From contig JANOQN010000074.1 of the NCBI GenBank assembly GCA_031422315.1, positions 19,444-83,443 of the forward strand: a stretch of 64,000 nt of DNA, given 5' to 3'. Of this stretch, positions 1-64,000 are shown piece after piece. Source of the DNA: Rhodanobacteraceae bacterium. Lineage in GTDB: Bacteria; Pseudomonadota; Gammaproteobacteria; Xanthomonadales; SZUA-5. The notes below the pieces were generated by a model. The model was not told the DNA's origin and ran no database searches. It worked only from the letters and a program-made list of their open reading frames with translations. The position numbers and the translations under genes are program-made. Numbering within the stretch: position 1 is the first letter of the stretch; the number at the start of each line of letters is the position of its first letter.

Positions 1-10
1 CCTGCGCGCG

Positions 11-592
11 GTGAATTCAGCTGGGCATTCACGCTGGAGCAAAGTTCGCGCCGCGCGCACGCCGCCACTGAGCGGCAAGCTCGCGGTTATTGGCGAACCC
101 GATTATTGGCAGGCCGAACAGTGCATCACGCTGGCTGAGTTGAAGAGGCAGGTTGCTGAGGAAATCCAGTTGCAAAAAAGCGTTAGCTTAGGTGACCAAG
201 TTTGGCTGACAAAAACGCAGCTCAGTCCAAAACATCCAACAGTTACGGTTCTAAATCCAAGAGATTGTGGATCTGGCGGCTGCTTGTTTACCGTGTATAG
301 CGAAGAAGGTGCCTGCTTACGCAAGATCACCGACCAAGGCTTTACTGAAGCATTGGACATGGGTGACGATTGGCCAATACTTCGCATGCGCTGGCACTCG
401 GGAGCCAGCATGACCATATTTACCTATTCGCAAATGATAGATGGGCGTTATCAGGCAGTGGATAACAGCGTCAAGACAGACATAGAAACTACGTTTCCAT
501 CGTCAGAAACGGGCAAGGAATTTAGAATGAATGAGCTGAAGTGCCCTACGCCTGTGGTCAAAGAAGTGGCAACTGAGCGCGGGCAGCGTTAG
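11..592 (+). CDS. hypothetical protein. The frame is open back to window position 2, so the gene is probably 5'-truncated by the window edge.
   Basis: Six-frame ORF of 193 aa with no stop upstream in frame; the first codon is GTG; no recognisable motif. Confidence 0.4.
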   Translation: MNSAGHSRWSKVRAARTPPLSGKLAVIGEPDYWQAEQCITLAELKRQVAEEIQLQKSVSLGDQVWLTKTQLSPKHPTVTVLNPRDCGSGGCLFTVYSEEGACLRKITDQGFTEALDMGDDWPILRMRWHSGASMTIFTYSQMIDGRYQAVDNSVKTDIETTFPSSETGKEFRMNELKCPTPVVKEVATERGQR

Positions 593-614
593 TTAATTGC
601 CTGCGGTTAAGCTG

Positions 615-1118
615 TCAATCCGGCACCGGCTGCGTGACAAATTGAAATATCCGCAGCGCCATTTCGGCATCATAGATGCCCATGTCGGGATAGCAATCCT
701 CTCCTTTGGGCGTCGCTACCTGATCTAGAAAACCCATCATTTCCGGCACGCATTGATAGTCAACGACTAAACCATCACAGTGCTTGGCAAAAATCGCCCC
801 GAAGGCGAGCAACACCGGGCCCGCACCAAACGAGCTTGACACGTGGCAAGCGTAGTTGTGCTGTGCCAATCTAGCTTTAATGTGCTCTGGAAACAAAAAG
901 TCTTCCACTTGCGTCCTAGCGTTTTGCGTCAGCGTAACCTTACTATCGTGCCAAAACCAGTGCAGCGATTGCTGCCAATCATCGGGAATTGCGATTTCAA
1001 TAGCTTCAAATTTTCCATTTAGCCACGGCGCACGCAGCAGCGCATTCGCTTCATCTAGCAACTCGCTCGAGAAGTTATCGGGTATGCGATTAAAGTAAAG
1101 ATCGATGTCAAAGCTCAT
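615..1118 (-). CDS. hypothetical protein (167 aa)
   Basis: Clean ORF with plausible codon usage; no motif recognised. Confidence 0.45.
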   Translation of the reverse strand: MSFDIDLYFNRIPDNFSSELLDEANALLRAPWLNGKFEAIEIAIPDDWQQSLHWFWHDSKVTLTQNARTQVEDFLFPEHIKARLAQHNYACHVSSSFGAGPVLLAFGAIFAKHCDGLVVDYQCVPEMMGFLDQVATPKGEDCYPDMGIYDAEMALRIFQFVTQPVPD

Positions 1119-1269
1119 ATTGAGTCCTATCGTTGGCAGTTATTTAGCATTGCGTTGAACAACTGTCGGTGGCCGGAAAGTCGCTCAGTAAACTATCGCA
1201 TTTCACTTATCGATATTGCTACCGGCGCGGCCAACAATTCGTGGCAACCTTAAACACAAGTGTAACACC

Positions 1270-3486
1270 TCACTCCACATCAAATCGATACGCCAATTTG
1301 AGCAAGAATTGATCATCATCGCGCAGCGCAAACGCATCTTCTAGCGTCGCAAACGCGTTTTGTTCTTCGGTATCGGATTGTGCGCCGCCTCGGCTGTAAA
1401 CCGCAAAAATATCGCTGAGAGGGCCAAGCTTGTAGCGATAGCGAATTTGAAAGCCTAGATTTTGCACGTTGACCGGCGCAAGCGTGTTGCTAGTCGCTTG
1501 CAGGCGGCCGGCATTGCCCAAAGTGTATGCGTGCTCCGACGCTGCATTGATTGCAATCGCTTGCAGCTTGACCCGCAATTCTTGTTTGTCACTGATAAAC
1601 CAATTTAAATCGGTGGAAAAATCCAAGCGTGTTCCTTGGTAGCTACCTAAGTTTTTTCCGCCGCGCCACAGCAGCCAGTCATTCCAGTGAATACCGTTCA
1701 ATCCAACTTGCAGATCGAGCTGATCGCTGATGAAAAACCTGGGCATAAAACCCGTAGCAAAGTTGTGCTGACCCGTACCGCGCCCAGGCGTTATGTTAGC
1801 AAACCATTCCCAGCTTACTCGGCCGTTGCTTTGCCTTGCGCGCAGCGCACTTAAATAAGCCTGCAAGCCGCCTTTGAATTGTACGATGCCATTGCCGCGC
1901 GAAATACGATCATCAAATGCCGGCAGCGATTGGCGCGCAAAGAAAAATAGGTTGCCGCCATCGCGCAATTCTGAAAAGCGCTGTAGTGTTATCGCTCGCC
2001 GTAGCGGGAAACCATCCAAGTTATCTTGATGCACCAATTCGGCTTCCCATGCGTGGCTAGCAAAGCGCGATGCCTCTGGCAACGCATCTTGTCGATAACC
2101 GGTTTCCCATTCGGCTAGACGGTAGTTATTGCGATCTTGAAAGCCTAGATCATTGAGGTTGTCATCTTTATCGACGTGCACCAAAAAATACTGCTGGCGA
2201 AACGGGCCGGGCATATCCCAGTCGGCCACGATGCTGGCGCCATTTCCGCGCGTACTTGCGCCGCGCTGTTCGATTTCGCTTTGATGCAGGCTGGTATTGA
2301 TGCTCCACTTCGCATTCGGGCGAAGCACGCTTTGGATGGCGCTGACATCTGCTTGGCGCGCTAAAAATGGCCGCTCAACCGCTGTTTGCGTCAAGTTAAC
2401 GGAGTGCATTTCGCCGCTGTGGGAAGCGCGTAGAAAGCGAAAATCACGGCCAATCGCATCAGCTTCAGTTGCGCCAAAAACTGCATAGCCAAAGTCACCC
2501 AAATTGCCGCTGCCTTTAACAGCAGCGCGAATTTGCGCCGCTCCGTTCCCATTGTCAGCCGGGCCGCCGATGCGCCGGGTGTAAAGCAAATCGCCTGATG
2601 TCGAGGACGATTCAAATGCGGCTTGATTGTCGGTAAAAAACGGGCGTTTGTCGGTAAAAAAAGTCTCGACATTATCAAAATTGACGACTAGCTCATCGCT
2701 TTCGACCTGCCCAAAATCCGGGTTGAGCGTCATGGCAAATTGATGATTGCTGTTTGGCTTCCAGAACACATCGATACCGGTTTTGAAGGTCTGCTCATTA
2801 TTTTTTAGATCACTCAAAGCAACCGCATAGGGCGTAAACGCGAGTGCGCTTTGCTCAAACGCGTCAATTTCAATGCGTTTGAATTCAGACAAAAACCTTG
2901 GTTGGGTAAAGCTTGCAGCGGGCGTGCCAAAGCGCTGGCCGGTGCTAGAAATGGTGCGATCAAAATAAACCGCAATGCTGCGTTTGCCGTTAAGTCCAGG
3001 CTGCATGGAAGTGATCGACCAGGGAATCAGAAGTTCGTACTGATAGCCCGCTTCATTGGCACTGACTGCGTGTTGCCAATCGCCATCCCAGTCCTCACTA
3101 AATTGGTTTTCTAGCGTGATTACTTCATCGGCAATATCGCCACTGGCAGCAACGCTAAAGGCATAGCCCGCGCTGGCATCGCCATCAAAATCAATCATGA
3201 AGCTGACGCGATCAACTTGATCTGAAAAATCGCGCTGCACTCTAGAATTCACTCTGGGCAAGCGCAACGATTGATCGGCGCGAATCGCAATCGCCATGCC
3301 AACGGGCGTTGCCAGCAGTTTGGCTTCGGTGTGAAATTCTGTCGGAACCTTATTGGTTGTCAGCGGCTGCAGCTCAACAAATTCGTTGAAACCTTGCGCG
3401 CCTGACCATTCTTCTTCATTGATTTGGCCGTCGATTTCAACGGCATTTACGCCAGCGCTTAGCAAAAAAAGCAGCGCTGCGGTCAT
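1270..3486 (-). CDS. large secreted protein of unknown function (DUF5916 / carbohydrate-binding-like outer-membrane protein family guess)
   Basis: ORF of 754 aa on the track (1270..3534). An internal Met gives a classic signal peptide, MTAALLFLLSAGVNA, so the start is more likely 3486. Beta-rich composition, and the protein ends with an aromatic residue typical of outer-membrane proteins. Confidence 0.55.
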   Translation of the reverse strand: MTAALLFLLSAGVNAVEIDGQINEEEWSGAQGFNEFVELQPLTTNKVPTEFHTEAKLLATPVGMAIAIRADQSLRLPRVNSRVQRDFSDQVDRVSFMIDFDGDASAGYAFSVAASGDIADEVITLENQFSEDWDGDWQHAVSANEAGYQYELLIPWSITSMQPGLNGKRSIAVYFDRTISSTGQRFGTPAASFTQPRFLSEFKRIEIDAFEQSALAFTPYAVALSDLKNNEQTFKTGIDVFWKPNSNHQFAMTLNPDFGQVESDELVVNFDNVETFFTDKRPFFTDNQAAFESSSTSGDLLYTRRIGGPADNGNGAAQIRAAVKGSGNLGDFGYAVFGATEADAIGRDFRFLRASHSGEMHSVNLTQTAVERPFLARQADVSAIQSVLRPNAKWSINTSLHQSEIEQRGASTRGNGASIVADWDMPGPFRQQYFLVHVDKDDNLNDLGFQDRNNYRLAEWETGYRQDALPEASRFASHAWEAELVHQDNLDGFPLRRAITLQRFSELRDGGNLFFFARQSLPAFDDRISRGNGIVQFKGGLQAYLSALRARQSNGRVSWEWFANITPGRGTGQHNFATGFMPRFFISDQLDLQVGLNGIHWNDWLLWRGGKNLGSYQGTRLDFSTDLNWFISDKQELRVKLQAIAINAASEHAYTLGNAGRLQATSNTLAPVNVQNLGFQIRYRYKLGPLSDIFAVYSRGGAQSDTEEQNAFATLEDAFALRDDDQFLLKLAYRFDVE

Positions 3487-4038
3487 TAGTTTGCCGTGCC
3501 GCTCGGACCACGAGCAGATGCTTGAGATTTTCATGTGGGTTTTCCTGGTGAGTGGAATTTGCTTCAGGTGAATTAGCTATCGGTAAAAACGCACCCTCCC
3601 CCAACCCCTCTCCCATAAAGGGAGAGGGAGCAAACTAGCGCTTCGATCAAAACAGAAGGCGGTTTTAGCCCCTCTCCCTTTATGGGAGAGGGGTTGGGGA
3701 GAGGGTTGTATTAGGTTGCTAGCCAAACTTCTCGCAATAGGAGCAGCGCTGCGGTCATTAGTTTGCCGTGCCGCTCGGGGCACGAGCAGCTAGGTAAAGT
3801 ATTCATATGGGTTTTCCTGGTAGGTGTGTTGGCTATTGGTAAAAACAAACCCTCTCCCCCAACCCCTCTCCCATAAAGGGAGAGGGGAGCTAATTCGCGC
3901 TTCGATCAAAACAGAAGGCAATTGCCCTTCATGAAAGAAAACTCAGTAGCGCTTCGTTGAGCGCAGAAATCCGTTTTAGCCCCTCTCCCTTTATGGGAGA
4001 GGGGTTGAGGAGAGGGTTTTATTAGGTTGCTAGCCAAG
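3471..4038. repeat. Tandem duplication of a ~270-bp unit (unit 1 at 3471..3738, unit 2 at 3743..4038). Each unit carries the first ~5 codons and 5' leader of the upstream gene plus a ~120-170-bp palindromic MITE/REP-like element.
   Basis: The string gcagcgctgcggtcattagtttgccgtgccgctcgg...gggttttcctggt...ggtaaaaac occurs at 3471 and again at 3743. Each copy contains an inverted repeat: cccctctcccataaagggagagggg, then cttcgatcaaaacagaagg, then cccctctccctttatgggagagggg. Confidence 0.85.
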
Positions 4039-4061
4039 CATCGGAGTTTTTCCTGGAAGTG

Positions 4062-5048
4062 CTAGTTGCTGGCACCTAGCATTCGATCTAAATAGTCTCG
4101 GGCCGCAATCTCTTTGGATTGCGCCAACCAAAACAGCGCACGCTCGCGCGTTGATTTCTTGGCGCTGCGGTCTTGTATTAAGTCGATAAGCGCCTGACTT
4201 GCTTGACCATCCGAAAGCTGCGACAGCGCGAAAATCGCCTGCTCTTGCACGCCGTCGTCAGGATCGCTCAATACCGCTTGGCGAATTAATTTAGCCGCTC
4301 CTAAATCCAATTCACCCGCTGTCTTAGCCAGCCAAAACCACGCTTGCCCGCGTACGTGCGGGCTACTATCGTGCTGAGCAGTATTCGCAATTTGGGCGGT
4401 GCGGCGCTCGTCTTCAGATTGCGCGAGCACAAACACAGCGTGCGCGCGATATTTGGCGCTAGCATCTTGCAAGCCGGTCAACGCCAGCTCAAATCCAGCT
4501 GCGCCGCGCATTTGCCCAGCCCAAAATAGTGCCTGCTTGCGAACTGCCTTGGCCAAATGCTTTGCAGTTAATCCGCGCAAAATGGTGTCGGCTTGAGTAC
4601 TGTCATGCGCTGAAATCGCAGCTAGTGTGGCGTCCATCAGCGTTCGCTCAAGCACCTTGTTTTCCAGCCAAGCTAAGCTGGTGTTTGCTGCCACTTGACC
4701 GAAATTCAGCACCGGTTGTTTTGAGGTGACCTTGCAGCTCAACCCCACAGGGCGAATGCTACGAACCCGCCCTGACTCAGTACGCACGAAAATCCGAATG
4801 AGCGTTGACGAGCTGCGGGACTGGCTTGAACTCGTGCTAGCAAAGCCTTGATCGGGTCTATCTAGATCACAGGCGAGCTGTTCACCCTGCGTGTCAAAAC
4901 AGCACCAGTCCGCAGCGGATTGGATGCCGCGCACATCAAAACTTGCCCAGCCTTGCTCTGGCATTTTCGGCATATCGAGTAATTCGGGCTGTGCCTGCAC
5001 AGCTGGCGCGCAAGCGATTAAACACAACAATAATCTGAACATCCTCAT
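4062..5048 (-). CDS. HEAT-repeat (PBS-lyase-like) protein with N-terminal signal peptide
   Basis: Signal peptide MRMFRLLLCLIACAPAVQA. The C-terminal half is made of repeated ~30-aa helical units with the pattern A..F.LA.....A...L (HEAT-like). The ORF overlaps the next gene by 4 bp. Confidence 0.55.
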   Translation of the reverse strand: MRMFRLLLCLIACAPAVQAQPELLDMPKMPEQGWASFDVRGIQSAADWCCFDTQGEQLACDLDRPDQGFASTSSSQSRSSSTLIRIFVRTESGRVRSIRPVGLSCKVTSKQPVLNFGQVAANTSLAWLENKVLERTLMDATLAAISAHDSTQADTILRGLTAKHLAKAVRKQALFWAGQMRGAAGFELALTGLQDASAKYRAHAVFVLAQSEDERRTAQIANTAQHDSSPHVRGQAWFWLAKTAGELDLGAAKLIRQAVLSDPDDGVQEQAIFALSQLSDGQASQALIDLIQDRSAKKSTRERALFWLAQSKEIAARDYLDRMLGASN

Positions 5049-6046
5049 GGCGCCTTACCCTCCAATGCAGCGTCAATCGCTTCCAATGCCGCATCACCAC
5101 CCATAACGCCAAGGGTTCTCAGTAACTCGCGTTTTTCAGTCGGAACTTCAGTGGCGCGATAAAGGCTTAGCACTGCGGCTTCATCACCCGCAATGAGTAA
5201 GCCAGAAAGTGCCGCTGCTTTTTCGTCCGGTGATTTCGCGCTTTGATAAAGTGTTTTAAGCTCGACTTTTGCCTGCTCGCTCCGAAGCATACCCAAGCTG
5301 CGTATCGCCTCAGTACGGGCAGCCGAATCTGGATCATTGCGGGCGATTTTCAGCACGCTCTCCAAATCACCTGCAATGGCATAGGCGCGCGCCAGGTTAA
5401 CGCCAGTAACGCCTTGCGTAGCTAGTTTGCGCAGCTCGGCTACGGCACCGAGTGCGGCCAATCGATTAACGATTTCCTCGCGCTGAGCCGAGTTTTTAGA
5501 TTGCAGAGCTAGCTCTGCTAACAATGTATGCGCGTTAGCAATCGTCAGCGCCGTGATTACGCTGCCTTGCTGTTCGGTGCTGCCGCTTGTATAGATTGGC
5601 GTCAACGCTTTAAGCGAATCAGTATCACCGCCAATGCCTACCGAACGGATCGCTTCTAGCTGCAGGGGGCCTTTTAGCTCAAGCGCGTTTTTCAACAATA
5701 GGCTGCGCGCCGCGGGTGTATCAATTTGCCCCAGCACAAATAGTGCGCGCGCCTTTACAAGATCACTTTGTGATTGCTTCAAGGTGCGCTCCAGTAGCGG
5801 CAGTGCGCGCTCAGGCGGCGCACTCATCAGCGCGCGTAATGCAGCAATGGCAAGCGCTTCCGCTTCGGTCGGCTTTCGATCAGAAACTCCACGCACATGC
5901 AGTGCACGGCGTTTGGCGATCTCAGCGGCTCTGATTTGCTGCGCAGCCGAATCGTTTGAGACAGTTTGCGGCACTTGCCCATGGCTTGGTATCGCAATCG
6001 CCACAGCACAAAGCAGTGCCGTAAGTATTTGGAAGTTTCTTAACAT
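5045..6046 (-). CDS. HEAT/ARM-repeat protein with signal peptide
   Basis: Signal peptide MLRNFQILTALLCAVAIAIPSHG. Repeated helical units rich in A/L/R. Third gene of the ECF-sigma operon. Confidence 0.55.
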   Translation of the reverse strand: MLRNFQILTALLCAVAIAIPSHGQVPQTVSNDSAAQQIRAAEIAKRRALHVRGVSDRKPTEAEALAIAALRALMSAPPERALPLLERTLKQSQSDLVKARALFVLGQIDTPAARSLLLKNALELKGPLQLEAIRSVGIGGDTDSLKALTPIYTSGSTEQQGSVITALTIANAHTLLAELALQSKNSAQREEIVNRLAALGAVAELRKLATQGVTGVNLARAYAIAGDLESVLKIARNDPDSAARTEAIRSLGMLRSEQAKVELKTLYQSAKSPDEKAAALSGLLIAGDEAAVLSLYRATEVPTEKRELLRTLGVMGGDAALEAIDAALEGKAP

Positions 6047-6058
6047 AGCAATGATTCC

Positions 6059-6805
6059 TTAGATCGTGTCAGGTACATATTGAGACGAGCGCTGCTGCAA
6101 TTTGGTTAGCAAGGCATGTGATTCAAATTCAAACTGTTCTATCAGACCACCTCGAAGCTCAGCTTGATCAGCTTTCGCGAGTTCAATCAACACCGGTTGC
6201 AAAGCCGCTAAGACCCTCGCTAAGTCAGCTTGGCCCTGCTGGGCTGCGCGCTGCTGAAAACTCTGGTTTTGCGCTAGCACGTCGGCCAATAGCTCGCGCT
6301 GCTCGGTCTGCTGATAGTCCGTGCGCGCTAGCATTGCCTGTGCCTCCATCAGATGCAGGCTCACCGCGCGCAGGCTAACTCGATTTAATTCCTTAGAACT
6401 TTGACCAGCAGGCACTGGACTAACGATGGCAATATCGGTGGTGCCGCCAATGTTTTGCATTGGCGTACGCGGCAAACTCATCCACAACAAGACTGCCGCT
6501 GCACCCGCCGCAGAGGTGGCGGCAAACTTTGGCCACTGCGGCTTTGCCAAGCCTGACTGTGCATGCAGGCGCAGCTGTTGCTGCAATCGCTTTAAAGTCG
6601 CAGGCGCAATATTGACGTCGCTTTGCGGCTTAAGCAGCGCCAAATCGCATTGTATGGCGCGCCAGCGCGCTAACACGCTTGCATCCGACGCAATCAGCGC
6701 GTCAATTTGGCGAATTTCCTCAGCGCTTAAATCAAGCTGCCAGTAGCGCGCTAGCAACTGCTCATCGGTTAGCGCATTTGCGTCGGTCATATTTTCAAAG
6801 CTCAT
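6059..6805 (-). CDS. putative anti-sigma factor (membrane-anchored)
   Basis: Lies immediately downstream of, and 4-bp overlapping with, the ECF sigma gene. The soluble N-terminus is followed by a hydrophobic segment (ATSAAGAAAVLLWMSL) and a periplasmic helical region. Confidence 0.5.
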   Translation of the reverse strand: MSFENMTDANALTDEQLLARYWQLDLSAEEIRQIDALIASDASVLARWRAIQCDLALLKPQSDVNIAPATLKRLQQQLRLHAQSGLAKPQWPKFAATSAAGAAAVLLWMSLPRTPMQNIGGTTDIAIVSPVPAGQSSKELNRVSLRAVSLHLMEAQAMLARTDYQQTEQRELLADVLAQNQSFQQRAAQQGQADLARVLAALQPVLIELAKADQAELRGGLIEQFEFESHALLTKLQQRSSQYVPDTI

Positions 6806-7368
6806 GGCAATATCCTTTTCGGATTAGTTAGCTGACTACGCAGTTTTCCGGTAGCGCGAAACAGCGCCTGTTTGACGCTGCTAATGCTGCAGCCTAGCTT
6901 GCTGGCCAGCTCATCCAGGCTATAGCTTTCGACGTGTTTGAATACGAAGCAAACTCTTTCCAGATCAGTCAGCTTATGCAGCGCGCGTTCGAAGCTGCCT
7001 TGCCATTGCAGCTGCGCACTGTGTTGAAGCGGATCTGCATCAGCAGACTCAACGGCTAAACTCGCGGCGCTTTCCGGCACTTCGAAAGCCAGCGCCGGAC
7101 GATTTCGGCGCAGCACATCCAACGCGCAGTTCACCGCGATTTTGTAAATCCAGCTCGCCAGCTCAGCCTGGCCTTGAAACTGCGAACGGCGATCCCAGGC
7201 TTTCAGCATGGCTTCTTGCACCGCATCTTCCGCCAGCGCGGCGTCTTTTGTAATGCGCAAACATGCGCTATACCACTGCCCAGCATGTGCGCGCAGCGTG
7301 GCCTCGAAGTGATCGAGTGCCAATGCAGGCGCGCTGGCTAGCCTAAATAGTCTAAGAAATGCATTCAT
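6802..7368 (-). CDS. RNA polymerase ECF-type sigma-70 family sigma factor
   Basis: Region-2 motifs (DAVQEAMLKAWDRRSQF, YKIAVNCALDVLRR) and a region-4 helix-turn-helix (SYSLDELASKLGCSISSVKQALFRATGKLR). Confidence 0.85.
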   Translation of the reverse strand: MNAFLRLFRLASAPALALDHFEATLRAHAGQWYSACLRITKDAALAEDAVQEAMLKAWDRRSQFQGQAELASWIYKIAVNCALDVLRRNRPALAFEVPESAASLAVESADADPLQHSAQLQWQGSFERALHKLTDLERVCFVFKHVESYSLDELASKLGCSISSVKQALFRATGKLRSQLTNPKRILP

Positions 7369-7638
7369 GCGATTCAGACGCGCGGGCCTGGGGAAAAGTT
7401 AGCACGAATTCCCTTCGTCATCGCCGCGTGGTACCCACGCGCTGAGAGAGCGTAAGCGAAGTAGTGTTGCCCAGCGTTTCCTGTGAATTTTGCCCAGCCC
7501 TGCGCCATTTCCCCACCTCGTAGATTGTTTGAACCTCAAAATTCTTCCAATGATGGCTAACCTTTGATTCAGCCGACATGCGGCGCACGAAACAAAGATA
7601 GCGCGGTACCGCAAAAGGCCGAATGGTCGGCCTGCAAT

Positions 7639-8397
7639 TTAAGGGTTAGCGCCGCTTGATGCTGAAAAATTGCGCGCCGAGGTGTTTGCAATACACGAGT
7701 TGCTGAAAAATCGACTTATGGAAGGTGCCGACTTCCCTGAAATCAGAACTTTCGCCCTTTTTTGGACGTTTTTGCGGCCGTTGATTTTGCTTTCAGGTCG
7801 CCGTGAAACAGCCAAAAAAGTATCTCTAGTCAAGCGAAAAATTTCTGTAAAAATATCGTCAATTGCTTCGCCGTTGGCTTCACTTTTTGCAAGGTCCTGC
7901 CAGTTGAGCTCGGCATTCGCAAAACGTTTCATTGATTTAAGGCCTCGCTTATTATCTTGACCAAGCGGGATTTTTTCCAATTCACTAGATTGTTGCAGAG
8001 CCTTGAAAAAATGCTTATTCCAGTCTTGTAGCGCTATTAAGCCCGAATGTTTATCTGACGCACTCGGCTCGGCGGGAGAGGCTTCTGAATCTGGCGTCCA
8101 TGGAATAAACCCCCACACTCCTCGTTCTTGCATCAAACCTTGCAAAATTGCCATATCGCCCAGAGCCTGCTGCTGATCTTCGCTGAGTGTTGCCGCTAAG
8201 TCGTGTTGCGATAACGCCAAGTTGATCCAGCTCGCATCATAGAACCGCCCATGCACCAGCATCAATCCGCAAAGACGTCCGTGCAAACCACTTGCACTTA
8301 CCCCTATCTTGATTTCCGTAACAATCCCTTCGAGCTGAGCGTAGAGTTCCTCAAAATCAAATTCGCTAGTTTGATTTTCATTACTCATGATATTCAC
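7639..8397 (-). CDS. UPF0149 family protein (YgfB-like) with an unusual ~55-aa low-complexity C-terminal tail
   Basis: The N-terminus (DFEELYAQLEGI...SASGLHGRLCGL) and the GEAIDDIFTEIFRLTRDTF segment resemble YgfB/UPF0149. The last ~55 residues are Ser/Lys/Arg-rich. Confidence 0.5.
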   Translation of the reverse strand: MNIMSNENQTSEFDFEELYAQLEGIVTEIKIGVSASGLHGRLCGLMLVHGRFYDASWINLALSQHDLAATLSEDQQQALGDMAILQGLMQERGVWGFIPWTPDSEASPAEPSASDKHSGLIALQDWNKHFFKALQQSSELEKIPLGQDNKRGLKSMKRFANAELNWQDLAKSEANGEAIDDIFTEIFRLTRDTFLAVSRRPESKINGRKNVQKRAKVLISGKSAPSISRFFSNSCIANTSARNFSASSGANP

Positions 8398-9362
8398 AAA
8401 TTAGATTGTCCAAGGTGACTCCCACTAGCTAGCGAGCTTTGAATCAATTTTTTATTAGTTAACGAACGACGCGCCCAATGCTCTTTTTGACGCTAATAAG
8501 CTTAATAAGCCGCAATGCGGCGAGAAGACTTGAATCTAAAGCATTGAGCCTAATGCCGCATTGTCGGTTTAATTCAAAAGTTAGAGCAAAGTGGCGCGGT
8601 AGTTTTGTTGCCACAGCTTGCCTTACCAATTAGCTGACGAAACACGAACGGCAACTTCAGTTTGCGAGCATTAATGGGTTGCAACCCGCAAACGATTTTC
8701 GAGCTGCTGACGCTCCATGATTTTGCTATGAAGCTAACTTAAAATAGGAATGCCATATGCGGCGCTAACTGTTGAGCAGAGCGAAGCGTGAGGACGCACT
8801 TCGGCTAGAGGATGCCAACGTTCCACGTGTCGCTGCGGCTGAACTGGTACTTGAAACCGGCAATTCTCCAATTTCCAGACTTCTTTGCAAGGATGAACAT
8901 GAACTTGTAGTTCACAACAGGTCCGTCTGTCTGGAACGTCAATTCAGTTCGACTTGGGCTCTTGTCAACATTTGAAAGAAGTTTCGATACATCGACCCCT
9001 TCATACTTTGTTGGAATGCCCAGCGATCATTTTCGGTGTTGCCTTGCAATGTTGTCTGCAGTGTGTCGGTTTTACTGCATTTCCCTGCATGGATTTGGCG
9101 TTGTTTTGAAGGTTTTTCTGGGCGATGACCGCATTGCGCCTGCCAGCTACTTAGAGCCGCGTTTTGATCGCTTGATTTCTCTCTTGACGCCTCATGTGGC
9201 GCTTGGTTGTCGCAGTGACGGGGTCGTTTTCAGCGTGTTCGGGCTGACAACAGTTACGCGGACCATATCGAACGAGATGACGGCCCTGGGCGCAGACAAA
9301 TTCGAGGATCGATACGGCCAGCTCTGATAGCGCAAGGCCATTGCGCTCGCGCTCGAGGTAGA

Positions 9363-9415
9363 CCGGATTAAACCGGATTGTCCACCGGAATATCAATCGG
9401 ATTAGACCGGATTGC
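9363..9415. promoter_or_regulatory. Array of five helically phased heptamer direct repeats (CCGGATT / CCGGAAT / TCGGATT) upstream of tpiA; candidate transcription-factor binding array
   Basis: gaCCGGATTaaaCCGGATTgtccaCCGGAATatcaaTCGGATTagaCCGGATTgc, with 10-12-bp spacing. It sits ~60 bp upstream of a TTGACA -35-like hexamer at 9474. Confidence 0.45.
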
Positions 9416-9527
9416 AGCGCTTTTGCCAATTGCACGAAAGCGCGCCTGAGCCGACCCACGTTAAAACGAAATTTTGACATTTGCCTAGCAAATCGCGACA
9501 TTCGCAGCTTTACTAGGGTGCATACGT

Positions 9528-10265
9528 ATGCGAAAGCCATTTATTGCCGGAAATTGGAAAATGCAGCTTGATCGTGAAGGCGCGAGCATGCTTGCAGCGG
9601 GCGTGCATGCGCGCGCGGGCGTTGATGTGCTGATTGCGCCCGCGTTTATCCATTTAAGCGATGTCGCAAAAGCGATGACCAGCGGCGTGATGCTCGCTGC
9701 GCAAACTTTAGCCTGCCACACCAATGGCGCCTACACCGGTGAAGTGTCGGGTGAAATGCTGCTAGATATCGGCTGTAGCTACGTATTAGTCGGTCATTCC
9801 GAGCGCCGCGCGCTGTTTGCCGAGACAGATGTCATGGTTGCACTCAAGTTTGCGCGCGCGCAAGCAGCAGGACTAACACCGATTGTTTGTGTTGGTGAAA
9901 CACTCGCCGAGCGCGAAGCGAATCAAACCGAAGCGGTGGTTACGCGCCAGCTCATGGCCGTGTTAGATCATGTAGGCGCGGCGGCTTTTGCGAATGCGCT
10001 CATTTCGTATGAACCGGTTTGGGCTATAGGCACTGGCAAAACCGCTTCGCCTGAACAAGCGCAGGCGGTACACGCGCATATTCGTAGCCAGATTTCTAAG
10101 CACGATGCTACTATTGCGGGCTCAGTGCGCGTCTTGTATGGCGGCAGTGTCAAAAGCAGCAATGTGCAGTCGCTGATGTTGATGCCAGATATTGATGGCG
10201 CACTGGTCGGCGGAGCCTCGCTTAACGCTGAAGAGTTCAACAAAATTGTGGCTGCCGCGGTATAG
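9528..10265 (+). CDS. tpiA: triosephosphate isomerase
   Basis: Canonical TIM motifs: IAGNWKMQ, VGHSERR, AYEPVWAIGTGKTA, YGGSV. Confidence 0.95.
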   Translation: MRKPFIAGNWKMQLDREGASMLAAGVHARAGVDVLIAPAFIHLSDVAKAMTSGVMLAAQTLACHTNGAYTGEVSGEMLLDIGCSYVLVGHSERRALFAETDVMVALKFARAQAAGLTPIVCVGETLAEREANQTEAVVTRQLMAVLDHVGAAAFANALISYEPVWAIGTGKTASPEQAQAVHAHIRSQISKHDATIAGSVRVLYGGSVKSSNVQSLMLMPDIDGALVGGASLNAEEFNKIVAAAV

Positions 10266-10339
10266 CAGTCGAAATTCTCTTACTTTGACTGCCATATTGC
10301 TGGCATCACAGTTTTTCAATCGTACACGGATAGCGCATC

Positions 10340-10858
10340 ATGGCCTGGGCAAAACTTCTCGTTCCTTTTTTTAACGTGCTGTATGTGGTTATTGCGCTAA
10401 CGATGATTGGCTTGATCTTGGTGCAGCGCGGCGCGGGCGCGCAGGCGGGCTCAGGTTTTGGCTCCGGTGCTTCCGGAACGGTTTTTGGATCACACGGCTC
10501 GGCGAATTTTATGTCACGCGCGACTTCGGTCTGTGCGACGATTTTTTTCTTGATCAGCTTAGGCATGGGGATTTATATTTCGCATGGCGGTCGAGCCAAG
10601 CCCACCGACGCTGGCGGCGTAATGAGCGATTTCCAAGCTGAAGCGCCTAAACCTGCAGTAAGTGAGATTCCTGGCTTGCCTGCGGGTGTTATTCCTGCGG
10701 CGCCCGGCGCTGTTCCAGTTGCTGGCGCGCCTGCCGCGAATCCTGTTATCACCACAGAAATACCGGCAGCTGCAGAAGCCGTTCCTGCGCCCGCCGATGC
10801 TACGCCAGTGGTTCCAGCGCAAGTTCCGGCTCCAACGCCTACGCCAAACCCAAACTGA
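10340..10858 (+). CDS. secG: preprotein translocase subunit SecG (with Pro/Ala-rich C-terminal extension)
   Basis: TM1, then QRGAGAQAGSGFGSGASGTVFGSHGSANFMSRAT, then TM2, matching SecG. Conserved tpiA-secG-tRNA-Leu synteny. Confidence 0.88.
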   Translation: MAWAKLLVPFFNVLYVVIALTMIGLILVQRGAGAQAGSGFGSGASGTVFGSHGSANFMSRATSVCATIFFLISLGMGIYISHGGRAKPTDAGGVMSDFQAEAPKPAVSEIPGLPAGVIPAAPGAVPVAGAPAANPVITTEIPAAAEAVPAPADATPVVPAQVPAPTPTPNPN

Positions 10859-10964
10859 AGCAAACCGTATTTTAGGACTTAAAAGTCAGTTTTCTGAGCC
10901 AGCTTTCTGGATATACTTGCGGTCCGGCCTGTAGTTAGTTTTGCCCAACCTCGCTTTACGCAAT

Positions 10965-11049
10965 GCACTCGTGGTGGAATTGGTAGACACGCTACTTTGA
11001 GGTGGTAGTGGAGTAATCCGTGACGGTTCGAGTCCGTCCGAGTGCACCA
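10965..11049 (+). tRNA. tRNA-Leu (anticodon GAG), class II tRNA with long variable arm
   Basis: Acceptor stem gcactcg/cgagtgc, discriminator A, and CCA. D-arm GGAATTGGTAGAC. Anticodon stem-loop ctact-TTGAGGT-ggtag gives anticodon GAG. T-arm GGTTCGAGTCC. Confidence 0.9.
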
Positions 11050-11146
11050 AGGTTTGGCGCTTAGGCGGTCAATTTAGCGGCTTCACGCCGCTTTTTCTTG
11101 GCGCGGCGCTTTATTTCTGTACGCTTTAACTAATCGAGAAAAACCT

Positions 11147-11179
11147 AGCCCTCAGCTTTCCGAGCTGAGGGCTTTTTTG
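11147..11179 (+). terminator. rho-independent terminator downstream of tRNA-Leu
   Basis: agccctcagct-ttccg-agctgagggct followed by TTTTTT. Confidence 0.8.
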
Positions 11180-11292
11180 CGTTTGAGTCTCACAAAACGC
11201 TGACACGTTGACGAATGGTTTTCGGTAACCAAGCGCGTCTGATTGTGCAAAACTAGCGTTATTGGATTGACTTTAATTTGAGTAAACGACGC

Positions 11293-12339
11293 ATGGCATT
11301 GGTAGATTGGTGTGAAAAAGGCTTTATTCCGGATTTTTTAACGCGTTTGGGCATCCGCAGGCTTTGCGTGCAGCGGTTGAAAGAGCAAATGGAAGGCGAT
11401 TGGAAAGCCCGCCAGCTAAACTTTTTAGACACGCTGCGTGCCAGCGCGGTGGCCATTGAAACCAAAGCCGCGAACGAGCAGCACTACGAATTGCCGCCGC
11501 CGTTTTTCGTCAATTGCTTAGGCGCGCGCTTGAAATATTCCAGCTGCTACTACCCGCATGGCGGTGAAACACTGGACCAAGCGGAAGTGGCCATGTTGAA
11601 ACTTTATTTGGAACGCGCTGAGTTAAAAGATGGTCAAGATATTCTAGAACTGGGCTGCGGCTGGGGTTCGATGACCTTATGGATGGCGGAAAACTACCCG
11701 AATGCGCGCATCACTGCGGTATCTAATTCCGCGCCGCAGCGGCTTTTTATTGAAGCGCGCTGCCTTGAGCGTGGCTTCAAGCACGTCAAAGTCATCACCC
11801 AGGATGTGAATCAACTCGAATTACCAAACGCTCAGTTTGATCGCGTGGTTTCGATTGAGATGTTCGAACATATGCGCAATTACGAGGTGCTTTTGAGCCG
11901 AATTGCCGGCTGGCTTAAACCCTCAGGCAAGCTGTTTGTGCATATTTTTTGCCATAAAACGCTGGCCTACCCTTTTGAAACAATCGGTGACGACAACTGG
12001 ATGGGCCGCTATTTTTTCACCGGCGGGCAAATGCCAGCGTTTGACACCTTTCGGCAGTTTGCTAAAGATTTGATGGTGGAGGCGGATTGGAAAGTCGCCG
12101 GCACGCACTATGAGCGCACCAGCAATCAATGGTTGGAAACGATGGATGCCAACAAAAGTAAGATCATGCCGCTGTTTGATGAAACCTACGGAAGCGAAGC
12201 GAAAATCTGGTTTCAGCGCTGGCGCATGTTTTACATGGCCTGCGCTGAGCTGTTCGGCTACGACAGCGGGCAAGAATGGCTGGTTGGGCACTATCGCTTC
12301 GTCAAAGCACGTACGCACGCAGGGCTTGAAATTTCCTAA
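11293..12339 (+). CDS. cfa: cyclopropane-fatty-acyl-phospholipid synthase family SAM-dependent methyltransferase
   Basis: SAM-binding motif ILELGCGWGSMTLWMAE, and VSIEMFEHM, typical of the Cfa/mycolic-acid cyclopropane synthase family. The track ORF starts at TTG 11278; the first ATG is at 11293. Confidence 0.8.
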   Translation: MALVDWCEKGFIPDFLTRLGIRRLCVQRLKEQMEGDWKARQLNFLDTLRASAVAIETKAANEQHYELPPPFFVNCLGARLKYSSCYYPHGGETLDQAEVAMLKLYLERAELKDGQDILELGCGWGSMTLWMAENYPNARITAVSNSAPQRLFIEARCLERGFKHVKVITQDVNQLELPNAQFDRVVSIEMFEHMRNYEVLLSRIAGWLKPSGKLFVHIFCHKTLAYPFETIGDDNWMGRYFFTGGQMPAFDTFRQFAKDLMVEADWKVAGTHYERTSNQWLETMDANKSKIMPLFDETYGSEAKIWFQRWRMFYMACAELFGYDSGQEWLVGHYRFVKARTHAGLEIS

Positions 12340-12410
12340 CGGAGGCTTATCTTATTGGACTGCAAGCGTGCCCATCCGGCGCGCTGCGTTTTTGCATAGG
12401 ACAACTGTAC

Positions 12411-12809
12411 TTGGCAATCTTGCATAATTTTTCATACGCACATTTCGAAACCGCTCAAGGCTTGGCAGCAGTGACGCGTGTCAGTAGCGGCCAAAACGAA
12501 GATGAACGTGAAAGCCAGCATGGCTTAGCTTTGCAAGACGACAAAGCGGAGGTCAAACCGCCGGCCATGTGGCGCGTTTTGCTAATGAATGACGATTACA
12601 CGCCAATGGAATTCGTTATATCCGTGCTACAAATGTTTTTCTCGATGAATCATGAATCCGCTTACCGAGTCATGATGCACGTCCACACGCGCGGCAAAGG
12701 CGTGTGCGGGGTGTATTCCAAGGAAATCGCGGAAACCAAAGTCGCGCAGGTCAATCACTTCGCTGTTTCTCATCAACACCCGCTGAAATGCGCCATGGAG
12801 GAAGTTTAA
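12411..12809 (+). CDS. clpS: ATP-dependent Clp protease adaptor ClpS
   Basis: KPPAMWRVLLMNDDYTPMEFVISVLQMFF matches the ClpS core. The start is uncertain (TTG at 12411 or in-frame GTG at 12471, which gives a more typical length). Confidence 0.88.
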   Translation: MAILHNFSYAHFETAQGLAAVTRVSSGQNEDERESQHGLALQDDKAEVKPPAMWRVLLMNDDYTPMEFVISVLQMFFSMNHESAYRVMMHVHTRGKGVCGVYSKEIAETKVAQVNHFAVSHQHPLKCAMEEV

Positions 12810-12811
12810 TC

Positions 12812-15088
12812 ATGTATTCCAAGGATTTAGAACAAACCATCAGCGCCGGCTACCGGGAAGCGCGCGCTAGGCGCCATGAATTTATGACGGTCGAGCACTT
12901 ACTTTTGACGCTGCTTGAGAATGCCTCCGCAACTCAAGTTTTGCGCGCCTGCGGCTCTGATCTTGAGCGGCTCGGTGATGATTTGAAGCGGCAAATTCGC
13001 GAAAGCGTGCCGATTTTGGCCTCCGATGATGAGCGCGATACCCAGCCGACCATTGGCTTTCAGCGCGTTTTACAGCGCGCGGTACTTTCAGTGCAATCCT
13101 CAGGCCGTAAGGAAGTTACCGGCGCGAATGTGCTGGTCGCGATTTTTGCTGAGAAGGAATCCTTTTCGGTCTATTTATTGGCGCAGCAGGACATCACTCG
13201 GTTGGACGTGGTGAACTACATCAGCCACGGCATCAGCAAAGTCGGTGGTGACGTCAAACCCGATGCGGAAAGCAAATCCGAAAGCGCCGAGCCAGAAAAA
13301 CAATCCGCGCTCGATAGCTACGCCAGCAATCTCAATGAACTGGCAAGGCTTGGCAAAATCGATCCGCTGATTGGTAGAGCTGACGAGATTGAGCGCACTA
13401 TTCAAGTGCTGTGCCGACGCCGTAAAAATAATCCGCTTTACGTCGGCGAAGCCGGTGTAGGTAAAACTGCGATGGCTGAAGGACTAGCTAAGCGCATCAT
13501 CGAAAATGATGTGCCAGAAATCCTGAAGGAATCGGTGATTTATTCACTCGATTTAGGCTCCCTCGTGGCTGGCACTAAATATCGCGGTGATTTTGAAAAG
13601 CGCTTGAAAGCGCTGATTGCTGAGTTGGTTTTGCTTCCGAAAGCGATCTTGTTCATTGATGAAATCCACACGATTATCGGCGCTGGTTCGGCATCGGGTG
13701 GCACCATGGACGCTAGCAATCTGATCAAGCCGCTGCTGGCTTCGGGCGATGTGCGCGTCATGGGTTCGACCACGTTTCAAGAATATCGCAGCGTATTTGA
13801 AAAAGATCGTGCACTGGCGCGCCGCTTCCAGAAAATCGATATCGTTGAGCCCACCCAGGCCGATGCGATTGATATTTTGCGCGGCATCAAATCTAAATTC
13901 GAAGAGCATCACAATGTCGAATACGCTTTTGATGCGATTCGCGCGGCGGTTGAGCTATCGGTCAAGCACATTCATGATCGCTTCTTGCCTGATAAAGCCA
14001 TCGACGTACTCGATGAAGCCGGCGCCCGTCAACGCATGCTGACGCCCGAGTTGCGCAAGAAAATTGTTGATGTGCCCGAGATCGAATACATCATCTCGAA
14101 AATGGCGCGCATTCCGGCCAAGCACGTATCGGTCAGTGACAAAGCCACGCTGCAAAATCTCGAGCGCGATTTGCGCATGATGGTGTTCGGCCAAGAAGCC
14201 GCGATTACTGCACTCGCCAGCGCCATTAAAATGTCGCGCTCCGGCTTGAACGACCCAAATCGCCCGCTCGGCTCCTTCTTGCTGGCAGGCCCGACTGGCG
14301 TCGGGAAAACCGAAGTTGCGCGTCAGTTAGCGATAGTCATGGGCATTGAGCTGCTGCGTTTTGATATGAGCGAATACATGGAACCGCATTCGGTTTCTAA
14401 ACTATTGGGCGCGCCGCCCGGCTATGTCGGTTTTGATACCGGCGGCCAGCTGACTGAAGCGGTCAACAAACACCCGCACGCGGTATTGCTGCTTGATGAG
14501 ATCGAAAAAGCGCATCCAGAAATCATGAACTTACTGCTGCAAGTGATGGATCGCGGCGTGCTGACCGACGCTAACGGGCGCGAATGCAGCTTTAGAAACG
14601 TTGTGCTGATCATGACTACTAATGCCGGCGCGTCTGCCGCCAGTAAACGTGCAATGGGTTTTATTTCGCAAGATCGCAGCACCGATGCGATGGAAGTCAT
14701 TCGCAAGCAGTTCTCGCCTGAGTTTCGCAATCGCATCGATGCAATCGTGCAGTTCAAAGCGCTGGATGAAGAGACGATCTTGCGCGTGGTTGAGAAGTTC
14801 CTGTTGCAGCTCGAAGCCCAGCTCAGCGATAAGCATGTGCATTTGACTGCCGATGATTTAGCGAAAAAATGGCTCGCCGAGCGCGGCTTTGATCCGATGA
14901 TGGGCGCCCGACCGATGGCGCGCATGATTCAAGATCACGTCAAACGCAAGCTGGCTGATGAGCTGCTATTTGGCAAGCTCATGAACGGTGGCAAGGTGCA
15001 TCTATCGACTGATGCCGATGGTCTATCGGTCAGTGTTGAAGCGGCTGAAGTAGCAGGCGCGACAGAGCCGGAAGTGGAGCTGGTGTAG
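12812..15088 (+). CDS. clpA: ATP-dependent Clp protease ATP-binding subunit ClpA
   Basis: The N-terminus (RHEFMTVEHLLLTLLEN) matches ClpA. Two Walker A motifs (GEAGVGKT, GPTGVGKT). The true ATG at 12812 lies 2 bp after the clpS stop; the track ORF begins upstream at 12704 in the same frame. Confidence 0.95.
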   Translation: MYSKDLEQTISAGYREARARRHEFMTVEHLLLTLLENASATQVLRACGSDLERLGDDLKRQIRESVPILASDDERDTQPTIGFQRVLQRAVLSVQSSGRKEVTGANVLVAIFAEKESFSVYLLAQQDITRLDVVNYISHGISKVGGDVKPDAESKSESAEPEKQSALDSYASNLNELARLGKIDPLIGRADEIERTIQVLCRRRKNNPLYVGEAGVGKTAMAEGLAKRIIENDVPEILKESVIYSLDLGSLVAGTKYRGDFEKRLKALIAELVLLPKAILFIDEIHTIIGAGSASGGTMDASNLIKPLLASGDVRVMGSTTFQEYRSVFEKDRALARRFQKIDIVEPTQADAIDILRGIKSKFEEHHNVEYAFDAIRAAVELSVKHIHDRFLPDKAIDVLDEAGARQRMLTPELRKKIVDVPEIEYIISKMARIPAKHVSVSDKATLQNLERDLRMMVFGQEAAITALASAIKMSRSGLNDPNRPLGSFLLAGPTGVGKTEVARQLAIVMGIELLRFDMSEYMEPHSVSKLLGAPPGYVGFDTGGQLTEAVNKHPHAVLLLDEIEKAHPEIMNLLLQVMDRGVLTDANGRECSFRNVVLIMTTNAGASAASKRAMGFISQDRSTDAMEVIRKQFSPEFRNRIDAIVQFKALDEETILRVVEKFLLQLEAQLSDKHVHLTADDLAKKWLAERGFDPMMGARPMARMIQDHVKRKLADELLFGKLMNGGKVHLSTDADGLSVSVEAAEVAGATEPEVELV

Positions 15089-15114
15089 AGTGAAAAGCAG
15101 CAAAGCCTAATGAT

Positions 15115-15143
15115 CCGCGTTAAGCTGTAGCGCGGTTCATTTG
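15115..15143 (+). terminator. possible weak terminator after clpA
   Basis: ccgcg-ttaagctgtag-cgcgg followed by ttcatttgg; the T-tract is poor. Confidence 0.3.
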
Positions 15144-15147
15144 GCGA

Positions 15148-15357
15148 GTGCTTATGAATATCCAATTGCAAGACTACCCACAGCTTCGACTGATTGCGTG
15201 GAATCTAGCGGAAGACGAAAGTATAGAGGCAGCGCAGGCGCTAGCGCTCTATGAGCGCAACTGGCGCTTTATAGAGATCGCGCAGCTGAGTGAACGAGAA
15301 AGCCAGCTCATTGAGCATCTTAAAATGTCGGTGGGTAACGGTGTTTTGAATGTTTGA
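15148..15357 (+). CDS. small protein (69 aa); candidate antitoxin or partner of the downstream nucleotidyltransferase
   Basis: The ORF overlaps the next gene by 8 bp (gtt ttg AAT Gtt TGA), implying translational coupling. No motif recognised. Confidence 0.4.
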   Translation: MLMNIQLQDYPQLRLIAWNLAEDESIEAAQALALYERNWRFIEIAQLSERESQLIEHLKMSVGNGVLNV

Positions 15358-16051
15358 GCGGCCCCACCATCAAGCCATTCAAAAGATTCTTGAGCGGCTT
15401 AACTCTGAGCTTTTGCAGAACGCTGATTGCTATTTCGGCGGAGGTACCGCAAGCGTGCTTTTGTTAGGCGAGTATCGCGAATCAGTCGATATTGACTTTC
15501 TGTGCGCATCGAAAGCGGGTTTTAGACTTATGCGCCAAAGTGTTTTACAAAATGATCTAGGCGCGCTATTAAAGTCTCCGATCAAGCATTTGCGTGCGGT
15601 GCGCTCAGACATGTACGGCATTCGCACATTCTTAGAAATGGACGGATTAGCCGTCAAAATTGAATTCATAAGTGAAGCGCGAATAACGCTGAGCGGTACG
15701 CTACATCCAAAGCTCGGCGTGCCTACGTTGTGCCAAATCGATATGGTGGTCGAAAAGCTATTGGCAAATACTGATCGCGGACTTGATGCGAGCGTGTTTA
15801 GCAGGGACATCATTGACCTCGCCATGATGATCAATGCTTGGGGCGCTGTTTCGCAACCCGCAATCGATAAAGTCAACGTCGCCTATGGTGATGGCGCTCT
15901 ACGTGCTTTCATAAACGCCTCTGCGCGTATGAGTGACGATGATTACCTCAAGCATTGTTTGAACAAAATGAAGATGGATTTAGCGCTGCTGCCCACAATA
16001 CAACACGCATTGAGTCTACCGATCGGTGATGGGGTTGTTGGCAAGCTTTAG
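15350..16051 (+). CDS. nucleotidyltransferase of the AbiEii/DUF1814-like (Pol-beta superfamily) type; candidate TA-system toxin
   Basis: Minimal NTase signature hG[GS]...DhDh: CYFGGGTASVLLLGEYRESVDIDFLCAS. The length (233 aa) and the helical C-terminal half fit AbiEii-like toxins. Confidence 0.55.
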   Translation: MFERPHHQAIQKILERLNSELLQNADCYFGGGTASVLLLGEYRESVDIDFLCASKAGFRLMRQSVLQNDLGALLKSPIKHLRAVRSDMYGIRTFLEMDGLAVKIEFISEARITLSGTLHPKLGVPTLCQIDMVVEKLLANTDRGLDASVFSRDIIDLAMMINAWGAVSQPAIDKVNVAYGDGALRAFINASARMSDDDYLKHCLNKMKMDLALLPTIQHALSLPIGDGVVGKL

Positions 16052-16063
16052 CTAGGTTTAAGG

Positions 16064-16540
16064 CTATTTTGTGTTCTCAACTGTGCGATCCCACAGCATC
16101 TCCACATGCGCAATCCCGTCCTCATCATAAGGCTCGGAAACGGTAGTGAATCCGCAGGATTGATAGAATTTCTGAAGATGTGCTTGGGCACCGATGCGAA
16201 TTCGGTGCGCACCCTGGGCTTCGCATTCGGCAATTGCCGCTTGCATCAACTGGCTACCCAAGCCCTGCCCTCGCCCAGCTTGCGTCGTAATAACCCGGCC
16301 AATTGCGATTTCTTCATAGGCCAATCCGGGCGGCACGATCCTCGCGTAAGCGAGCAAAACGCCGCTCGCATCTCGCATCAGCAGATGCTGGCTCTGCGGA
16401 TCTAGGCCGTCCAAATCTTGATACAAGCACTGCTGCTCGACAATGAATACGGCGACGCGCGCTTGCATCAGCTCATAAAGCTCAGCTGGGCTGAATTCGC
16501 TGAATTTCTTGAGCGAAAAAGTGATGTCAAGTTTGCTCAT
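16064..16540 (-). CDS. GNAT family N-acetyltransferase (ElaA-like)
   Basis: Acetyl-CoA-binding motif QAGRGQGLGSQLMQAAIAEC; the ~150-aa size and N-terminal region resemble ElaA. Confidence 0.75.
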   Translation of the reverse strand: MSKLDITFSLKKFSEFSPAELYELMQARVAVFIVEQQCLYQDLDGLDPQSQHLLMRDASGVLLAYARIVPPGLAYEEIAIGRVITTQAGRGQGLGSQLMQAAIAECEAQGAHRIRIGAQAHLQKFYQSCGFTTVSEPYDEDGIAHVEMLWDRTVENTK

Positions 16541-18252
16541 GTTGCTTGACTCAGTTTAGCCAGCTGCGCGGTGAGCTCAATTAAATCTTCATGCAAAAAC
16601 AGCACCGCCAAATCACCGGGCTTGAGCCAAGCTAAGGTTTGCGCCATGGCTTCAATATCAGTTCGCACGTAGCTGATTTTGCTTTTCGACACGCGTGCGG
16701 CGTGCAGGGTTTTCAGCAAGATTCCGCTGAGTTCGCCCTCCACCCTTCCACGCAAATAGCCGACCAGTTCTTTGACAATAATGCGATCTAGTTTAAGCTG
16801 GCCGAGTAGCGCGCCGACTTGCCGCGCGGCGTCGTCGGAGCGATCTCCTGCTAACCCAACTGCTACTAATCGCCGTTTGGCCGGCAGCGCCATGCTGGCT
16901 TGCAGCAGTGCGGCGATGCCTTCGGGGTTGTGGCCGTAATCAGCGATCACCTGTGCGCCGTTGATGTGAAATACATTGGCACGGCCTGGGTTGTCGGTGG
17001 CTTCACGGCCAAATTCAGCCAAAGATCGGCGAACAGCTTTAATCGGTAGATTCAAAGCGCTCGCGGTTGCCAATGCGGCCAGCGCATTCGCAGTGTTGTA
17101 GCGCGCGGCGCCGTTGAAGGTGATAGGCACATCCACCACCGCAATGACAGATTCACGTAAGCCGTTGATTTCACGAACTAAAAAGCCGTCGTCGACATAA
17201 CAAACCCCGAGCCGAGCGCGCTTGCCTTTTAAAATATCCAATTGCGGGCGATCCAAGCTAAACCAAATCAGCGGATGATTTAGCCGTCTGGCGTAAGCAC
17301 GGCAGTGCAAATCATCGGCATTGACCACCACCGGCGCATCGGGCGCTAAGCCGCGCACGATGGTGAATTTCGCTTCCGCCAATTGATCAAGCGTGTGTAC
17401 GCCGTTTTCGCCGAGGTGATCGTCAGCCACGTTAGTGACCAAGCCGACATCGGCATCGCTAACTTGCAAGCCGCGCCGCAGCATGCCGCCGCGCGCAACT
17501 TCCAGAATAGCCAGTTCGGTATTCGGATGGCGCAGCACGAAGCGTGCGCCGGTTGGGCCGGAATAGTCATCGCGCTGAAGTATTTCATCGCCCACTTGCA
17601 CATAGTCGGTCGAGCAAAAACCCGCGCTAAAACCCGCCGTGCGCGCCATTTTTGCCAGCAGCCGCACCGTCGTCGTTTTTCCATTAGTGCCGGTAACGAG
17701 CGCAATTGGAATTCGCCGCCGCTTCGGGTGCCAAGCGATTTCATCGGGCAGCGGCAAGTCATCCAGCGGATAAATTTTGCAGTTTTCGCCTTCACCTAGG
17801 CTCAGTTCTTTTTCCAGCAGCGTGGTCACGCCGCGCCGCTTGGCAGCCAAATAAAGTGCGGCCAAACCAGGTTTAGCTTCGGTGACAATTCGGCTCAAAA
17901 TATCATCACAGATTGACGCCAGCGAGATGGGCCGTTCGCCTAATTGCAGTCGAAACAGCGCCGCTTCCCAAGCCCATTCAGTGACGTACGTGGCCGGCAA
18001 CAGCCCGTCAATAGGTGCTGAAACTGCGAAAATCTGGCTGCCACCTTGATCTCGCGTCACGACTTGCTCGCGTTCCCAGCCGATGCGATCCAACAGCTTG
18101 CGCGCGTAATTTCGCCACAATACGCGCAGCTTGGTTCGGTGCTGCGTGGGCGCGCACACTTCCAAAATGGCACCAGGTACGCCTAAAACCAGCGAAGCGC
18201 CGGTTAGTCGTCTTGAATCAGTAACAAACGGCAAAGCCATACGCGCAGACAT
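16537..18252 (-). CDS. Mur ligase family protein, resembling the C-terminal (non-ATP-grasp) half of cyanophycin synthetase CphA
   Basis: P-loop IALVTGTNGKTTTVRLLA; DNPGRANVFHINGAQVIADYGHNPEG resembles the CphA/Mur-ligase C-terminal domain; a ~180-aa N-terminal region of unknown fold. Overlaps the GNAT gene by 4 bp. Confidence 0.65.
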   Translation of the reverse strand: MSARMALPFVTDSRRLTGASLVLGVPGAILEVCAPTQHRTKLRVLWRNYARKLLDRIGWEREQVVTRDQGGSQIFAVSAPIDGLLPATYVTEWAWEAALFRLQLGERPISLASICDDILSRIVTEAKPGLAALYLAAKRRGVTTLLEKELSLGEGENCKIYPLDDLPLPDEIAWHPKRRRIPIALVTGTNGKTTTVRLLAKMARTAGFSAGFCSTDYVQVGDEILQRDDYSGPTGARFVLRHPNTELAILEVARGGMLRRGLQVSDADVGLVTNVADDHLGENGVHTLDQLAEAKFTIVRGLAPDAPVVVNADDLHCRAYARRLNHPLIWFSLDRPQLDILKGKRARLGVCYVDDGFLVREINGLRESVIAVVDVPITFNGAARYNTANALAALATASALNLPIKAVRRSLAEFGREATDNPGRANVFHINGAQVIADYGHNPEGIAALLQASMALPAKRRLVAVGLAGDRSDDAARQVGALLGQLKLDRIIVKELVGYLRGRVEGELSGILLKTLHAARVSKSKISYVRTDIEAMAQTLAWLKPGDLAVLFLHEDLIELTAQLAKLSQAT

Positions 18253-18287
18253 CCGTTAAAGCGGTGCCTGAGTGTCAGGCTAGAACG

Positions 18288-19436
18288 CTATTTTTTAAAG
18301 GCCCAGCGCGATTTATCTTGCACGAACTTTGCCGCATCCAGCAAATCAGTCGGCTGATAGCTGCTGTACAAATTGGGTGGGAAAGCATTTTTGTAGCGCT
18401 CGAACACCGGCTGGTAAAGCTCCCAGTGCACCATTGGCTGACGATGCCGCGCTCGGAACTCCTGGATCGGAATGCGTGCGGTAATGCATTGCTCCAGCTT
18501 GCCATCGGCTTCCACGATGAGTTTGCCATCCGGCCCGTAAATCGCAGAGCCACCCGAACCCGAATCCTCAAAAAACGTGGTGTTTTCAGGCGATGCGGCA
18601 TTATTAACAATCGCCACATAGGCGCTGTTATAGAGCGCGGTGGCTTGAATATCGAGTGGGGTAAATCCACCGCTTGCGGTACGCAGCATAATCTCCGCAC
18701 CTTTAAGCGCGAACGCGCGAAATAATTCGGGCTCACGCTGCACGGATGAAGTAATGATATTACCATACGGCGTGCGAGTAACAGGAATTACGGCATCAAT
18801 ACCGTAGCGCTCGATATATTCATCTAACACGTCATAAATCGTGGTAGTGAACAGCTCAAAGCCGGTAAACACACCTTTAATATTGCGCGCTTTCCAGTGT
18901 TTGTCGACAATGTTTCCGTCCGGCCCAACAATGGTTGTAATTGACAGCACATGATTAGGCCAGGTTTTATCCTTCACATACGAGCCAAACACAATATAAC
19001 AGCCGTATTCTTTAGCTTTGGCAGCAATTGCGGATACTTCAGGGCCCGGAACTTCGATTGCAAACTCCAGTATTTCTTTGCGCGTCCATTTTTTCCAACC
19101 GGTCAACGGAAACTCATGGAAAAATAATATATCCGGCCGACCGCCGCTGGTAAAATAGAACGCGCGATCAATGCTGTCCAGCATGTGTTTTAGGTTTTCC
19201 GCTAATTCTGGTTTCCAGTTATCCGCCGCAATCGCGCGAATTTTCGACTGCACCACGCCGAGTGTGACCACCGGCTTACTCAGCGGCACGCTGGCGTAGC
19301 CGCCATCGTTTTGCATTGAAAGCGTATCGGATGCTGCGGTTTTGGGCATCGCCGCGTGCACCGATTGACCCGCACCTAGCGCCGCGATTGCACTCAAACC
19401 TGCGGCAGATCTCAAAAAGTCACGTCGTGCGCTCAT
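18288..19436 (-). CDS. carbon-nitrogen hydrolase (nitrilase superfamily) with twin-arginine (Tat) signal peptide
   Basis: N-terminus MSARRDFLRSAAGLSAIAALGAGQSVHA (RRxFLK-like Tat motif). The body resembles CN-hydrolase/amidase family proteins. Confidence 0.6.
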   Translation of the reverse strand: MSARRDFLRSAAGLSAIAALGAGQSVHAAMPKTAASDTLSMQNDGGYASVPLSKPVVTLGVVQSKIRAIAADNWKPELAENLKHMLDSIDRAFYFTSGGRPDILFFHEFPLTGWKKWTRKEILEFAIEVPGPEVSAIAAKAKEYGCYIVFGSYVKDKTWPNHVLSITTIVGPDGNIVDKHWKARNIKGVFTGFELFTTTIYDVLDEYIERYGIDAVIPVTRTPYGNIITSSVQREPELFRAFALKGAEIMLRTASGGFTPLDIQATALYNSAYVAIVNNAASPENTTFFEDSGSGGSAIYGPDGKLIVEADGKLEQCITARIPIQEFRARHRQPMVHWELYQPVFERYKNAFPPNLYSSYQPTDLLDAAKFVQDKSRWAFKK

Positions 19437-19538
19437 GTTTTGCTCCTTGGAATTGGTAAATTTTCTTTAAGCGATTCTGCGTCGCGAAGCCGGTAAAACT
19501 CAATGCCCCGCATGAAAACAAGCTCAGCAATTTGAAGT

Positions 19539-22500
19539 TTAGTAGCGACACAACTCAGACTCGGCATTTTTTCCCTGGCTTATCTGCTGCAAAAACTCTG
19601 CAACTGTCATATCCGCCTCCTCAAGCTCTTTTTTGTCAATAATAATAGTTTCTTCTTTATTACCGATTGACGCATTCGGGTTTCGAACGTCAGAGGTTTT
19701 CAGCGCAGTGATTTTATTCTGACCTTTTGGTAAATTTGCTGGCACTGCAACACCACATTTTTCGGGCAATCTTGCATGCGCAATTTCCTGATCATAGGAA
19801 TAGCGATACTCCCAACGGCCTTCGGGTAGAACTGCAATAGCAGCCAACAGAAGCTGACTCTGTGGATCGAATTCAAGCGTTAGCTGCGCGGCCAGTAGGC
19901 TTAGTGGCTCGGCCGCCAAAGCCGTAGATTCACCTGCAACAACCCAGTCTGTGTGTGCAAATGCGAGCGTCAAGCGCTGGCAACGCACGCCTTCACAATC
20001 CGCATCGCGTAGTTTTGCGGCAAGCAGCGTTTGAGTGCTTAAGTCCAATGGCAACAACAGCTCATCACCCACGCCGCTCGATGCGTTGCACGACCAGCCA
20101 TCTTCTGCACTAGGCGTTTTGCCGGCGGTAAATCGTGCGAAATCAACGCTCGCGTTCGCCTGCGCCGGATATTTCAATGAACATAAGCGCTTATCCGTCA
20201 CCAAATAAGCGCCGGTTGCGCGAATCTCTCGCAGGAAAAACGGAGCATACTGCAGCTCATCGGTGCCAAAATCACGCACGTTGGGCACAAATCCCATGCG
20301 GCGTGTGACGCGTAATCCGTGCTGAATTGCGGCGTTTGAGGCTTCAGTGATGCGCACTAACTGGGCAAATTCAGCCGCTAACCCGGCCTGCATTTTTGCA
20401 GGTAAGGTTGATTTGATTAGGCCTTGAAGCTTTACTTTAGGTGCATCAACAAGCTTTAGTTGAATCGGTAAAAGCACTTGCTCAGCCACATCAAAAATAG
20501 GCAGCTGCTCGGCTTCGATTAAATGTCTAGCTGTGGAAATTAGCGTCGTTGCGGCAATTTTCCAAGGCACGTTCTTGACCGATTCGGGCGGGGGCAAGCC
20601 GTCAAGACCCTTGATCGCAAAAGTAAACAGTCTATTTCCAGCCGTGCAAATGCTAGCCGCGTAGTGCAGCCACCATGGAGCATTGGGCTGCCTCATTGCC
20701 GCGAGTCGAGGCAATGCCTTGGCGGGCGAAAATATCTCGCTATTGCTACTCATGCATCTATGCCGGGTATAGGCTAATAGAATTGCGTCACTTGGCTCTG
20801 ACAATGCTTCAATCGCTTGAAGTGCGAGCAGCAGCTCGGACTGCTCGACTTGTCGAAGTCCCTTCGCAATGCGGTCCACCGCAGCCGTTGAATACTTGCC
20901 GGCCTGATCGTCTTTTATTGCCTTATCGAGCAATAATTCCGACTGTGTTGCTGTCGTTTGCGCCAGCATAGGTATAACACCATGGCAGGCATTCACTTCG
21001 CCTTTTTCACAGCGCTGGGATAGGAGCTCAAACGGGTTTTTGCTTTTGCCTGCTTCGAATTGCAAAGAGGTAATGGCGCGGGTTTTGGGATCGGTGATGC
21101 GCTCCAGAAAGTCGGAATACGCTTCGCTTATCGGCACGCCTTTTAGTGCAAGTAGGGGTAACTCGGGTGGGATTTTTTGCCCGTAGTAGACTTCGCTCAT
21201 TGCGCTGTTTATTGCAGCTTGCAACTGACCCTGCTGGTAAAGAAACGAAGTCAGTGCGCGATGCGCGGCTGTTCGCACTTTCTCCCCAGCATTAAAATTT
21301 GCTGCGCTTATTTCCAAAAATCGTTGGCGCCATTCATCCGACATTACCGACGCTTCGCCATTTTCCAGGCACAAGCGAATGGGAAAAGCGAGACTGGCTT
21401 CTGTTGCTTGGCAATAGCTATCCGCAGATACTAATTTCTTACGGATAACGCCATCAGTAATCGTAGCAAACGCTGAAATTGCTGGACTTAAAATTGAATT
21501 GGATGGTCTTGCTAGCCAGCGGTCGCGAAGATTTTCAGGGGCGTCTTTTCGACTAAGTACCGAGGCCGCGAAAACTTGCGCAGCTGCATTTCCCCTAAAA
21601 GCATGGCGAAGTATGTAGTCGTAAAACTCTGGCGCTTTGGTAACTTCTGGAAGAATAAAATCGAGCGTGCTGGAGCCCAAATTGATCTCTGCGGTCTCAA
21701 GTAAAAGCATGCCTGCTTCGCGCTCAGCGTTTGAAGTCAGCCCTAACAGGCGATCAGACGCCAGCGTTACAAGTGCAACCGGGTTTTCTTGTTCCGCCAG
21801 ATTAAGAAGGGGTTCGACATCCTGTGCGCTGCATTTAAGCGTTAGATCTTCTGCACAAATTGCGAGTGCATAACGAGCTAGCATGGGCTGCTCTGCATAT
21901 TTAGTTCGTACCCATGTGAGCACATCTTTGAATGCAACGCCTTGCAGTATCTTTGAGTTAAATTCTGCGTTGACAATGCTTCCATGAACTGACGAAATCG
22001 TTTCAACAATGAGTGTTGTTTTGCTGCTGGGCGCTACAAAACGATGTCGATCCAAACGTGCACCTAAGTCTTCACCAAGCAAGTCGATATAAACCACCGT
22101 CCCGGTGACTTTTTCGGTTGGTAGGTCATCACTCGTAGGGTTTTTTCGAATGGCGCTCTTGCGCGTGAGCAAAGTTCTCACTACCAACATATCGTAGCGG
22201 CTGAGGATGATTTCTTGCATTTCCACTTCAGCACCGATCACGTCGGCAAGCGCCCAAACTTCATACAAACTAAATGCGGGTGTGGGCTCTAACGTACTCG
22301 TTCCCCGCTGACCCTGCAGCATCCTATAAAAATTAGCCTCAATGCGCTGTTCAAACAGCTCAAACGGCTGATTCAGCGCTTCGGCGCAGCGCTTTTGCAT
22401 GAGTGCAAAATGCAAGGCAAACGGGTGCGCGCGCGCCGAGGCCTCCAGCGCTTTTGCATTCGCTTCGCAGCGGGTAGCGGAAGGATTTAGCGTAATTTCT

Positions 22501-22724
22501 TTTCGGTGCAGATCGTGCGCTTGAATAATCCATTCGCGATTTACACCCGCTAGAAAAATCTGATAGAGCGCATCGGATAGTTGATTAGTAGGCTTTTCAT
22601 AATGCTGCTGCGCTGCGGTGCTTGCTTTTTCGGTAATACGCGGCGGTGCTTGTTCGGCGGCGGCAATCGTTACGACGATCAATCCAGCCAGTAACATAAG
22701 CACCCATTTGCGAGCGGGCATCAC
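19539..22724 (-). CDS. large secreted/periplasmic protein of unknown function (1061 aa)
   Basis: N-terminal signal peptide and TM (WVLMLLAGLIVVTIAAA). Helical-repeat-rich. Overlaps the upstream DUF3857-like gene by 4 bp. Confidence 0.55.
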   Translation of the reverse strand: MMPARKWVLMLLAGLIVVTIAAAEQAPPRITEKASTAAQQHYEKPTNQLSDALYQIFLAGVNREWIIQAHDLHRKEITLNPSATRCEANAKALEASARAHPFALHFALMQKRCAEALNQPFELFEQRIEANFYRMLQGQRGTSTLEPTPAFSLYEVWALADVIGAEVEMQEIILSRYDMLVVRTLLTRKSAIRKNPTSDDLPTEKVTGTVVYIDLLGEDLGARLDRHRFVAPSSKTTLIVETISSVHGSIVNAEFNSKILQGVAFKDVLTWVRTKYAEQPMLARYALAICAEDLTLKCSAQDVEPLLNLAEQENPVALVTLASDRLLGLTSNAEREAGMLLLETAEINLGSSTLDFILPEVTKAPEFYDYILRHAFRGNAAAQVFAASVLSRKDAPENLRDRWLARPSNSILSPAISAFATITDGVIRKKLVSADSYCQATEASLAFPIRLCLENGEASVMSDEWRQRFLEISAANFNAGEKVRTAAHRALTSFLYQQGQLQAAINSAMSEVYYGQKIPPELPLLALKGVPISEAYSDFLERITDPKTRAITSLQFEAGKSKNPFELLSQRCEKGEVNACHGVIPMLAQTTATQSELLLDKAIKDDQAGKYSTAAVDRIAKGLRQVEQSELLLALQAIEALSEPSDAILLAYTRHRCMSSNSEIFSPAKALPRLAAMRQPNAPWWLHYAASICTAGNRLFTFAIKGLDGLPPPESVKNVPWKIAATTLISTARHLIEAEQLPIFDVAEQVLLPIQLKLVDAPKVKLQGLIKSTLPAKMQAGLAAEFAQLVRITEASNAAIQHGLRVTRRMGFVPNVRDFGTDELQYAPFFLREIRATGAYLVTDKRLCSLKYPAQANASVDFARFTAGKTPSAEDGWSCNASSGVGDELLLPLDLSTQTLLAAKLRDADCEGVRCQRLTLAFAHTDWVVAGESTALAAEPLSLLAAQLTLEFDPQSQLLLAAIAVLPEGRWEYRYSYDQEIAHARLPEKCGVAVPANLPKGQNKITALKTSDVRNPNASIGNKEETIIIDKKELEEADMTVAEFLQQISQGKNAESELCRY

Positions 22725-24790
22725 CGATTACCGCCGCGCAGTTTTTTCAGCAGATCACGATATCGCTGCTCGGTGCTTCGTTGATTCGCGTCCTTAGCTT
22801 CACTGTCGCCGGATTTCCAAATAATGCGAAATGAGGCTGCATCTAACGCCCGCTTGCGATTGGCAAAATGCAGTTCTAACTTCTCAACTTGCACCTCGGT
22901 TTTACGCATTTCTAAAGTGTTGCGAACTTCAAGGGTTTGGCCTTTGATTTTGAAGGATTGACGCATTAGAAACGCCGGGTCGTCGATCACCGTTTCCTCG
23001 TTTTGCGTGAAAAACTGCCCGCTCTCTGGTAGCTCGACGATGACGATCTCTTCGGAGCTATACGGATAACGCAAAAACAGCCCTTCCTGGCGCTCAATCA
23101 AGGCAGGCATTTTGAGCGTGCTAGTGATGGATTGGGAGAAAAAATCACTGTAAAAACTTCCGTTGCGCGGCGTCCACATGTTGGTGAATTGGTAGGACTC
23201 TTTCGAGTCAACACGATTTTTGTCGCGAAGATCGCGAAATTCCAACATGTTGGTGCCCGTTTGTTTGCCAAATAGTTGGGTGTAATAGCTGCCGTAGTTT
23301 TCCCGCATTTTTCGCTCGCCCATACCGGAAAACTGTGCGCGTATTTGTTCGGCAATCTCTCCTTGCCACTGCGTTTTGGCTTGCAAGATCGTTTGGCCCT
23401 TGCCATCAACTTGGAAGCGTTCGGTCGTCTCAAGTTGATTGATACGCGCTTTGATCGGCGTCATTTTGTGCAGGCCAAAGGCTGCGTCCGATTCACGCAA
23501 AGGCAGCGCAAAGCCGTAATCTGGAAAAGCCTGCGTGTGTAAATCGCCGCCTTGCGAGCTCATGGTTGGATCCAGCCAATAGCGCTTGCCAGCAAAACGT
23601 AGCTCAACAATCGCGTGATCAAAACTGGTTAAATCCGGCAAATCTTGTTTGATGCCAAGTTGGCGCGTTGCATTCACCAGCGCGGGCGCAGCATCAAAAC
23701 CATTGGCTCGCAAAAGCGCAGTTAATAAGCTTGCTTTGTCTTTGCAATCGCCGTACGCGCGCTCAAGCACCAGCGCTGGCAGGTGCGGCTTGTGCGTGCT
23801 TTGCCCGAACAACACTGCAAAGTAGCGAATTTGATCCTGCGCCAAGCGCAGTGCGGCCACAATATAAGCCTCTTGATCCGCACCGCTTTGCTGTTTGAGC
23901 TTTGTAACTAGCGCATCAAGCTCTGGATTTTTCTGGGCAAGTGCGGGCGCGAACCAGGCTGCGGCAGTGGTTTGTACGGTTTGCCAATCTTGCGTCGGCG
24001 TAATTTGCAGCATTGGGAAAGCCGCACTGCGTGCAGGCAGTTGATCTAAGTAGCGCAGAGGCTCAAGCCGCTCCAACGCAACACTAATCTCGTTTGGCGT
24101 GATTTTTAGCGCGTTCGGCGGCAGGGTAAATTCTCGTTCGCGGCCATATATCCGGTATCGCAGCGTCTGCGGCAGGCTATTCACGACACGAATATGCCGT
24201 TCCAATATCGGTTGCGACCACACCAAACTATGGCGCGTGCCTACGCGATCTTTGAGCAACGGGTGCGCCCCCATCAAGCTGTAGCGCACACGAATTGGTT
24301 CGCTCGGCTTGACATCTTTGAACACAATCAACGCGCTGACTTGACCATCGTAGCTTAAGCTTTCAAATCCGGTTTCGCGACGGCTCAGCGTGATGCTGTC
24401 GGCGCTAAAGCGATCTTCCCAGCGCCCAGCGCGCAAAGTGCTGAGTTCATGAATAATCAAGCGCTGCCAGCTTGGCGCGAATGAAATGCTGAAATTTGCC
24501 GCATCTTTAAGCGCTTCGGTATTGGTGGCTTCGTAAACATAATCCGAATATTCGCCAACGCCCAGCTGGACTTGGCTATCGTCTAACCAAATTCGATAGC
24601 TGCCTGTCTCCGCCTGAAAATCCTTCGGCCATTGCGCTTTCGGAGCATGCTTACTTACAAATGCCGGTTCTGAACCCCGCTCAAACTGATAGCCGTCTTT
24701 TTTGATGACTTCAGCGGTACAAGCACTTGCCATTCCAAGCCCAATGAAGACTGAGGCAATTATATTTTTAGACATAAAAATTGAGGGCAC
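22721..24790 (-). CDS. transglutaminase-like cysteine-protease-fold protein (DUF3857 + transglutaminase-like domain architecture)
   Basis: Signal peptide, an N-terminal beta-rich domain, then a transglutaminase-like core with catalytic Cys context (AYGDCKDKASLLTALLRANGFDAAPALV). Confidence 0.6.
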   Translation of the reverse strand: MPSIFMSKNIIASVFIGLGMASACTAEVIKKDGYQFERGSEPAFVSKHAPKAQWPKDFQAETGSYRIWLDDSQVQLGVGEYSDYVYEATNTEALKDAANFSISFAPSWQRLIIHELSTLRAGRWEDRFSADSITLSRRETGFESLSYDGQVSALIVFKDVKPSEPIRVRYSLMGAHPLLKDRVGTRHSLVWSQPILERHIRVVNSLPQTLRYRIYGREREFTLPPNALKITPNEISVALERLEPLRYLDQLPARSAAFPMLQITPTQDWQTVQTTAAAWFAPALAQKNPELDALVTKLKQQSGADQEAYIVAALRLAQDQIRYFAVLFGQSTHKPHLPALVLERAYGDCKDKASLLTALLRANGFDAAPALVNATRQLGIKQDLPDLTSFDHAIVELRFAGKRYWLDPTMSSQGGDLHTQAFPDYGFALPLRESDAAFGLHKMTPIKARINQLETTERFQVDGKGQTILQAKTQWQGEIAEQIRAQFSGMGERKMRENYGSYYTQLFGKQTGTNMLEFRDLRDKNRVDSKESYQFTNMWTPRNGSFYSDFFSQSITSTLKMPALIERQEGLFLRYPYSSEEIVIVELPESGQFFTQNEETVIDDPAFLMRQSFKIKGQTLEVRNTLEMRKTEVQVEKLELHFANRKRALDAASFRIIWKSGDSEAKDANQRSTEQRYRDLLKKLRGGNR

Positions 24791-24988
24791 TTCGAATTAG
24801 GGCGAGCCTTGGAGTGTGGCTTGAAAGCGTTTGAGATGTCCAATTGCTGTGAGGGTTTCAATAATCAACCTAACAAAAGCGCATTGAGCTTACGATTACA
24901 TTACCGCTGGAATCTTCCTTTTAAGATGGCGCTGTGACAACCAAATCGGAGCCGCGCACTAAATCGCCGTGGGCGTAAATGCTAGGGG

Positions 24989-25768
24989 CTAACGCTGCGC
25001 CAACAACAACTCGCCCTTAATCTCCAGTAAACGCGAGCCCGCAGGCGCATTGCCGTCAAGTATCGGCTGACCGACATATTCCAACGCGCGCAGCAGCTGG
25101 GGATCACTAGTGTTCGGAATGATGCGCACGTTTGAAGTGTAATTGAGCCCGACCAGCTCGAAGCTGCCGTTAACTTGCAGCGGTGGGTTAGCGCCGAGCG
25201 GAGCAATCGTGCCGGTAATGCGATCAGTGCCGCTCAGTGTAATCAGCACGCCGCCGAGCTTGGCATTCGCAGCGCCAGTAACGCCTGCATCCTCCCAAGC
25301 AATATCGCCAAGCGCGCGCAGCGGCCTGCCATCTGGCGCTATTTCAACTTCCGATAGTTTGACGTTCAATCGACCGGTTGGACGCAGCAAAGGAATACCT
25401 AGCGCGGGCGATAACCAGCCAGCATCTGCGTTAGCTGTTAGCTTGCTAATGACGAGTCGACCATCTTGCATGCGTTGCACGGTGGCGTTGAAGGTGTTTT
25501 CTTTTTCATTCAAGCTCACATTGAGTAGGGGCGCCATGCGAATAAGTGAGCCTGCGCTCAGCGTCCAATCTAGTGCGCCTAAAGCCACGCCGCGCACGCG
25601 CAGCTGCTTTGCTTTGCCATGCCACAGCGTACCTTCCACTTGCTCAAAGCTTAGCTCAGGATTGCCTTTACTCAACCAGCCCAGCGCCGCCGTTGCCGGA
25701 AAGGTTGCTAGCCCGATGAGCAAAATAAGCGCGATCAGCAACGACGCCAGCATGAGTTTCTTCAACAT
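24989..25768 (-). CDS. GspN-like (type II secretion protein N family) single-pass periplasmic protein; last gene of the flotillin operon
   Basis: N-terminal TM anchor (MLKKLMLASLLIALILLIGLATF). The ~250-aa size and Gly/Leu-rich periplasmic region resemble GspN/DUF-type envelope proteins. 6-bp gap to the upstream giant gene. Confidence 0.4.
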   Translation of the reverse strand: MLKKLMLASLLIALILLIGLATFPATAALGWLSKGNPELSFEQVEGTLWHGKAKQLRVRGVALGALDWTLSAGSLIRMAPLLNVSLNEKENTFNATVQRMQDGRLVISKLTANADAGWLSPALGIPLLRPTGRLNVKLSEVEIAPDGRPLRALGDIAWEDAGVTGAANAKLGGVLITLSGTDRITGTIAPLGANPPLQVNGSFELVGLNYTSNVRIIPNTSDPQLLRALEYVGQPILDGNAPAGSRLLEIKGELLLAQR

Positions 25769-25773
25769 TAGAC

Positions 25774-28700
25774 TTAAAATCCTTCGGTAGTCGGTTTGGC
25801 TTTTGGTTTTGCAACGGGCGCACCGGTTCGCTTTAACACGGCATCTAAATCAGTACGGATATTGCGCACATGATCCCAGGTGGCGTGATCGAGCGTCATC
25901 TTGTGGTGCATGGCTGACACCAGCGGCACCAGGGTTTCCTCGTACGATTTCACCAAGCGCTCAAACGCGGTATTGAGCGCGGCTGGTGTGTCCAGACTGG
26001 CTTTGACATGCGCATTGACCACCGGCGCTTTGGGCTCAGGCCTATTGGCAAAAGCCATAAAATCACTGCGCAAACCTTCTAAAACGAGCGCGGCCTGCTT
26101 GAGTGCTGGCTGATCGCGCTGTTTTTCCAATTGCACGGCAATTTCAGATAGTAAGTTAGCTACTTTAGTGGCGCCATCGGAATGCTTGCCGCCTTGCAAC
26201 AGCAGTCGGCGGAAGTTATCGCACAGTGATTCCCAGCGTTCGGCCTGCGTATCGGTCAGCGCACCTGAAATTCTGGCTAGCTTTAGCAAGTTTTCCTCTG
26301 CGCGCGCACCCAGCGTTTGTGCTTCGCCCCGGTAATGATCGGCGATTAAATCCCGCAGCTCATTTGGTTCCATCAAAGGCGATAGCTGCGCAGTCAGCTT
26401 GATCATATTGCGATAGCTGCCCTGCAATTTAAACGGTGGCTCGGTGCGGTAGGCGTCATCTTGCGCGGCTGAGGCCACATAAGCCGCGTTGACTTTACTC
26501 AACACTTCCCGCACGTCGATCATGCGCTTGAGCACTTCAATGGCATCGTTTGCTTGCCTAAGCTCGCTCGGCAGCACGCCTTCGCCGCCGCCTGCGATGG
26601 TAATTGCGCTCAATACCGCCTCGCGACCCAGCTCACTAATGGCTGCGGTCAGCGAGTTAGACGTCATCGCGTTTTCTAAATAAGAATCATTGAACAAGGC
26701 TTCGCGCCCGCTCAGCACATCGCCTAAGTTGTACACATCGGCTCGGTTCGCCAGCATATCTGGGATGCGAAATACCTCACCCGATTCGGTGTATGGGTTA
26801 CCAGCCATGACAATCGCAAAGCGCTTGCCGCGCAAATCCAGGCTGCGCGCACTGCCGTCGTCAATCGCATCAATGCGTCGCGTAGCATCGGAAAGTGAGA
26901 TGAATTTTTGAAAAAACTCTGGATTCAGATGCTGGATGTCATCTAAATACAGCATGACGTTATTGCCCATCAGCAAGCCTAAATTGAGCTTTTGCAGCTC
27001 CTCGGCCGCGCCTTTGTGGCTACACTGCGCTGGATCTAAGGACGTCACTTCATGGCCCAGCGTCGGGCCGTTGATGCGCACAAAAATCATGCCGAGCCGA
27101 TCCGCCAGATATTCCATCAGCGTGGTTTTGCCATAGCCGGGTGGACTAATCAGCAACAATAATCCAGAGCGATCTGGGCGCTGATCTTCCAGCGTGCCAA
27201 TTTGTTTGGCTAAGTTATTACCAATGAGCGGCAAATACAGCTCGTCAATCAATCGATTGCGCACGAAGCCCGCCATCGGCTTGGCTTCAAACTGCGATAA
27301 ATTCAACACGCTGCGTCGCGCTTCCAACAGCCAATGCTTGGCCGCCGCATAGTCACGGAACAGCGCCATAGTGACGTCGCAAAAATAGCGCAAGCGCGCG
27401 TTAAATTCCGGCAGCCTGAGCGCTAATTTACCCTCGACAATTCGCCCGTGCTGCCCTAACAAACCGCTTACTTGCAAATCCAGCTCAGCGTTGACACGCT
27501 TGCAGGCAGGTGCCAGCAGCGCAATGGCCGCCGCTTCGATAGCCGTGTCAAATGGCAGCGTCAGCTGGGTTTGCACCAATTCCGTCAAAGTATGCAGGCG
27601 CTCACGCAGGCCGCCGCGCGCTGAGCGCAAAGCAGCAAGCAGCGCTTTGGGCAGCGCAGCTTCTAAATGCAGTGCGGCATCTTGCGCAAGCCCGAACACT
27701 GGAAATTCTGCATCTGATCCTAAAACCCGAACCACATGCTGGGCGCAAGCGGCAACGACGCGCGCGTCAAACCCGAGTTCAGTTGCTAAGCTTTTCAGCT
27801 CAGCCATTTCGCGCTCAGATAGCAGCAGCTCGGCTTTCGGATTTGCCTGTAAAAGCAGCATGCGCGCTTGGCAAAGCGATTTGATTTCATCCAAACGATT
27901 GCTCAGCTGCTGCTGCACCCAGCACATGCCCAGCACGCGCGCAGTTGCAGGCACGATGAGTTCACCGGCGAGCGCTAGCTTGGGCGCCATTGCGGCGAGT
28001 ATCAACGCGGCATCGAAGTCATGAATGCCGCGCTGATAATCTTCCGCCGGGCGCTCAGCGGCAAAACGGGCAACTTGCTCTAGGCGCGCATCAAAACTCA
28101 AGCCGGGCTCGTTCGCACGCTGCTGGCTCATGCACAAAAACGCCAGCGTCTCACCGCGATAGACCTGCACGGATTCACTTACCAACGTTTGCCCAGTCAG
28201 CGCGCTGTAGCGCTCGGCGTCGTCAATTTGGATTGCGCGGCGATAGTCGGTGCCGCTAATGACCAGCGCCAGGCCGTTTGGCTCATGCACGATGGCCAGC
28301 TCAATTTGGCGATTCGCAACGGTAAATCGGTGTTTGCCTAATTTGAGCGATTGGCCATCAGTGCCGAGCTCAGCGCGATCTCGCAAATCGCGCAGTGCGG
28401 CCTCTTTCGCGCTTTTCATGCGGCCGCTTAGCTCATCTGCGAGTACGGCTTCATCAAGTTGGCGCAGCTGCTCGATCTGCGCACGGGCGCGATCAATCAG
28501 CGGATCGGAGGCAAAAAACGCCTGCAGTGCGCCCATGTCGGTCAGCTTTAACAGCCGTTTCGGAAGGCTTTCGAAGGTTCGTAAAATGCCGGTTTTGAGC
28601 GTTTGCACACGCACATCGCGCTCGGCACGCAGCTGTTCGCGCCTGGATCCTAGCGCCTCTAACACTGCTTCGCGGCGCTGGCTCAGCGCATCAGCAAACT

Positions 28701-30906
28701 GCGCTTGCTGGCCAAATTTGCCGTCCAGCTCATTGAGCTGATTCAGCAGCCGCGCCTGCGCTTCATCAATACCGGCAATGCTGACTGCGCGCCCGAGCGC
28801 GGAAAACTGCGCCTGCTCAAATACCGTCAGCTGGGCTTGAAATTCAGCGCTCAACTCACGCGTCAGCAGCTCGACGCGTAAATTACCGGCACTGGCGCGC
28901 AGGCGATTGACCTCAGAAAACAGTTTGCTGGTCGATTCCAGCAGCTTGGCTCTGGCCAATGGATCGCTTTGCTCAAAGCCTGTAATCAGCTCGGTTAAGC
29001 CCTCTAAGGATTCAGCCAGCTCGTCCAAACTGGCTTCAATCGGTTTGAGCGCCACGCTACTTTTTGCCGATTGCAACTCGGTGCCAGCCTTTTGCAGCCC
29101 AGTTTGCAGGCTTTGAAACGCCGCTGGTTCCGAGAAAAATTTGATCGCGCGCTCGCCGACCCGCAGCTGCTCATCTTTGAGCTGTTGCTCAATCGGCAGC
29201 AATAGCGCTTTATCTACATGCGGCAGTTCGCTTAAGGACAGCACATCGCCGCGCTTGCGTTTTAGGCTGCGAATCGCTTCGGTAAAGTCATCTGGCTTTT
29301 GCCACAAAAAGCCCGCTACTTTGCTCAAAAGCTCACGCGTAGATGTCGCTACACGGTTAATTTCCTGCGCGGCGCGCTGTTTGAGCGCATCGAGCTGGGC
29401 AAACGCTTCAAGTGCGGCTTTGCCAGTGCGGCTAAGTGCAAGCACGTCGGCCTGCAGCGCGAAGGCTTCAGGCTCAGCCAGCCAGGTGTAGCCATCGGCG
29501 CACTTTTGCCCGAGCTTCAAAAGACGCTCGTAATCGGCTAGCGTTTTGGCGTCACTGGCAATTTGCACCAGCAAGCGTAAGTCCGCCAGCGCGCGCACCA
29601 GCGTGGCATTGCCGGTGCGTGAGAGCAGATTTTGCGGCTGCTTTTTAGTCTTATCGTTGCCCCTATCACTATCAAAATCCGCATCCGCAAACGGCGTGCG
29701 CCACAGCTGCATGGTGTGCAGGCGCGCCGCTTCACCTGATTCCGGCACAAATACCAAAATACGGCCATCGGCAAAGCGCGCGTAGCCGCTGCCGAAAATC
29801 GGCGTGCCGGCCGCGCGGTCGATTAAGTTGTAAGGTAATAAAGCATATTCACCGGCCTGTTCGGCATAAAAAACGTACAGCACATCTTCGCCGTTCGGCG
29901 CTTTTAGAACGCGCTTGAGCCGAAACCTAGAAAAGTCCTGACCTATCTCAGAAAAGCGCTTGGTATCGCCGGATTCCAATGCGTAGCCACCGGGAAATAC
30001 CAAGCCGTGATCTTCTGGCAATTGCGCCGCGCTCAAACCCAGCTCGTCAATACGCTGCACGCTGCGCAGCCGCTTGTTATAAAGCAAGTAGCGAAAATCA
30101 GGCTCACGATAGGGCTTAATTTTCAGCACGATTTGATGCTTCAACACGGCGAAATAAATTTCCGCATCGGCCAGTGCTTGGGTTTTATCAACCACCGGTT
30201 CGCTGAAAATGCCGAGCCCAGAATCGGTATTGTTCTCAACTTTGATGGTTAGATCGCCACCGACAGTTTCGACAAACACCGTGTCTTGAATATTGATATG
30301 CGGGTGCCGACCGGCAACGTGCATTTCCCGGGTCGCCTGCTGCCACTCAAAATCGTGCGTCGGCGGCAATACGTGATCGCGTTCGCCGCGGTTGTCGATA
30401 TAGCTCAGCCCACCATCTTTGGCTAAGGCAAAGCGAAATACCCGCTTATCGGTGCTGTTTGAGCCAGTACGAAAAATCAGCAGCAAGCGATCATTGATCA
30501 CCCGAAGTTGATCGAGCGTAGTCTGCTTGTAGTAGGTCAGCAGTTCCTTAAAGTCTGCGGCAAAGCGCGGCTCACTTAAAAAACTACCCGCTATCGTCAC
30601 CGGGACTAGCTCGGTATCTTCCGCTTGCCCCAAGCGATATAGCGCAAACATATCCGCGATTTGGGTTTCGCTTTTGAGCCCCATAAACACGTTGTACCCG
30701 AGCAGCAGCAAATTGCCGGCCCGCACCACATCACGCGCGACACAGTTGTTGTCAGTGCGCGCGCTTAGCCTGGCAATCTGTTTGGGCTCAATACGCCCGA
30801 ACAGCTTGAGCCGCTCGGCGTTGAGCTGTTCGCTTTTGATTTTGAGCTGCTGCGCCCCCGTTTGCAGGCGCTTGCGCAGTAGGTCGAATGACGCTTGATC
30901 GCTCAT
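25774..30906 (-). CDS. giant (1710 aa) coiled-coil protein with a MoxR/AAA_5-like AAA+ ATPase module near residue ~1240
   Basis: Walker A LLLISPPGYGKTTLMEYL; Walker B/sensor region VMLYLDDIQHLNPEF and AIVMAGNPYTESG. Long heptad-rich helical regions N- and C-terminal to the ATPase. 17-bp gap after the flotillin gene. Confidence 0.7.
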   Translation of the reverse strand: MSDQASFDLLRKRLQTGAQQLKIKSEQLNAERLKLFGRIEPKQIARLSARTDNNCVARDVVRAGNLLLLGYNVFMGLKSETQIADMFALYRLGQAEDTELVPVTIAGSFLSEPRFAADFKELLTYYKQTTLDQLRVINDRLLLIFRTGSNSTDKRVFRFALAKDGGLSYIDNRGERDHVLPPTHDFEWQQATREMHVAGRHPHINIQDTVFVETVGGDLTIKVENNTDSGLGIFSEPVVDKTQALADAEIYFAVLKHQIVLKIKPYREPDFRYLLYNKRLRSVQRIDELGLSAAQLPEDHGLVFPGGYALESGDTKRFSEIGQDFSRFRLKRVLKAPNGEDVLYVFYAEQAGEYALLPYNLIDRAAGTPIFGSGYARFADGRILVFVPESGEAARLHTMQLWRTPFADADFDSDRGNDKTKKQPQNLLSRTGNATLVRALADLRLLVQIASDAKTLADYERLLKLGQKCADGYTWLAEPEAFALQADVLALSRTGKAALEAFAQLDALKQRAAQEINRVATSTRELLSKVAGFLWQKPDDFTEAIRSLKRKRGDVLSLSELPHVDKALLLPIEQQLKDEQLRVGERAIKFFSEPAAFQSLQTGLQKAGTELQSAKSSVALKPIEASLDELAESLEGLTELITGFEQSDPLARAKLLESTSKLFSEVNRLRASAGNLRVELLTRELSAEFQAQLTVFEQAQFSALGRAVSIAGIDEAQARLLNQLNELDGKFGQQAQFADALSQRREAVLEALGSRREQLRAERDVRVQTLKTGILRTFESLPKRLLKLTDMGALQAFFASDPLIDRARAQIEQLRQLDEAVLADELSGRMKSAKEAALRDLRDRAELGTDGQSLKLGKHRFTVANRQIELAIVHEPNGLALVISGTDYRRAIQIDDAERYSALTGQTLVSESVQVYRGETLAFLCMSQQRANEPGLSFDARLEQVARFAAERPAEDYQRGIHDFDAALILAAMAPKLALAGELIVPATARVLGMCWVQQQLSNRLDEIKSLCQARMLLLQANPKAELLLSEREMAELKSLATELGFDARVVAACAQHVVRVLGSDAEFPVFGLAQDAALHLEAALPKALLAALRSARGGLRERLHTLTELVQTQLTLPFDTAIEAAAIALLAPACKRVNAELDLQVSGLLGQHGRIVEGKLALRLPEFNARLRYFCDVTMALFRDYAAAKHWLLEARRSVLNLSQFEAKPMAGFVRNRLIDELYLPLIGNNLAKQIGTLEDQRPDRSGLLLLISPPGYGKTTLMEYLADRLGMIFVRINGPTLGHEVTSLDPAQCSHKGAAEELQKLNLGLLMGNNVMLYLDDIQHLNPEFFQKFISLSDATRRIDAIDDGSARSLDLRGKRFAIVMAGNPYTESGEVFRIPDMLANRADVYNLGDVLSGREALFNDSYLENAMTSNSLTAAISELGREAVLSAITIAGGGEGVLPSELRQANDAIEVLKRMIDVREVLSKVNAAYVASAAQDDAYRTEPPFKLQGSYRNMIKLTAQLSPLMEPNELRDLIADHYRGEAQTLGARAEENLLKLARISGALTDTQAERWESLCDNFRRLLLQGGKHSDGATKVANLLSEIAVQLEKQRDQPALKQAALVLEGLRSDFMAFANRPEPKAPVVNAHVKASLDTPAALNTAFERLVKSYEETLVPLVSAMHHKMTLDHATWDHVRNIRTDLDAVLKRTGAPVAKPKAKPTTEGF

Positions 30907-30922
30907 CGGTAGTTACCCTGCG

Positions 30923-33079
30923 CTATTTCGAGGGCTTCAGAGCACTCTGCTTGCGCGCATCGGAGCTGCTCGCGGCCGCTAAAATATCGCTCAGATCCCC
31001 ATTTTCTTGCAGCTTTTTCAGCGCGTTGACCAGCGTTAAATCGCGCGCCGAAGCAGCGGATGAACCCAGCGCAGCAATCAGCGCCTGCGCGTCATCCACC
31101 AGCACGCGCGAGCCATCCTGATAGCCCTTGCTGGCATGCGTCAGCAGCTCACTTGCGCCGACCGTGGCGTCAATTCCGCGCCCAATCGATAGGCTGCGCA
31201 TGAAGCGCTCGAAGAACTCGCCGTCACCACCGACGATCTCGAGCTTGGCCTGTTTGAGCGCTTGGCCCAGCACGGAGGCCTGTTCGCCAGCAATAATTTG
31301 CTGCGAATCGAGCGCCTTGATGCGCTGAATGTGCGCATAGTCCATTTGCATGCGCTGCTCTTCGTGCGCACGGATTTCCGGGCTCATCGCGGTCATGGCG
31401 TCGAACTTTTCCCGCAGGCCTTTGGATTCTGAGGCAAAGCGCGCGGCCGTGGCTGATGCATCCGCTTCGCCCAGTAATTTGCGTCCTGAGGCTTCCGCTG
31501 CCAGCTTTTGTCCGAGCGCATCGGCAATCGCGGTTCCCTGCTTAGCCACGGCTTCGGCGTCGGCAATTTTACCACTGGCTTCCGCGCCCATTTTCAATCG
31601 TAGTGAACCGGCTTCGGCTTCGCCCATTTTGAGCAACGCATCCGCGTCAGCTTCTTTGATTTTCGCGCGCACCAGGCCTTCTTTTTCGTTCGCATCGGCC
31701 TGCGCGAGCTGCACTCTGGCCTGCGCTAAACCGCTCGCCGCGCTCATCGCTTCGATGCCTTCAGCCTCGCGTTTTTTCGATTCTGCCGCTTTCGAAGCCA
31801 CCACCAAACGCGCATCAGCCATTGTAAGCTCCTGATTCGCTTGATGTTTCGCGCGCTGCTCGTCCGCTTCGGCTAGTTTGACATCGGCGATGTATTTTTG
31901 CTCCGCCTCACCCTGCGCCAGCACCACGGTGGCTTTGCGAGTGCGTTCGGCATCGGCAATCGCGCGAATATCTTTGATGGCCTCTTCTTGCTCGGCGACG
32001 GTGCGTTCCACCACAATACGCTCGCGAATCACATCGGCAATTGCCTTGCGCTGCACTTCTAATTGCTTATCGCGCTCAATTTCTTGCAGCGCCACTTCGC
32101 GTTCGCGATCTACCACTTCAAGTTTGCGCGCACGTATAACTTTTTCTTCTTCAATCGCCACTGCACGCAGGCGATTGTTTTCCGCAACCTGCGTTTCGCG
32201 CTTTAGATTTTCAGTTTGCACCGCCAAAACTTGATCGGTGGAAATGCGCGCCAGCTCGCTTTTAGCGCGCTCTTCCTGCTGCACTTTTGCCGCTTCCGCA
32301 TCTTCCCGGGCTTTGTTGACGCCAATCTCGCGCTGTTGACTTGCGAGTGCAAACGCCTGCTGGCGATCTAGCTCCATGATGGCTTCGGAGGTTTCCACGT
32401 CTTTCTTTTTGATGCGCATTTCTTCATCACGCCGGAACACGTTGGTGCGGATGTGCTCCTCGGCGGTCAGCTCGGTAATTTTCTTGATGCCCTGCGCGTC
32501 TAAAATATTATTCGGATCAAGCATTTCCAGCGGCGTTTGCTCGATGTAGTCAATCGCGGCATCCTCTAAGTGATAGCCGGATAAGTCTTGCCCAATTTGG
32601 CGAATAATTTCATCCCGGAAGCGATCCCGCGCCTGATACAAATCAACAAAATCCATCGACTTACCGACGGTTTTCAACGCTTCAGAAAATTTCGCAGAGA
32701 ATAAATTTTCAAGCGTTTCCTGATGCGAAGCGCGCTCACAGCCGATCGCTTGCGCAACGCGCAGCACATCCTCGACGGATTTGTTGACCCGCACGAAAAA
32801 CTTCACCTTGATATCGGCACGGATATTGTCTTTGCAAATCAAGCCTTCCTTGCCAAAGCGATCAATCTCAATCGTCTTGAGTGAGATGTCCATTACCTCA
32901 CAGCGGTGCAGGATCGGAATCACCATTTTGCCGGTAAAAGTCACGTCCGGCTCGGTACGCATGGTGTTGACGATCATCGCCTGACCCTGCTCAATCGTTC
33001 GGTAGAACTTGGCAAGCATCGCCAGAAACCCGAAAAGTATGAGTACGCCAATAACTACAATAATGATAAAAGTTGTCAT
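30923..33079 (-). CDS. flotillin / SPFH (band-7) domain protein, YqiK-like, with long Ala/Glu/Lys-rich coiled-coil tail
   Basis: N-terminal TM (FIIIVVIGVLILFGFLAMLA), then an SPFH domain (MIVNTMRTEPDVTFTGKMVIPILHRCEVMDISLKTIEIDR), then extended EA-repeat coiled coil typical of flotillins. Confidence 0.85.
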   Translation of the reverse strand: MTTFIIIVVIGVLILFGFLAMLAKFYRTIEQGQAMIVNTMRTEPDVTFTGKMVIPILHRCEVMDISLKTIEIDRFGKEGLICKDNIRADIKVKFFVRVNKSVEDVLRVAQAIGCERASHQETLENLFSAKFSEALKTVGKSMDFVDLYQARDRFRDEIIRQIGQDLSGYHLEDAAIDYIEQTPLEMLDPNNILDAQGIKKITELTAEEHIRTNVFRRDEEMRIKKKDVETSEAIMELDRQQAFALASQQREIGVNKAREDAEAAKVQQEERAKSELARISTDQVLAVQTENLKRETQVAENNRLRAVAIEEEKVIRARKLEVVDREREVALQEIERDKQLEVQRKAIADVIRERIVVERTVAEQEEAIKDIRAIADAERTRKATVVLAQGEAEQKYIADVKLAEADEQRAKHQANQELTMADARLVVASKAAESKKREAEGIEAMSAASGLAQARVQLAQADANEKEGLVRAKIKEADADALLKMGEAEAGSLRLKMGAEASGKIADAEAVAKQGTAIADALGQKLAAEASGRKLLGEADASATAARFASESKGLREKFDAMTAMSPEIRAHEEQRMQMDYAHIQRIKALDSQQIIAGEQASVLGQALKQAKLEIVGGDGEFFERFMRSLSIGRGIDATVGASELLTHASKGYQDGSRVLVDDAQALIAALGSSAASARDLTLVNALKKLQENGDLSDILAAASSSDARKQSALKPSK

Positions 33080-33146
33080 CGTTTTTTCCTGTTAGAAGTG
33101 CTTTCTTCGTTAAAAAGTTTTCGGAAATTTGCTTAAAGCGGAGGCA

Positions 33147-33815
33147 TTAACTGAGCGGCTTTGGCTGATACGCCTCAACCTCATAACGCTGCCGCACTTC
33201 ATCAAAGCTGAGTATCAGCGCACTTGATCCGCGTACCAATTCATTTGGCGCAGTGGCATACACCGCCACCACAATCGGGCTGCCATCCGTGCGCACTTCG
33301 GCTTGACCAAATTTTTCGTCAACGTTTGAAGTCGTGACTTTGCAGACGCTGCCAATCAAATCGAGCTTGCGAGCCAGCCCGCCTTGAACTGCAAAAATCG
33401 GTTTGAGTGGCCGCACGCAGTGCCCGGCAATTGGCAGCGCCAGCGCCAAACACATCAGCAAACCCACGCTGCCGCTAATCCAACTTAATCCGCCCGCTGC
33501 TCCCGGCATGCTTGGCAAAACATGTTGCTGCAGCAAAATCGTCAGCACCCACCAGAAAAACACTATCGAGCTGATCACGACCGAAAACGGCAAGCGATCA
33601 AAGCCGAGCGCCACCAGCATATCGGGCGTGCCATGCGCATCGTCATGCAGCCCATCCGGGCCATCGTGGTGTAAATCCACGTGCCAATCTGGGCCTACGT
33701 GATCTAAATCCAGCACACCGACAATCGACAGCAGCCAAAAGATCAAAACAATGCCCATCAAGGCCGAAGGAATCAGGCCTGGAAATAGCGTAATGCTGGC
33801 AATAAATGCATCCAT
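33147..33815 (-). CDS. NfeD/YqiJ-like inner-membrane protein (DUF1449-type), the usual operon partner of SPFH proteins
   Basis: Multi-TM N-terminus, a His/Asp-rich loop (DLDHVGPDWHVDLHHDGPDGLHDDAHGTPD), then a C-terminal OB-fold-like soluble domain. In E. coli yqiJ precedes yqiK in the same order. Confidence 0.65.
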   Translation of the reverse strand: MDAFIASITLFPGLIPSALMGIVLIFWLLSIVGVLDLDHVGPDWHVDLHHDGPDGLHDDAHGTPDMLVALGFDRLPFSVVISSIVFFWWVLTILLQQHVLPSMPGAAGGLSWISGSVGLLMCLALALPIAGHCVRPLKPIFAVQGGLARKLDLIGSVCKVTTSNVDEKFGQAEVRTDGSPIVVAVYATAPNELVRGSSALILSFDEVRQRYEVEAYQPKPLS

Positions 33816-34225
33816 CAGGGTTTGGGTTCTCGTTTAAGGTCAGTGCCGGGCTTGCCGGATGTTAGCGCGGACTTGATACGGCTGTGTACCTTAGAAAGTT
33901 GATTTGCGTGCGCGTCGAACGATTTTGCAGTTTCCTGCGCATGCGCAAACTGGCTAATGTCCGCAACATGATCCGGCTTGCCAGCAATCAACGCATTTTG
34001 CAGCTTTTCCGCGCGCCGTTTGGCTGCTTGCGCCTTTGCTAGTGCGGCTTGCAGCTCGGTTTCGACGCGTTTCAAGAGCGCCTGCGCTTGGCTTGCGGAA
34101 AGTTGAGCGGCTTCGGCTTCAGTGATATCGCTGGTTAAATCGGCTTTAACGCTCGCCAGCATTCGATTAAACCAACGCATTTTGGATTTCGTCTCAAGCG
34201 CTGCGCAAAAACCAGCGATTCCCAA
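33815..34225 (-). CDS. small coiled-coil protein (136 aa); first gene of the flotillin operon
   Basis: Strongly helical, Ala/Gln/Lys-rich sequence (EAEAAQLSASQAQALLKRVETELQAALAKAQAAKRRAEKLQ). Its stop TGA overlaps the ATG of the YqiJ-like gene (TGATG). Confidence 0.5.
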   Translation of the reverse strand: MGIAGFCAALETKSKMRWFNRMLASVKADLTSDITEAEAAQLSASQAQALLKRVETELQAALAKAQAAKRRAEKLQNALIAGKPDHVADISQFAHAQETAKSFDAHANQLSKVHSRIKSALTSGKPGTDLKREPKP

Positions 34226-34268
34226 TATTTAACGCACAGCGGAAGTTCTGCGCGTGCCACTAGACATG

Positions 34269-34318
34269 GCGTTTTTGCCAAAAGGGTTTGCATCATCGCC
34301 GCTTGCCGCTAAGCTCGG
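34269..34318. repeat. left copy of a ~50-bp direct repeat (promoter-like) whose other copy lies at 38903..38952, bracketing a 4.6-kb insertion
   Basis: cgtttttgCCAAAAGGGTTTGCATCAtCGcCGCTTGCCGCTAAGCTCGG here, versus cgttttcaCCAAAAGGGTTTGCATCAcCGtCGCTTGCCGCTAAGCTCGG at 38903. It contains TTGCAT, a 16-bp spacer, then TAAGCT (a sigma70-like -35/-10). Confidence 0.8.
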
Positions 34319-34457
34319 ATCAACTGGAGCGCAGCAAAACATTCATGACGATTTCCGTCCAAGCTATAGTCGCTTAACAGTAAATTTCAGTTGCAAATGA
34401 CGCTGAGTTCGGCGCAAGCTCGTCAGCGAAACGTCTTGACTGTCACTGGAACAACCG

Positions 34458-35528
34458 ATGAAAAAAATCCTTCTGATCATTGCTCCGCTTTTAATTCCTA
34501 GCATTGGTTTTCCGCAAGAAATCTGCGGATTGCAGAACGTTAGCTACAATAATGTTTTCAAGAACGGTTTTGAGCAATTAATTGCTGCTGCAAGCGCAAA
34601 AGAACTTAAGGTTAAAAGCAACGCAAGCAAATCGGCTCAGCCCGACTTAGGCGCTCCGATGGGCATGGCGCCTATTCCAAATGGCGGAACTCCAACAATT
34701 ACCATAACGAGTCCTGCTGCTAACGGCATTTTAGTCGGTCGGAAGCTTCAAATTCGAGGCACCATTACTGGACCTATCAATACTGGAGTTAGTGTGAACG
34801 GAGTCGCCGCTTATGTTCAAGGAAATCAATTTTCAACGTCGATTTTAACTTTGCCATCGACTGGCGCAATTGCCATCACAGCATTGGCGAAAACACTCGA
34901 CGGTGCTGTGGCTAACGCAACCAGGATGATGTCAGCTGGCCCAGAGAATGGCGTAGTTTTCACGAGCGCTAAGCCCGCTGAATATACCAATCGCCCCGTT
35001 TCATTTAATTTGTCTGTTCAACCTAGCATAGTTATTCAACAAGTTTCTGTTGATTTCAATGGTGACGGAATTGCGGAGTTCACCGGCGCAAATCCCTCGC
35101 TTATTCCTTCTTCGTACACATATGCGCAACCCGGCGTATTTAGTGCCGAAGCAACCGTTGTTACTGCACCACCAAATAGCCAAACATTCACCTCAAAAGC
35201 CATCATCGCTGCAATTGATATCGTTGATCACCGGATTCGCGTTTGCTCGGTATATGGCACGTTGCGTCAACGTCTTACTGCGAACGACGTTGCTGGCGCT
35301 ATTAGGGTTTTTCCGCAAGAGAACCGGCCCCAATACGAAGCGTTATTTAACGCGCTAGGTACGAATCGCCCAGTTTTCGCGACGCGCATGGGAACGATCG
35401 CAACTGGGCTGCTAACGCTTACCGATGCCAATATGACTGTGATCACAAACAGCGCAGGCACAACTAGCGCTTACAAGGTACGTTTCGCTCAAAGCGCTGA
35501 TGGTGTTTGGCGTATTGAGGATATGTAG
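34458..35528 (+). CDS. secreted protein with Ig/PKD-like beta-rich repeats (356 aa)
   Basis: Signal peptide MKKILLIIAPLLIPSIGFP; Thr/Ser/Gly-rich beta-strand composition. First gene of the inserted islet. Confidence 0.55.
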   Translation: MKKILLIIAPLLIPSIGFPQEICGLQNVSYNNVFKNGFEQLIAAASAKELKVKSNASKSAQPDLGAPMGMAPIPNGGTPTITITSPAANGILVGRKLQIRGTITGPINTGVSVNGVAAYVQGNQFSTSILTLPSTGAIAITALAKTLDGAVANATRMMSAGPENGVVFTSAKPAEYTNRPVSFNLSVQPSIVIQQVSVDFNGDGIAEFTGANPSLIPSSYTYAQPGVFSAEATVVTAPPNSQTFTSKAIIAAIDIVDHRIRVCSVYGTLRQRLTANDVAGAIRVFPQENRPQYEALFNALGTNRPVFATRMGTIATGLLTLTDANMTVITNSAGTTSAYKVRFAQSADGVWRIEDM

Positions 35529-35980
35529 TGTTTCAATCAGATCCGGTTTGGTGGGTCAAGATATTAAAAGTATTTATTGGCGTTTGGATTTATGGGCACG
35601 GATGGTTCATCCCTGTTTATTATGGCGCAATTTACTTGGTCGCGTGCTTTATTCGGGATAGGTTTAACATCAGTTGGGCCAGTAGAACGCCAATGTGGCT
35701 TTTTGTTTTTGCTCTAAGTGGTTGTCATGGTGCTTTGTGTGCAGTAATAATAAGCTGTCCTTTGTTATTCATGACACCAAAAGGCGATTTGAATTTTATT
35801 TTTTTTATTCTGTTGATTTCTAACATTTATTCTTTTCTGGTTTTAGTTAAATCAATACGACTTACCCTAAAAAACGAAATAGAAAAATCTCTTGTTTCTT
35901 TAAAAAGAGGTCTAATCGTGCTGGCACCGAGCGTTTTACTGCTGTTTTTTATCGGGGATAATCTTGCAAACTCACCTTGA
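35528..35980 (+). CDS. small polytopic membrane protein encoded in a markedly AT-rich segment
   Basis: Four hydrophobic segments. Local GC is visibly far below the window average (runs such as ttttttattctgttgatttctaacatttattcttttctgg). Start and stop overlap the neighbouring genes. Confidence 0.45.
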   Translation: MFQSDPVWWVKILKVFIGVWIYGHGWFIPVYYGAIYLVACFIRDRFNISWASRTPMWLFVFALSGCHGALCAVIISCPLLFMTPKGDLNFIFFILLISNIYSFLVLVKSIRLTLKNEIEKSLVSLKRGLIVLAPSVLLLFFIGDNLANSP

Positions 35981-38814
35981 AGGTCAACATGAGAAATAAT
36001 ACGGCACTTTTCGCGCTGCTGCTTCTTTGTGGCGAATTATATGCGTTTGAAGTTGGTACTCACGCTTTAATTTCAAAAGTAGCGCACGACGGTTCGGTTT
36101 TATCACCTTCGAATCCGAAATCTATAGTTCCAGTTTTGGGATTTGAGCGACTTGACAAAATATCCCCATTCGCGGCGCTCTTTCAAGGAGTTTTCGACAA
36201 TGTGTATCTGGATAACGAGACGCCGACTGACCCCAATAACGCCAGTCTTTCATCGCTCGATTTTAGGCGTAGACCGCAAGAAGAAGAACGGAAAATTTTC
36301 AGGGGATTACTAACGCGGGGTTTTCTTGTCGAACCCAATGTTGGAGCTTTTGAGCTTACGACGCCCGCTTGGCTTATGCGCGGTTCTATTCGCGAAGATG
36401 ATAACGACCTAGCGACTTACAGTGTTGGTGAGCGTGATGAAGACCCTTGGGGAAATCACTTCCGTGCGCCTTCGCATTTTTACGATCCTATAAACAATGC
36501 TGCTTACAACAAGCCGTTGCAGTGTACTCCAGCAACATTTGACTGCAATCGTTCAACTGAGTGGGCATTGGGTCGAACAGACCTTTTGACAGGTGCCGGA
36601 ATGTTGCAACAAAACCGGCGCAATCACTTCACCTGGCAAGACGCGAGAAATAACTATTGGTGGGCACTAACGCTCACAAAGTCCGGAACTATACCTACAT
36701 CGCTTCAACGGCAGACTGATGCATATGAACGGCAGGTTCGATTTGCCACCACGGTGAAATCAATCGGCCATGTGATTCATTTGCTGCAAGACGCCGGGCA
36801 ACCCCAACATACAAGAAATGACGCGCACGGACCGGTTGCTTCGAGTTTTGCAACTGGAGATGCAGCAGGCGCAAAAAACGGTATTTTTGAACAATACACA
36901 GAAGCTCGCGTGCTTGGCCTCGAGGTGACTGGCGCATCGGCGTCGTTCTTTGATGGGAGCTTCCCGCCGGCGGATTTACTGCCACCCGTTAAGCTTTCGG
37001 GTGCCCAGCCTTATCCCATCCCGAGATTTCGGCTGCCCGTTTTTTACTTTACTACCCGCGCGGTTGATGCAGACGTAAGCAATAGACGCGGGCTGGCGGA
37101 CTATTCAAATCGCGGATTTTTCACCTTTGGCACGCTACCTAAAACCGGTGCATTTGCGTTTCCTGTTAGGCCAAGCGTTTCACCGGCGACGTACAGCACT
37201 TTGGAAGTTGATACCGGGTTAATTGCGGGCGGACAGCCAGTATTGGAGAAGCTGCTGTTAGCGTCTGTCGCAGATTCACTCAATCCAACCTATGACTCGC
37301 AAAGCGGACTTTTAACTGCCTTTGGAGGCAAAGTTCCTTTGTTGCGCGCGGGTATTTTTGAACGCGGATTTGATCTTATTCAAAACCCGCAACTCGCCCC
37401 GGCAGATATCGGGCTTGTTATTGATGAGAACGTGATGCGTTACAGCGCCGATACGCTTATTCCAAGAACGATTGCATACTCAACAGGCATGATTGATTAC
37501 TTCTTTCGCGGCAGGCTTGAGATACAGCCAAACGAGCAACGACTTTTTGGCGTGTTAGATATGGGCACTCCGCATACCGTTGATCCTGATGGGTATCCTC
37601 GCCGCGCCGACCAAAGAATTTTTGGCTTTGAAAAAGTACGCCTGAAAGTTCGAAACGTTACTGAGTTAATTACCGAGTCCGGTAACCTGCAAACATTTCC
37701 TCAGACTGTTGGAACGGGCAAATTGGTTGCGGTTGCTCGTTACCATAGAAACGCATGCTACAAACCCGATTTGAGTGGCGAGCGCGCTCAAGCCTATGCG
37801 CCAACGCCACTCATTGGAAACATCACTGAGCCTACCTGTAGCGTTGGACTTCCAACTAGAACGCAGGTGCAAGAGATATCAGTTTCAGCACCAATCAATA
37901 TTACTGGCCCCAGTGATTTACCCGGTGGCGCTGGCGGAACGCTTCCCGCAGCGCTAGACAAAGTATTCGACTTCAGCGCAGACCCAATTCCCGTCAATGC
38001 CACCGATCTATTTATCCAAGTCGTGTATCGCGGCCAGCTTGGTGAGGAAACTGATGGTATTGCGGTCGGGATTGTTGATGTGCAGGAACCCACTTTCTAC
38101 ACCACATGGAATAACACCGACTATTACATCAGCACACTCAACAGCGCCTGGTTTATCCAAAATTCGATGAGCATTATGCGGCGCGGAGTTGACGCGCTCA
38201 CGCTTTGCGCTGGGTTTCCTAGCCGCGTCATTTACACCTATGGCCCCGCTAATGGCCCCGCTTTGAGCCCCTTTGTCGCTCAAATTAACCCAGAGGCGGT
38301 GCGGCTTGCATTGATTCTCGGAAAACCTAATACCCCCGCCTCAACTTTTAGCGTTCGTAGTATTCCACAAATGTTCCCGGCGCCAAGCGCGATTACTCGC
38401 TCGGTATTTATGCCTGGGCAGCAGCGCCAAGCAAGCCGAGAAACATTTAACGCAGCCGATCCGCTGCCCACACCGGTTCGCTGTCAAGCTGCGCAGCCTG
38501 CAGCAGGCACCAGCTTTTGGTGCTTTGATCCAGTGCAGCGTCGGCGCGGGCAAAACATGGGCGATGGCGCGCAGCCGATTTTTTACTCAACCGGATCGCC
38601 GAACTTATCAGACCCCGATGTTGATGCGCCGCCGCTACCGGTTTTTCCGGGTATGCCCATCGTAAGTGGCGGCGTCAATCGATTTGATTTGGACGCTACC
38701 GCCGTGAATTGCCCGATGGTGCAGCCACCCAGCGTTGAAAAGCGTTTGCTTGAGCTGCGTGAAGAAGCCGCTGAGCTCGGGATTGATTTGGATAAGGTTA
38801 GGCTTGATAACTAG
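35977..38814 (+). CDS. large secreted protein of unknown function (945 aa)
   Basis: Signal peptide MRNNTALFALLLLCGELYA; long ORF with consistent codon usage; no catalytic motif recognised. Confidence 0.55.
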   Translation: MKVNMRNNTALFALLLLCGELYAFEVGTHALISKVAHDGSVLSPSNPKSIVPVLGFERLDKISPFAALFQGVFDNVYLDNETPTDPNNASLSSLDFRRRPQEEERKIFRGLLTRGFLVEPNVGAFELTTPAWLMRGSIREDDNDLATYSVGERDEDPWGNHFRAPSHFYDPINNAAYNKPLQCTPATFDCNRSTEWALGRTDLLTGAGMLQQNRRNHFTWQDARNNYWWALTLTKSGTIPTSLQRQTDAYERQVRFATTVKSIGHVIHLLQDAGQPQHTRNDAHGPVASSFATGDAAGAKNGIFEQYTEARVLGLEVTGASASFFDGSFPPADLLPPVKLSGAQPYPIPRFRLPVFYFTTRAVDADVSNRRGLADYSNRGFFTFGTLPKTGAFAFPVRPSVSPATYSTLEVDTGLIAGGQPVLEKLLLASVADSLNPTYDSQSGLLTAFGGKVPLLRAGIFERGFDLIQNPQLAPADIGLVIDENVMRYSADTLIPRTIAYSTGMIDYFFRGRLEIQPNEQRLFGVLDMGTPHTVDPDGYPRRADQRIFGFEKVRLKVRNVTELITESGNLQTFPQTVGTGKLVAVARYHRNACYKPDLSGERAQAYAPTPLIGNITEPTCSVGLPTRTQVQEISVSAPINITGPSDLPGGAGGTLPAALDKVFDFSADPIPVNATDLFIQVVYRGQLGEETDGIAVGIVDVQEPTFYTTWNNTDYYISTLNSAWFIQNSMSIMRRGVDALTLCAGFPSRVIYTYGPANGPALSPFVAQINPEAVRLALILGKPNTPASTFSVRSIPQMFPAPSAITRSVFMPGQQRQASRETFNAADPLPTPVRCQAAQPAAGTSFWCFDPVQRRRGQNMGDGAQPIFYSTGSPNLSDPDVDAPPLPVFPGMPIVSGGVNRFDLDATAVNCPMVQPPSVEKRLLELREEAAELGIDLDKVRLDN

Positions 38815-38902
38815 CCTATGAAAATTCTGGCGCTGTAAAACGATCAATTAATCTTTGACACCTGTACTGGATCCCCGCCTGCGCGGGGATGACGCGGTAC
38901 TA

Positions 38903-38952
38903 CGTTTTCACCAAAAGGGTTTGCATCACCGTCGCTTGCCGCTAAGCTCGGG
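38903..38952. repeat. right copy of the ~50-bp promoter-like direct repeat, immediately upstream of thiG
   Basis: 48 of 50 nt identical to 34269..34318; weaker similarity continues ~40 bp further toward the ATG. Confidence 0.8.
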
Positions 38953-38980
38953 GCATCCAACTCAACCGAATTCGGAGTGC

Positions 38981-39775
38981 ATGCTCATGTTTACTGACCC
39001 AAAGCCGCTCGTGATTGCTGGCAAAACCTACGCGTCTAGGTTGTTGACCGGCACCGGCAAGTACAAAGATTTAGAAGAAACCCGGCTTGCCACGGAAGCT
39101 GCCGGTGCACAGATCGTGACCGTGGCGGTGCGCCGGGTCAATATCGGCCAGGATAAGAGTGAACCCAATCTACTCGACGTGCTTGACCCCAAGCGCTACA
39201 CGATTTTACCGAACACCGCCGGCTGCTTTACCGCGCTGGATGCAGTACGAACTTGCCGATTAGCGCGCGAATTATTAGATGGCCACAATTTGGTCAAGCT
39301 AGAGGTTTTGGCGGAGCAAAAAACGCTGTTTCCGCACGTGATTGAAACGCTGGTGGCGCTGGATATTCTGGTCAAAGAAGGCTTTGAAGTCATGGTTTAC
39401 ACCAATGATGATCCAGTGTTAGCCAGGGAAATGGCGCTGCGCGGCGCAGTTGCGGTCATGCCGCTCGCTGCACCGATTGGCTCGGGGCTAGGTGTGCGCA
39501 ATCCGTACAATATCTTGACTATTGTTGAGGAAGCGACCGTGCCGATACTGGTTGACGCCGGCGTTGGTACCGCATCCGATGCCGCCATTACAATGGAACT
39601 CGGCTGCGATGGCGTACTAATGAATACCGCGATTGCCAGTGCGAAAAACCCGATTCTGATGGCCAGCGCCATGCGCAAAGCGATAGAAGCGGGCCGAGAA
39701 GCGTTTTTAGCCGGTCGAATCCCTAAAAAACGCTTTGCCTCGGCTTCTTCGCCTTTGGATGGGATTTGGTTTTAG
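38981..39775 (+). CDS. thiG: thiazole synthase ThiG
   Basis: [20 protein letters not shown]-terminus and (beta/alpha)8 ThiG core ([17 protein letters not shown]). A GGAG RBS lies 7 nt upstream of the ATG at 38981. The track ORF extends upstream to 38855 in frame, but that part is not ThiG-like. Confidence 0.9.
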
Positions 39776-39838
39776 TGATTAGCGATGCGTTTTCAGGTAT
39801 TGACTGAACGGTTGTCACGCATCAGTTCGCTAGCTCCT

Positions 39839-42232
39839 CTACTTTTCAGCCGTGAAAATCGGAATAGCACTGGGTTCCGGCCACTGATACGTTGTCAATG
39901 AGGCTTGCTCGGTTCCATCTTGACTTGCCTCCACCCAAGCTGTGCGAAACCCGGAGCCGGTTAAGCTGCTCAAAAACTCACGCTTTCCGGTGACACCAAT
40001 GGCAATGGCAGTCGTATTGACCACGCCGTTAATGACCTGCAAACGACGAATTTGATTTGCACTTGGCAGCAATAAGCTGGCATCCGGCAAGGTAAACGCA
40101 AATTGGGTGTTGCCTTGCATCTGTGCGGCGCTAATTGCGGTCGAGTTTCCGGTTGGGCTGACCTGTCGATAGCTTGGTTCGGCGTCGTAGGGTTCTCGGA
40201 GTATCCAAGCGCTGCCATCTAGCGCGCCGATGACACGATCTGTTTCGGTCACATCGCTTATCTGCCAGCGTGTTTGCCCGGTTGGGCTAGCGCGAAACAA
40301 AATCTGATCCGCGCTTCGCAATAAAAGCTCGCCATTGGGCAACAAATTGACTACGCGCTCGGCGCGAAAAACTACGTTAAGCAAACGCACTTGATAGTTT
40401 GCATCAATCCGATAAATCTCAATCGGGCCATTTTGCACTGCGCGATACAGGCAGCGGGCATAGTCCGAGGTCAAGGTAAAATCCGCTTCATAGCAAGTAA
40501 GCTCTGAAAATTCGCCAAGCGGTAACGCTAAATTGGCGCTCACTAAACCGTCTCGATCAATCACCCGAATCGAGTTGGTGTTTGTCGCTTCATTGTATCC
40601 AGTAACCAACAGCGCTTGCCCCACTGCAAGTAATGTTGGATAGCCAAAATCACTCAATAAATCCCGCTCCCACGCGATGCGATTGTTAGGTAGCGCTTTA
40701 GCCAGGGTGTTTTGTTGGGTGTGCACGAAAATCGTGTCTGCACTTTTGAAATGAAGGCCTCTTTGATTGTCAACTTCAAAAAGTTGAACGGCCCCGGCCT
40801 CACCTGACTGCACAAAGTGCGTGCGATTGCGGGCCAGATAGCTGAGTGCAACATCAACGCTATTTTTAGGCTTTAACAGCAGCCGAACGGCACTGGGCAG
40901 CGTATTAGCACGAGGAAACTCCGCGCTGGTGCGCAGCGCGCCACTATTCTGGTATTGATTGATCGAATAGCCAGAAGCAAAGCTGCGGCTCTTGGCAATG
41001 GCAATTACGCCGCCGCCTTCAATATGTGCGGCGCTTTCTAGGCCCGCAGGCAGCGCAGCGCGGGTACCGTCTGTACGAATCCACTCAAAGTCGCCGTTCA
41101 CGGTAGAAGATCGCTTGGCGTTGTAAATCAACACGCTTCCATCGCTAGCAACGTTGGCTTCAACCGGGGGCTCAGTTAATGTGCCAGCAAAACGATATTG
41201 CCAGCGCACTAAGCCGGAAGAGTCCAATCGATACAGCATTTGCGAGCGAGTGCCATCGTTTACCCGTGCAAAAACGGTCATCCCGTCAAGATCGGCTTGC
41301 AAGTCAATTGGCGATGTCAATGGCACGCTATTACTAGGAATTCGCCAAATTTCCTTTCCGTTGCTATCGAAGAATCGAAAATCACTTGCAGCCCCAAGCA
41401 AAAGCGTGCCGCTAAGCTGTGGAACGATTGAGATGCGGCTTACACCCGTCAATCCCTGTAAGTTCGTCTCATAAAGCAGCTCACCGGCAGTATTCGCGCG
41501 AAGCAAGCTAAATTGAATTTGTTCAAACGATACGCGCGTTTGCCGAAGCACACTAAAGCTACTACCGCCCTGCACCATGCTGTGGCGCGGTGCGTAAAAA
41601 ACCGGCGCCGATAGTTTGCAATCAATCGAAATCGGCACACAAAAATGCGCAAGACTGACCGGCGCATTAAGCGCAGGGTCGGTGCTGGTCAAATCGAACC
41701 AGCGTGCCGTAGCATTCGATTTTTGCACTAATAAAAGCCGCCCGTCAGGCGCTTCATAGACATCTGCTGTTCCAGAAATTCCGCGCGTAGAAACCAATCG
41801 ACCTAAGGCATCGTATTTACTAATACTCATCGAAGGTGGCGGCTGAGGACTCTCAAATGAGCCACTGGAATAGTAAATTGTGATGAAACCACCGGATTGC
41901 AGCGTCATTTTTTTTGGGCTGCCCGAACCGAAATAGCTGCTGCTGTAGTCATAAATGCTCGGCGCGTTGACAGGCAACGTGAGCCCGCCCGATCGAGGAT
42001 CAAGCGCATTAAAACTTCGCCCGTAGTAAAAACTACTGCTGCTTTTGAGCTGCACAATTTGCCCGCCAACAATCGGGAATGCAGCGGTGACTAAATGCGC
42101 CGAAAAATCACTAGCTGGCAGCGGCGAATTGGTTTGCGCAGCGGAAAAAGTGGCTGTAATGCCCACACACAGTCCAAAAATGGCTTGTTTTACGGCTGGC
42201 AGTGATTGGCTGAAAAACGCATGGATAGTCAT
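39839..42232 (-). CDS. large secreted beta-rich protein (797 aa), possibly beta-propeller
   Basis: Signal peptide; repetitive Gly/Ser/Thr-rich beta-strand segments. 3-bp gap to the upstream gene. Confidence 0.5.
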   Translation of the reverse strand: MTIHAFFSQSLPAVKQAIFGLCVGITATFSAAQTNSPLPASDFSAHLVTAAFPIVGGQIVQLKSSSSFYYGRSFNALDPRSGGLTLPVNAPSIYDYSSSYFGSGSPKKMTLQSGGFITIYYSSGSFESPQPPPSMSISKYDALGRLVSTRGISGTADVYEAPDGRLLLVQKSNATARWFDLTSTDPALNAPVSLAHFCVPISIDCKLSAPVFYAPRHSMVQGGSSFSVLRQTRVSFEQIQFSLLRANTAGELLYETNLQGLTGVSRISIVPQLSGTLLLGAASDFRFFDSNGKEIWRIPSNSVPLTSPIDLQADLDGMTVFARVNDGTRSQMLYRLDSSGLVRWQYRFAGTLTEPPVEANVASDGSVLIYNAKRSSTVNGDFEWIRTDGTRAALPAGLESAAHIEGGGVIAIAKSRSFASGYSINQYQNSGALRTSAEFPRANTLPSAVRLLLKPKNSVDVALSYLARNRTHFVQSGEAGAVQLFEVDNQRGLHFKSADTIFVHTQQNTLAKALPNNRIAWERDLLSDFGYPTLLAVGQALLVTGYNEATNTNSIRVIDRDGLVSANLALPLGEFSELTCYEADFTLTSDYARCLYRAVQNGPIEIYRIDANYQVRLLNVVFRAERVVNLLPNGELLLRSADQILFRASPTGQTRWQISDVTETDRVIGALDGSAWILREPYDAEPSYRQVSPTGNSTAISAAQMQGNTQFAFTLPDASLLLPSANQIRRLQVINGVVNTTAIAIGVTGKREFLSSLTGSGFRTAWVEASQDGTEQASLTTYQWPEPSAIPIFTAEK

Positions 42233-42235
42233 TAG

Positions 42236-44794
42236 TTAGTTCTCAAAACCGTTTTGAAACGCTTCGTTTGCACGAACTCGCAAGGTAATTTCACCACCGC
42301 TCAGGCTTTCCGATACCGGCACGAATTCGCCGAGCCCTGGGTTACAAAGGCCTGAAGCGGCGCTGCCCGCAGGACATTGAATATTTGGATAGACCATATT
42401 TAAATACCGATTCGGAAAGTCCGTACTAATGAAACCAGGCGAGCTCGTGGCGAACTCAAACCTGCCCTGCGGATCGCTGCGAACGCTGGCGCTGATGACC
42501 AGCGTGTCGTTTGGTAGCCTCGTCCATAAATCAATGATCGCATTGCCAATCGGCGCATTGTTTTGATCGTCAAGCAAGGTGCCCCGAATGGCTTTGCGCA
42601 GGCGTGGAGTGAAATCCACATTCTCCACTTGTTGCCCTGCCGCTAAAGTAATCGCAGTGGCCAGAGCAAAGTTACAGCCTTCAAACGCATTGATACCAAG
42701 TGCACAGTTTTGGTTCTGAAAAAGTTGATCAAACGACACTCCGTCACTGATGCCAAGCTTATAAGTACCGGGGTATAAATCAAGCAATCGGTAGCGGCCA
42801 GATTCCTGAAATGCGAACTCTGAAAAAAGCGGCTGGCCTGCCACGTTGAACGTATAAATTAATGAAGTGCCATTTTGGCCGCCGATACTGGAAGAGCGCT
42901 CCAAGATAAAATCGTTTGCGGCGATGACGTCCGGCGAGTTAAGCCCAATGCTGAGCGTTTGCATACCAGGGCAATTGCGAGGCGATTGATAGTACCGACC
43001 TCGCGCATCACTACAAGCAACTCCTGGAAAGGCTTGATCGTAGTGTTCTAAACCACCCGCAAAAAGCTTGTAAGTTCCGGGTTGAAGGTCGATAAAACGC
43101 AATTCGCCGGTGCCCGATTGATATTCAGTTGCGTAGCTTTGAAAGTTGTTATTGACGCCGAAGGCCGAACCGAGCCCAGCGACCGGCAATTGCGTAATGC
43201 GATCCTTCAGGCGAATTCGAACCTCTGGCAGCGCGCGAAATACCACGGGCACTTCGATAATATCTGAGCCAATCACGATCGGTGGCGTGCTCATCAGCGC
43301 TTCAAAACAAGGATCTATACAGTCAATGTTGGGCAAAACCCGCATGAATGAATTGCGAGTTTGCACGCGAAATAAATAGCTTCCAGGCAGCAACGGGATA
43401 AACGTTTGCGGTCCGAATAGTTGCTTGAAGAACACGAACGTGCCGTTGGGTCTAAAAATCGAAACACTGGCACTATCGTTCCAAGTGAAATTAGGCGTTA
43501 ACAAATTAACGCCACCGGCCCGTTGCAGATCAAAGTTAACGATAGCCGTTGAGCCCAACTGCAAAAACACCGGCTGCGCTTGTGCGAGCGGGCAATCGCT
43601 AATGCTGGGGCCTTGGCAAGGCAAATTTGGGTGGATACTGGGCAGTAAGCCAACCCCATTGGCGTAAACCAGCACCGGCTCTGGAAAAAGCCCTTGAATT
43701 TGGTATCGCCCCACCGCATCGGTTGCGCCCGAAAAAAGCGTTACGCCCTGAGCCGTCACACCCGAAACCGAAACAGGCTGCGAAGCGGCGCCAGCAGGAA
43801 CACTGACAACTCCCCGCAGCTTCGCACCCTCAGGCAGCGGCAGCGGTGCCAACGTGATTGCGCTATTTGCTGGCGTTAAAATTAACTGTGCATTCGTCAA
43901 TGAGCAACTCGACAACGCGCGCTCGGGCCTACATACGCCACTTGGGTAGACGGCGTTAATCCAAGTCGAAGGCGTTAGTTTTTCTGTGCGCAGGTAAACC
44001 CGCGCAATGGCTTCCGGCACCGCGATTTCATAGGTGCCGGTACTTTCATTACTAAAATCGCTGCCTAAATAACGCTGCTGCTCGTCAAAAAAAGTCGCTG
44101 CGGCGCGTACCGCGCTACCGTCCTCACGCTGCAAGCGCCCGCTTAACGTCGCGCCTTGTAGAAAACGTAAACGTACTGGCAAAACCTGAGCGCTTAAGCT
44201 TTGAACGCGAACCAAATAAGTCTGATGGACATTGCGCCGGGGCAGCGCTAGCCTTGCCTGCAGGCCAAAGCTATCATCAGCTGATTTGACTGACTCAACT
44301 TCAGCGCAATCGCTAAGAACCTCAATCAGCGTGTCCGCATGCGAACCGATGCTGTCAACAATTTGCAGCGTATTTTCAGGCACCGCCACGCGCAGCCAAA
44401 GTGTGCGCTGCGGTTCAAAATAAACCGTGAGCGCCTGCTTATGGTTAAAAAGCAGCGGATTTGTGCAACGGCTACCCGCGCTGGCTTGATCCTGCGGCAA
44501 CGATGCGAGCGCTTCGCTAGCATCAATAAATTGCATATCTGATCGAAATCCATTCGCTTTCGCATCTTGCAGGCGTATGAGTGCCTGCATTTTGGAGTCC
44601 AGCTCGCCTTGCTGATTCGATAAGCTTTGCAAAGCAACAAACGATGCCGGGATAGGCTCAGCGATCAATTGCGCTTGTAAACGATCTAGTTCAATGCGCT
44701 GATTTGGCAAACTTGTGGCCAACGATTGCGCAATGAGTGGTTGCGCGCAAAGCAAAGCGACGAAAAAGAGTGATTTTGGCTTGAAAGACTTCAT
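42236..44794 (-). CDS. large secreted protein (852 aa) with carboxypeptidase-regulatory/Ig-like beta-sandwich repeats
   Basis: Signal peptide MKSFKPKSLFFVALLCAQPLIA; repeated ~80-aa beta-rich modules. Confidence 0.5.
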   Translation of the reverse strand: MKSFKPKSLFFVALLCAQPLIAQSLATSLPNQRIELDRLQAQLIAEPIPASFVALQSLSNQQGELDSKMQALIRLQDAKANGFRSDMQFIDASEALASLPQDQASAGSRCTNPLLFNHKQALTVYFEPQRTLWLRVAVPENTLQIVDSIGSHADTLIEVLSDCAEVESVKSADDSFGLQARLALPRRNVHQTYLVRVQSLSAQVLPVRLRFLQGATLSGRLQREDGSAVRAAATFFDEQQRYLGSDFSNESTGTYEIAVPEAIARVYLRTEKLTPSTWINAVYPSGVCRPERALSSCSLTNAQLILTPANSAITLAPLPLPEGAKLRGVVSVPAGAASQPVSVSGVTAQGVTLFSGATDAVGRYQIQGLFPEPVLVYANGVGLLPSIHPNLPCQGPSISDCPLAQAQPVFLQLGSTAIVNFDLQRAGGVNLLTPNFTWNDSASVSIFRPNGTFVFFKQLFGPQTFIPLLPGSYLFRVQTRNSFMRVLPNIDCIDPCFEALMSTPPIVIGSDIIEVPVVFRALPEVRIRLKDRITQLPVAGLGSAFGVNNNFQSYATEYQSGTGELRFIDLQPGTYKLFAGGLEHYDQAFPGVACSDARGRYYQSPRNCPGMQTLSIGLNSPDVIAANDFILERSSSIGGQNGTSLIYTFNVAGQPLFSEFAFQESGRYRLLDLYPGTYKLGISDGVSFDQLFQNQNCALGINAFEGCNFALATAITLAAGQQVENVDFTPRLRKAIRGTLLDDQNNAPIGNAIIDLWTRLPNDTLVISASVRSDPQGRFEFATSSPGFISTDFPNRYLNMVYPNIQCPAGSAASGLCNPGLGEFVPVSESLSGGEITLRVRANEAFQNGFEN

Positions 44795-44973
44795 TTTGCT
44801 GCCTAGCTTGAAAGCAGTCTGAAATTTAGTCTATCTGTGCATAAAAATGCAATTAATAAGTTGTTAAAACAGAAAATGAAGCGAAAATGCACTCATTTGT
44901 GCGAGCCAAACTGATGTTTTTTTGGGTGCTCGCGCCAGGATTTCTTGGGTTTGCGCAGGTTCTAGCGCTGAAA

Positions 44974-45144
44974 GCGCGGCACAAGGTAGCCTGGGGCAAC
45001 GCCCCAGGTGTTGGTACACCACGCTTTAGAGCCCTGTAAGGGCGCTACAATTGGTTGTCATATACATTGTGTCGCCCTTACAGGGCTTAACTTTGAGTGT
45101 TGCTTGAACCTGGGGCGTTACCCCAGGCTACCTTGTTGCGCGCC
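44974..45144. repeat. 171-bp nested perfect/near-perfect palindrome (MITE-like or large structured element) in the intergenic region
   Basis: Outer arms gcgcggcacaaggtagcctggggcaacgccccagg and cctggggcgttaccccaggctaccttgttgcgcgc. Inner arms agccctgtaagggcg and cgcccttacagggct. Central palindrome acaattggttgtcatatacattgt. Confidence 0.8.
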
Positions 45145-45370
45145 TTTGGCGCTTTAATCTTGGCCTTGTGATGCGCAATGTTTCTTGAAAGGTCATGCGT
45201 TCCTTTAAATGACTGAAAACTGGAAATCACCAAATTGGGTTTCCACCTAAGTTTGAAGCGGTCAACAGAAAAACATCAGTCTGGTTCGCACCCACATCCG
45301 AAGCGCTTTGCTGGCTCAGCTTACCTTTTAAGCTACTATTGAGTCTAGTTACCTGCCAAAAACGTGAGTC

Positions 45371-45664
45371 ATGAACGCTAATACCGTGAAAATTGCCGTA
45401 CTTCGAGAGCTGGTCGCGTCGGGCTCAGTGCGCTCAGCGGCCATCGTCGGTTTGCCGGGCGGTTACGCAGTCAAGGTGCGCTACGGAACGAGCGATCGCG
45501 CCCTGGCCGCTAGCACAGGAGATGTGCGCGTTTTCACGACTATTGATGCCGCCGCAAAAACCTTGCGCACACTCGGTGTAGTTAAATCAGAATTGGACCT
45601 GAGCGGCTACTCACCCAGTTCTTTGCTGAGCAAGCAACGCCCCGAGCGAATCCTAGCGCCCTGA
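45371..45664 (+). CDS. hypothetical small protein (97 aa)
   Basis: ORF directly after the palindromic element; no motif recognised. Confidence 0.35.
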   Translation: MNANTVKIAVLRELVASGSVRSAAIVGLPGGYAVKVRYGTSDRALAASTGDVRVFTTIDAAAKTLRTLGVVKSELDLSGYSPSSLLSKQRPERILAP

Positions 45665-45701
45665 TCAACGTACGCGTAATCAATTTATCCATAGGTTTTA
45701 A

Positions 45702-47126
45702 ATGACGACTGATCCCCAATCTAACCCACCCCAAATATCACTCTACAACACCCGCACCCGAACGCTGGAACCGTTTACCCCAGTTGATCCTGAGCGCGTC
45801 ACGTTTTACGTCTGCGGGCCCACGGTATATAGCTTTGCGCATCTGGGCAATGCGCGCCCGCCGGTGCTGTTTGGGCTACTGGCAAGATTGCTCAAACGCA
45901 TTTACCCAAAAGTAATTTACGCTCGCAACATTACCGATGTGGACGATAAAATTAACGCCGCTGCGATAGCGCAAAACGTGCCGATTCATACGATTACCGA
46001 ACGCTTTACCGCTATCTATCAGCAAGATATGGCGGCGGTCGGTGCGGATCAGCCGGATATTGAGCCCAAAGCCACCGCGCACATCGGCGATATTATTGCG
46101 ATGTGCGAGCAGCTGATTGCTTCGAACCACGCCTACGCCGCGCAAGGCCATGTGCTGTTTGATGTCGAGAGTTTTGCTGACTACGGCAAGCTATCCGGGC
46201 GCAGCTTGAGAGACATGATCGCTGGCGCGCGCGTTGAAATTGCGCCTTATAAAAAGAACGCCGCCGATTTTGTACTCTGGAAGCCTTCAACGCCCGAGCT
46301 GCCTGGGTGGGAAAGCCCGTGGGGGCGCGGCCGGCCGGGTTGGCATATTGAATGCTCGGCCATGAGCAATGCGCACTTGGGTGAAACGCTGGATATTCAC
46401 GCAGGCGGCAATGATTTGCTATTTCCGCATCATGAAAATGAGGTCGCGCAAAGCACCTGCGCACATGGCGGCAAGCTGTTTGCCAATTTTTGGCTGCATA
46501 ACGGCATGCTGACGGTCAATGGCTCGAAAATGAGCAAGTCGATTGGCAACACGCTGTTGATTGACACGCTTCGCCAGCAGTACGCCCCCGAAGCGCTGCG
46601 GTATTTTTTGCTAAGCGGCCATTATCGTCAGCCTATCGATTGGTCTGATAGCACGATTGAGCAAGCCAAAACTACGCTAGATCGGCTTTACACCACGCTG
46701 CGCTCGCTGGAAGCAGTTGCCATAACTGAGGCTGATTTGAGTCAAATTGGAAGCACGCCGTTTGAGAATCCAGTGTTTCAAGCGCTGTGCCAGGATTTGA
46801 ATACGCCGGTTGCGCTGGCGGAATTGAATGGGCTTGCGAAAGCGGCGCTGACCGCAGATTTGGCGCATAAAGGCGCAGCAAAGATGCGGTTTTTACAGGC
46901 TGCGGAACTGCTGGGCTTGCTGCAATCCGGCGTGAATGCTTGGTTTCAAGGCGCGGCACCAACCGATGCAGTTTTTGATGCGCTGCTCGCCGAGCGTGTG
47001 GAAGCGCGTGCGGCAAAAGATTTTCAACGCGCCGATGCGATTCGCAAGCAGCTGCTGGACCAAGGCATCGTAATCGAAGACACGGCGGCTGGCGCGATTT
47101 GGAAGCGGACAGGTTCGAATAGTTGA
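45702..47126 (+). CDS. cysS: cysteine--tRNA ligase
   Basis: HIGH motif (FAHLGNARP), KMSKS motif (KMSKSIGN), and Zn-binding residues. Confidence 0.95.
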
Positions 47127-47234
47127 ATCTGAAGCAGGGCAAGCGCTACAAGGCTATCTTTTTGCTTTGTACGATACATTCGGCATTTGAGTGCGCCACA
47201 GCTAAATTTGATCGGCGTCGCGCACGACCCAAGC

Positions 47235-48428
47235 TCACGAAAACAAATTGATCAAATCATTCAAAAAGCGCTGGCCCAGCTCGGTCGGTCGAATCAGCTC
47301 GCCTTTGGGCATATCAATGCGCTCAAGCAAGCCTTTTGCGAGCGCCTTATGAAACCCACTGTTAGTTTCCAAACTAAGACCGGTGTAAGCACTGAAATCT
47401 GATTTCAAGAAACCCTCATGCAATCTCAGCGCGTTGAGCATGTATTCAAAGGCAAGCTCGTCTGCCGTCAGTTCGCGTAGTTTTATCGCACTTGCATGGC
47501 CTGCACTCGCCAGATAGAGCCTCGGGTTCTTTTGCTTTTCCAATCTAGTGATTTGCTGGGTATTCAAGTCAGTGATTTTGCCGTGTGCGCCTGCGCCTAT
47601 GCCTAAGTAATCGCCAAAACGCCAGTAAACTTGATTGTGCTGTGAGCGCTTGCCAGCTTTGGCATAAGCGCTGACTTCATAATGTTCAAAACCTGCGGCA
47701 GCCAGTTGGGCTTGACAAGCCTCTTGAATCGCCCACGCGGTGTCGTGATCGGGTAAGTCAGCCGGGGGAAAGCGCGCAAACACGGTGCCGGGTTCCATGG
47801 TCAGGTGATAGTGCGACACGTGCTCAGGATTGAGCGCTAACGCTTTCGTAAGATCATCCAGCGCACCAGCCTCATCTTGCCCTGGCAGCGCGTACATCAA
47901 ATCAATATTGATATTGTCAAACCCGGCTTGCCTAGCTTTGCCGATTGCCGCAACGGCCTCGGTACTGCTGTGGATGCGGCCCAAGCGCTGCAAAATCACA
48001 TCATCAAAACTTTGCACGCCAAAAGAAAGCCGATTCACCCCAGCCTGACGATAGCCGAGCAAATTGCCGTATTCGGCGGTGCCTGGGTTGCATTCGAGCG
48101 TGATTTCGGCATCAGGCCGCACTTTAATACGGGCGCGCACGCCGTCTAAAATCTGGGTGATCGCATCGCTAGAAAATAAGCTCGGCGTGCCACCGCCAAA
48201 AAATATGCTGACTACGCAGCGGCCCCACACGCGTGGCAAATCCAGCTCTAGATCGCGCAGCAGCGCGGCTACGTAATCGGCTTCGGGGATTGACGCGGGC
48301 TGCTGATGCGAGTTGAAATCGCAGTACGGGCATTTACGCACGCACCAGGGCAAGTGGATATACAGCGCCAGCGGCGGCAGGCTAAGTATATTAGTCAGGC
48401 CGACTGATTCCGCCGCGTCGATTTGCAA
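47235..48428 (-). CDS. hemW: radical SAM family heme chaperone HemW (YggW-like)
   Basis: CxxxCxxC motif LYIHLPWCVRKCPYCDFNS and a HemN-like C-terminal domain. Confidence 0.88.
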   Translation of the reverse strand: MQIDAAESVGLTNILSLPPLALYIHLPWCVRKCPYCDFNSHQQPASIPEADYVAALLRDLELDLPRVWGRCVVSIFFGGGTPSLFSSDAITQILDGVRARIKVRPDAEITLECNPGTAEYGNLLGYRQAGVNRLSFGVQSFDDVILQRLGRIHSSTEAVAAIGKARQAGFDNINIDLMYALPGQDEAGALDDLTKALALNPEHVSHYHLTMEPGTVFARFPPADLPDHDTAWAIQEACQAQLAAAGFEHYEVSAYAKAGKRSQHNQVYWRFGDYLGIGAGAHGKITDLNTQQITRLEKQKNPRLYLASAGHASAIKLRELTADELAFEYMLNALRLHEGFLKSDFSAYTGLSLETNSGFHKALAKGLLERIDMPKGELIRPTELGQRFLNDLINLFS

Positions 48429-48431
48429 AAC

Positions 48432-49430
48432 CTATGCCGATTTAAATGAAAAGCGCGCGGTGCCAACTTGCAAAATATCGCCATCGCGCAGCAGCTGTTC
48501 GCCGACCGGCACGTCGTTAATGGTCAACATACCAACGCCTGCGCCGCCGATATCGCGGAACATAAAGCCCGCGCGGGTCAGGCTGATATCGGCTTGACGG
48601 CCCGCGACGTTAACCAAAATCACGTCGCAACCTGGATCAGAACCGATCACAATTGGGCGCAGGCTGAGCATCAGCGCGGAATCTCCGGCGTCTTTGTTTT
48701 GCGGCAGTAAGCGGCCGGGGCGAAACACGACGGTGGCGTCTGGGTTCGCGCGTTTAACGGGCTCTGGCGCACTAGGAATCGGCGGCGGTATCGGCGCAGG
48801 AACGGGGCGGACTTGTTCGGTGACCGAACCCATTGCCGGCGGATTGATTGAACCTGGAATCGGCGGTGGCACCGGTTTTACGATCGCGGTCAGCTCAGGC
48901 GCATCCGGCATATTGCCAAAACGGGGCTTGGTTGGCTCAATATTTGGCTCAAGCTTGGGCGCTTCACTCATCGGCATTTCCAGCAGCGCAGATTCGGAGC
49001 CAAACGCTTGCAAAAAGCGCTCGCGAATGCTGCGGGCTTGCTCATGCTCGGCTTGACTGGCGTTGAGCGCGCTCACGATGGCTTGTTTGCGCTGTTCGAA
49101 CTCACCCCCGGCGAATTCGCCCAGTGAATGGCGAAACTCCAGCTCTTGCTGGCTTAGTTTGGCGTTTTCCGCTTCGCGTTCTAACTTTTCCAACGCCTCG
49201 TGCAATTGCGCATACAGTGCACGGGCTTTCGCTTGCAGCGGCTGCGCTTGTTCTGACAGTAATTGGCGCTGCGATTCGTAATCCCCGCGCACCCTCAAAT
49301 ACACCGGCGGCGCCACTTCAGCACGGCGCTCTTCCATCGCGGCTAGGCGCTGCTGCATCACGTCACGCTGGGTTTTAAGCTCGGCGAGTTCATCTAAAAC
49401 GCTGAGATCGATATTGGTGAAAGCGGCCAT
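48432..49430 (-). CDS. FHA-domain protein with N-terminal coiled coil and Pro-rich linker
   Basis: C-terminal FHA signature IVIGSDPGCDVILVN...SLTRAGFMFRDIGG...GMLTINDVPV...LRDGDILQVG. 3-bp gap to hemW. Confidence 0.7.
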   Translation of the reverse strand: MAAFTNIDLSVLDELAELKTQRDVMQQRLAAMEERRAEVAPPVYLRVRGDYESQRQLLSEQAQPLQAKARALYAQLHEALEKLEREAENAKLSQQELEFRHSLGEFAGGEFEQRKQAIVSALNASQAEHEQARSIRERFLQAFGSESALLEMPMSEAPKLEPNIEPTKPRFGNMPDAPELTAIVKPVPPPIPGSINPPAMGSVTEQVRPVPAPIPPPIPSAPEPVKRANPDATVVFRPGRLLPQNKDAGDSALMLSLRPIVIGSDPGCDVILVNVAGRQADISLTRAGFMFRDIGGAGVGMLTINDVPVGEQLLRDGDILQVGTARFSFKSA

Positions 49431-49490
49431 GCGAAAATCCTTGTCAGTCTTAAAACGGGCTTAAAAAATGGGTGTACAGCTAATCGCAAT

Positions 49491-50267
49491 TCAAACGGGC
49501 AGAACAGCCAAATCTATTGCGCCAAAGCGCAATTCATCACCGATTTTAATAGGAGTTGGCACGCCGGTTTTAATCCGCACGCCGTTGATCTGGGTGCCGT
49601 TTGCGCAGCCCACTTCTTCGCGCAGAAAAATCATGCCGCCTTCAATCAAGATTTTGGCATGCCTGCGGCTGAGCGTACGCTGGCTATCGAGTGCGCCCAG
49701 ATCAATCTCAGGCACCACGCCGGTGACCGGATCGGGCCTGCCAATTAAAAGCTCGCGCTGATCGGCGCGTACGGCGAATTCGGCGCCGCTGTCATGCCGC
49801 AATTTCATCAGCATGCTGGCGGCGGAGCTAGCTGCGGCAGTCACCGCGCGAATTTCCGCGGATACCGAAATCGCTGCGGTGGGCGCATTTAAGCGCCGCT
49901 TGATATCACCCAGCTCGGTGCTGGCGTGCTGCAAGCTTTGCTCAGTGCGGCGCAGTCGAAGCGCGAGCTTTCGCATAATGCGCACGGCAATTTCAAAATT
50001 TTGCTGGACTAATTCAGCGAACGCGCTGCGATCAATCCGCAGCAACCTCGAATTTTCCTTGGCGCGCGCAGAAGCAAAACGCGGCTGATCTTCCAACACC
50101 GCCATTTCGCCAAAAAAATCCCCGGGCTCCAGTACTGCGAGCGGCTGCGCGCCGCGCACTTGCCGGGTGATCTCGACCGATCCCACTTCAATGATGTACA
50201 TCTCATTGCCGGGGTCGCCTTCGCGAAATATAAACTGCCCTGCCGGAATTTCGACAAATGAACTCAT
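49491..50267 (-). CDS. cyclic-nucleotide-binding domain + FHA domain fusion protein
   Basis: N-terminal cNMP-binding fold (FREGDPGNEMYIIEVGSVEI...GDFFGEMAVLEDQPRFASARA) and C-terminal FHA (LLIGRPDP...SRRHAKILIEGGMIFLRE...TQINGVRI). Confidence 0.75.
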   Translation of the reverse strand: MSSFVEIPAGQFIFREGDPGNEMYIIEVGSVEITRQVRGAQPLAVLEPGDFFGEMAVLEDQPRFASARAKENSRLLRIDRSAFAELVQQNFEIAVRIMRKLALRLRRTEQSLQHASTELGDIKRRLNAPTAAISVSAEIRAVTAAASSAASMLMKLRHDSGAEFAVRADQRELLIGRPDPVTGVVPEIDLGALDSQRTLSRRHAKILIEGGMIFLREEVGCANGTQINGVRIKTGVPTPIKIGDELRFGAIDLAVLPV

Positions 50268-50538
50268 GCGGATTCCTCAACACGTATTTAGAGCGCGAAG
50301 TATGCCGCAAGCACAGCATTTGCGCAGTGCCGATGGCGCGCCAATCCACCGCGCTGCCGCAAAAATAGGGGCCTTCCGCATTTCCCGGTGCGTTCAGCTG
50401 ACCTTGATCCCAGGGATCAAGTGGAGTGATCGGCCTAAGCCTTAGGCTTTCCGCATGGAGCGGACATGCACACGAGGCCGGCGAGTGATCGCTCCGGGGT
50501 CAAGTTATGGGACAAGGCGATATGTTGAAGCGCTGCCA

Positions 50539-50632
50539 AAGATCGCAGAAGGCGCACTGCCATAGTAGCGAGCAATTGCGAACGACTCAAGACGGCAATT
50601 GCGAAGGTGCGTTCACCTAAGTGATTAAGTGT
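50539..50632. repeat. left copy of a ~95-bp direct repeat flanking the rhodopsin gene (right copy at 51781..51875)
   Basis: aagatcgcagaaggcgcactgccatagtagcgagcaattgcgaacgactcaagacggcaattgcgaaggtgcgttcacctaagtga, versus aagatcgcaaagggtgtacggccagagtagcgcgcaactgcgaacgacttaagacggcaattgcgaaggcgtcttcacccaagtga; ~80% identity. Confidence 0.8.
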
Positions 50633-50637
50633 GGGCC

Positions 50638-50669
50638 AAAAAAAACGCCAAACAGAGGACCCGTCTGGC
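50638..50669 (-). terminator. rho-independent terminator of the rhodopsin gene (minus strand)
   Basis: On the minus strand: aacgccagac-gggtcctctg-tttggcgtt followed by TTTTTTTT. Confidence 0.7.
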
Positions 50670-50703
50670 GTTCTTGTTTGCAGATTTGACGCGTGTCTAA
50701 AAC

Positions 50704-51462
50704 TTAATGTGCGCCACTTGGGTCAGCAATTTCTGATTTTCGAACCGCGATCATGTAGATCAATATGCCAAACATGGCCTTCGCAACAATATCGGCAATC
50801 GTATATCCGACCTGCACGCCCGTAGCGGCAGCGCCGCCTGTCAAGCCAATCATCGGCAAAACGTAGACGACCGGGTAAAAACACCAGGACAATACTGTCA
50901 GCGTCCGTGCGGCGCGGACTAGACCTCGTACTTCAGCGGGCTGCGCTTCAATAGCATCACGTAAACCAATGAAAAGATCATAAACGATGATCACAAAAGG
51001 CACCATTGCTGCAGTCCACCAGATCCAGCGCGTGGTCGGGTCACTCGAGATTTCGCCAGGGTAGCCGAGAACTACCATTAGCGCAGCAAGAAACCCAAGT
51101 TTCAAGCCTTTCGAGATTGTTTCGCTCCGGCTTAGGCCCATCACCAGAATCAGCTCAATCAATAACAATGGCACGGTAAGCAGCCAATCTACGTAGCGAT
51201 AGGCATCGTTAAATTTAATCCCCGATGGTTTGATCTCGCTGCCTGCAATAATAAAGGCCGCTTCCCAAGAATCAAAGATCCGAACATAGTGATAACAAGC
51301 GATCAGGGTAACAATTCCTGAAATTGTGATCGCGGTGCGGTAGGCAGCGCTTACTTGAGTACGTGACAAGAACAAAAAGATCGTCGCTGCACCCATAACT
51401 GCAATGGTGAACGAAAACGCGTTAAAGACCAGTTCGAACTGGCTAAGATTAATTGCATCCAT
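50704..51462 (-). CDS. microbial rhodopsin of the xanthorhodopsin/proteorhodopsin clade, predicted light-driven proton pump
   Basis: N-terminus FELVFNAFSFTIAVMGAATIFLFLSRTQV...CYHYVRIFDSWEAAF is xanthorhodopsin-like. Helix C RYVDWLLTVPLLLIE carries the D-T-E proton acceptor/donor triad with Leu at the tuning position. The helix G Schiff-base lysine is in YTIADIVAKAMFGILIY. The ATG at 51462 follows a GGAG RBS; the track ORF extends to 51540. Confidence 0.9.
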   Translation of the reverse strand: MDAINLSQFELVFNAFSFTIAVMGAATIFLFLSRTQVSAAYRTAITISGIVTLIACYHYVRIFDSWEAAFIIAGSEIKPSGIKFNDAYRYVDWLLTVPLLLIELILVMGLSRSETISKGLKLGFLAALMVVLGYPGEISSDPTTRWIWWTAAMVPFVIIVYDLFIGLRDAIEAQPAEVRGLVRAARTLTVLSWCFYPVVYVLPMIGLTGGAAATGVQVGYTIADIVAKAMFGILIYMIAVRKSEIADPSGAH

Positions 51463-51780
51463 AAAAATACTCCGAGTAGGTAAGAAGCTAAAACGTCTAT
51501 GACGCATTGACATTCTTTCCGCACTTTTATGCGAGGCCAAACGTCAACGTTCATCCGTTGCCGCCACAAACTCGCGTTCGCATTGTAATAACTCACAACT
51601 GGAACACTTTCGTTGGCTCCGCACTTGGGGCTAGGTTCCCAAGGAGAATGTTAAGTATGCGCTTCAAAGCTGTGACAAAAAGCAGAATATTCTGGCTTCT
51701 AAGCGTGAATGCTTGGGCGTTGCTATCCTTGGCACGAAGCATTTCTTTTAGTCCCACGTGGATCAAATTGAGTGGTAACT

Positions 51781-51875
51781 AAGATCGCAAAGGGTGTACG
51801 GCCAGAGTAGCGCGCAACTGCGAACGACTTAAGACGGCAATTGCGAAGGCGTCTTCACCCAAGTGACTGTAATTG
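51781..51875. repeat. right copy of the ~95-bp direct repeat; overlaps the last ~20 bp of rph
   Basis: See left copy. The repeat spans the rph stop codon (51855). Confidence 0.8.
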
Positions 51876-52580
51876 CGCCGCTTGCAGTTCCGAACAGCCC
51901 TGCGCAGCCAGCGCCAACATGGAATCAAGCTCGGCGCGTGTAAATGCCGCGCCCTCGGCCGTGCCTTGAATCTCGATAAAGCCGCCGACCGCATTCATCA
52001 CGACGTTCATATCGGTATCGCAATCGCTGTCCTCAGCGTAATCCAAATCTAGCACCGCTTGGCCTTTGTACCAGCCCACGCTGACCGCAGCGATGTGGCC
52101 TCTGACAATCGGCCGCTCGATTTTTTTATGCGCTTTGATCCAGCGGCAAGCGTCCACCAGCGCGACATACGCGCCGGTAATCGCCGCACAGCGGGTGCCG
52201 CCATCGGCTTGCAGCACATCGCAGTCGAGCGTAATCGTGCGCTCACCTAATACCGTTCGATCCACCACCGAACGCAAGCTGCGGCCAATTAAACGCTGAA
52301 TTTCGTGCGTGCGTCCGCTCGGGCCGTCTTTGTTCTCACGCCGCCCACGCGTATGCGTCGCGCGCGGCAGCATGCCGTATTCCGCCGTCACCCAACCCAG
52401 GCCAGTGCCGCGCAAAAATGGCGGCGAGCGATCTTCCACACTGGCCGTACAAAGCACTCGGGTATTGCCCATACTGACTAGCACCGAGCCCTCGGCATGT
52501 ACCGTAAAGCTACGCTGGATTGTTAAGCTGCGTAGCTGATCGGCGGCGCGGCCGGAAGGGCGTTTAAGTTCAGTGGTCAT
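51855..52580 (-). CDS. rph: ribonuclease PH
   Basis: RNase PH motifs: RAADQLRSL..., [38 protein letters not shown]. Probable start MTTELK at 52580; the track ORF starts at 52595. Confidence 0.9.
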
Positions 52581-52746
52581 GCGCAGCGCCTGCAATAGTT
52601 GGAAGCGCGTGAGCTTAGCCTAAACTGATTGCGGATAATCTTAGACAAGCCCTAAGTCGTGCTTGTGCAGGGGGAAACTCAGGTTCCACAAACGACGGGG
52701 GAAAAATTGACACCTGTCCTTTGGTAAGTATAGGAATCACACCCCG

Positions 52747-54627
52747 CTAAATCTTCACCTGTGTACCCAATTCCACCACCCGATTTGGCGGCAAATTCAG
52801 GAAATCCATTGCGCGGCTGGCGTTTTTCCACATCCAGCTAAACAGGTGCTCGCGCCACATCGCCATGCCGGGTTTGTCACTTGGCAATAGCGTTTCACGG
52901 CCCAGGAAGAATGTGGTGTCCATGGTGTCGAAGCTCAGGCCTTTTTCTTCACAGGCGGCCAACACGGTGGGCACGTCAACATCTTCAAAAAATCCAAAAC
53001 GAGCGACGACTCGGTAGAAGCCTTCTTGGAACTGCTCTATTTCGATGCGATCAATCTCGGGAATGCGCGCTACTTCTTCGTTCAATAAACTCAGCAGCAC
53101 CACGCGTTTGTGCAGCACTTTGTTGTGCTTTAAGTTGTGCAAAAGCGTGTGTGGAATGCCCTCAGGTGAGCGCGTCAGAAAAATCGCGGTGCCATCAACT
53201 CTTGGCACGCCATCAACGCTCATGCAGAACAAATCCATTGGCATGGCCTGATTGCGAATGACTTCTGATACCAATTTACGCCCGCGCCGCCAGGTGCTCA
53301 TGATGGCGACTAATCCAGCCGCCAGCACCAGAGGGAACCAGCCGCCTTGAGGTATTTTTAGCGCGTTGGAGGCGAAGAAAGCAAGATCGACCAGCATAAA
53401 GAACGCCAACATCGCCATGCCAAGCGCGCCCCAGTTCCAAATCAGCCGCGCCACAACGAATAACAAGGCGAGCTCTAAAACCATGGTGAGTGCTACGGCT
53501 ACGCCATAGGCAGAGGCAATGGCGGTGGAAGATTTAAAGCCAATAATTAGACCAAACACGCACAGCATCAGCACCCAGTTTACCGCCGGCACGTAGATTT
53601 GCCCCATCGCACTTTCGCTGGTGTGTACAATTTCCATGCGCGGCAAAAGACCAAGCTGGACGGCCTGTTTGGTGACCGAGAAAACCCCCGTGATCACCGC
53701 TTGCGAGGCAATCACCGTCGCCATCGTAGCCAGTACCACCAGCGGCAGTAGCAATGCATCCGGCACCATGTGGAAGAACGGATTCTTGCGCACGGCCATA
53801 TCGGTGCCTTCTGTGAGCAACAAAGCGCCCTGGCCCATGTAGTTAATCAAAATGCATGGCATGACGAACCCGAACCAGCCAAAGCGAATCGGCCTAACGC
53901 CAAAGTGGCCGATATCGGCATACAGCGCTTCACCGCCGGTCATGACTAAAAATACCGCGCCTAGTGCCAAAAACGCCGGGCCTGGGTTTTGTACGATTAA
54001 GTTGAAAGCATAATGTGGTGAAAACGCCATGAGAATTTCGGGCATTTTAAGAATGTTGATGACGCCGAGCACTGCAAGCACAACAAACCAAGTGGTCATG
54101 ATAGGCCCGAAAAATGCGCCGACTTTGGCCGTGCCATAGCTTTGAAAAAAGAACAGCACGAACATAATGGATAGCGAAATCGGCACGATGTAATCGCCAA
54201 GCTTGGGGCTCAGCACCGCCATGCCATCCACCGCTGACATCACCGACATCGCTGGAGTGATCGCCCCATCGCCGAAAAATAGCGCTGCGCCGATCATCCC
54301 GACGATCACCATAACGTAGCGGTTTTTCGCGCTTGCCAATTTGTTTAACGCGAGCGCCATCAGCGAAAGTGTGCCGCCTTCACCTTTATTGTCGGCTCGC
54401 AGGATAAAGGTGACGTACTTGAGCGACACCACAATCGTCATCGCCCAAAACATCAGCGATAGCCCACCGTAAACGTTGGCCTGGGTCAGTTCCAAGCCAT
54501 GCGCACCGTTGAAACATTCTTTGATGGCGTAAAGCGGGCTAGTACCAATATCACCAAACACAACGCCAACCGCACCAATCATGAGCGGCAGCAGTTTATT
54601 TTGCCCCGCGTGGGAATCTTGAGACAT
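52747..54627 (-). CDS. kup: KUP/HAK/KT family potassium uptake transporter
   Basis: N-terminal signature GAVGVVFGDIGTSPLYA; 12-TM topology with a C-terminal cytoplasmic domain. Confidence 0.93.
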   Translation of the reverse strand: MSQDSHAGQNKLLPLMIGAVGVVFGDIGTSPLYAIKECFNGAHGLELTQANVYGGLSLMFWAMTIVVSLKYVTFILRADNKGEGGTLSLMALALNKLASAKNRYVMVIVGMIGAALFFGDGAITPAMSVMSAVDGMAVLSPKLGDYIVPISLSIMFVLFFFQSYGTAKVGAFFGPIMTTWFVVLAVLGVINILKMPEILMAFSPHYAFNLIVQNPGPAFLALGAVFLVMTGGEALYADIGHFGVRPIRFGWFGFVMPCILINYMGQGALLLTEGTDMAVRKNPFFHMVPDALLLPLVVLATMATVIASQAVITGVFSVTKQAVQLGLLPRMEIVHTSESAMGQIYVPAVNWVLMLCVFGLIIGFKSSTAIASAYGVAVALTMVLELALLFVVARLIWNWGALGMAMLAFFMLVDLAFFASNALKIPQGGWFPLVLAAGLVAIMSTWRRGRKLVSEVIRNQAMPMDLFCMSVDGVPRVDGTAIFLTRSPEGIPHTLLHNLKHNKVLHKRVVLLSLLNEEVARIPEIDRIEIEQFQEGFYRVVARFGFFEDVDVPTVLAACEEKGLSFDTMDTTFFLGRETLLPSDKPGMAMWREHLFSWMWKNASRAMDFLNLPPNRVVELGTQVKI

Positions 54628-54699
54628 TCGTCAGTACCTGCAAAATGGTGTTGCGGAGTTTACGCGTGCCCGTAGCTTCACGGAATGCGCAATGAAAAG

Positions 54700-55185
54700 T
54701 TACACGCCGTGCACATAAACTTGGACTAAGGCTTCCATACCGCGCTGATCATCGCTATCAAAGCGGTTGAGCGTGGGCGAATCCACATCCCAAACGCCGA
54801 GCAGCGCGCCATCCCTAAACATGGGTACGACGATTTCAGAATTGCTTGCACTATCGCAGGCGATATGCCCAGGAAACGCGTGTACATCCTGCACAAGCTG
54901 AGTTTTGCCCGTTTGCGCCGCAGTGCCGCAAACGCCGCGCCCTAGCGCAATGCGCACGCAAGCGGGCTTGCCTTGAAATGGCCCGACAACCAATTCAGTG
55001 CCGTCAAATAAGTAAAAGCCGGCCCAGTTCAAATCCGGAACGCCGTGAAAAACAAGCGCGGCAAAATTCGCCGCGCGCGCAATTTCGTTACTTTCACCCG
55101 CAAGCAGCGCGCGCGCTTGTTCGACTAATTCAGCGTAAAGCGCAGGCTTAGCGAGTGGCTCAAGCCGCTTTGGCATTTCAAACAT
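54700..55185 (-). CDS. GAF-domain protein (free methionine-(R)-sulfoxide reductase MsrC/YebR-like)
   Basis: ~160-aa single GAF domain with the conserved NWAGFYLFDG...LVVGPFQGKPACVRIALGRGVCG segment. Confidence 0.7.
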   Translation of the reverse strand: MFEMPKRLEPLAKPALYAELVEQARALLAGESNEIARAANFAALVFHGVPDLNWAGFYLFDGTELVVGPFQGKPACVRIALGRGVCGTAAQTGKTQLVQDVHAFPGHIACDSASNSEIVVPMFRDGALLGVWDVDSPTLNRFDSDDQRGMEALVQVYVHGV

Positions 55186-55200
55186 GGCTATTTCCTGCGA

Positions 55201-55701
55201 TCAAATGGAAGTGAAGGCGGACGGTACGTGCCCAGCTAAGAGCAAGTGCTCCAGCCATTTGTTGAAGAACACATTCATGCGGTAGCGCCGCAGGCCGACT
55301 TTGAGCACCGGCACCTGCATGGAAAATAACGCCTTGAGCTGTTTTGAAGTGTGGCAATGGGTAACTTCCGCCTGCTGAGAATCGTGATACACGCGCACCC
55401 AGGCCAGTGGATCAAGCTCAACGCCGATTGCGCCGGTAAATTGATGCGTCAAGCGCAAGATCGTCGTGTGCCGATGCTGTTCAATAATATTGAGCCAAAG
55501 ATCGGGGCTCTGAATGTCTGCGGCTGTTGCTGGATTGATTGGCGCACAAGCACGATAGTCGCCGCTTAAATTGCGCACGTCGCCCAGCAGTCGATGTAGG
55601 CGCTCATAGTTTTCGCCGTACAAACCTTGCAGATAGCCAAACGCGCTCATCGCGGGCAGGTTCGCGAGTACGGGCGGTTGGATTCGGCGGGTTTGCAACA
55701 T
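55201..55701 (-). CDS. hypothetical protein (166 aa)
   Basis: ORF immediately downstream of ppsR; no motif recognised. Confidence 0.4.
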   Translation of the reverse strand: MLQTRRIQPPVLANLPAMSAFGYLQGLYGENYERLHRLLGDVRNLSGDYRACAPINPATAADIQSPDLWLNIIEQHRHTTILRLTHQFTGAIGVELDPLAWVRVYHDSQQAEVTHCHTSKQLKALFSMQVPVLKVGLRRYRMNVFFNKWLEHLLLAGHVPSAFTSI

Positions 55702-55711
55702 GCTGCGTACG

Positions 55712-56539
55712 CTAATACAGCTGGCGATTTAAACCAAGCGCTTGCAGCACTTTACTGGCGATTTCTTCAATCGAAGTGTGAGTTGACGAAAGTGAAGGAA
55801 TGTTCTCGCGTCGATACAATTTCTGCGCGGTTTCCACTTCCCACTGGCACTGCGCAAGGCTGGCGTACTGGCTATTCGGTCGGCGCTCTGAGCGAATTTG
55901 CGATAGCCGCACCGGATCAATCGTTAGTGCGTAAAGACGATCTTTGAAGCTTTGCAATTTGGGTGGGATTTCCCCGGCTTCTAAATCTTCTGGAATTAGC
56001 GGGTAGTTCGCCGCGCGCACGCCATAGTGCAGTGCCATGTAAAGGCAGGTCGGCGTCTTGCCGCTGCGTGATACGCCCAGCAGAATGACTTCGGCGTCGG
56101 AGAAGTTAATGTCCACGCCATCGTCGTGCGTCAACGCGTAGTTCGTAGCGTTCATGCGCGCCTCGTATTCGGCGTAGTTATTCAACCCGTGCGCTTTACC
56201 GACGCTCGGCGTGCGGCTTTGCCCAAGCTCAAGCTCTAGCGGGCCGATAAACGGTGCAAATACGTCCAGCATGAGCGCGCCACTTTCAGCTAACACGCTG
56301 CTCAATATTGGATCAACCACCGTGTTGACGACAATTGGCCTTGCTTGGGTATGCGCATGCGCAGCAGTAATCAGCGCGCAGGCAGCGCGCGCTTTTTCTT
56401 CGCTATCAACGAACGGCAGCCGCTTGGTATCAAAGTCAATGCCGTCAAACTGCGTTAGCACGCTATGGCCGATGGTTTCGGCGGTAATGCCGGTACCATC
56501 GGATACAAAAAAAATCGGCCGACGCGGGCGCGCTAACAT
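55712..56539 (-). CDS. ppsR: pyruvate, water dikinase regulatory protein (PEP synthase regulatory protein, DUF299)
   Basis: N-terminus IFFVSDGTGITAETIGHSVLTQF; P-loop GVSRSGKTPT. Confidence 0.85.
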   Translation of the reverse strand: MLARPRRPIFFVSDGTGITAETIGHSVLTQFDGIDFDTKRLPFVDSEEKARAACALITAAHAHTQARPIVVNTVVDPILSSVLAESGALMLDVFAPFIGPLELELGQSRTPSVGKAHGLNNYAEYEARMNATNYALTHDDGVDINFSDAEVILLGVSRSGKTPTCLYMALHYGVRAANYPLIPEDLEAGEIPPKLQSFKDRLYALTIDPVRLSQIRSERRPNSQYASLAQCQWEVETAQKLYRRENIPSLSSTHTSIEEIASKVLQALGLNRQLY

Positions 56540-56581
56540 CAGCCTACAACCCGCGTTTTTATACCGATTTGATTTTGATTT

Positions 56582-57520
56582 TTAGGGCGCATCGGCCAAT
56601 GCAGGATCACCATCGCGGCCTTTCATCAGATCATACTTATTCACGCCGAGCATAATTAGCAGCGGGCAAGCGAAGAAGATAGAAGACAGAGTGCCGATGA
56701 TGATGCCGAGTATCTGCGATAGCGCCATGCCTTCGAGCGAGGAGCCGCCGAAGATATAGAGCGCGACCACGGTAAGCAAAGCTACGAACGAGGTAATAAT
56801 CGTGCGTGACAGTGTTTCATTGATCGAGCGATTCATCACTTCAATCGGCTCCGATTTGTGCATGCTGCGGAAATTTTCCCGAACCCGATCAAACACCACG
56901 ATGGTGTCGTTGATCGAGTAGCCCATCACCGACAAAATACCGGCGAACACGTTCAAATCAAAATCCAGCTGAAACAGCGAAAATATACCGGCTACTACAA
57001 TGACGTCGTGCAGCGTGGTTGCGATTGCGGCAACCGCAAACTTCCATTCAAATCGCACCGTCACGTAAATCAAAAACCCCAGCGCGACAAATATCATCGC
57101 TAACACGCCGTTCTCGACAATTTCATCGCCGACCTGCGATCCGATAAACGCGCTACGGGTGACCTTTGCAGGGTTGTCTGTTGATTGCAGCAAATCCAGC
57201 ACCGATTGCGTGGTTTGTTCGATATTGCCTTTGCCTTCTACCGTTTGTAGGCGCACCGATACCCGGCGCTGCTCGCCTAAAAACTGCACCACCGGCGCAC
57301 GAAAGCCGGCTTTTTCCAGCGTTGCTTGGATATTGTCGGTATTTGCGGGCGTTTTGTATTCCAGCTCAACCAGCGTGCCGCCGGTGAAATCGAGTGCAAA
57401 GTTCAGCCCCCGGGTAGCGAACGACAGCAGCGCCGCGACCAGCAGCACCAGCGAGATAATGACCGATATACGTCCTAACGCCATAAAATTGACGTTAGTA
57501 CCGGGCTTGATTAATTCCAT
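56582..57520 (-). CDS. secF: protein translocase subunit SecF
   Basis: SecF membrane topology and conserved LDFTGGT motif; follows secD. Confidence 0.93.
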   Translation of the reverse strand: MELIKPGTNVNFMALGRISVIISLVLLVAALLSFATRGLNFALDFTGGTLVELEYKTPANTDNIQATLEKAGFRAPVVQFLGEQRRVSVRLQTVEGKGNIEQTTQSVLDLLQSTDNPAKVTRSAFIGSQVGDEIVENGVLAMIFVALGFLIYVTVRFEWKFAVAAIATTLHDVIVVAGIFSLFQLDFDLNVFAGILSVMGYSINDTIVVFDRVRENFRSMHKSEPIEVMNRSINETLSRTIITSFVALLTVVALYIFGGSSLEGMALSQILGIIIGTLSSIFFACPLLIMLGVNKYDLMKGRDGDPALADAP

Positions 57521-57545
57521 CTGAGATTCTCCTTTTGCTTTCGTA

Positions 57546-59423
57546 TTAAATTGAAAGCGTTTTAACTTTGCGGCCGCTGTAGATCAGCGCGGCGATGGCT
57601 TTGGATAGGCTGACAGCGGTGTACATCGAGGTCAAAATCCCCAAACACAGCGTCAGCGCGAAACCTTTAATCGGGCCCGATCCAAACGCAAACAGCGCAA
57701 TACCGCCTAATAATGCGGTGACGTTCGCATCAGCAATCGTGCCGCTGGCTTTTTCGTAGCCGATCTCAATGGCTTGCAGCGGGGTAATGCCGCGCCTTAA
57801 TTCTTCACGAATACGCTCGTTAATCAGCACGTTCGCATCGACAGACATACCGACGGTCAGTGCCAAGCCGGCAAGCCCGGGCAGCGTCATAGTGGCGCCG
57901 AACACACTCATCAGCGCAACCACCATCAGCAAGTTGACCATCAGCGCAATGTTCGAAATAACGCCGAACATTTTGTAGTAGATCACGAAGAAAACCAGCA
58001 CGAATAGGAACGAGAACAAGATCGCCTTGATGCCTGACTCAATATTCTTTGCGCCTAAGCTAGGCCCGATGACCCGCTCTTCGACAATATCCATTGGCGC
58101 GGCGAGTGAGCCTGATCGCAGCGAATCAGCGAGTTCCTTCGCTCGATCACCGGTCAAACCGGTGGTGCGGAAATTTTTGCCGAGCGTCGATTGCACAGTC
58201 GCAATATTAATCACTTCCACTTTGTCGGTGTAGGTGGTCACCACTTTGCCGTCAACTCGACGATCCACCGGCACGCGTTCGCGGTACACCACAGCCATCA
58301 AATTACCAACGTTTTTCGAGCTAAATTCGATCATGCGATTGGCGGCGGCGCCATTGAGCGTGACGGATACTTCCGGCTGACCCGTATCGGAGCCGATACC
58401 GGAAACCGCATTCTCTAAATCTTCACCAGACGCAATGATTTCTTTCTTCAAGATCACTGGCGGGCCTAATTCAGCGCCTTCACCGGTCTCGTAAAAAATC
58501 GCCGAATCACCCGGCACATTGCCGGAACGAGCGATATCGGCGGCATTGAGATTGCTGCTCATATCCACCGCGCGATATTCCAAGGTAGCAGTCGAACCTA
58601 AAATTTTCTTGGCATAGGCGGTGTCTTGCACGCCGGGTAATTGCACGACCACGCGATCTAAGCCTTGGCGTTGCACTAGCGGTTCAGACACGCCTAAATT
58701 ATTGACGCGTCGGCGCAGCGTCGCAATGTTTTGCTCGACTGCGACTTGCAGCGCTCTGGTAATTTCTTCAGGGCGTATGCGCGCAGCAATGCGGGTATCG
58801 CCATCATCGCGCAGCAGCTCTAATTCGGGCAGCGTGCGGGTGATTTCTTTGCGCGTGCGGTCAACGTCTTCGCGCTTGAGCACTTTGAATTCGAGCAGGT
58901 CGCCGTTATTGTCGATTGAGCCTGATCTGGAAATATCGCGGCGCGTCATCATGCTGGTCAGCGCGGAAACCAAACGCTGGCGCATGCGCGTTTGCGTGCT
59001 GGCGCGATCGACTTGCAGCAAAAAGTGCACGCCACCGCGTAAATCCAGGCCCAGCGTCATTGCGCGCGCGCCGATTTTGCTGAGCCACTCCGGCGTGGTC
59101 GGTGCCAAGTTCAACGCCGAGTTATATTTTCCGGCGATTTTGTCGTCTAAGCGAATCAAATCATTCGCGGCTGTTTGGGTTTCTAAGCTATCGAGCTTGA
59201 CCAACAGGCGATCTTTACTCAGCTCAACCGCTTGAAACGCAATTTTATTGCCTTTGAGCAACCCTTCGACATCACCCTTCAGCGTTGGGCTGACTTTATT
59301 GGGCAAAATCCCGGAAAGCTGCACTGCGGGGATCGGTTGAAACACATTAGGCAGCGCGTAAAGCCCGCTGACCACCACAACAAACAGCAAAACCAGGTAT
59401 TTCCATTTCGGAAAATCAAACAT
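57546..59423 (-). CDS. secD: protein translocase subunit SecD
   Basis: N-terminus MFDFPKWKYLVLLFVVVVSGLYALPN; large periplasmic domain; C-terminal 6-TM bundle. Confidence 0.95.
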   Translation of the reverse strand: MFDFPKWKYLVLLFVVVVSGLYALPNVFQPIPAVQLSGILPNKVSPTLKGDVEGLLKGNKIAFQAVELSKDRLLVKLDSLETQTAANDLIRLDDKIAGKYNSALNLAPTTPEWLSKIGARAMTLGLDLRGGVHFLLQVDRASTQTRMRQRLVSALTSMMTRRDISRSGSIDNNGDLLEFKVLKREDVDRTRKEITRTLPELELLRDDGDTRIAARIRPEEITRALQVAVEQNIATLRRRVNNLGVSEPLVQRQGLDRVVVQLPGVQDTAYAKKILGSTATLEYRAVDMSSNLNAADIARSGNVPGDSAIFYETGEGAELGPPVILKKEIIASGEDLENAVSGIGSDTGQPEVSVTLNGAAANRMIEFSSKNVGNLMAVVYRERVPVDRRVDGKVVTTYTDKVEVINIATVQSTLGKNFRTTGLTGDRAKELADSLRSGSLAAPMDIVEERVIGPSLGAKNIESGIKAILFSFLFVLVFFVIYYKMFGVISNIALMVNLLMVVALMSVFGATMTLPGLAGLALTVGMSVDANVLINERIREELRRGITPLQAIEIGYEKASGTIADANVTALLGGIALFAFGSGPIKGFALTLCLGILTSMYTAVSLSKAIAALIYSGRKVKTLSI

Positions 59424-59479
59424 ATGCCTTCCTTAGCAATTCTTTATTCGTTCAATACGATGTGATCAGCAGGCGCAGC

Positions 59480-59809
59480 TCAAGCCTTCAGCGAACCTTT
59501 GGGCAGCAGCTTGTTGACCGCCGTGCGCTCTACCTTAATTTTGACTTTATCGGCGATTTCAAGGATCAAATACGGCTCCTGGATTTCATCAATACGACCA
59601 ACAATGCCGCCAGCAATCACGATTTCATCGCCGCGCTGTAGGCTATCGACCAGCGATTGGTGTTCTTTTACCCGCTTGTTTTGCGAGCGGCTCATGAAAA
59701 ACAGCAAGCCGACCATCATGACGGTAAATATAAGCATCGTGCCAAAACCACCGCCCGGCGCTGCGGCGCCTGCAGTTTGCGCGTGCGCGCTTGAGATGAG
59801 CCAATCCAT
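59480..59809 (-). CDS. yajC: preprotein translocase subunit YajC
   Basis: A ~110-aa single-TM protein immediately upstream of secD; likely start MDWLISSAHAQ at 59809 (the track ORF starts at 59869). Confidence 0.85.
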   Translation of the reverse strand: MDWLISSAHAQTAGAAAPGGGFGTMLIFTVMMVGLLFFMSRSQNKRVKEHQSLVDSLQRGDEIVIAGGIVGRIDEIQEPYLILEIADKVKIKVERTAVNKLLPKGSLKA

Positions 59810-60097
59810 TAATGTTCCAACTTTCGCAAAGCCGCGAAGTATAGCCGCGTTATTTGCCAGATTGCGCAATCTAAGTCTGGCTATTGACCGTCAAAACCGC
59901 GTTAAGCCGTCTTTGTTCAGCGCTGGGTGCGGAGTTTTGCGGACTTCACTCGAGTGCATCACAGTGAATTACAGTACAGATTCGCCGCAAACCGCTCGCT
60001 TTCTGAGATATTCTCTACCTAACGGCGCTGATTTGAATAGATCAAGCGCCTCCACTATTGGGAACTAACCCCATCCGCTGTTTGCGCTTCGATTGGT

Positions 60098-60502
60098 TTG
60101 AAACGCTTTATGAATAATTCTCAGAAACAAACCCCGTACCACGTCCAAGTGACGGTTAAACCGGGCTACTTAGCCGAACAAAGCTTGCCAGATCGAAATC
60201 GCTACGCGTTTTCTTATCACGTGTCGATAAAAAACTGTGGCCAGTTCGCCGTGCAGCTGCGCACCCGGCACTGGATCATTACTGATTCTGATGGCCGCGC
60301 CGAAGAAGTTCGCGGCGATGGCGTAGTCGGCGAACAACCCATGCTCGAACCCGGCGCAAGTTTTGAGTACAGCAGCGGCGCGGTAATCCGCACGCAAGTC
60401 GGCACCATGCAGGGCAGCTACCAAATGATTGCCAGTGACGGCCACCTTTTTGACGCAGAAATCCCACAGTTCACGCTGTCGGTGCCGCGCGTTTTGCACT
60501 GA
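60098..60502 (+). CDS. apaG: ApaG (DUF525) protein
   Basis: ~125-aa ApaG fold sequence (VQVTVKPGYLAEQSLPDRNRYAFSYHVSIKN); precedes apaH. Confidence 0.88.
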   Translation: MKRFMNNSQKQTPYHVQVTVKPGYLAEQSLPDRNRYAFSYHVSIKNCGQFAVQLRTRHWIITDSDGRAEEVRGDGVVGEQPMLEPGASFEYSSGAVIRTQVGTMQGSYQMIASDGHLFDAEIPQFTLSVPRVLH

Positions 60503-61344
60503 TGGCGACCTACGCCATTGGCGATGTCCAGGGCTGCTACGACTCACTCTTACGGCTGCTAGACAGGCTAAAATTTAGCGAAGCCACCGACACGCTGTGG
60601 TTTTGCGGTGATATTGTCAATCGCGGCGGGCAATCACTCGAAACGCTGCGTTTTATCAAAAAGCTGGGCGATGCCGCCATCGTCGTTCTGGGCAATCATG
60701 ATTTGCACTTGCTAGCCGAGCGCGTCAAACCGCCTGAGCGCCGGCAGCGTTCGGCGGAGCTTAAAAGCGTGTTAGACGCGCCCGATGCGAATGAACTGCT
60801 GGAATGGCTGCGCTTTCGCCCGCTGCTGCATCACTGTGAAAAACTTAACTTCGTGATGGTGCACGCCGGCTTGTCACCGTTTTGGACGCTGACCATCGCC
60901 AAAGCGCAAGCGCAAATCGTACAAAAAGCCATCCAGGCCGATGATTACGGCAATTTGTTGATGCGCATGTACGGCAATCGCCCGCGCGGCTGGACAAAGG
61001 AGTTGAAGGGTTTAAATCGCCTGCGCGCCAGCATTAATACCTTCACTCGCATGCGCTATTGCGATGTTAAAGGCAATATCGACTTTGAAGCCAAAGGTAT
61101 GCCAGGCACACAGGCCGCGCCAAACTACCCGTGGTATGAAGTGCCGGGCCAAAAGCCGCGCAGCTTTAAGCTGGTATTTGGGCACTGGAGCATGCTCGGC
61201 AAATTCGAAGGCTGCGGCGTGTATTGCTTGGACACCGGTTGCGTGTGGGGCCGCACGCTCAGCGCGCTGCGCTTAGATGTTCCGGAGCCTGAATTTATTA
61301 GCGTGGCTTCAACGCTGCCGCCTCGGGAAATTCGGGGCGATTGA
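60502..61344 (+). CDS. apaH: bis(5'-nucleosyl)-tetraphosphatase (symmetrical) ApaH
   Basis: Metallophosphatase motifs GDVQGC, GDIVNRG, GNHD. 1-bp overlap with apaG. Confidence 0.9.
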   Translation: MATYAIGDVQGCYDSLLRLLDRLKFSEATDTLWFCGDIVNRGGQSLETLRFIKKLGDAAIVVLGNHDLHLLAERVKPPERRQRSAELKSVLDAPDANELLEWLRFRPLLHHCEKLNFVMVHAGLSPFWTLTIAKAQAQIVQKAIQADDYGNLLMRMYGNRPRGWTKELKGLNRLRASINTFTRMRYCDVKGNIDFEAKGMPGTQAAPNYPWYEVPGQKPRSFKLVFGHWSMLGKFEGCGVYCLDTGCVWGRTLSALRLDVPEPEFISVASTLPPREIRGD

Positions 61345-62489
61345 GCTTGACGGCGACGCCAGCGAGCGAGCCTGAAGCGCTGCGGCGCTGGCGCTTGATG
61401 TTAGGCCGCTACGCCGCTGAGCCGCTTGCCCACGCGCAATTTAATGCTGGCGATTGGAAGCTTGAGCAAGCGCTGGAATATCTGTACGGGCGTGAGTACG
61501 AAGCGCGCAGACTAGCCCGTCCGAGTGGTGGCGCGGGCTCGCTTGACCCTAGCCAGCTGCGCGCCATTGATTGGCTTAATCAATCGCGAAAGCTGTTTCC
61601 AAAGGACGTCTTCGAGCGCATGCAAACTCAGGCCATTGAGCGCTATCAGCTGAATGATTTACTGGCTGATGCCGACGTTTTGCGCTCGTTAGATGCTACC
61701 CCAGGGCTTGCCAAAGCGCTGCTGGGCATGCGTGGGCGGTTATCGGCGAAGATGCGCGATGCGGTGCGTGAGATTATCCAAAAAACCGTCGATGACATTA
61801 TCAAGCGCCTCAAGCATGACTTCATCAACGCACTGGTTGGGCGGCGCAATCGTCAGCGCATTTCTGAAGTAAAGGTGGCGCAGAATTTTGACGCGCGCGC
61901 GACGATCCGAGCGAACTTGAAAAACTTTGATCGTGAGCGCCGCCAGTTAGTCATCCAGCGGCCGCTGTTTAACACCCGCATCAAGCGCAACTTACCCTGG
62001 GATGTGGTGCTGTGCGTGGATCAAAGCGGCTCGATGCTGGACTCGGTAATTTACAGTGCGGTGATCGCGGGCATTATGTCATCCTTGCCTGCAGTGCGGG
62101 TCAAGCTGGTTGTTTTTGACACCAGCGTGGTGGATTTAACGCATTTAGCGCATGACCCGGTCGAGGTATTGCTGACCGTGCAACTCGGCGGCGGCACCGA
62201 TATTGGCCGCGCAGTGCGCTATTGCGAATCCTTGATAACGAACCCGCAGCGCACGGTATTTGCCTTGATAAGCGATTTTGAGGAAGGCGCAATGCCCGGG
62301 CCGCTGTTGGCATCGGTGCAGCGCATGGCGCAGGCGCGCGTGCGTCTGCTAGGGCTTGCCGCTTTGGATGAAGCGGCGAATCCAGTGTTTGATCGACAAA
62401 TGGCGCAGCGCTTGGCGAATAAGGGCATGCACGTTGCGGCGCTAACGCCAGTGCATTTCGCGCATTGGCTTGCCGAAGTGATGAATTAG
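61341..62489 (+). CDS. von Willebrand factor A (VWA) domain protein
   Basis: MIDAS-type VWA core: WDVVLCVDQSGSM...VKLVVFDTSVVDL...GGGTDIG. Overlaps apaH by 4 bp. Confidence 0.7.
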   Translation: MSLTATPASEPEALRRWRLMLGRYAAEPLAHAQFNAGDWKLEQALEYLYGREYEARRLARPSGGAGSLDPSQLRAIDWLNQSRKLFPKDVFERMQTQAIERYQLNDLLADADVLRSLDATPGLAKALLGMRGRLSAKMRDAVREIIQKTVDDIIKRLKHDFINALVGRRNRQRISEVKVAQNFDARATIRANLKNFDRERRQLVIQRPLFNTRIKRNLPWDVVLCVDQSGSMLDSVIYSAVIAGIMSSLPAVRVKLVVFDTSVVDLTHLAHDPVEVLLTVQLGGGTDIGRAVRYCESLITNPQRTVFALISDFEEGAMPGPLLASVQRMAQARVRLLGLAALDEAANPVFDRQMAQRLANKGMHVAALTPVHFAHWLAEVMN

Positions 62490-64000
62490 TGGATTGGCAG
62501 CGCGCGTTCAGTGCTTATGATGACGGCGCTTTGGAAGCGCTGGCCAATGCGGGCCTGCTGCGGCGCGCCGCTAAAGATGTAGAAGCGGGAAAAGTGCAGT
62601 GGGTAGACGCGGGTGCAGCAGCAGGTAAAGTTATTACAGATGGTCAGTGCGTTGAGCTGGATGCGCGCGGGCCGCAGCATACGCGCTGCAACTGCCCGGC
62701 GCCGGGGCTGTGCAAGCATATTTTGGCGGCCATTGTGTGGCTGCGCGAGTTACCCGCGAGCTCGGAAATTGCTGACGATGAAGTCGCAGGCGGCGCCGAT
62801 AGCCTGCCCGCTGAATCTGGGTCTGCCTACATGGTGCCACCTGATCCATTAGCCGAGGTGCTGGCTTTGGAGAGCGCAAGCTTGTTTAAAGCGGCCGGTG
62901 TGGCGGCCACGCGTGAAGCCGCCCGTATGGTATTGGGCACTCAAACAATCGGCATGGAATGGCGCGTGCAGGGTGCGAGTTTGGTCATGGATTTAGCCGA
63001 GCTAGGCCTTAGCTGCCGCTGGATTGCCGGCGCAGGTTTTGCCGGCATGGCCTCCGATATTCCGGTCAATCAGCGTAAATCCATACATCTGATCGCGCTG
63101 GCTGCGCTACGTTTGGCATTGAATCAGCCGCTGAGTTGGCCGAAGGAATTGCAGCCAATGGCGTGCGCGGAAGCGGCCGGTTTGGCCGCCAGCGAGCTTG
63201 CTTTTTTGGAGCAAGTACGCAGCACAATATCCGAGCTTTTGTGCACCGGGCTATCGCACGCTAGCAGCTTAGTAACAGCGCGGCTGTTGGCGCTGAATAT
63301 GTCCGCGCGCAGCGAAGGCATGCCGCGCCTTGGGGCCATGTTGCGCAACTTAGGCGGCATGCTCGAGCTATTGGTACAGCGCGATCACCAAGCGCAGGAG
63401 GCAGATGCCTTTGCTCTAATTTGTAGCATTGAAGCGCTGTGCTTGGCCATGCAAGCTGATGCGAATGTGGCTCAGCTTGCCGCACTACGCGGGCGTTTAC
63501 GCCGAGTATTTGATAGCGCAGACACGCTAGAGTTGTTGCCGGTCGGCGCGCAGTGGTGGCAAACGCTGGGCGGTGCGCGCGGTCTAAGCATTTCATTCTG
63601 GGACGTATCCGGCGCAAGGCTATTACAAGCCACCTTGGCAAGGCCAGACGCGAGCGATGCGGCGTTTACTCGGCAAAGCGCCTGGAGTACGCAATCGCTT
63701 TGGCCGGGCATGGGCTCAGCTGAGCAAATCTGCGCGGGTCCGCTAACGCTCAGTGCGCCGCGCCTTGCCGATGATGATCGCTTAGCGCTGGGCGGCGCGA
63801 GCAAGGCGCAAAGCTCAGCCTTGTGGCCCGGCAATGATTCGCGCCTGCAGGCCATTGGCTACGGCGATTGGCAGCAGGTCAGTGAGCAATTACGCAGCAC
63901 CATTGGCTTGGCCGGAAACCTGGGTGAAACGATGCTGTTGCGGCCCGCTAGTACCGGTGCGCTCATACTAAACGAAGCGGCGCAGCAGCTGCTCTGGGCT
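62489..64000 (+). CDS. SWIM zinc-finger domain protein (3'-partial at window edge), translationally coupled to the VWA gene
   Basis: A frame open from ~62489 (GTG overlapping the VWA stop) to the window end. SWIM CxCxnCxH signature RCNCPAPGLCKHILAAIVWL near the N-terminus. The start is uncertain. Confidence 0.5.
   Translation, partial: MDWQRAFSAYDDGALEALANAGLLRRAAKDVEAGKVQWVDAGAAAGKVITDGQCVELDARGPQHTRCNCPAPGLCKHILAAIVWLRELPASSEIADDEVAGGADSLPAESGSAYMVPPDPLAEVLALESASLFKAAGVAATREAARMVLGTQTIGMEWRVQGASLVMDLAELGLSCRWIAGAGFAGMASDIPVNQRKSIHLIALAALRLALNQPLSWPKELQPMACAEAAGLAASELAFLEQVRSTISELLCTGLSHASSLVTARLLALNMSARSEGMPRLGAMLRNLGGMLELLVQRDHQAQEADAFALICSIEALCLAMQADANVAQLAALRGRLRRVFDSADTLELLPVGAQWWQTLGGARGLSISFWDVSGARLLQATLARPDASDAAFTRQSAWSTQSLWPGMGSAEQICAGPLTLSAPRLADDDRLALGGASKAQSSALWPGNDSRLQAIGYGDWQQVSEQLRSTIGLAGNLGETMLLRPASTGALILNEAAQQLLWA

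Follow-up and report, generated by a model that had tools for sequence, protein, structure and literature searches.

How did a 4.6-kb islet of three co-oriented genes come to lie immediately upstream of thiG, with a near-identical promoter-like element at each of its ends? We addressed this question in a 64,000-nucleotide stretch of DNA from a Rhodanobacteraceae bacterium (GCA_031422315.1), referred to here as the window. Coordinates are counted from its first letter, and features lie on the plus strand unless stated otherwise.

Gene content of the islet and its flanks

The islet encodes proteins of 356, 150, and 945 aa, in the sizes and order given by the initial annotation. The product of gene A (34458-35528; 356 aa) carries a signal peptide, a disordered linker, two Ig-like β-sandwich domains, and a C-terminal α/β domain. 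Pfam recognizes Glucodextran_B (7e-8) and Big_7 in it, its AlphaFold model (pLDDT 79.6) matched only tandem Ig-like domains in Foldseek, and 17 homologues were found. Gene B (35528-35980; 150 aa), the start of which overlaps the stop of gene A, encodes a small polytopic membrane protein with no match among curated families; counterparts occupy the same position at L002 (34% identity) and L081 (44%). Gene C (35977-38814; 945 aa) encodes an N-terminal domain of the zinc phospholipase C/S1-P1 nuclease fold followed by ~600 aa of β-rich domains. An alternative ATG start at 35989 is possible and agrees with a 941-aa database entry. Stop and start codons overlap at both the A/B and B/C junctions, making the trio translationally coupled, and secretion of the products of genes A and C is predicted.

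To the left lies a divergent operon on the minus strand. Its first gene encodes a coiled-coil protein (33815-34225; a 136-aa ORF, given as 121 aa by gene callers), its second a 222-aa membrane protein (33147-33815), and its third a 718-aa SPFH/flotillin-like protein (30923-33079; Pfam Band_7, 3.6e-11), for which the NCBIfam FloT-like match (3.7e-7) falls below the family cutoff. To the right, thiG (38987-39775) encodes a 262-aa thiazole synthase (Pfam PF05690 ThiG, E = 4.8e-106) with homologues that are 98-100% identical. The thiG leader (38952-38986) contains a GGAG ribosome-binding site and is conserved with L005, L008, and L009. No THI-box RNA (TPP riboswitch) was found upstream of thiG; no Rfam family reached its gathering score in the window, and none matched at E ≤ 1 in 34100-39100. 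Between gene C and the right-hand repeat copy, a GC-rich hairpin without a U-tail (38871-38890; ATCCCCGC-CTGC-GCGGGGAT) is kept in L009 and L013 and half-kept in L005. It was not listed as a terminator, nor was any terminator predicted between gene C and thiG. Because no convincing terminator stands 3' of gene C, thiG may receive read-through from the islet.

The repeated element and its putative promoter character

The initial annotation had described a 50-bp repeat at 34269 and 38903 with 48/50 identical positions. The pair is real and placed as reported, but it is a 49-nt direct repeat with 45/49 identities (92%). The left copy, P1 (34270-34318), lies 139 nt 5' of the 356-aa gene, or 140-188 nt from its start codon, and adjoins the divergent coiled-coil operon. 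The intervening segment (34319-34457) would represent the left end of the inserted DNA and a putative 5' leader of the islet operon; it is unlike the thiG leader and has no Rfam match. The right copy, P2 (38903-38951), directly precedes the thiG leader. In the window, likeness stops at the repeat edge, and the downstream flanks of P1 and P2 align no better than shuffled sequence (local alignment, p = 0.37). The same alignment led us to reject an originally longer duplication reaching through the thiG leader to its start codon.

Both copies hold TTGCAT and TAAGCT separated by 16 nt, the motif that had earned the element a sigma70-like label. That label is weak: each hexamer agrees with the sigma-70 consensus at 3/6 positions (6/12 together), with the key positions TTG and TA...T present, and a promoter scan scored the site below threshold and did not list it. 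The repeat is limited to the promoter element, ending ~3-7 nt past the -10 hexamer. In L005, L008, L009, and L013, orthologous copies precede thiG with the same spacing, and for this reason P2 is taken as the native thiG element. Against L009, P2 is identical at 44/49 positions, compared with 58/85 and 25/34 in the flanking spacer, or ~90% versus 68-74% conservation in relatives, and GCCGCTAAGCT within the element is invariant in 8 sequences. The assignment of P2 as the native thiG promoter element is largely supported by these comparisons. P1, as the duplicate, probably drives the islet operon. It is kept in the sister contigs L082 and L083, where its similarity to the window P2 extends over 53 nt (92.5%).

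A 41-nt core of the repeat occurs at two sites only in the window, with 3 mismatches tolerated (shuffle expectation 0.00, 100 shuffles). Across 1.2 Mb of compared loci, every copy of the 49-nt element precedes either thiG or the islet's 356-aa gene, and it is thus unlikely to be the widespread intergenic motif that would have told against a locus-specific duplication. No exact match was present in 185,579 species genomes (strict pattern) or in JGI metagenomes (looser pattern), two collections from which the source lineage is absent. A scan of metagenomes for the 5' end of thiG returned no contig beyond one already among the compared loci.

Composition and distribution of the trio

The initial annotation inferred a foreign origin from the composition of the middle gene and proposed a windowed GC and codon-usage analysis, which singles out the islet genes as the most deviant. 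The AT-rich stretch that it noted is evident at 35550-36000, where GC is 0.33-0.37 against a window mean of 0.53; gene B as a whole has a GC of 0.369. Relative to 43 window ORFs (mean GC3 0.563, sd 0.065), genes A (0.426, z = -2.1), B (0.338, z = -3.5), and C (0.48, z = -1.3) have the lowest GC3 values in the window. The low GC of gene B is partly intrinsic, because in L002 and L081, too, B has the lowest GC of the three genes. Horizontal acquisition of the trio is supported on these compositional grounds.

The trio itself has no family annotation at all, yet it turns up repeatedly, as a conserved module, in Lysobacterales, Burkholderiales, and Acidiferrobacterales and is common among Proteobacteria of soil and wastewater. 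The order of gene A, a small gene, and gene C was found at ~50 loci from named MAGs, in several orders and in unrelated contexts. At L002 and L003, the trio is set among helicase-Toprim, RadC, TrwB-like, and Cap15-like genes. None of the three islet proteins matched a PADLOC defence model at E ≤ 0.1. A 17-kb Pseudolysobacter plasmid encodes one distant homologue (34% identity), a match too weak for plasmid carriage of the trio to be accepted. Nor do direct repeats generally accompany the trio: among 39 trio loci, a unique flanking direct repeat was found only at L055 (68 nt, Thiohalobacter MAG), the repeat at L004 is REP-like (three copies, one inverted), and those at L027 and L056 stem from tandem gene arrays.

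No integrase, transposase, or recombinase domain was detected in A, B, C, or their neighbors among the window genes, and no inverted repeat pairs the two ends of the islet. The only tRNA in the window lies at 10965-11046; the target of the islet is an intergenic promoter region.

Gene C as a divergent zinc phospholipase C/S1-P1 nuclease relative

The N-terminal domain of gene C has the all-helical fold of the zinc phospholipase C/S1-P1 nuclease superfamily. Six residues, H167 (in HFYDP), H268, D272, H278, H284, and E305, do not vary across 63 homologues and line up with Listeria PLC motifs. We take these invariant His, Asp, and Glu residues to be zinc ligands, by analogy with B. cereus PLC and alpha-toxin. 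The fold suggests a phospholipase or nuclease activity for gene C. The protein nevertheless departs from known members of the superfamily, which include C. perfringens alpha-toxin, B. cereus PLC, Listeria PlcB, and nuclease S1, in several respects. It is only 12-16% identical to them and is undetected by any Pfam or NCBIfam model, including Zn_dep_PLPC and S1-P1_nuclease even at E ≤ 5. It is also fused to ~600 aa of β-rich domains without a structural match, and it is always accompanied by an Ig-like protein and a small membrane protein.

Filled and empty sites in relatives

The initial annotation had anticipated relatives in which the coiled-coil gene is adjacent to thiG with one repeat copy, and such a site exists in L006. 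There, beside a ThiG that is 98% identical, the 222-aa gene (88%) and a coiled-coil homologue (46%) adjoin thiG with a single diverged element between. The region upstream of thiG in L012 is of the same empty-site type. The L006 spacer separating the coiled-coil gene from thiG aligns with window positions 34213-34317 (77/102), and this similarity breaks off where P1 ends on its 3' side. In the single copy of L006 and L012, the -35 part has diverged strongly, and the leader of that copy cannot be aligned to either window flank.

Presence of the islet differs even among near-identical thiG loci. The thiG DNA of L009, L011, and L012 is 98.9-99.6% identical; L009 carries the islet, with gene C upstream of thiG, whereas L012, like L006, lacks it. 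Judged by these neighborhoods, the islet is still polymorphic in genomes with 99% identical thiG. It is not recent, given that it is shared with a lineage at ~87% DNA identity (87.5% for gene C and 89.6% for thiG against L009). Because the islet is old, with gene C and thiG equally diverged from L009, selection or gene conversion would be required to explain why P1 and P2 are still 92% identical, and the junctions may no longer have their original form. The Rhodanobacteraceae MAG L084 was set aside as an outgroup: recN lies upstream of its thiG, and because this neighborhood differs, it leaves the ancestral state unpolarized.

Origin of the repeat pair

The reading we favor, and consider reasonably likely, is that the trio inserted at the 3' edge of element P and thereby duplicated P. 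The ancestral state would have been a divergent pair, with the coiled-coil/222-aa/flotillin-like operon running leftward and thiG rightward, separated by ~130-200 nt containing P. A 4,633-bp segment carrying the horizontally acquired operon would then have entered at the 3' edge of P through a recombination that left a full P on each side. Recombination within P itself seems the most plausible route, for example with a circular molecule bearing a P-like sequence, which would yield direct repeats resembling attL and attR. P1 would now stand before the incoming operon, and P2 would keep thiG on its own promoter, to which any read-through may add. Both the direction of the event, insertion as opposed to deletion, and the recombination mechanism are what we infer from the compared sequences. 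The initial annotation had proposed an insertion into the thiG leader that duplicated the thiG promoter; the empty site and the native status of P2 support the duplication, but we place the junction at the promoter element's 3' edge, not in the leader, and the insertion is not recent. Against the model, it requires the incoming DNA to have carried a P-like sequence beforehand, and no integrase or transposase that could catalyze the proposed recombination was found in the islet.

In the contigs compared, promoter capture after insertion would look the same. The trio would have landed first, on either the coiled-coil or the thiG side of P, and P would have been copied later by tandem duplication with a microhomology junction and loss of the redundant copy, under selection for expression of the new operon or for rescue of thiG. 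In experiments, spontaneous duplications and deletions bring host promoters before transferred genes at high frequency (PMC6614815), and conserved promoter segments of 50-100 nt before unrelated genes are common in bacteria (PMC3488235). Confinement of the repeat to the promoter element fits such a history. So do three states that P1 and P2 share and that are missing from the L005, L008, and L009 orthologues, which would make the duplication younger than the islet unless they reflect gene conversion. Capture nevertheless demands at least two extra rearrangements with clean junctions, and neither repeat has a second islet or thiG remnant beside it; we regard it as unlikely.

Were the islet instead ancestral, the empty sites in L006 and L012 would be deletions by recombination between the direct repeats. 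Direct repeats of ~50 nt can give precise deletions that leave one copy, as seen at these two loci, the islet dates back at least to the divergence of the window lineage from L009, and L084 does not fix the ancestral state. A recent deletion would be expected to leave a P1/P2 hybrid, unlike the copy in L006 and L012 with its diverged -35 part and unalignable leader. The deviant GC3 of the islet and the unrelated contexts of its nearest homologues outside the clade also argue against an ancestral islet, and we hold this history to be quite improbable. That the 49-nt element is a dispersed repeat, REP/MITE-like or a common promoter, whose two copies flank the islet by chance is scarcely credible, since the REP-like repeats near the L004 trio are outweighed by the copy number and placement of the element described above, by the orthology of both flanks to a single-copy site, and by its lack of an internal palindrome.

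Comparison with known systems

Under the favored insertion at the 3' edge of P, the islet would be a fairly ordinary case of gene insertion carrying a duplicated host promoter. It would offer a natural example of a transferred operon wired into the host genome without harm to the neighboring gene, with the resident promoter on both sides and with filled and empty alleles still coexisting in close relatives. The locus also flags a three-gene module led by a very divergent protein of the zinc-PLC/nuclease fold. Neither point overturns current understanding. A bolder reading, that A-B-C is an undescribed, widespread extracellular system moving as a recombinase-less, promoter-seeking cassette whose target duplication, at ~50 nt, would be unusually long, strikes us as very doubtful. 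The 68-nt repeat of L055 would be its second instance, and such a cassette would be expressed at once while leaving the host gene unsilenced.

Among known mobile elements, insertion sequences and transposons differ from the islet in having terminal inverted repeats and a transposase. Integrase-type genomic islands are closer: they too are compositionally deviant blocks between direct repeats, present or absent among relatives, with one copy preserving the function of the target. The islet differs from them in lacking an integrase and a tRNA/tmRNA target, in its size of only 4.6 kb, and in having a promoter element, not a gene end, as its duplicated target.

Two further precedents are promoter-centered. 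Matus-Garcia, Nijveen and van Passel 2012 (PMC3488235) described putative mobile promoters using a cutoff of ≥50 nt at ≥80% identity within a 100-nt frame from the coding start. Like these, P1 and P2 form a promoter-sized, 92%-identical segment before two unrelated coding sequences of one genome, their neighbors being nonhomologous both downstream (Ig-like 356-aa protein versus ThiG) and upstream (coiled-coil versus 945-aa gene). By those measures, the pair reaches 49 nt within the window and 53 nt in the comparison with L082/L083, and P1 falls outside the 100-nt frame. The copies also lie 4.6 kb apart, marking the ends of one insertion, and are not scattered. Li and Bock 2019 (PMC6614815) observed promoter capture by transferred genes in the laboratory as amplifications or deletions, likewise with a transferred block ending up immediately behind a resident promoter. 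The islet instead shows a stable promoter pair, old enough to be shared at ~87% DNA identity.

A 49-nt direct repeat brackets a three-gene islet

A repeat search of the window placed the sequence bracketing the islet at 34270-34318 (copy 1) and 38903-38951 (copy 2, directly upstream of thiG), in agreement with the positions given in the initial annotation. The initial annotation had put its identity at 48/50; the measured value is 45/49 (92%) over 49 nt. TTGCAT, a 16-nt spacer, and TAAGCT occur in both copies, as described there. When up to three mismatches were allowed, the 41-nt repeat core was found at only two sites in the 64-kb window, against a shuffle expectation of 0.00 (n = 100). Similarity ends sharply: local alignment of the sequences 3' of the two copies was no better than that of shuffled controls (p = 0.37). 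Two sister contigs (L082 and L083; 96-97% DNA identity to the window) retain copy 1, and similarity between their copy 1 and copy 2 of the window spans 53 nt.

The three co-oriented ORFs between the copies have exactly the sizes first reported: gene A (34458-35528, 356 aa, Ig-like), gene B (35528-35980, 150 aa, membrane), and gene C (35977-38814, 945 aa), all on the + strand. Because neighboring stop and start codons overlap, the genes look like one operon. Their GC3 values (0.426, 0.338, and 0.477, respectively) are the lowest of the 43 ORFs in the window (mean 0.563, SD 0.065), and the AT-rich stretch noted earlier is evident around 35550-36000 (GC 0.33-0.37). A foreign origin of gene B had been read from this composition. 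The GC3 of gene B, the lowest of all, agrees with that reading; part of its AT-richness, however, is due to hydrophobic composition, since gene B is also the lowest-GC trio member at two other loci (L002 and L081). A 10-codon mini-ORF (34346-34378, +; ATG ACG ATT TCC GTC CAA GCT ATA GTC GCT TAA) lies in the 139 nt of leader that separate copy 1 from gene A; it is identical in the sister contigs, which are too close to inform. No RNA family matched the leaders.

Copy 2 is the resident thiG element and may act as a promoter

The thiG gene (start at 38987; Pfam ThiG, E = 4.8e-106) was compared with loci on metagenome contigs with 98-99% ThiG protein identity and 84-90% DNA identity. Just upstream of thiG in L005, L008, L009/L010, and L013 lies the same element, followed by a leader resembling that of copy 2, and the block GCCGCTAAGCT is unchanged across all eight aligned sequences. 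Between the window and L009, the element agrees at 44/49 positions, compared with 58/85 (with large indels) in the preceding spacer and 25/34 in the following leader. These orthologues 5' of thiG, and conservation exceeding that of the flanks, identify copy 2 as the resident thiG upstream element, slower-evolving than its surroundings. Three states (AAAAGGG, CGCTTGCC, and CTCGG) are common to both window copies and absent from the orthologues, which may point to gene conversion or to a more recent duplication; three sites are too few to decide.

The promoter role of the copies is putative. TTGCAT and TAAGCT each match the consensus at 3/6 positions and keep the key TTG and TA...T positions. 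We count as support the position of the element, 36-84 nt before the thiG start, and the extent of the repeat, which begins ~20 nt 5' of the -35 hexamer and stops a few bases beyond the -10; conservation of the element above background lends further support. A promoter scan of the window did not report the site. Upstream of the thiG element, a GC-rich hairpin follows gene C (38871-38890; ATCCCCGC-CTGC-GCGGGGAT; one copy in the window). As it lacks a U-tail and was not called by terminator prediction, thiG may also receive read-through from copy 1. The hairpin is conserved in islet-bearing L009 and L013 and half-conserved in islet-free L005 (about 3190-3215), where it marks the point at which similarity to the islet-bearing genomes ends.

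Occupied and empty sites coexist among close relatives

As support for an insertion, the initial annotation had named relatives in which the coiled-coil gene adjoins thiG with one repeat copy, and this arrangement is seen in L006 (JGI sample 3300015360). There, counterparts of two genes of the divergent operon flanking the islet on the left adjoin thiG on the opposite strand, first that of the coiled-coil gene (46% identity), next that of the 222-aa gene (88%). Window positions 34213-34317 align to the L006 coiled-coil-to-thiG spacer (77/102) as far as GCCGCTAAGCTCG, where copy 1 terminates on its 3' side. L012 is likewise of the empty-site type over the 252 nt preceding its thiG, which match L006 at 159/212 positions. 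In both, the element is single-copy and its -35 part has diverged.

Among L009, L011, and L012, thiG identity is 98.9-99.6%. In L009 the 945-aa gene (91% protein identity to the window) precedes thiG, and L012 is of the empty-site type; very close genomes therefore include both states, with a breakpoint close to the start codon of thiG. For L009 compared with the window, DNA identity is 87.5% for the C-terminal half of the 945-aa gene and 89.6% for thiG, and third-position identity is 73% and 72%, respectively. This matching divergence implies that the two genes diverged together and that the islet lay beside thiG before the window and L009 lineages split.

Downstream of thiG is a second variable segment (39839-45300), in which two - strand genes lie between thiG and cysS, one encoding a 797-aa PQQ-like beta-propeller protein and the other an 852-aa CarboxypepD_reg protein. 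thiG is thus bracketed on both sides by variable DNA. In L005 and L006, a toxin-antitoxin pair comes next after thiG, with cysS beyond it either directly or after other genes. The modules directly 3' of thiG differ among close relatives: ParC-like/ParE (L005, 4213-4937), PhdYeFM/ParE (L006, 1892-2439), an HI1420-type pair (L008, 1043-1637), and PhdYeFM (L009, 2223-2471). At the edge of the segment absent from relatives, two inverted matches to Rfam Acido-Lenti-1 (44964-45008, -, and 45109-45153, +; 44.7 and 37.4 bits, gathering score 37) are separated by ~100 nt, with a further inverted pair between them (about 45033-45052 and 45074-45090). The published description of this motif is from Acidobacteria and Lentisphaerae (PMC2864571); the genome here is apparently gammaproteobacterial. 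An ordinary 6S RNA gene lies at 50369-50554 (-; 71.5 bits).

The trio is a conserved, unannotated module

Genes A, B, and C recur together as a conserved module. For the 945-aa protein, 176 homologues lacking any Pfam domain were identified, and a 356-aa homologue lies 0.4-2.4 kb upstream of the 945-aa homologue in ~50 of 67 loci from named MAGs (Lysobacterales, Rhodanobacteraceae, Dokdonella, Rudaea, Burkholderiales, Casimicrobiaceae, Acidiferrobacterales, Thiogranum, and others). L002 and L081 also have a recognizable counterpart of the 150-aa gene. The surroundings of the trio at these loci bear no relation to thiG: it sits amid helicase-Toprim, RadC, TrwB-like, and Cap15-like genes in L002/L003 and between dsbD and a thiolase gene in L004. 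Multiple or tandem copies of trio genes are common, with tandem arrays or several copies per contig of the 945-aa and 356-aa homologues in L056, L024, L064, L067, L068, L080, and L081; in the last, a fragment resembling window 37961-38069 lies directly 5' of a complete second trio. A small, non-mobilizable 17-kb plasmid of Pseudolysobacter antarcticus (NZ_CP035703.1, 1900-3604) encodes a distant homologue of the 945-aa protein, which is 34% identical across 60% of the query and carries the annotation hypothetical protein.

No Pfam, NCBIfam, or PADLOC model matched A, B, or C, apart from the Ig-like Pfam matches of gene A (Glucodextran_B/Big_7). The predicted model of A (pLDDT 79.6) comprises a signal peptide, a disordered linker, two Ig-like sandwiches, and a C-terminal alpha/beta domain. 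For gene C, the sole PDB sequence-profile match was to Listeria PLC (E = 0.052) and covers HFYDP and GHxxHxxxDxxQPxH...E; the aligned residues are unchanged in 63 homologues. We read gene C as a putative secreted zinc hydrolase of phospholipid head groups or nucleic acids with Ig-like and membrane partners. Of the whole finding, this module, which is unannotated and includes a PLC/nuclease fold, most deserves further study.

Origin of the islet and relation to known systems

The islet consists of foreign DNA with a full copy of the resident sequence on each side, and each outer flank is orthologous to one side of the single-copy site. Because recombination within the duplicated sequence yields this layout, we consider it the probable origin of the islet, functional reading included; it would leave attL/attR-type junctions around the islet. 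The islet holds no integrase, transposase, tRNA target, or terminal inverted repeats. In a Thiohalobacter MAG (L055), a homologous trio lies between unique 68-nt direct repeats (2443-2510 and 8885-8952; 97% identical), the first of which overlaps an 806-aa ORF at its 3' end; this locus is a possible second example of an insertion accompanied by a long duplication.

Later capture of the promoter through duplication and deletion, a process well documented by experiment (PMC6614815), is an unlikely source of the second copy. Still less probable is an ancestral islet, with the empty-site genomes produced by deletion through the repeats; the composition of the trio, its scattered contexts, and the strong divergence of the single element copy in L006/L012 all speak against it. 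That a dispersed repeat flanks the genes by coincidence is very improbable: the widespread motif that the initial annotation named as the contrary case was not found, as the element (up to nine substitutions, 1.2 Mb of fetched loci) occurs only 5' of thiG or of the islet's 356-aa gene, and exact-pattern scans gave no matches in 185,579 species genomes and JGI metagenomes, collections that do not include the source lineage.

The finding joins two known things, a small direct-repeat-flanked islet and a promoter-sized segment common to unrelated genes. Classical genomic islands carry a recombinase and duplicate a gene end, whereas this islet has none and duplicates a putative promoter. "Putative mobile promoters" are promoter-sized segments defined by at least 50 nt at 80% identity (PMC3488235); the repeat is one base shorter than this in the window and reaches that length against the sister contigs.

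Follow-up and report, generated by a model that had tools for sequence, protein, structure and literature searches.

The locus described here raises the question of how a single rhodopsin gene came to lie downstream of rph, enclosed by two direct repeats, within a 64-kb stretch of DNA (64,000 nucleotides, referred to as the window) from an uncultured Lysobacterales-like lineage. In a preliminary description, the repeats were taken to be the target-site duplication left by site-specific insertion of a single-gene phototrophy cassette between rph and the FHA genes. The account that we favour, and to which we assign a probability of roughly 0.7, is that the insertion occurred at the junction between rph and ssrS, the gene for 6S RNA, and duplicated the 6S promoter, with a Campbell-type entry as the preferred route. 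The features surrounding the insert are the following.

49491-50267, minus strand: cNMP-binding/FHA-domain protein gene (PF00027 and PF00498)
50369-50554, minus strand: full-length 6S RNA gene, ssrS (Rfam RF00013)
50539-50624, minus strand: left, 6S-proximal repeat copy (rph relic, ssrS promoter, first 16 nt of 6S)
51781-51866, minus strand: right, rph-proximal repeat copy (true rph 3' end and stop, altered promoter copy, 6S relic)
51855-52580, minus strand: rph (RNase PH), 241 aa, an open reading frame whose 241-aa homologues carry PF01138/PF03725

The preliminary description overlooked the full-length ssrS. The gene matches RF00013 over model positions 1-187 with 71.5 bits (gathering score 46.4; E 3e-13), and its 5' end starts inside the left repeat copy. 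ssrS is present in every relative and is 98-100% identical across all of them, with the cNMP/FHA gene as its downstream neighbour in all clade members as judged by synteny. A scan of a genome collection with the cNMP/FHA protein returned distant relatives only (≤69% amino acid identity), none with rph or 6S adjoining, and a protein look-up gave no identical entry on record for the exact rph protein of the locus. In E. coli, ssrS has sigma-70-type promoters and 6S RNA is processed. Here too a sigma-70-like -35/-10 pair lies immediately 5' of a full-length 6S RNA, whereas the gene differs from its E. coli counterpart in standing after rph and before the cNMP/FHA gene and in having a single identified promoter, with lineage-specific GCAATTGC boxes. 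Background on 6S RNA is given elsewhere (PMC3299989, PMC5982834).

A repeat search detected two direct, ungapped copies of 86 nt with 85% identity, spaced 1242 nt start to start. The repeats described earlier as ~95 bp long and ~80% identical are thus two real copies of somewhat different dimensions, their former limits at 50632 and 51875 being slightly too wide on the rph side, while on the 6S side homology extends ~10 nt further, the related strain L090 matching 6S +1 to +26 at 20 of 26 positions. In L090 itself, the repeat was called as 109 nt at 77%. What had appeared to be an anonymous motif is composed, on the minus strand, of the last three rph codons and stop, the ssrS promoter and the first 16-26 nt of 6S. 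The 30-nt core occurs at exactly these two sites in 64 kb, with 0 occurrences expected in shuffles. The predicted ssrS promoter reads TTGAGT-17-TACTAT-7-+1, and the form TTGAGT-17-TA(C/G)TAT-7-+1 is kept in all relatives with an empty site, in which the intervening sequence differs. The proposed hexamers agree with the sigma-70 consensus at 8 of 12 positions and were not called by a simple promoter scanner. The repeat was dropped as a candidate structured RNA, since MFE z-scores were about 0 on both strands and Rfam gave no match besides 6S.

The two copies have fared differently. The left copy retains a relic of the last three rph codons and stop, TCACTTAGGTGA (50624-50613), followed by the -35 hexamer TTGAGT (50590-50585) and the -10 hexamer TACTAT (50567-50562). 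It is 96.5% identical to the left copy of L090 and 92% identical to the single copy in L083, and the conservation between strains leads us to read it as the working ssrS promoter. The right copy contains the rph stop codon, TGA at 51855-51857, as already described, and its hexamers are altered, the -35 to TTAAGT (51832-51827) and the -10 to TACTCT (51809-51804). A relic of 6S +1 to +16 is located at 51796-51781 and probably runs on to about 51771. Compared with L090, the right copy is 84% conserved overall, the first 45 nt at 93% (3 differ) and the last 41 nt at 73% (11 differ; Fisher p = 0.018). This pattern supports, in part, the reading of the rph-side copy as a relic in which the half comprising the -10, the spacer and the 6S relic appears to decay at about the neutral rate.

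Rhodopsin-less relatives hold one copy directly after rph, which confirms the earlier proposal of an insertion with target duplication. In line with the empty-site comparison that had been suggested, single-copy sites are present on seven metagenomic contigs, which represent two related lineages (L085, L086-L089, L097 and L098). Empty sites came from exact-protein look-ups of rph homologues, to which a scan of metagenomes for the 5' end of 6S added just two. In the empty site, the rph stop is followed by 69 nt with one promoter and then by 6S, and the true target of insertion is the 58-69-nt rph-ssrS spacer rather than the interval between rph and the FHA genes. The 1156-bp insert with its two copies was observed only in this lineage and in L090. 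The same arrangement is present in Logan SRR20217188 and SRR20217185 (identical) and, in diverged form, in JGI 3300079097, and its occurrence in independent assemblies excludes an assembly artefact. A tree of five flank loci, ((this locus, L090), L083), (L085, L086), restricts the insert to one subclade. Rhodopsin identity to L090 (94% for DNA, 97% for amino acids) falls among the values for the flanking genes, as would be expected of a single ancient insertion passed on vertically. The description of a site-specific, mobile cassette is not sustained, as the data show a single insertion event that two lineages have inherited. Core genes, syntenic in the empty-site relatives, flank the insert and, as first reported, no integrase or transposase is visible nearby; open reading frames and Pfam likewise gave no excisionase or pseudogene remnant in or near the insert.

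The sole gene of the insert is the rhodopsin, and the 1156 bp between the copies can be divided as follows.

50638-50675, minus strand: rhodopsin intrinsic terminator (15-bp stem, then U8)
50704-51462, minus strand: xanthorhodopsin-family rhodopsin, 252 aa (PF01036, E 1.4e-39)
51463-51700, minus strand: non-coding rhodopsin leader, 238 nt, 95% identical to L090
51701-51780, minus strand: poorly conserved stretch downstream of the right copy, 80% identical to L090 with 3 indels

The closest structure matches of the protein are Gloeobacter rhodopsin (GR; 6NWD, 2e-73), 9WFA (5e-70) and xanthorhodopsin (XR; 3DDL, 2e-69), proteorhodopsins matching at only about 1e-26. RYVDWLLTVPLLLIE, containing the DTE motif of helix C, and IADIVAK, containing the Schiff-base lysine of helix G, align gaplessly to GR and XR residues, and we take the DTE and lysine residues to have the roles assigned to them in GR and XR. 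The protein is thus predicted to be a xanthorhodopsin-family DTE proton pump. As in known rhodopsin 'photosystems', in which the rhodopsin is accompanied by crtEIBY and blh, a pump of this family was acquired across class boundaries, and relatives of 72-77% identity adjoin crtE/crtI/crtB/crtY/blh; the difference is that here the rhodopsin stands alone, no crt or blh gene being present within the 64-kb window. On the evidence of its matches, the proton-pump gene is horizontally acquired. Outside its own lineage the rhodopsin matches are only 72-77% identical, the named ones mostly from Burkholderiales (Actimicrobium, Massilia, Rhodoferax), whereas rph matches Lysobacterales. In the comparison of GC and codon usage proposed earlier, GC content is 0.48 in the insert against 0.53 for the window; the GC3 of the rhodopsin (0.52), however, lies less than 1 sd from that of the genes in the window, so that composition is a weak sign of foreign origin.

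The characterization of the rhodopsin as a self-contained unit was well founded, as it has its own ribosome binding site (GGAG at 51473-51470, 7 nt upstream of the ATG), terminator and conserved leader. The terminator, missed by a simple terminator scanner, is real (-24.9 kcal/mol, z = -3.1), and the stem changes in L090 preserve pairing. The rhodopsin's own promoter presumably lies within the leader, where a candidate, TTGGCC-17-AAGAAT, was found by eye ~50 nt upstream of the ATG. The leader has no Rfam match, no open reading frame inside it has a Pfam match, and neither leader nor terminator has DNA homology to other rhodopsin loci, similarity being limited to the coding sequence. Coding potential in the 318-nt spacer was rejected for open reading frames 51507-51782 (plus strand), 51593-51766 (minus strand) and 51351-51596 (minus strand), as well as for the gene called in L090; none has a Pfam match, and indels that distinguish the strains interrupt them. 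This leaves only about 80 nt of the insert unaccounted for. Within this stretch (51701-51780), CACTCAATTTGATCC resembles 6S 127-141, with local alignment against shuffles giving p of about 0.006 in L090 and 0.05-0.07 at this locus. This is suggestive only, and the stretch may contain decayed 6S remains; cmscan on 231 nt after the right copy detected no second 6S gene or fragment, even at E ≤ 10.

Combined, these observations give the following course of events. The ancestor of this uncultured Lysobacterales-like lineage carried rph, a spacer of about 60-70 nt constituting the ssrS promoter, and then 6S. A foreign segment of 1156 bp, comprising the pump gene, 238-nt leader and terminator, was inserted at this junction, and the same event duplicated the target, a block that starts in the last rph codons, includes the ssrS promoter and reaches +16/+26 of 6S or beyond. 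Owing to the target duplication, rph retains its stop and 6S retains a complete promoter in the left copy, and the rhodopsin terminator would shield 6S against read-through. A promoter of its own within the conserved leader probably drives rhodopsin expression, to which read-through from rph and from the weakened duplicate promoter may add. For the entry itself, a Campbell-type single crossover with circular DNA bearing its own rph-ssrS junction is our tentative choice, at somewhat less than even odds. Integrative elements that target ssrS enter in this way when they restore the gene; here the integrated element would subsequently have lost everything but its cargo gene. Searches for a carrier gave no exact match to two conserved repeat parts in IMG/VR viral contigs, this rhodopsin was not found in viral contigs and plasmid-borne relatives are <60% identical, absences that constitute weak evidence. 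Related rhodopsins elsewhere are not beside 6S and have no flanking repeats. Against a Campbell or att-type entry, the duplicated block reaches into rph, an extension which a gene-restoring attP does not need and which in-situ duplication would give. If the likeness to 6S 127-141 is real, the whole of 6S was duplicated, and an origin by tandem duplication or homologous recombination would fit better than a classical att core.

That extension into rph leads to the nearest competitor of the Campbell-type entry, a duplicative insertion that required no dedicated recombinase, in which a linear foreign fragment made up of leader, rhodopsin and terminator was joined by illegitimate or microhomology-mediated recombination at two staggered points of the replicating chromosome, or was captured where the units of a tandem duplication of rph-end/promoter/6S met. 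Both routes would double the interval between the two junctions, the superfluous upstream copy decaying afterwards. We regard this as possible but less probable. No recombinase or remnant of one is present, the duplication boundaries look arbitrary, falling within rph and within 6S, and an internally deleted 6S pseudogene may follow the right copy. A rough clock also suits copies that were identical at the event: right and left copies differ by 15%, whereas between strains the right copies differ by 16% and the left copies by 3.5%, so that the duplication would be about 1.5 times older than the separation of the strains. However, illegitimate integration at both ends is a very rare event, and coincidence or selection would be needed to explain why the terminator abuts exactly on the left copy. 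No clear microhomology is legible at the junctions, the right one having decayed. A different role for the right copy, that it was co-opted and drives rhodopsin through a ~330-nt 5' UTR under growth-phase control of the 6S type, is unlikely. The copy is upstream of rhodopsin in the correct orientation, both strains retain T1, A2 and T6 of the -10 (TACTCT, TACTTT) and 5 of 6 positions of the -35, and the 93% conserved first 45 nt include one GCAATTGC box and the -35. The spacer, -10 surroundings and start region nevertheless change at close to the neutral rate (73%), and both strains have lost the second GCAATTGC box. Conservation is also poor, with indels, over the following 80 nt, in contrast to 95% over the 238 nt beside the ATG, a distribution which points to a promoter nearer the gene.

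The presence of direct repeats also invites the converse history, in which the whole clade descends from a rhodopsin-bearing ancestor and deletion produced the empty sites. Direct repeats of ~100 bp can recombine precisely to one copy, and the empty sites have that appearance, but the L085 and L086 promoters differ throughout from both copies except in the hexamers and lack the GCAATTGC boxes common to both copies here, which argues that the duplication is younger than the split from those clades. As this history further requires rhodopsin to have been lost independently two or three times, where a single gain would suffice, and the nearest named rhodopsin relatives outside the lineage belong to another class, we consider it very improbable; secondary loss of rhodopsin in L083 alone may have occurred. 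Classical transposition of a still-mobile single-gene cassette with target-site duplication is effectively refuted. It would account for an insert between direct copies of its target and for the existence of empty sites, but known transposons produce target-site duplications of 2-15 bp, compared with 86-109 bp here, the insert ends have no terminal inverted repeats, no transposase is present, the insertion is ancient, confined to one locus and passed on vertically, and related rhodopsins elsewhere lack such repeats. Least credible of all, and given next to no weight, is the proposal that a widely used regulatory motif or a repetitive element is present here twice by chance. The two TTCGCAATTGC boxes of the repeat, with an 8-bp palindrome, are operator-like, but besides the restriction of the 30-nt core to two places in 64 kb and the absence of an RNA-fold signal, the exact 11-mer box is found only in the repeats and one-mismatch matches are not enriched (10 found against 5.7 expected). 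TTCGCAATTGC was on this basis ruled out as a widespread operator in the 64-kb window, and the rph and 6S relics at the inner ends of the copies argue for segmental duplication.

Integration at ssrS has precedents, a TIGER survey having found integrative elements in 13 ssrS genes, which they interrupt and at the same time restore (PMC7192596). In A. baumannii, the prophage phi19606 has a 60-nt flanking repeat that overlaps ssrS (PMC8914354). The present locus resembles these elements in that foreign DNA is located at the 6S gene, a repeat of tens of nt overlapping ssrS is found at both ends, insert-free genomes have one copy and the 6S gene is intact. It differs in that the block comprises the ssrS promoter with the 5' part of the gene (about -83 to +26), not its 3' end, and continues into the upstream gene, and in that the insert is 1.16 kb with one cargo gene and no integrase, with copies 15% diverged and the event old. 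Of the features that define an integrative element, repeats overlapping an intact target and an empty site are present, and an integrase inside the element is absent. We know of no related integrase-bearing element for this lineage. Cis-mobilisable elements (CIMEs) of the ICESt1 family in Streptococcus thermophilus are att-flanked remnants of integrative elements without recombination genes. The insert is similarly a small element between target direct repeats without its own recombinase, and a reduced ssrS-targeting island would look CIME-like. That it is a CIME-like, att-flanked rhodopsin module still movable by an ssrS-specific integrase encoded elsewhere in the community, and/or that the duplicate promoter is retained for coupling to 6S growth-phase control, we hold to be improbable.

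No new mobilisation mechanism is revealed by this locus, and the insertion is a real gene-acquisition scar, neat but rather ordinary. It carries a caution for sequence-only reading, in that a 'mystery repeat' beside a gene can turn out to consist of the promoter and 5' end belonging to a small RNA that had escaped annotation. ssrS and its promoter are now placed in an uncultured Lysobacterales-like clade, the rph-ssrS spacer of which has been struck by two independent insertions. For this lineage, the locus provides a clean, dated natural case of a single-gene phototrophy module placed in a promoter region of ~60 nt with both neighbours unbroken.

On the minus strand the locus reads rph, right repeat copy, a 318-nt spacer, rhodopsin, terminator, left repeat copy, 6S RNA and a cNMP-binding/FHA-domain gene. 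This layout was found again in independent assemblies and is thus not an assembly artefact. A repeat search of the window detects the direct repeat pair as 86 nt of ungapped alignment at 85% identity, and its 30-nt core is present at these two places only within the window, against a chance expectation of 0. The features concerned are as follows.

50369-50554, minus strand: ssrS (6S RNA), full length, Rfam 71.5 bits (gathering score 46.4)
50539-50624: left (6S-proximal) repeat copy
50572-50582 and 50595-50605: TTCGCAATTGC boxes (8-bp palindrome GCAATTGC) of the left copy
50704-51462, minus strand: rhodopsin CDS, GGAG 7 nt before the ATG
51463-51700: leader of rhodopsin, 238 nt
51781-51866: right (rph-proximal) repeat copy
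51827-51853: inverted repeat AAGACG/CGTCTT (minus strand AAGACGCCTTCGCAATTGCCGTCTT), around the first GCAATTGC box, just past the rph stop
51837-51847: TTCGCAATTGC box of the right copy
51855-51857: rph stop codon, within the right copy

The left copy starts with TCACTTAGGTGA, a remnant of the final three rph codons and stop codon, and ends with the first 16 nt of 6S RNA. The right copy starts with the genuine rph end (TCACTTGGGTGA) and finishes with remains of the 6S 5' end, which in L090, a related strain with the rhodopsin insert and both repeat copies, are traceable to 6S +26 (20/26 matches), the L090 repeat being scored as 109 nt. Because an rph relic is present in the left copy, a 6S relic in the right copy and the ssrS promoter in both, the repeat represents a duplicated target segment consisting of the rph 3' end, the ssrS promoter and the 6S 5' end. 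The preliminary description correctly reported two direct repeats with the rph stop inside the right copy but gave the target as lying between rph and the FHA genes, whereas it is the ssrS promoter and 5' end; the 6S RNA gene, and the nature of the repeat, had been missed.

The host is an uncultured Lysobacterales-like gammaproteobacterium, the named matches of its rph being Lysobacterales at 72-75% identity. A scan of species-representative genomes returned only distant relatives without synteny; empty sites were obtained by exact-protein look-ups of rph homologues (87-90% identity) and a metagenome scan. In seven metagenomic contigs from two lineages (L085, L097 and L098; L086-L089), a spacer of 69 nt separates the rph stop from 6S RNA; these single-copy sites bear out the insertion with target duplication that the preliminary description had proposed, with an empty site as its check. 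All of the 69-nt spacers hold TTGAGT, 17 nt, TA(C/G)TAT, 7 nt and then the 6S start, while bases between and upstream of the hexamers vary from lineage to lineage. This constancy of hexamers and spacings amid differing bases is a phylogenetic footprint of the predicted ssrS promoter; the hexamers match the sigma-70 consensus at 8/12 positions only, and a simple promoter scanner gave no call. Only in this small clade does ssrS directly succeed rph: on the contig of the next outgroup (L099 4001-5865; rph 73% identical) a protein-coding gene lies 68 nt after rph, and 6S and FHA genes were not found there. In E. coli, RNase PH belongs to the exonucleases trimming 6S RNA 3' ends, and the adjacency may therefore be no accident.

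The left copy retains identical hexamers at identical distances to those of the empty-site promoters. The window, L090 and L083 (the nearest relative to lack rhodopsin) share an ssrS promoter with two TTCGCAATTGC boxes, 23 nt apart, one upstream of the -35 and the other in the -35/-10 spacer. These boxes are missing from the L085/L086 lineages and show no enrichment elsewhere in the window, and constitute a candidate lineage-specific operator. Neither rph-side copy retains the box of the -35/-10 spacer. Both of them have derived substitutions (CG>GA, A>G) in common, from which the 6-bp inverted repeat AAGACG/CGTCTT arises; the 6S-side copies lack it.

Comparison of the window with L090 indicates which copy is maintained.

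Identity of segments of the locus between the window and L090
6S RNA: 100%
Left copy: 96.5%
238 nt before the rhodopsin ATG: 95%
Right copy, whole: 84%
Right copy, first 45 nt: 93%
Right copy, last 41 nt: 73%
80 nt after the right copy: 80%, 3 indels
6S-FHA spacer: 77%
Third codon positions: 70-85%

The halves of the right copy differ in identity (Fisher p = 0.018). Its last 41 nt, the next 80 nt, the 6S-FHA spacer and third codon positions share a similar identity range and are therefore taken as near neutral. The right-copy hexamers are altered: the window has TTAAGT/TACTCT, L090 has TTGAGT/TACTTT. We read the left copy as the working 6S promoter and, within the right copy, the half with the -10 and 6S sequence as a decaying relic. 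The leader, 95% identical and above the rhodopsin third codon positions (85%), is apparently constrained; it has no Rfam or Pfam match, and in our reading would hold rhodopsin's own regulatory information. Expression also from residual right-copy activity and read-through from rph is possible. Directly past the right copy, CACTCAATTTGATCC(C) is similar to 6S 127-142 (shuffle p about 0.006 in L090, 0.05-0.07 in the window). This similarity could stem from duplication of a whole 6S copy with later internal deletion; as an Rfam search there found no 6S, it is taken as suggestive only.

The rhodopsin protein is a predicted pump of the xanthorhodopsin family: it matches PF01036, its alignment to Gloeobacter rhodopsin (6NWD, 2e-73) is gap-free and that to xanthorhodopsin (3DDL, 2e-69) close, and it conserves the DTE motif and Schiff-base lysine. 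The claim that the gene has its own GGAG RBS and terminator was upheld, the latter being a strong hairpin plus U8 (-24.9 kcal/mol, z -3.1) in which stem changes in L090 preserve pairing. First and second codon positions are 97-99.6% identical between the two strains, far more conserved than the third (85%), which shows that the gene is under purifying selection. The best homologues outside its own lineage (72-77% identity) are, where named, mostly Burkholderiales (Actimicrobium, Massilia, Rhodoferax), and DNA similarity to homologous loci ends at the CDS ends. In two of three contigs examined crtE/I/B/Y and blh adjoin the homologue; no crt or blh is found in the 64-kb window, where rhodopsin stands alone. 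Composition deviates only mildly (GC 0.48 in the insert against 0.53; GC3 0.52 against 0.57 +/- 0.06), which fits an old, ameliorated acquisition.

Five flanking loci agree on the relationships ((window, L090), L083), (L085, L086), and among the lineages compared rhodopsin is carried by the window and L090 only. Since its divergence between these two (94% DNA, 97% aa identity) is within the flanking-gene range, the data point to a single old insertion inherited by both. Both repeat copies are of the L083-like promoter type with two TTCGCAATTGC boxes, unlike the L085/L086 type, so that the duplication is younger than the split from those clades. A rough clock, using right-versus-left divergence and the window-versus-L090 divergence of each copy, places the duplication at ~1.5x the age of the strain split and is compatible with copies identical at the outset. 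Divergence between window 47235-52580 and L090 2763-8110 is mosaic, third-codon identity being 0.70 in rph and 0.76 in hemW against 0.82-0.85 in rhodopsin and both FHA genes; homologous recombination between the lineages, later than their split, may have exchanged a central block that includes rhodopsin.

L083 has a single repeat copy, 92% identical to the left copy, and a different, 563-bp non-coding insertion right after the rph stop, so that the rph-ssrS spacer was hit twice independently. This insertion contains three copies of a REP-like 35-nt motif (GCGTGCTTCGAnAAGCTCAGCAnnAAC; L083 1079-1113, 1504-1538 and 1538-1572), the last abutting the ssrS promoter, and its core (about 1214-1410) is 72% identical to window 44964-45155. 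The latter is a non-coding, near-perfect palindrome of ~190 bp; both of its arms match Rfam Acido-Lenti-1 (44.7 and 37.4 bits), and it looks like a mobile or repetitive element. Upstream of rph, the place held by kup in the window and L086 is taken in L090 by a toxin-antitoxin-like DUF5615/DUF433 pair together with an unknown ORF (1387-2442), another strain-specific insertion adjoining rph.

Transposon-type target-site duplication is excluded by the length of the duplication (86-109 bp) and the lack of terminal inverted repeats and a transposase. We tentatively favour, at a probability of roughly 0.4, a Campbell-type single crossover between the chromosome and a circular DNA bearing its own target copy, the element having since lost all but its cargo gene, in the manner of a cis-mobilisable element. 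Integrative elements act in this way and ssrS is a documented target; however, neither an integrase nor a remnant was found, the repeat extends into rph, no phage contig of the viral collections scanned has the repeat or this rhodopsin, and plasmid-borne relatives are <60% identical. Related rhodopsins at the other loci examined are neither next to 6S nor flanked by repeats, leaving the earlier idea of a site-specific mobile cassette unproven. The other mechanism left is recombinase-independent duplicative insertion, in which foreign DNA was joined illegitimately at a pair of staggered sites or entered the join of a tandem duplication. Against it stand the rarity of events of this kind and the exact abutment of the terminator on the left copy; the data fit either mechanism, and we rate this one only slightly less probable than the crossover.

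Integrative elements which restore the gene interrupt 13 ssrS genes (PMC7192596), and in A. baumannii a 60-nt repeat that overlaps ssrS borders prophage phi19606 at both ends, prophage-free strains having one copy of it (PMC8914354). The present locus resembles known cases in the horizontal gain of rhodopsin and in an insertion at ssrS whose direct repeat preserves the gene, and differs from known ssrS insertions in its promoter-side duplication, minimal size and lack of a recombinase. It is thus a fresh example of known phenomena, neat and well resolved, and of modest general interest.
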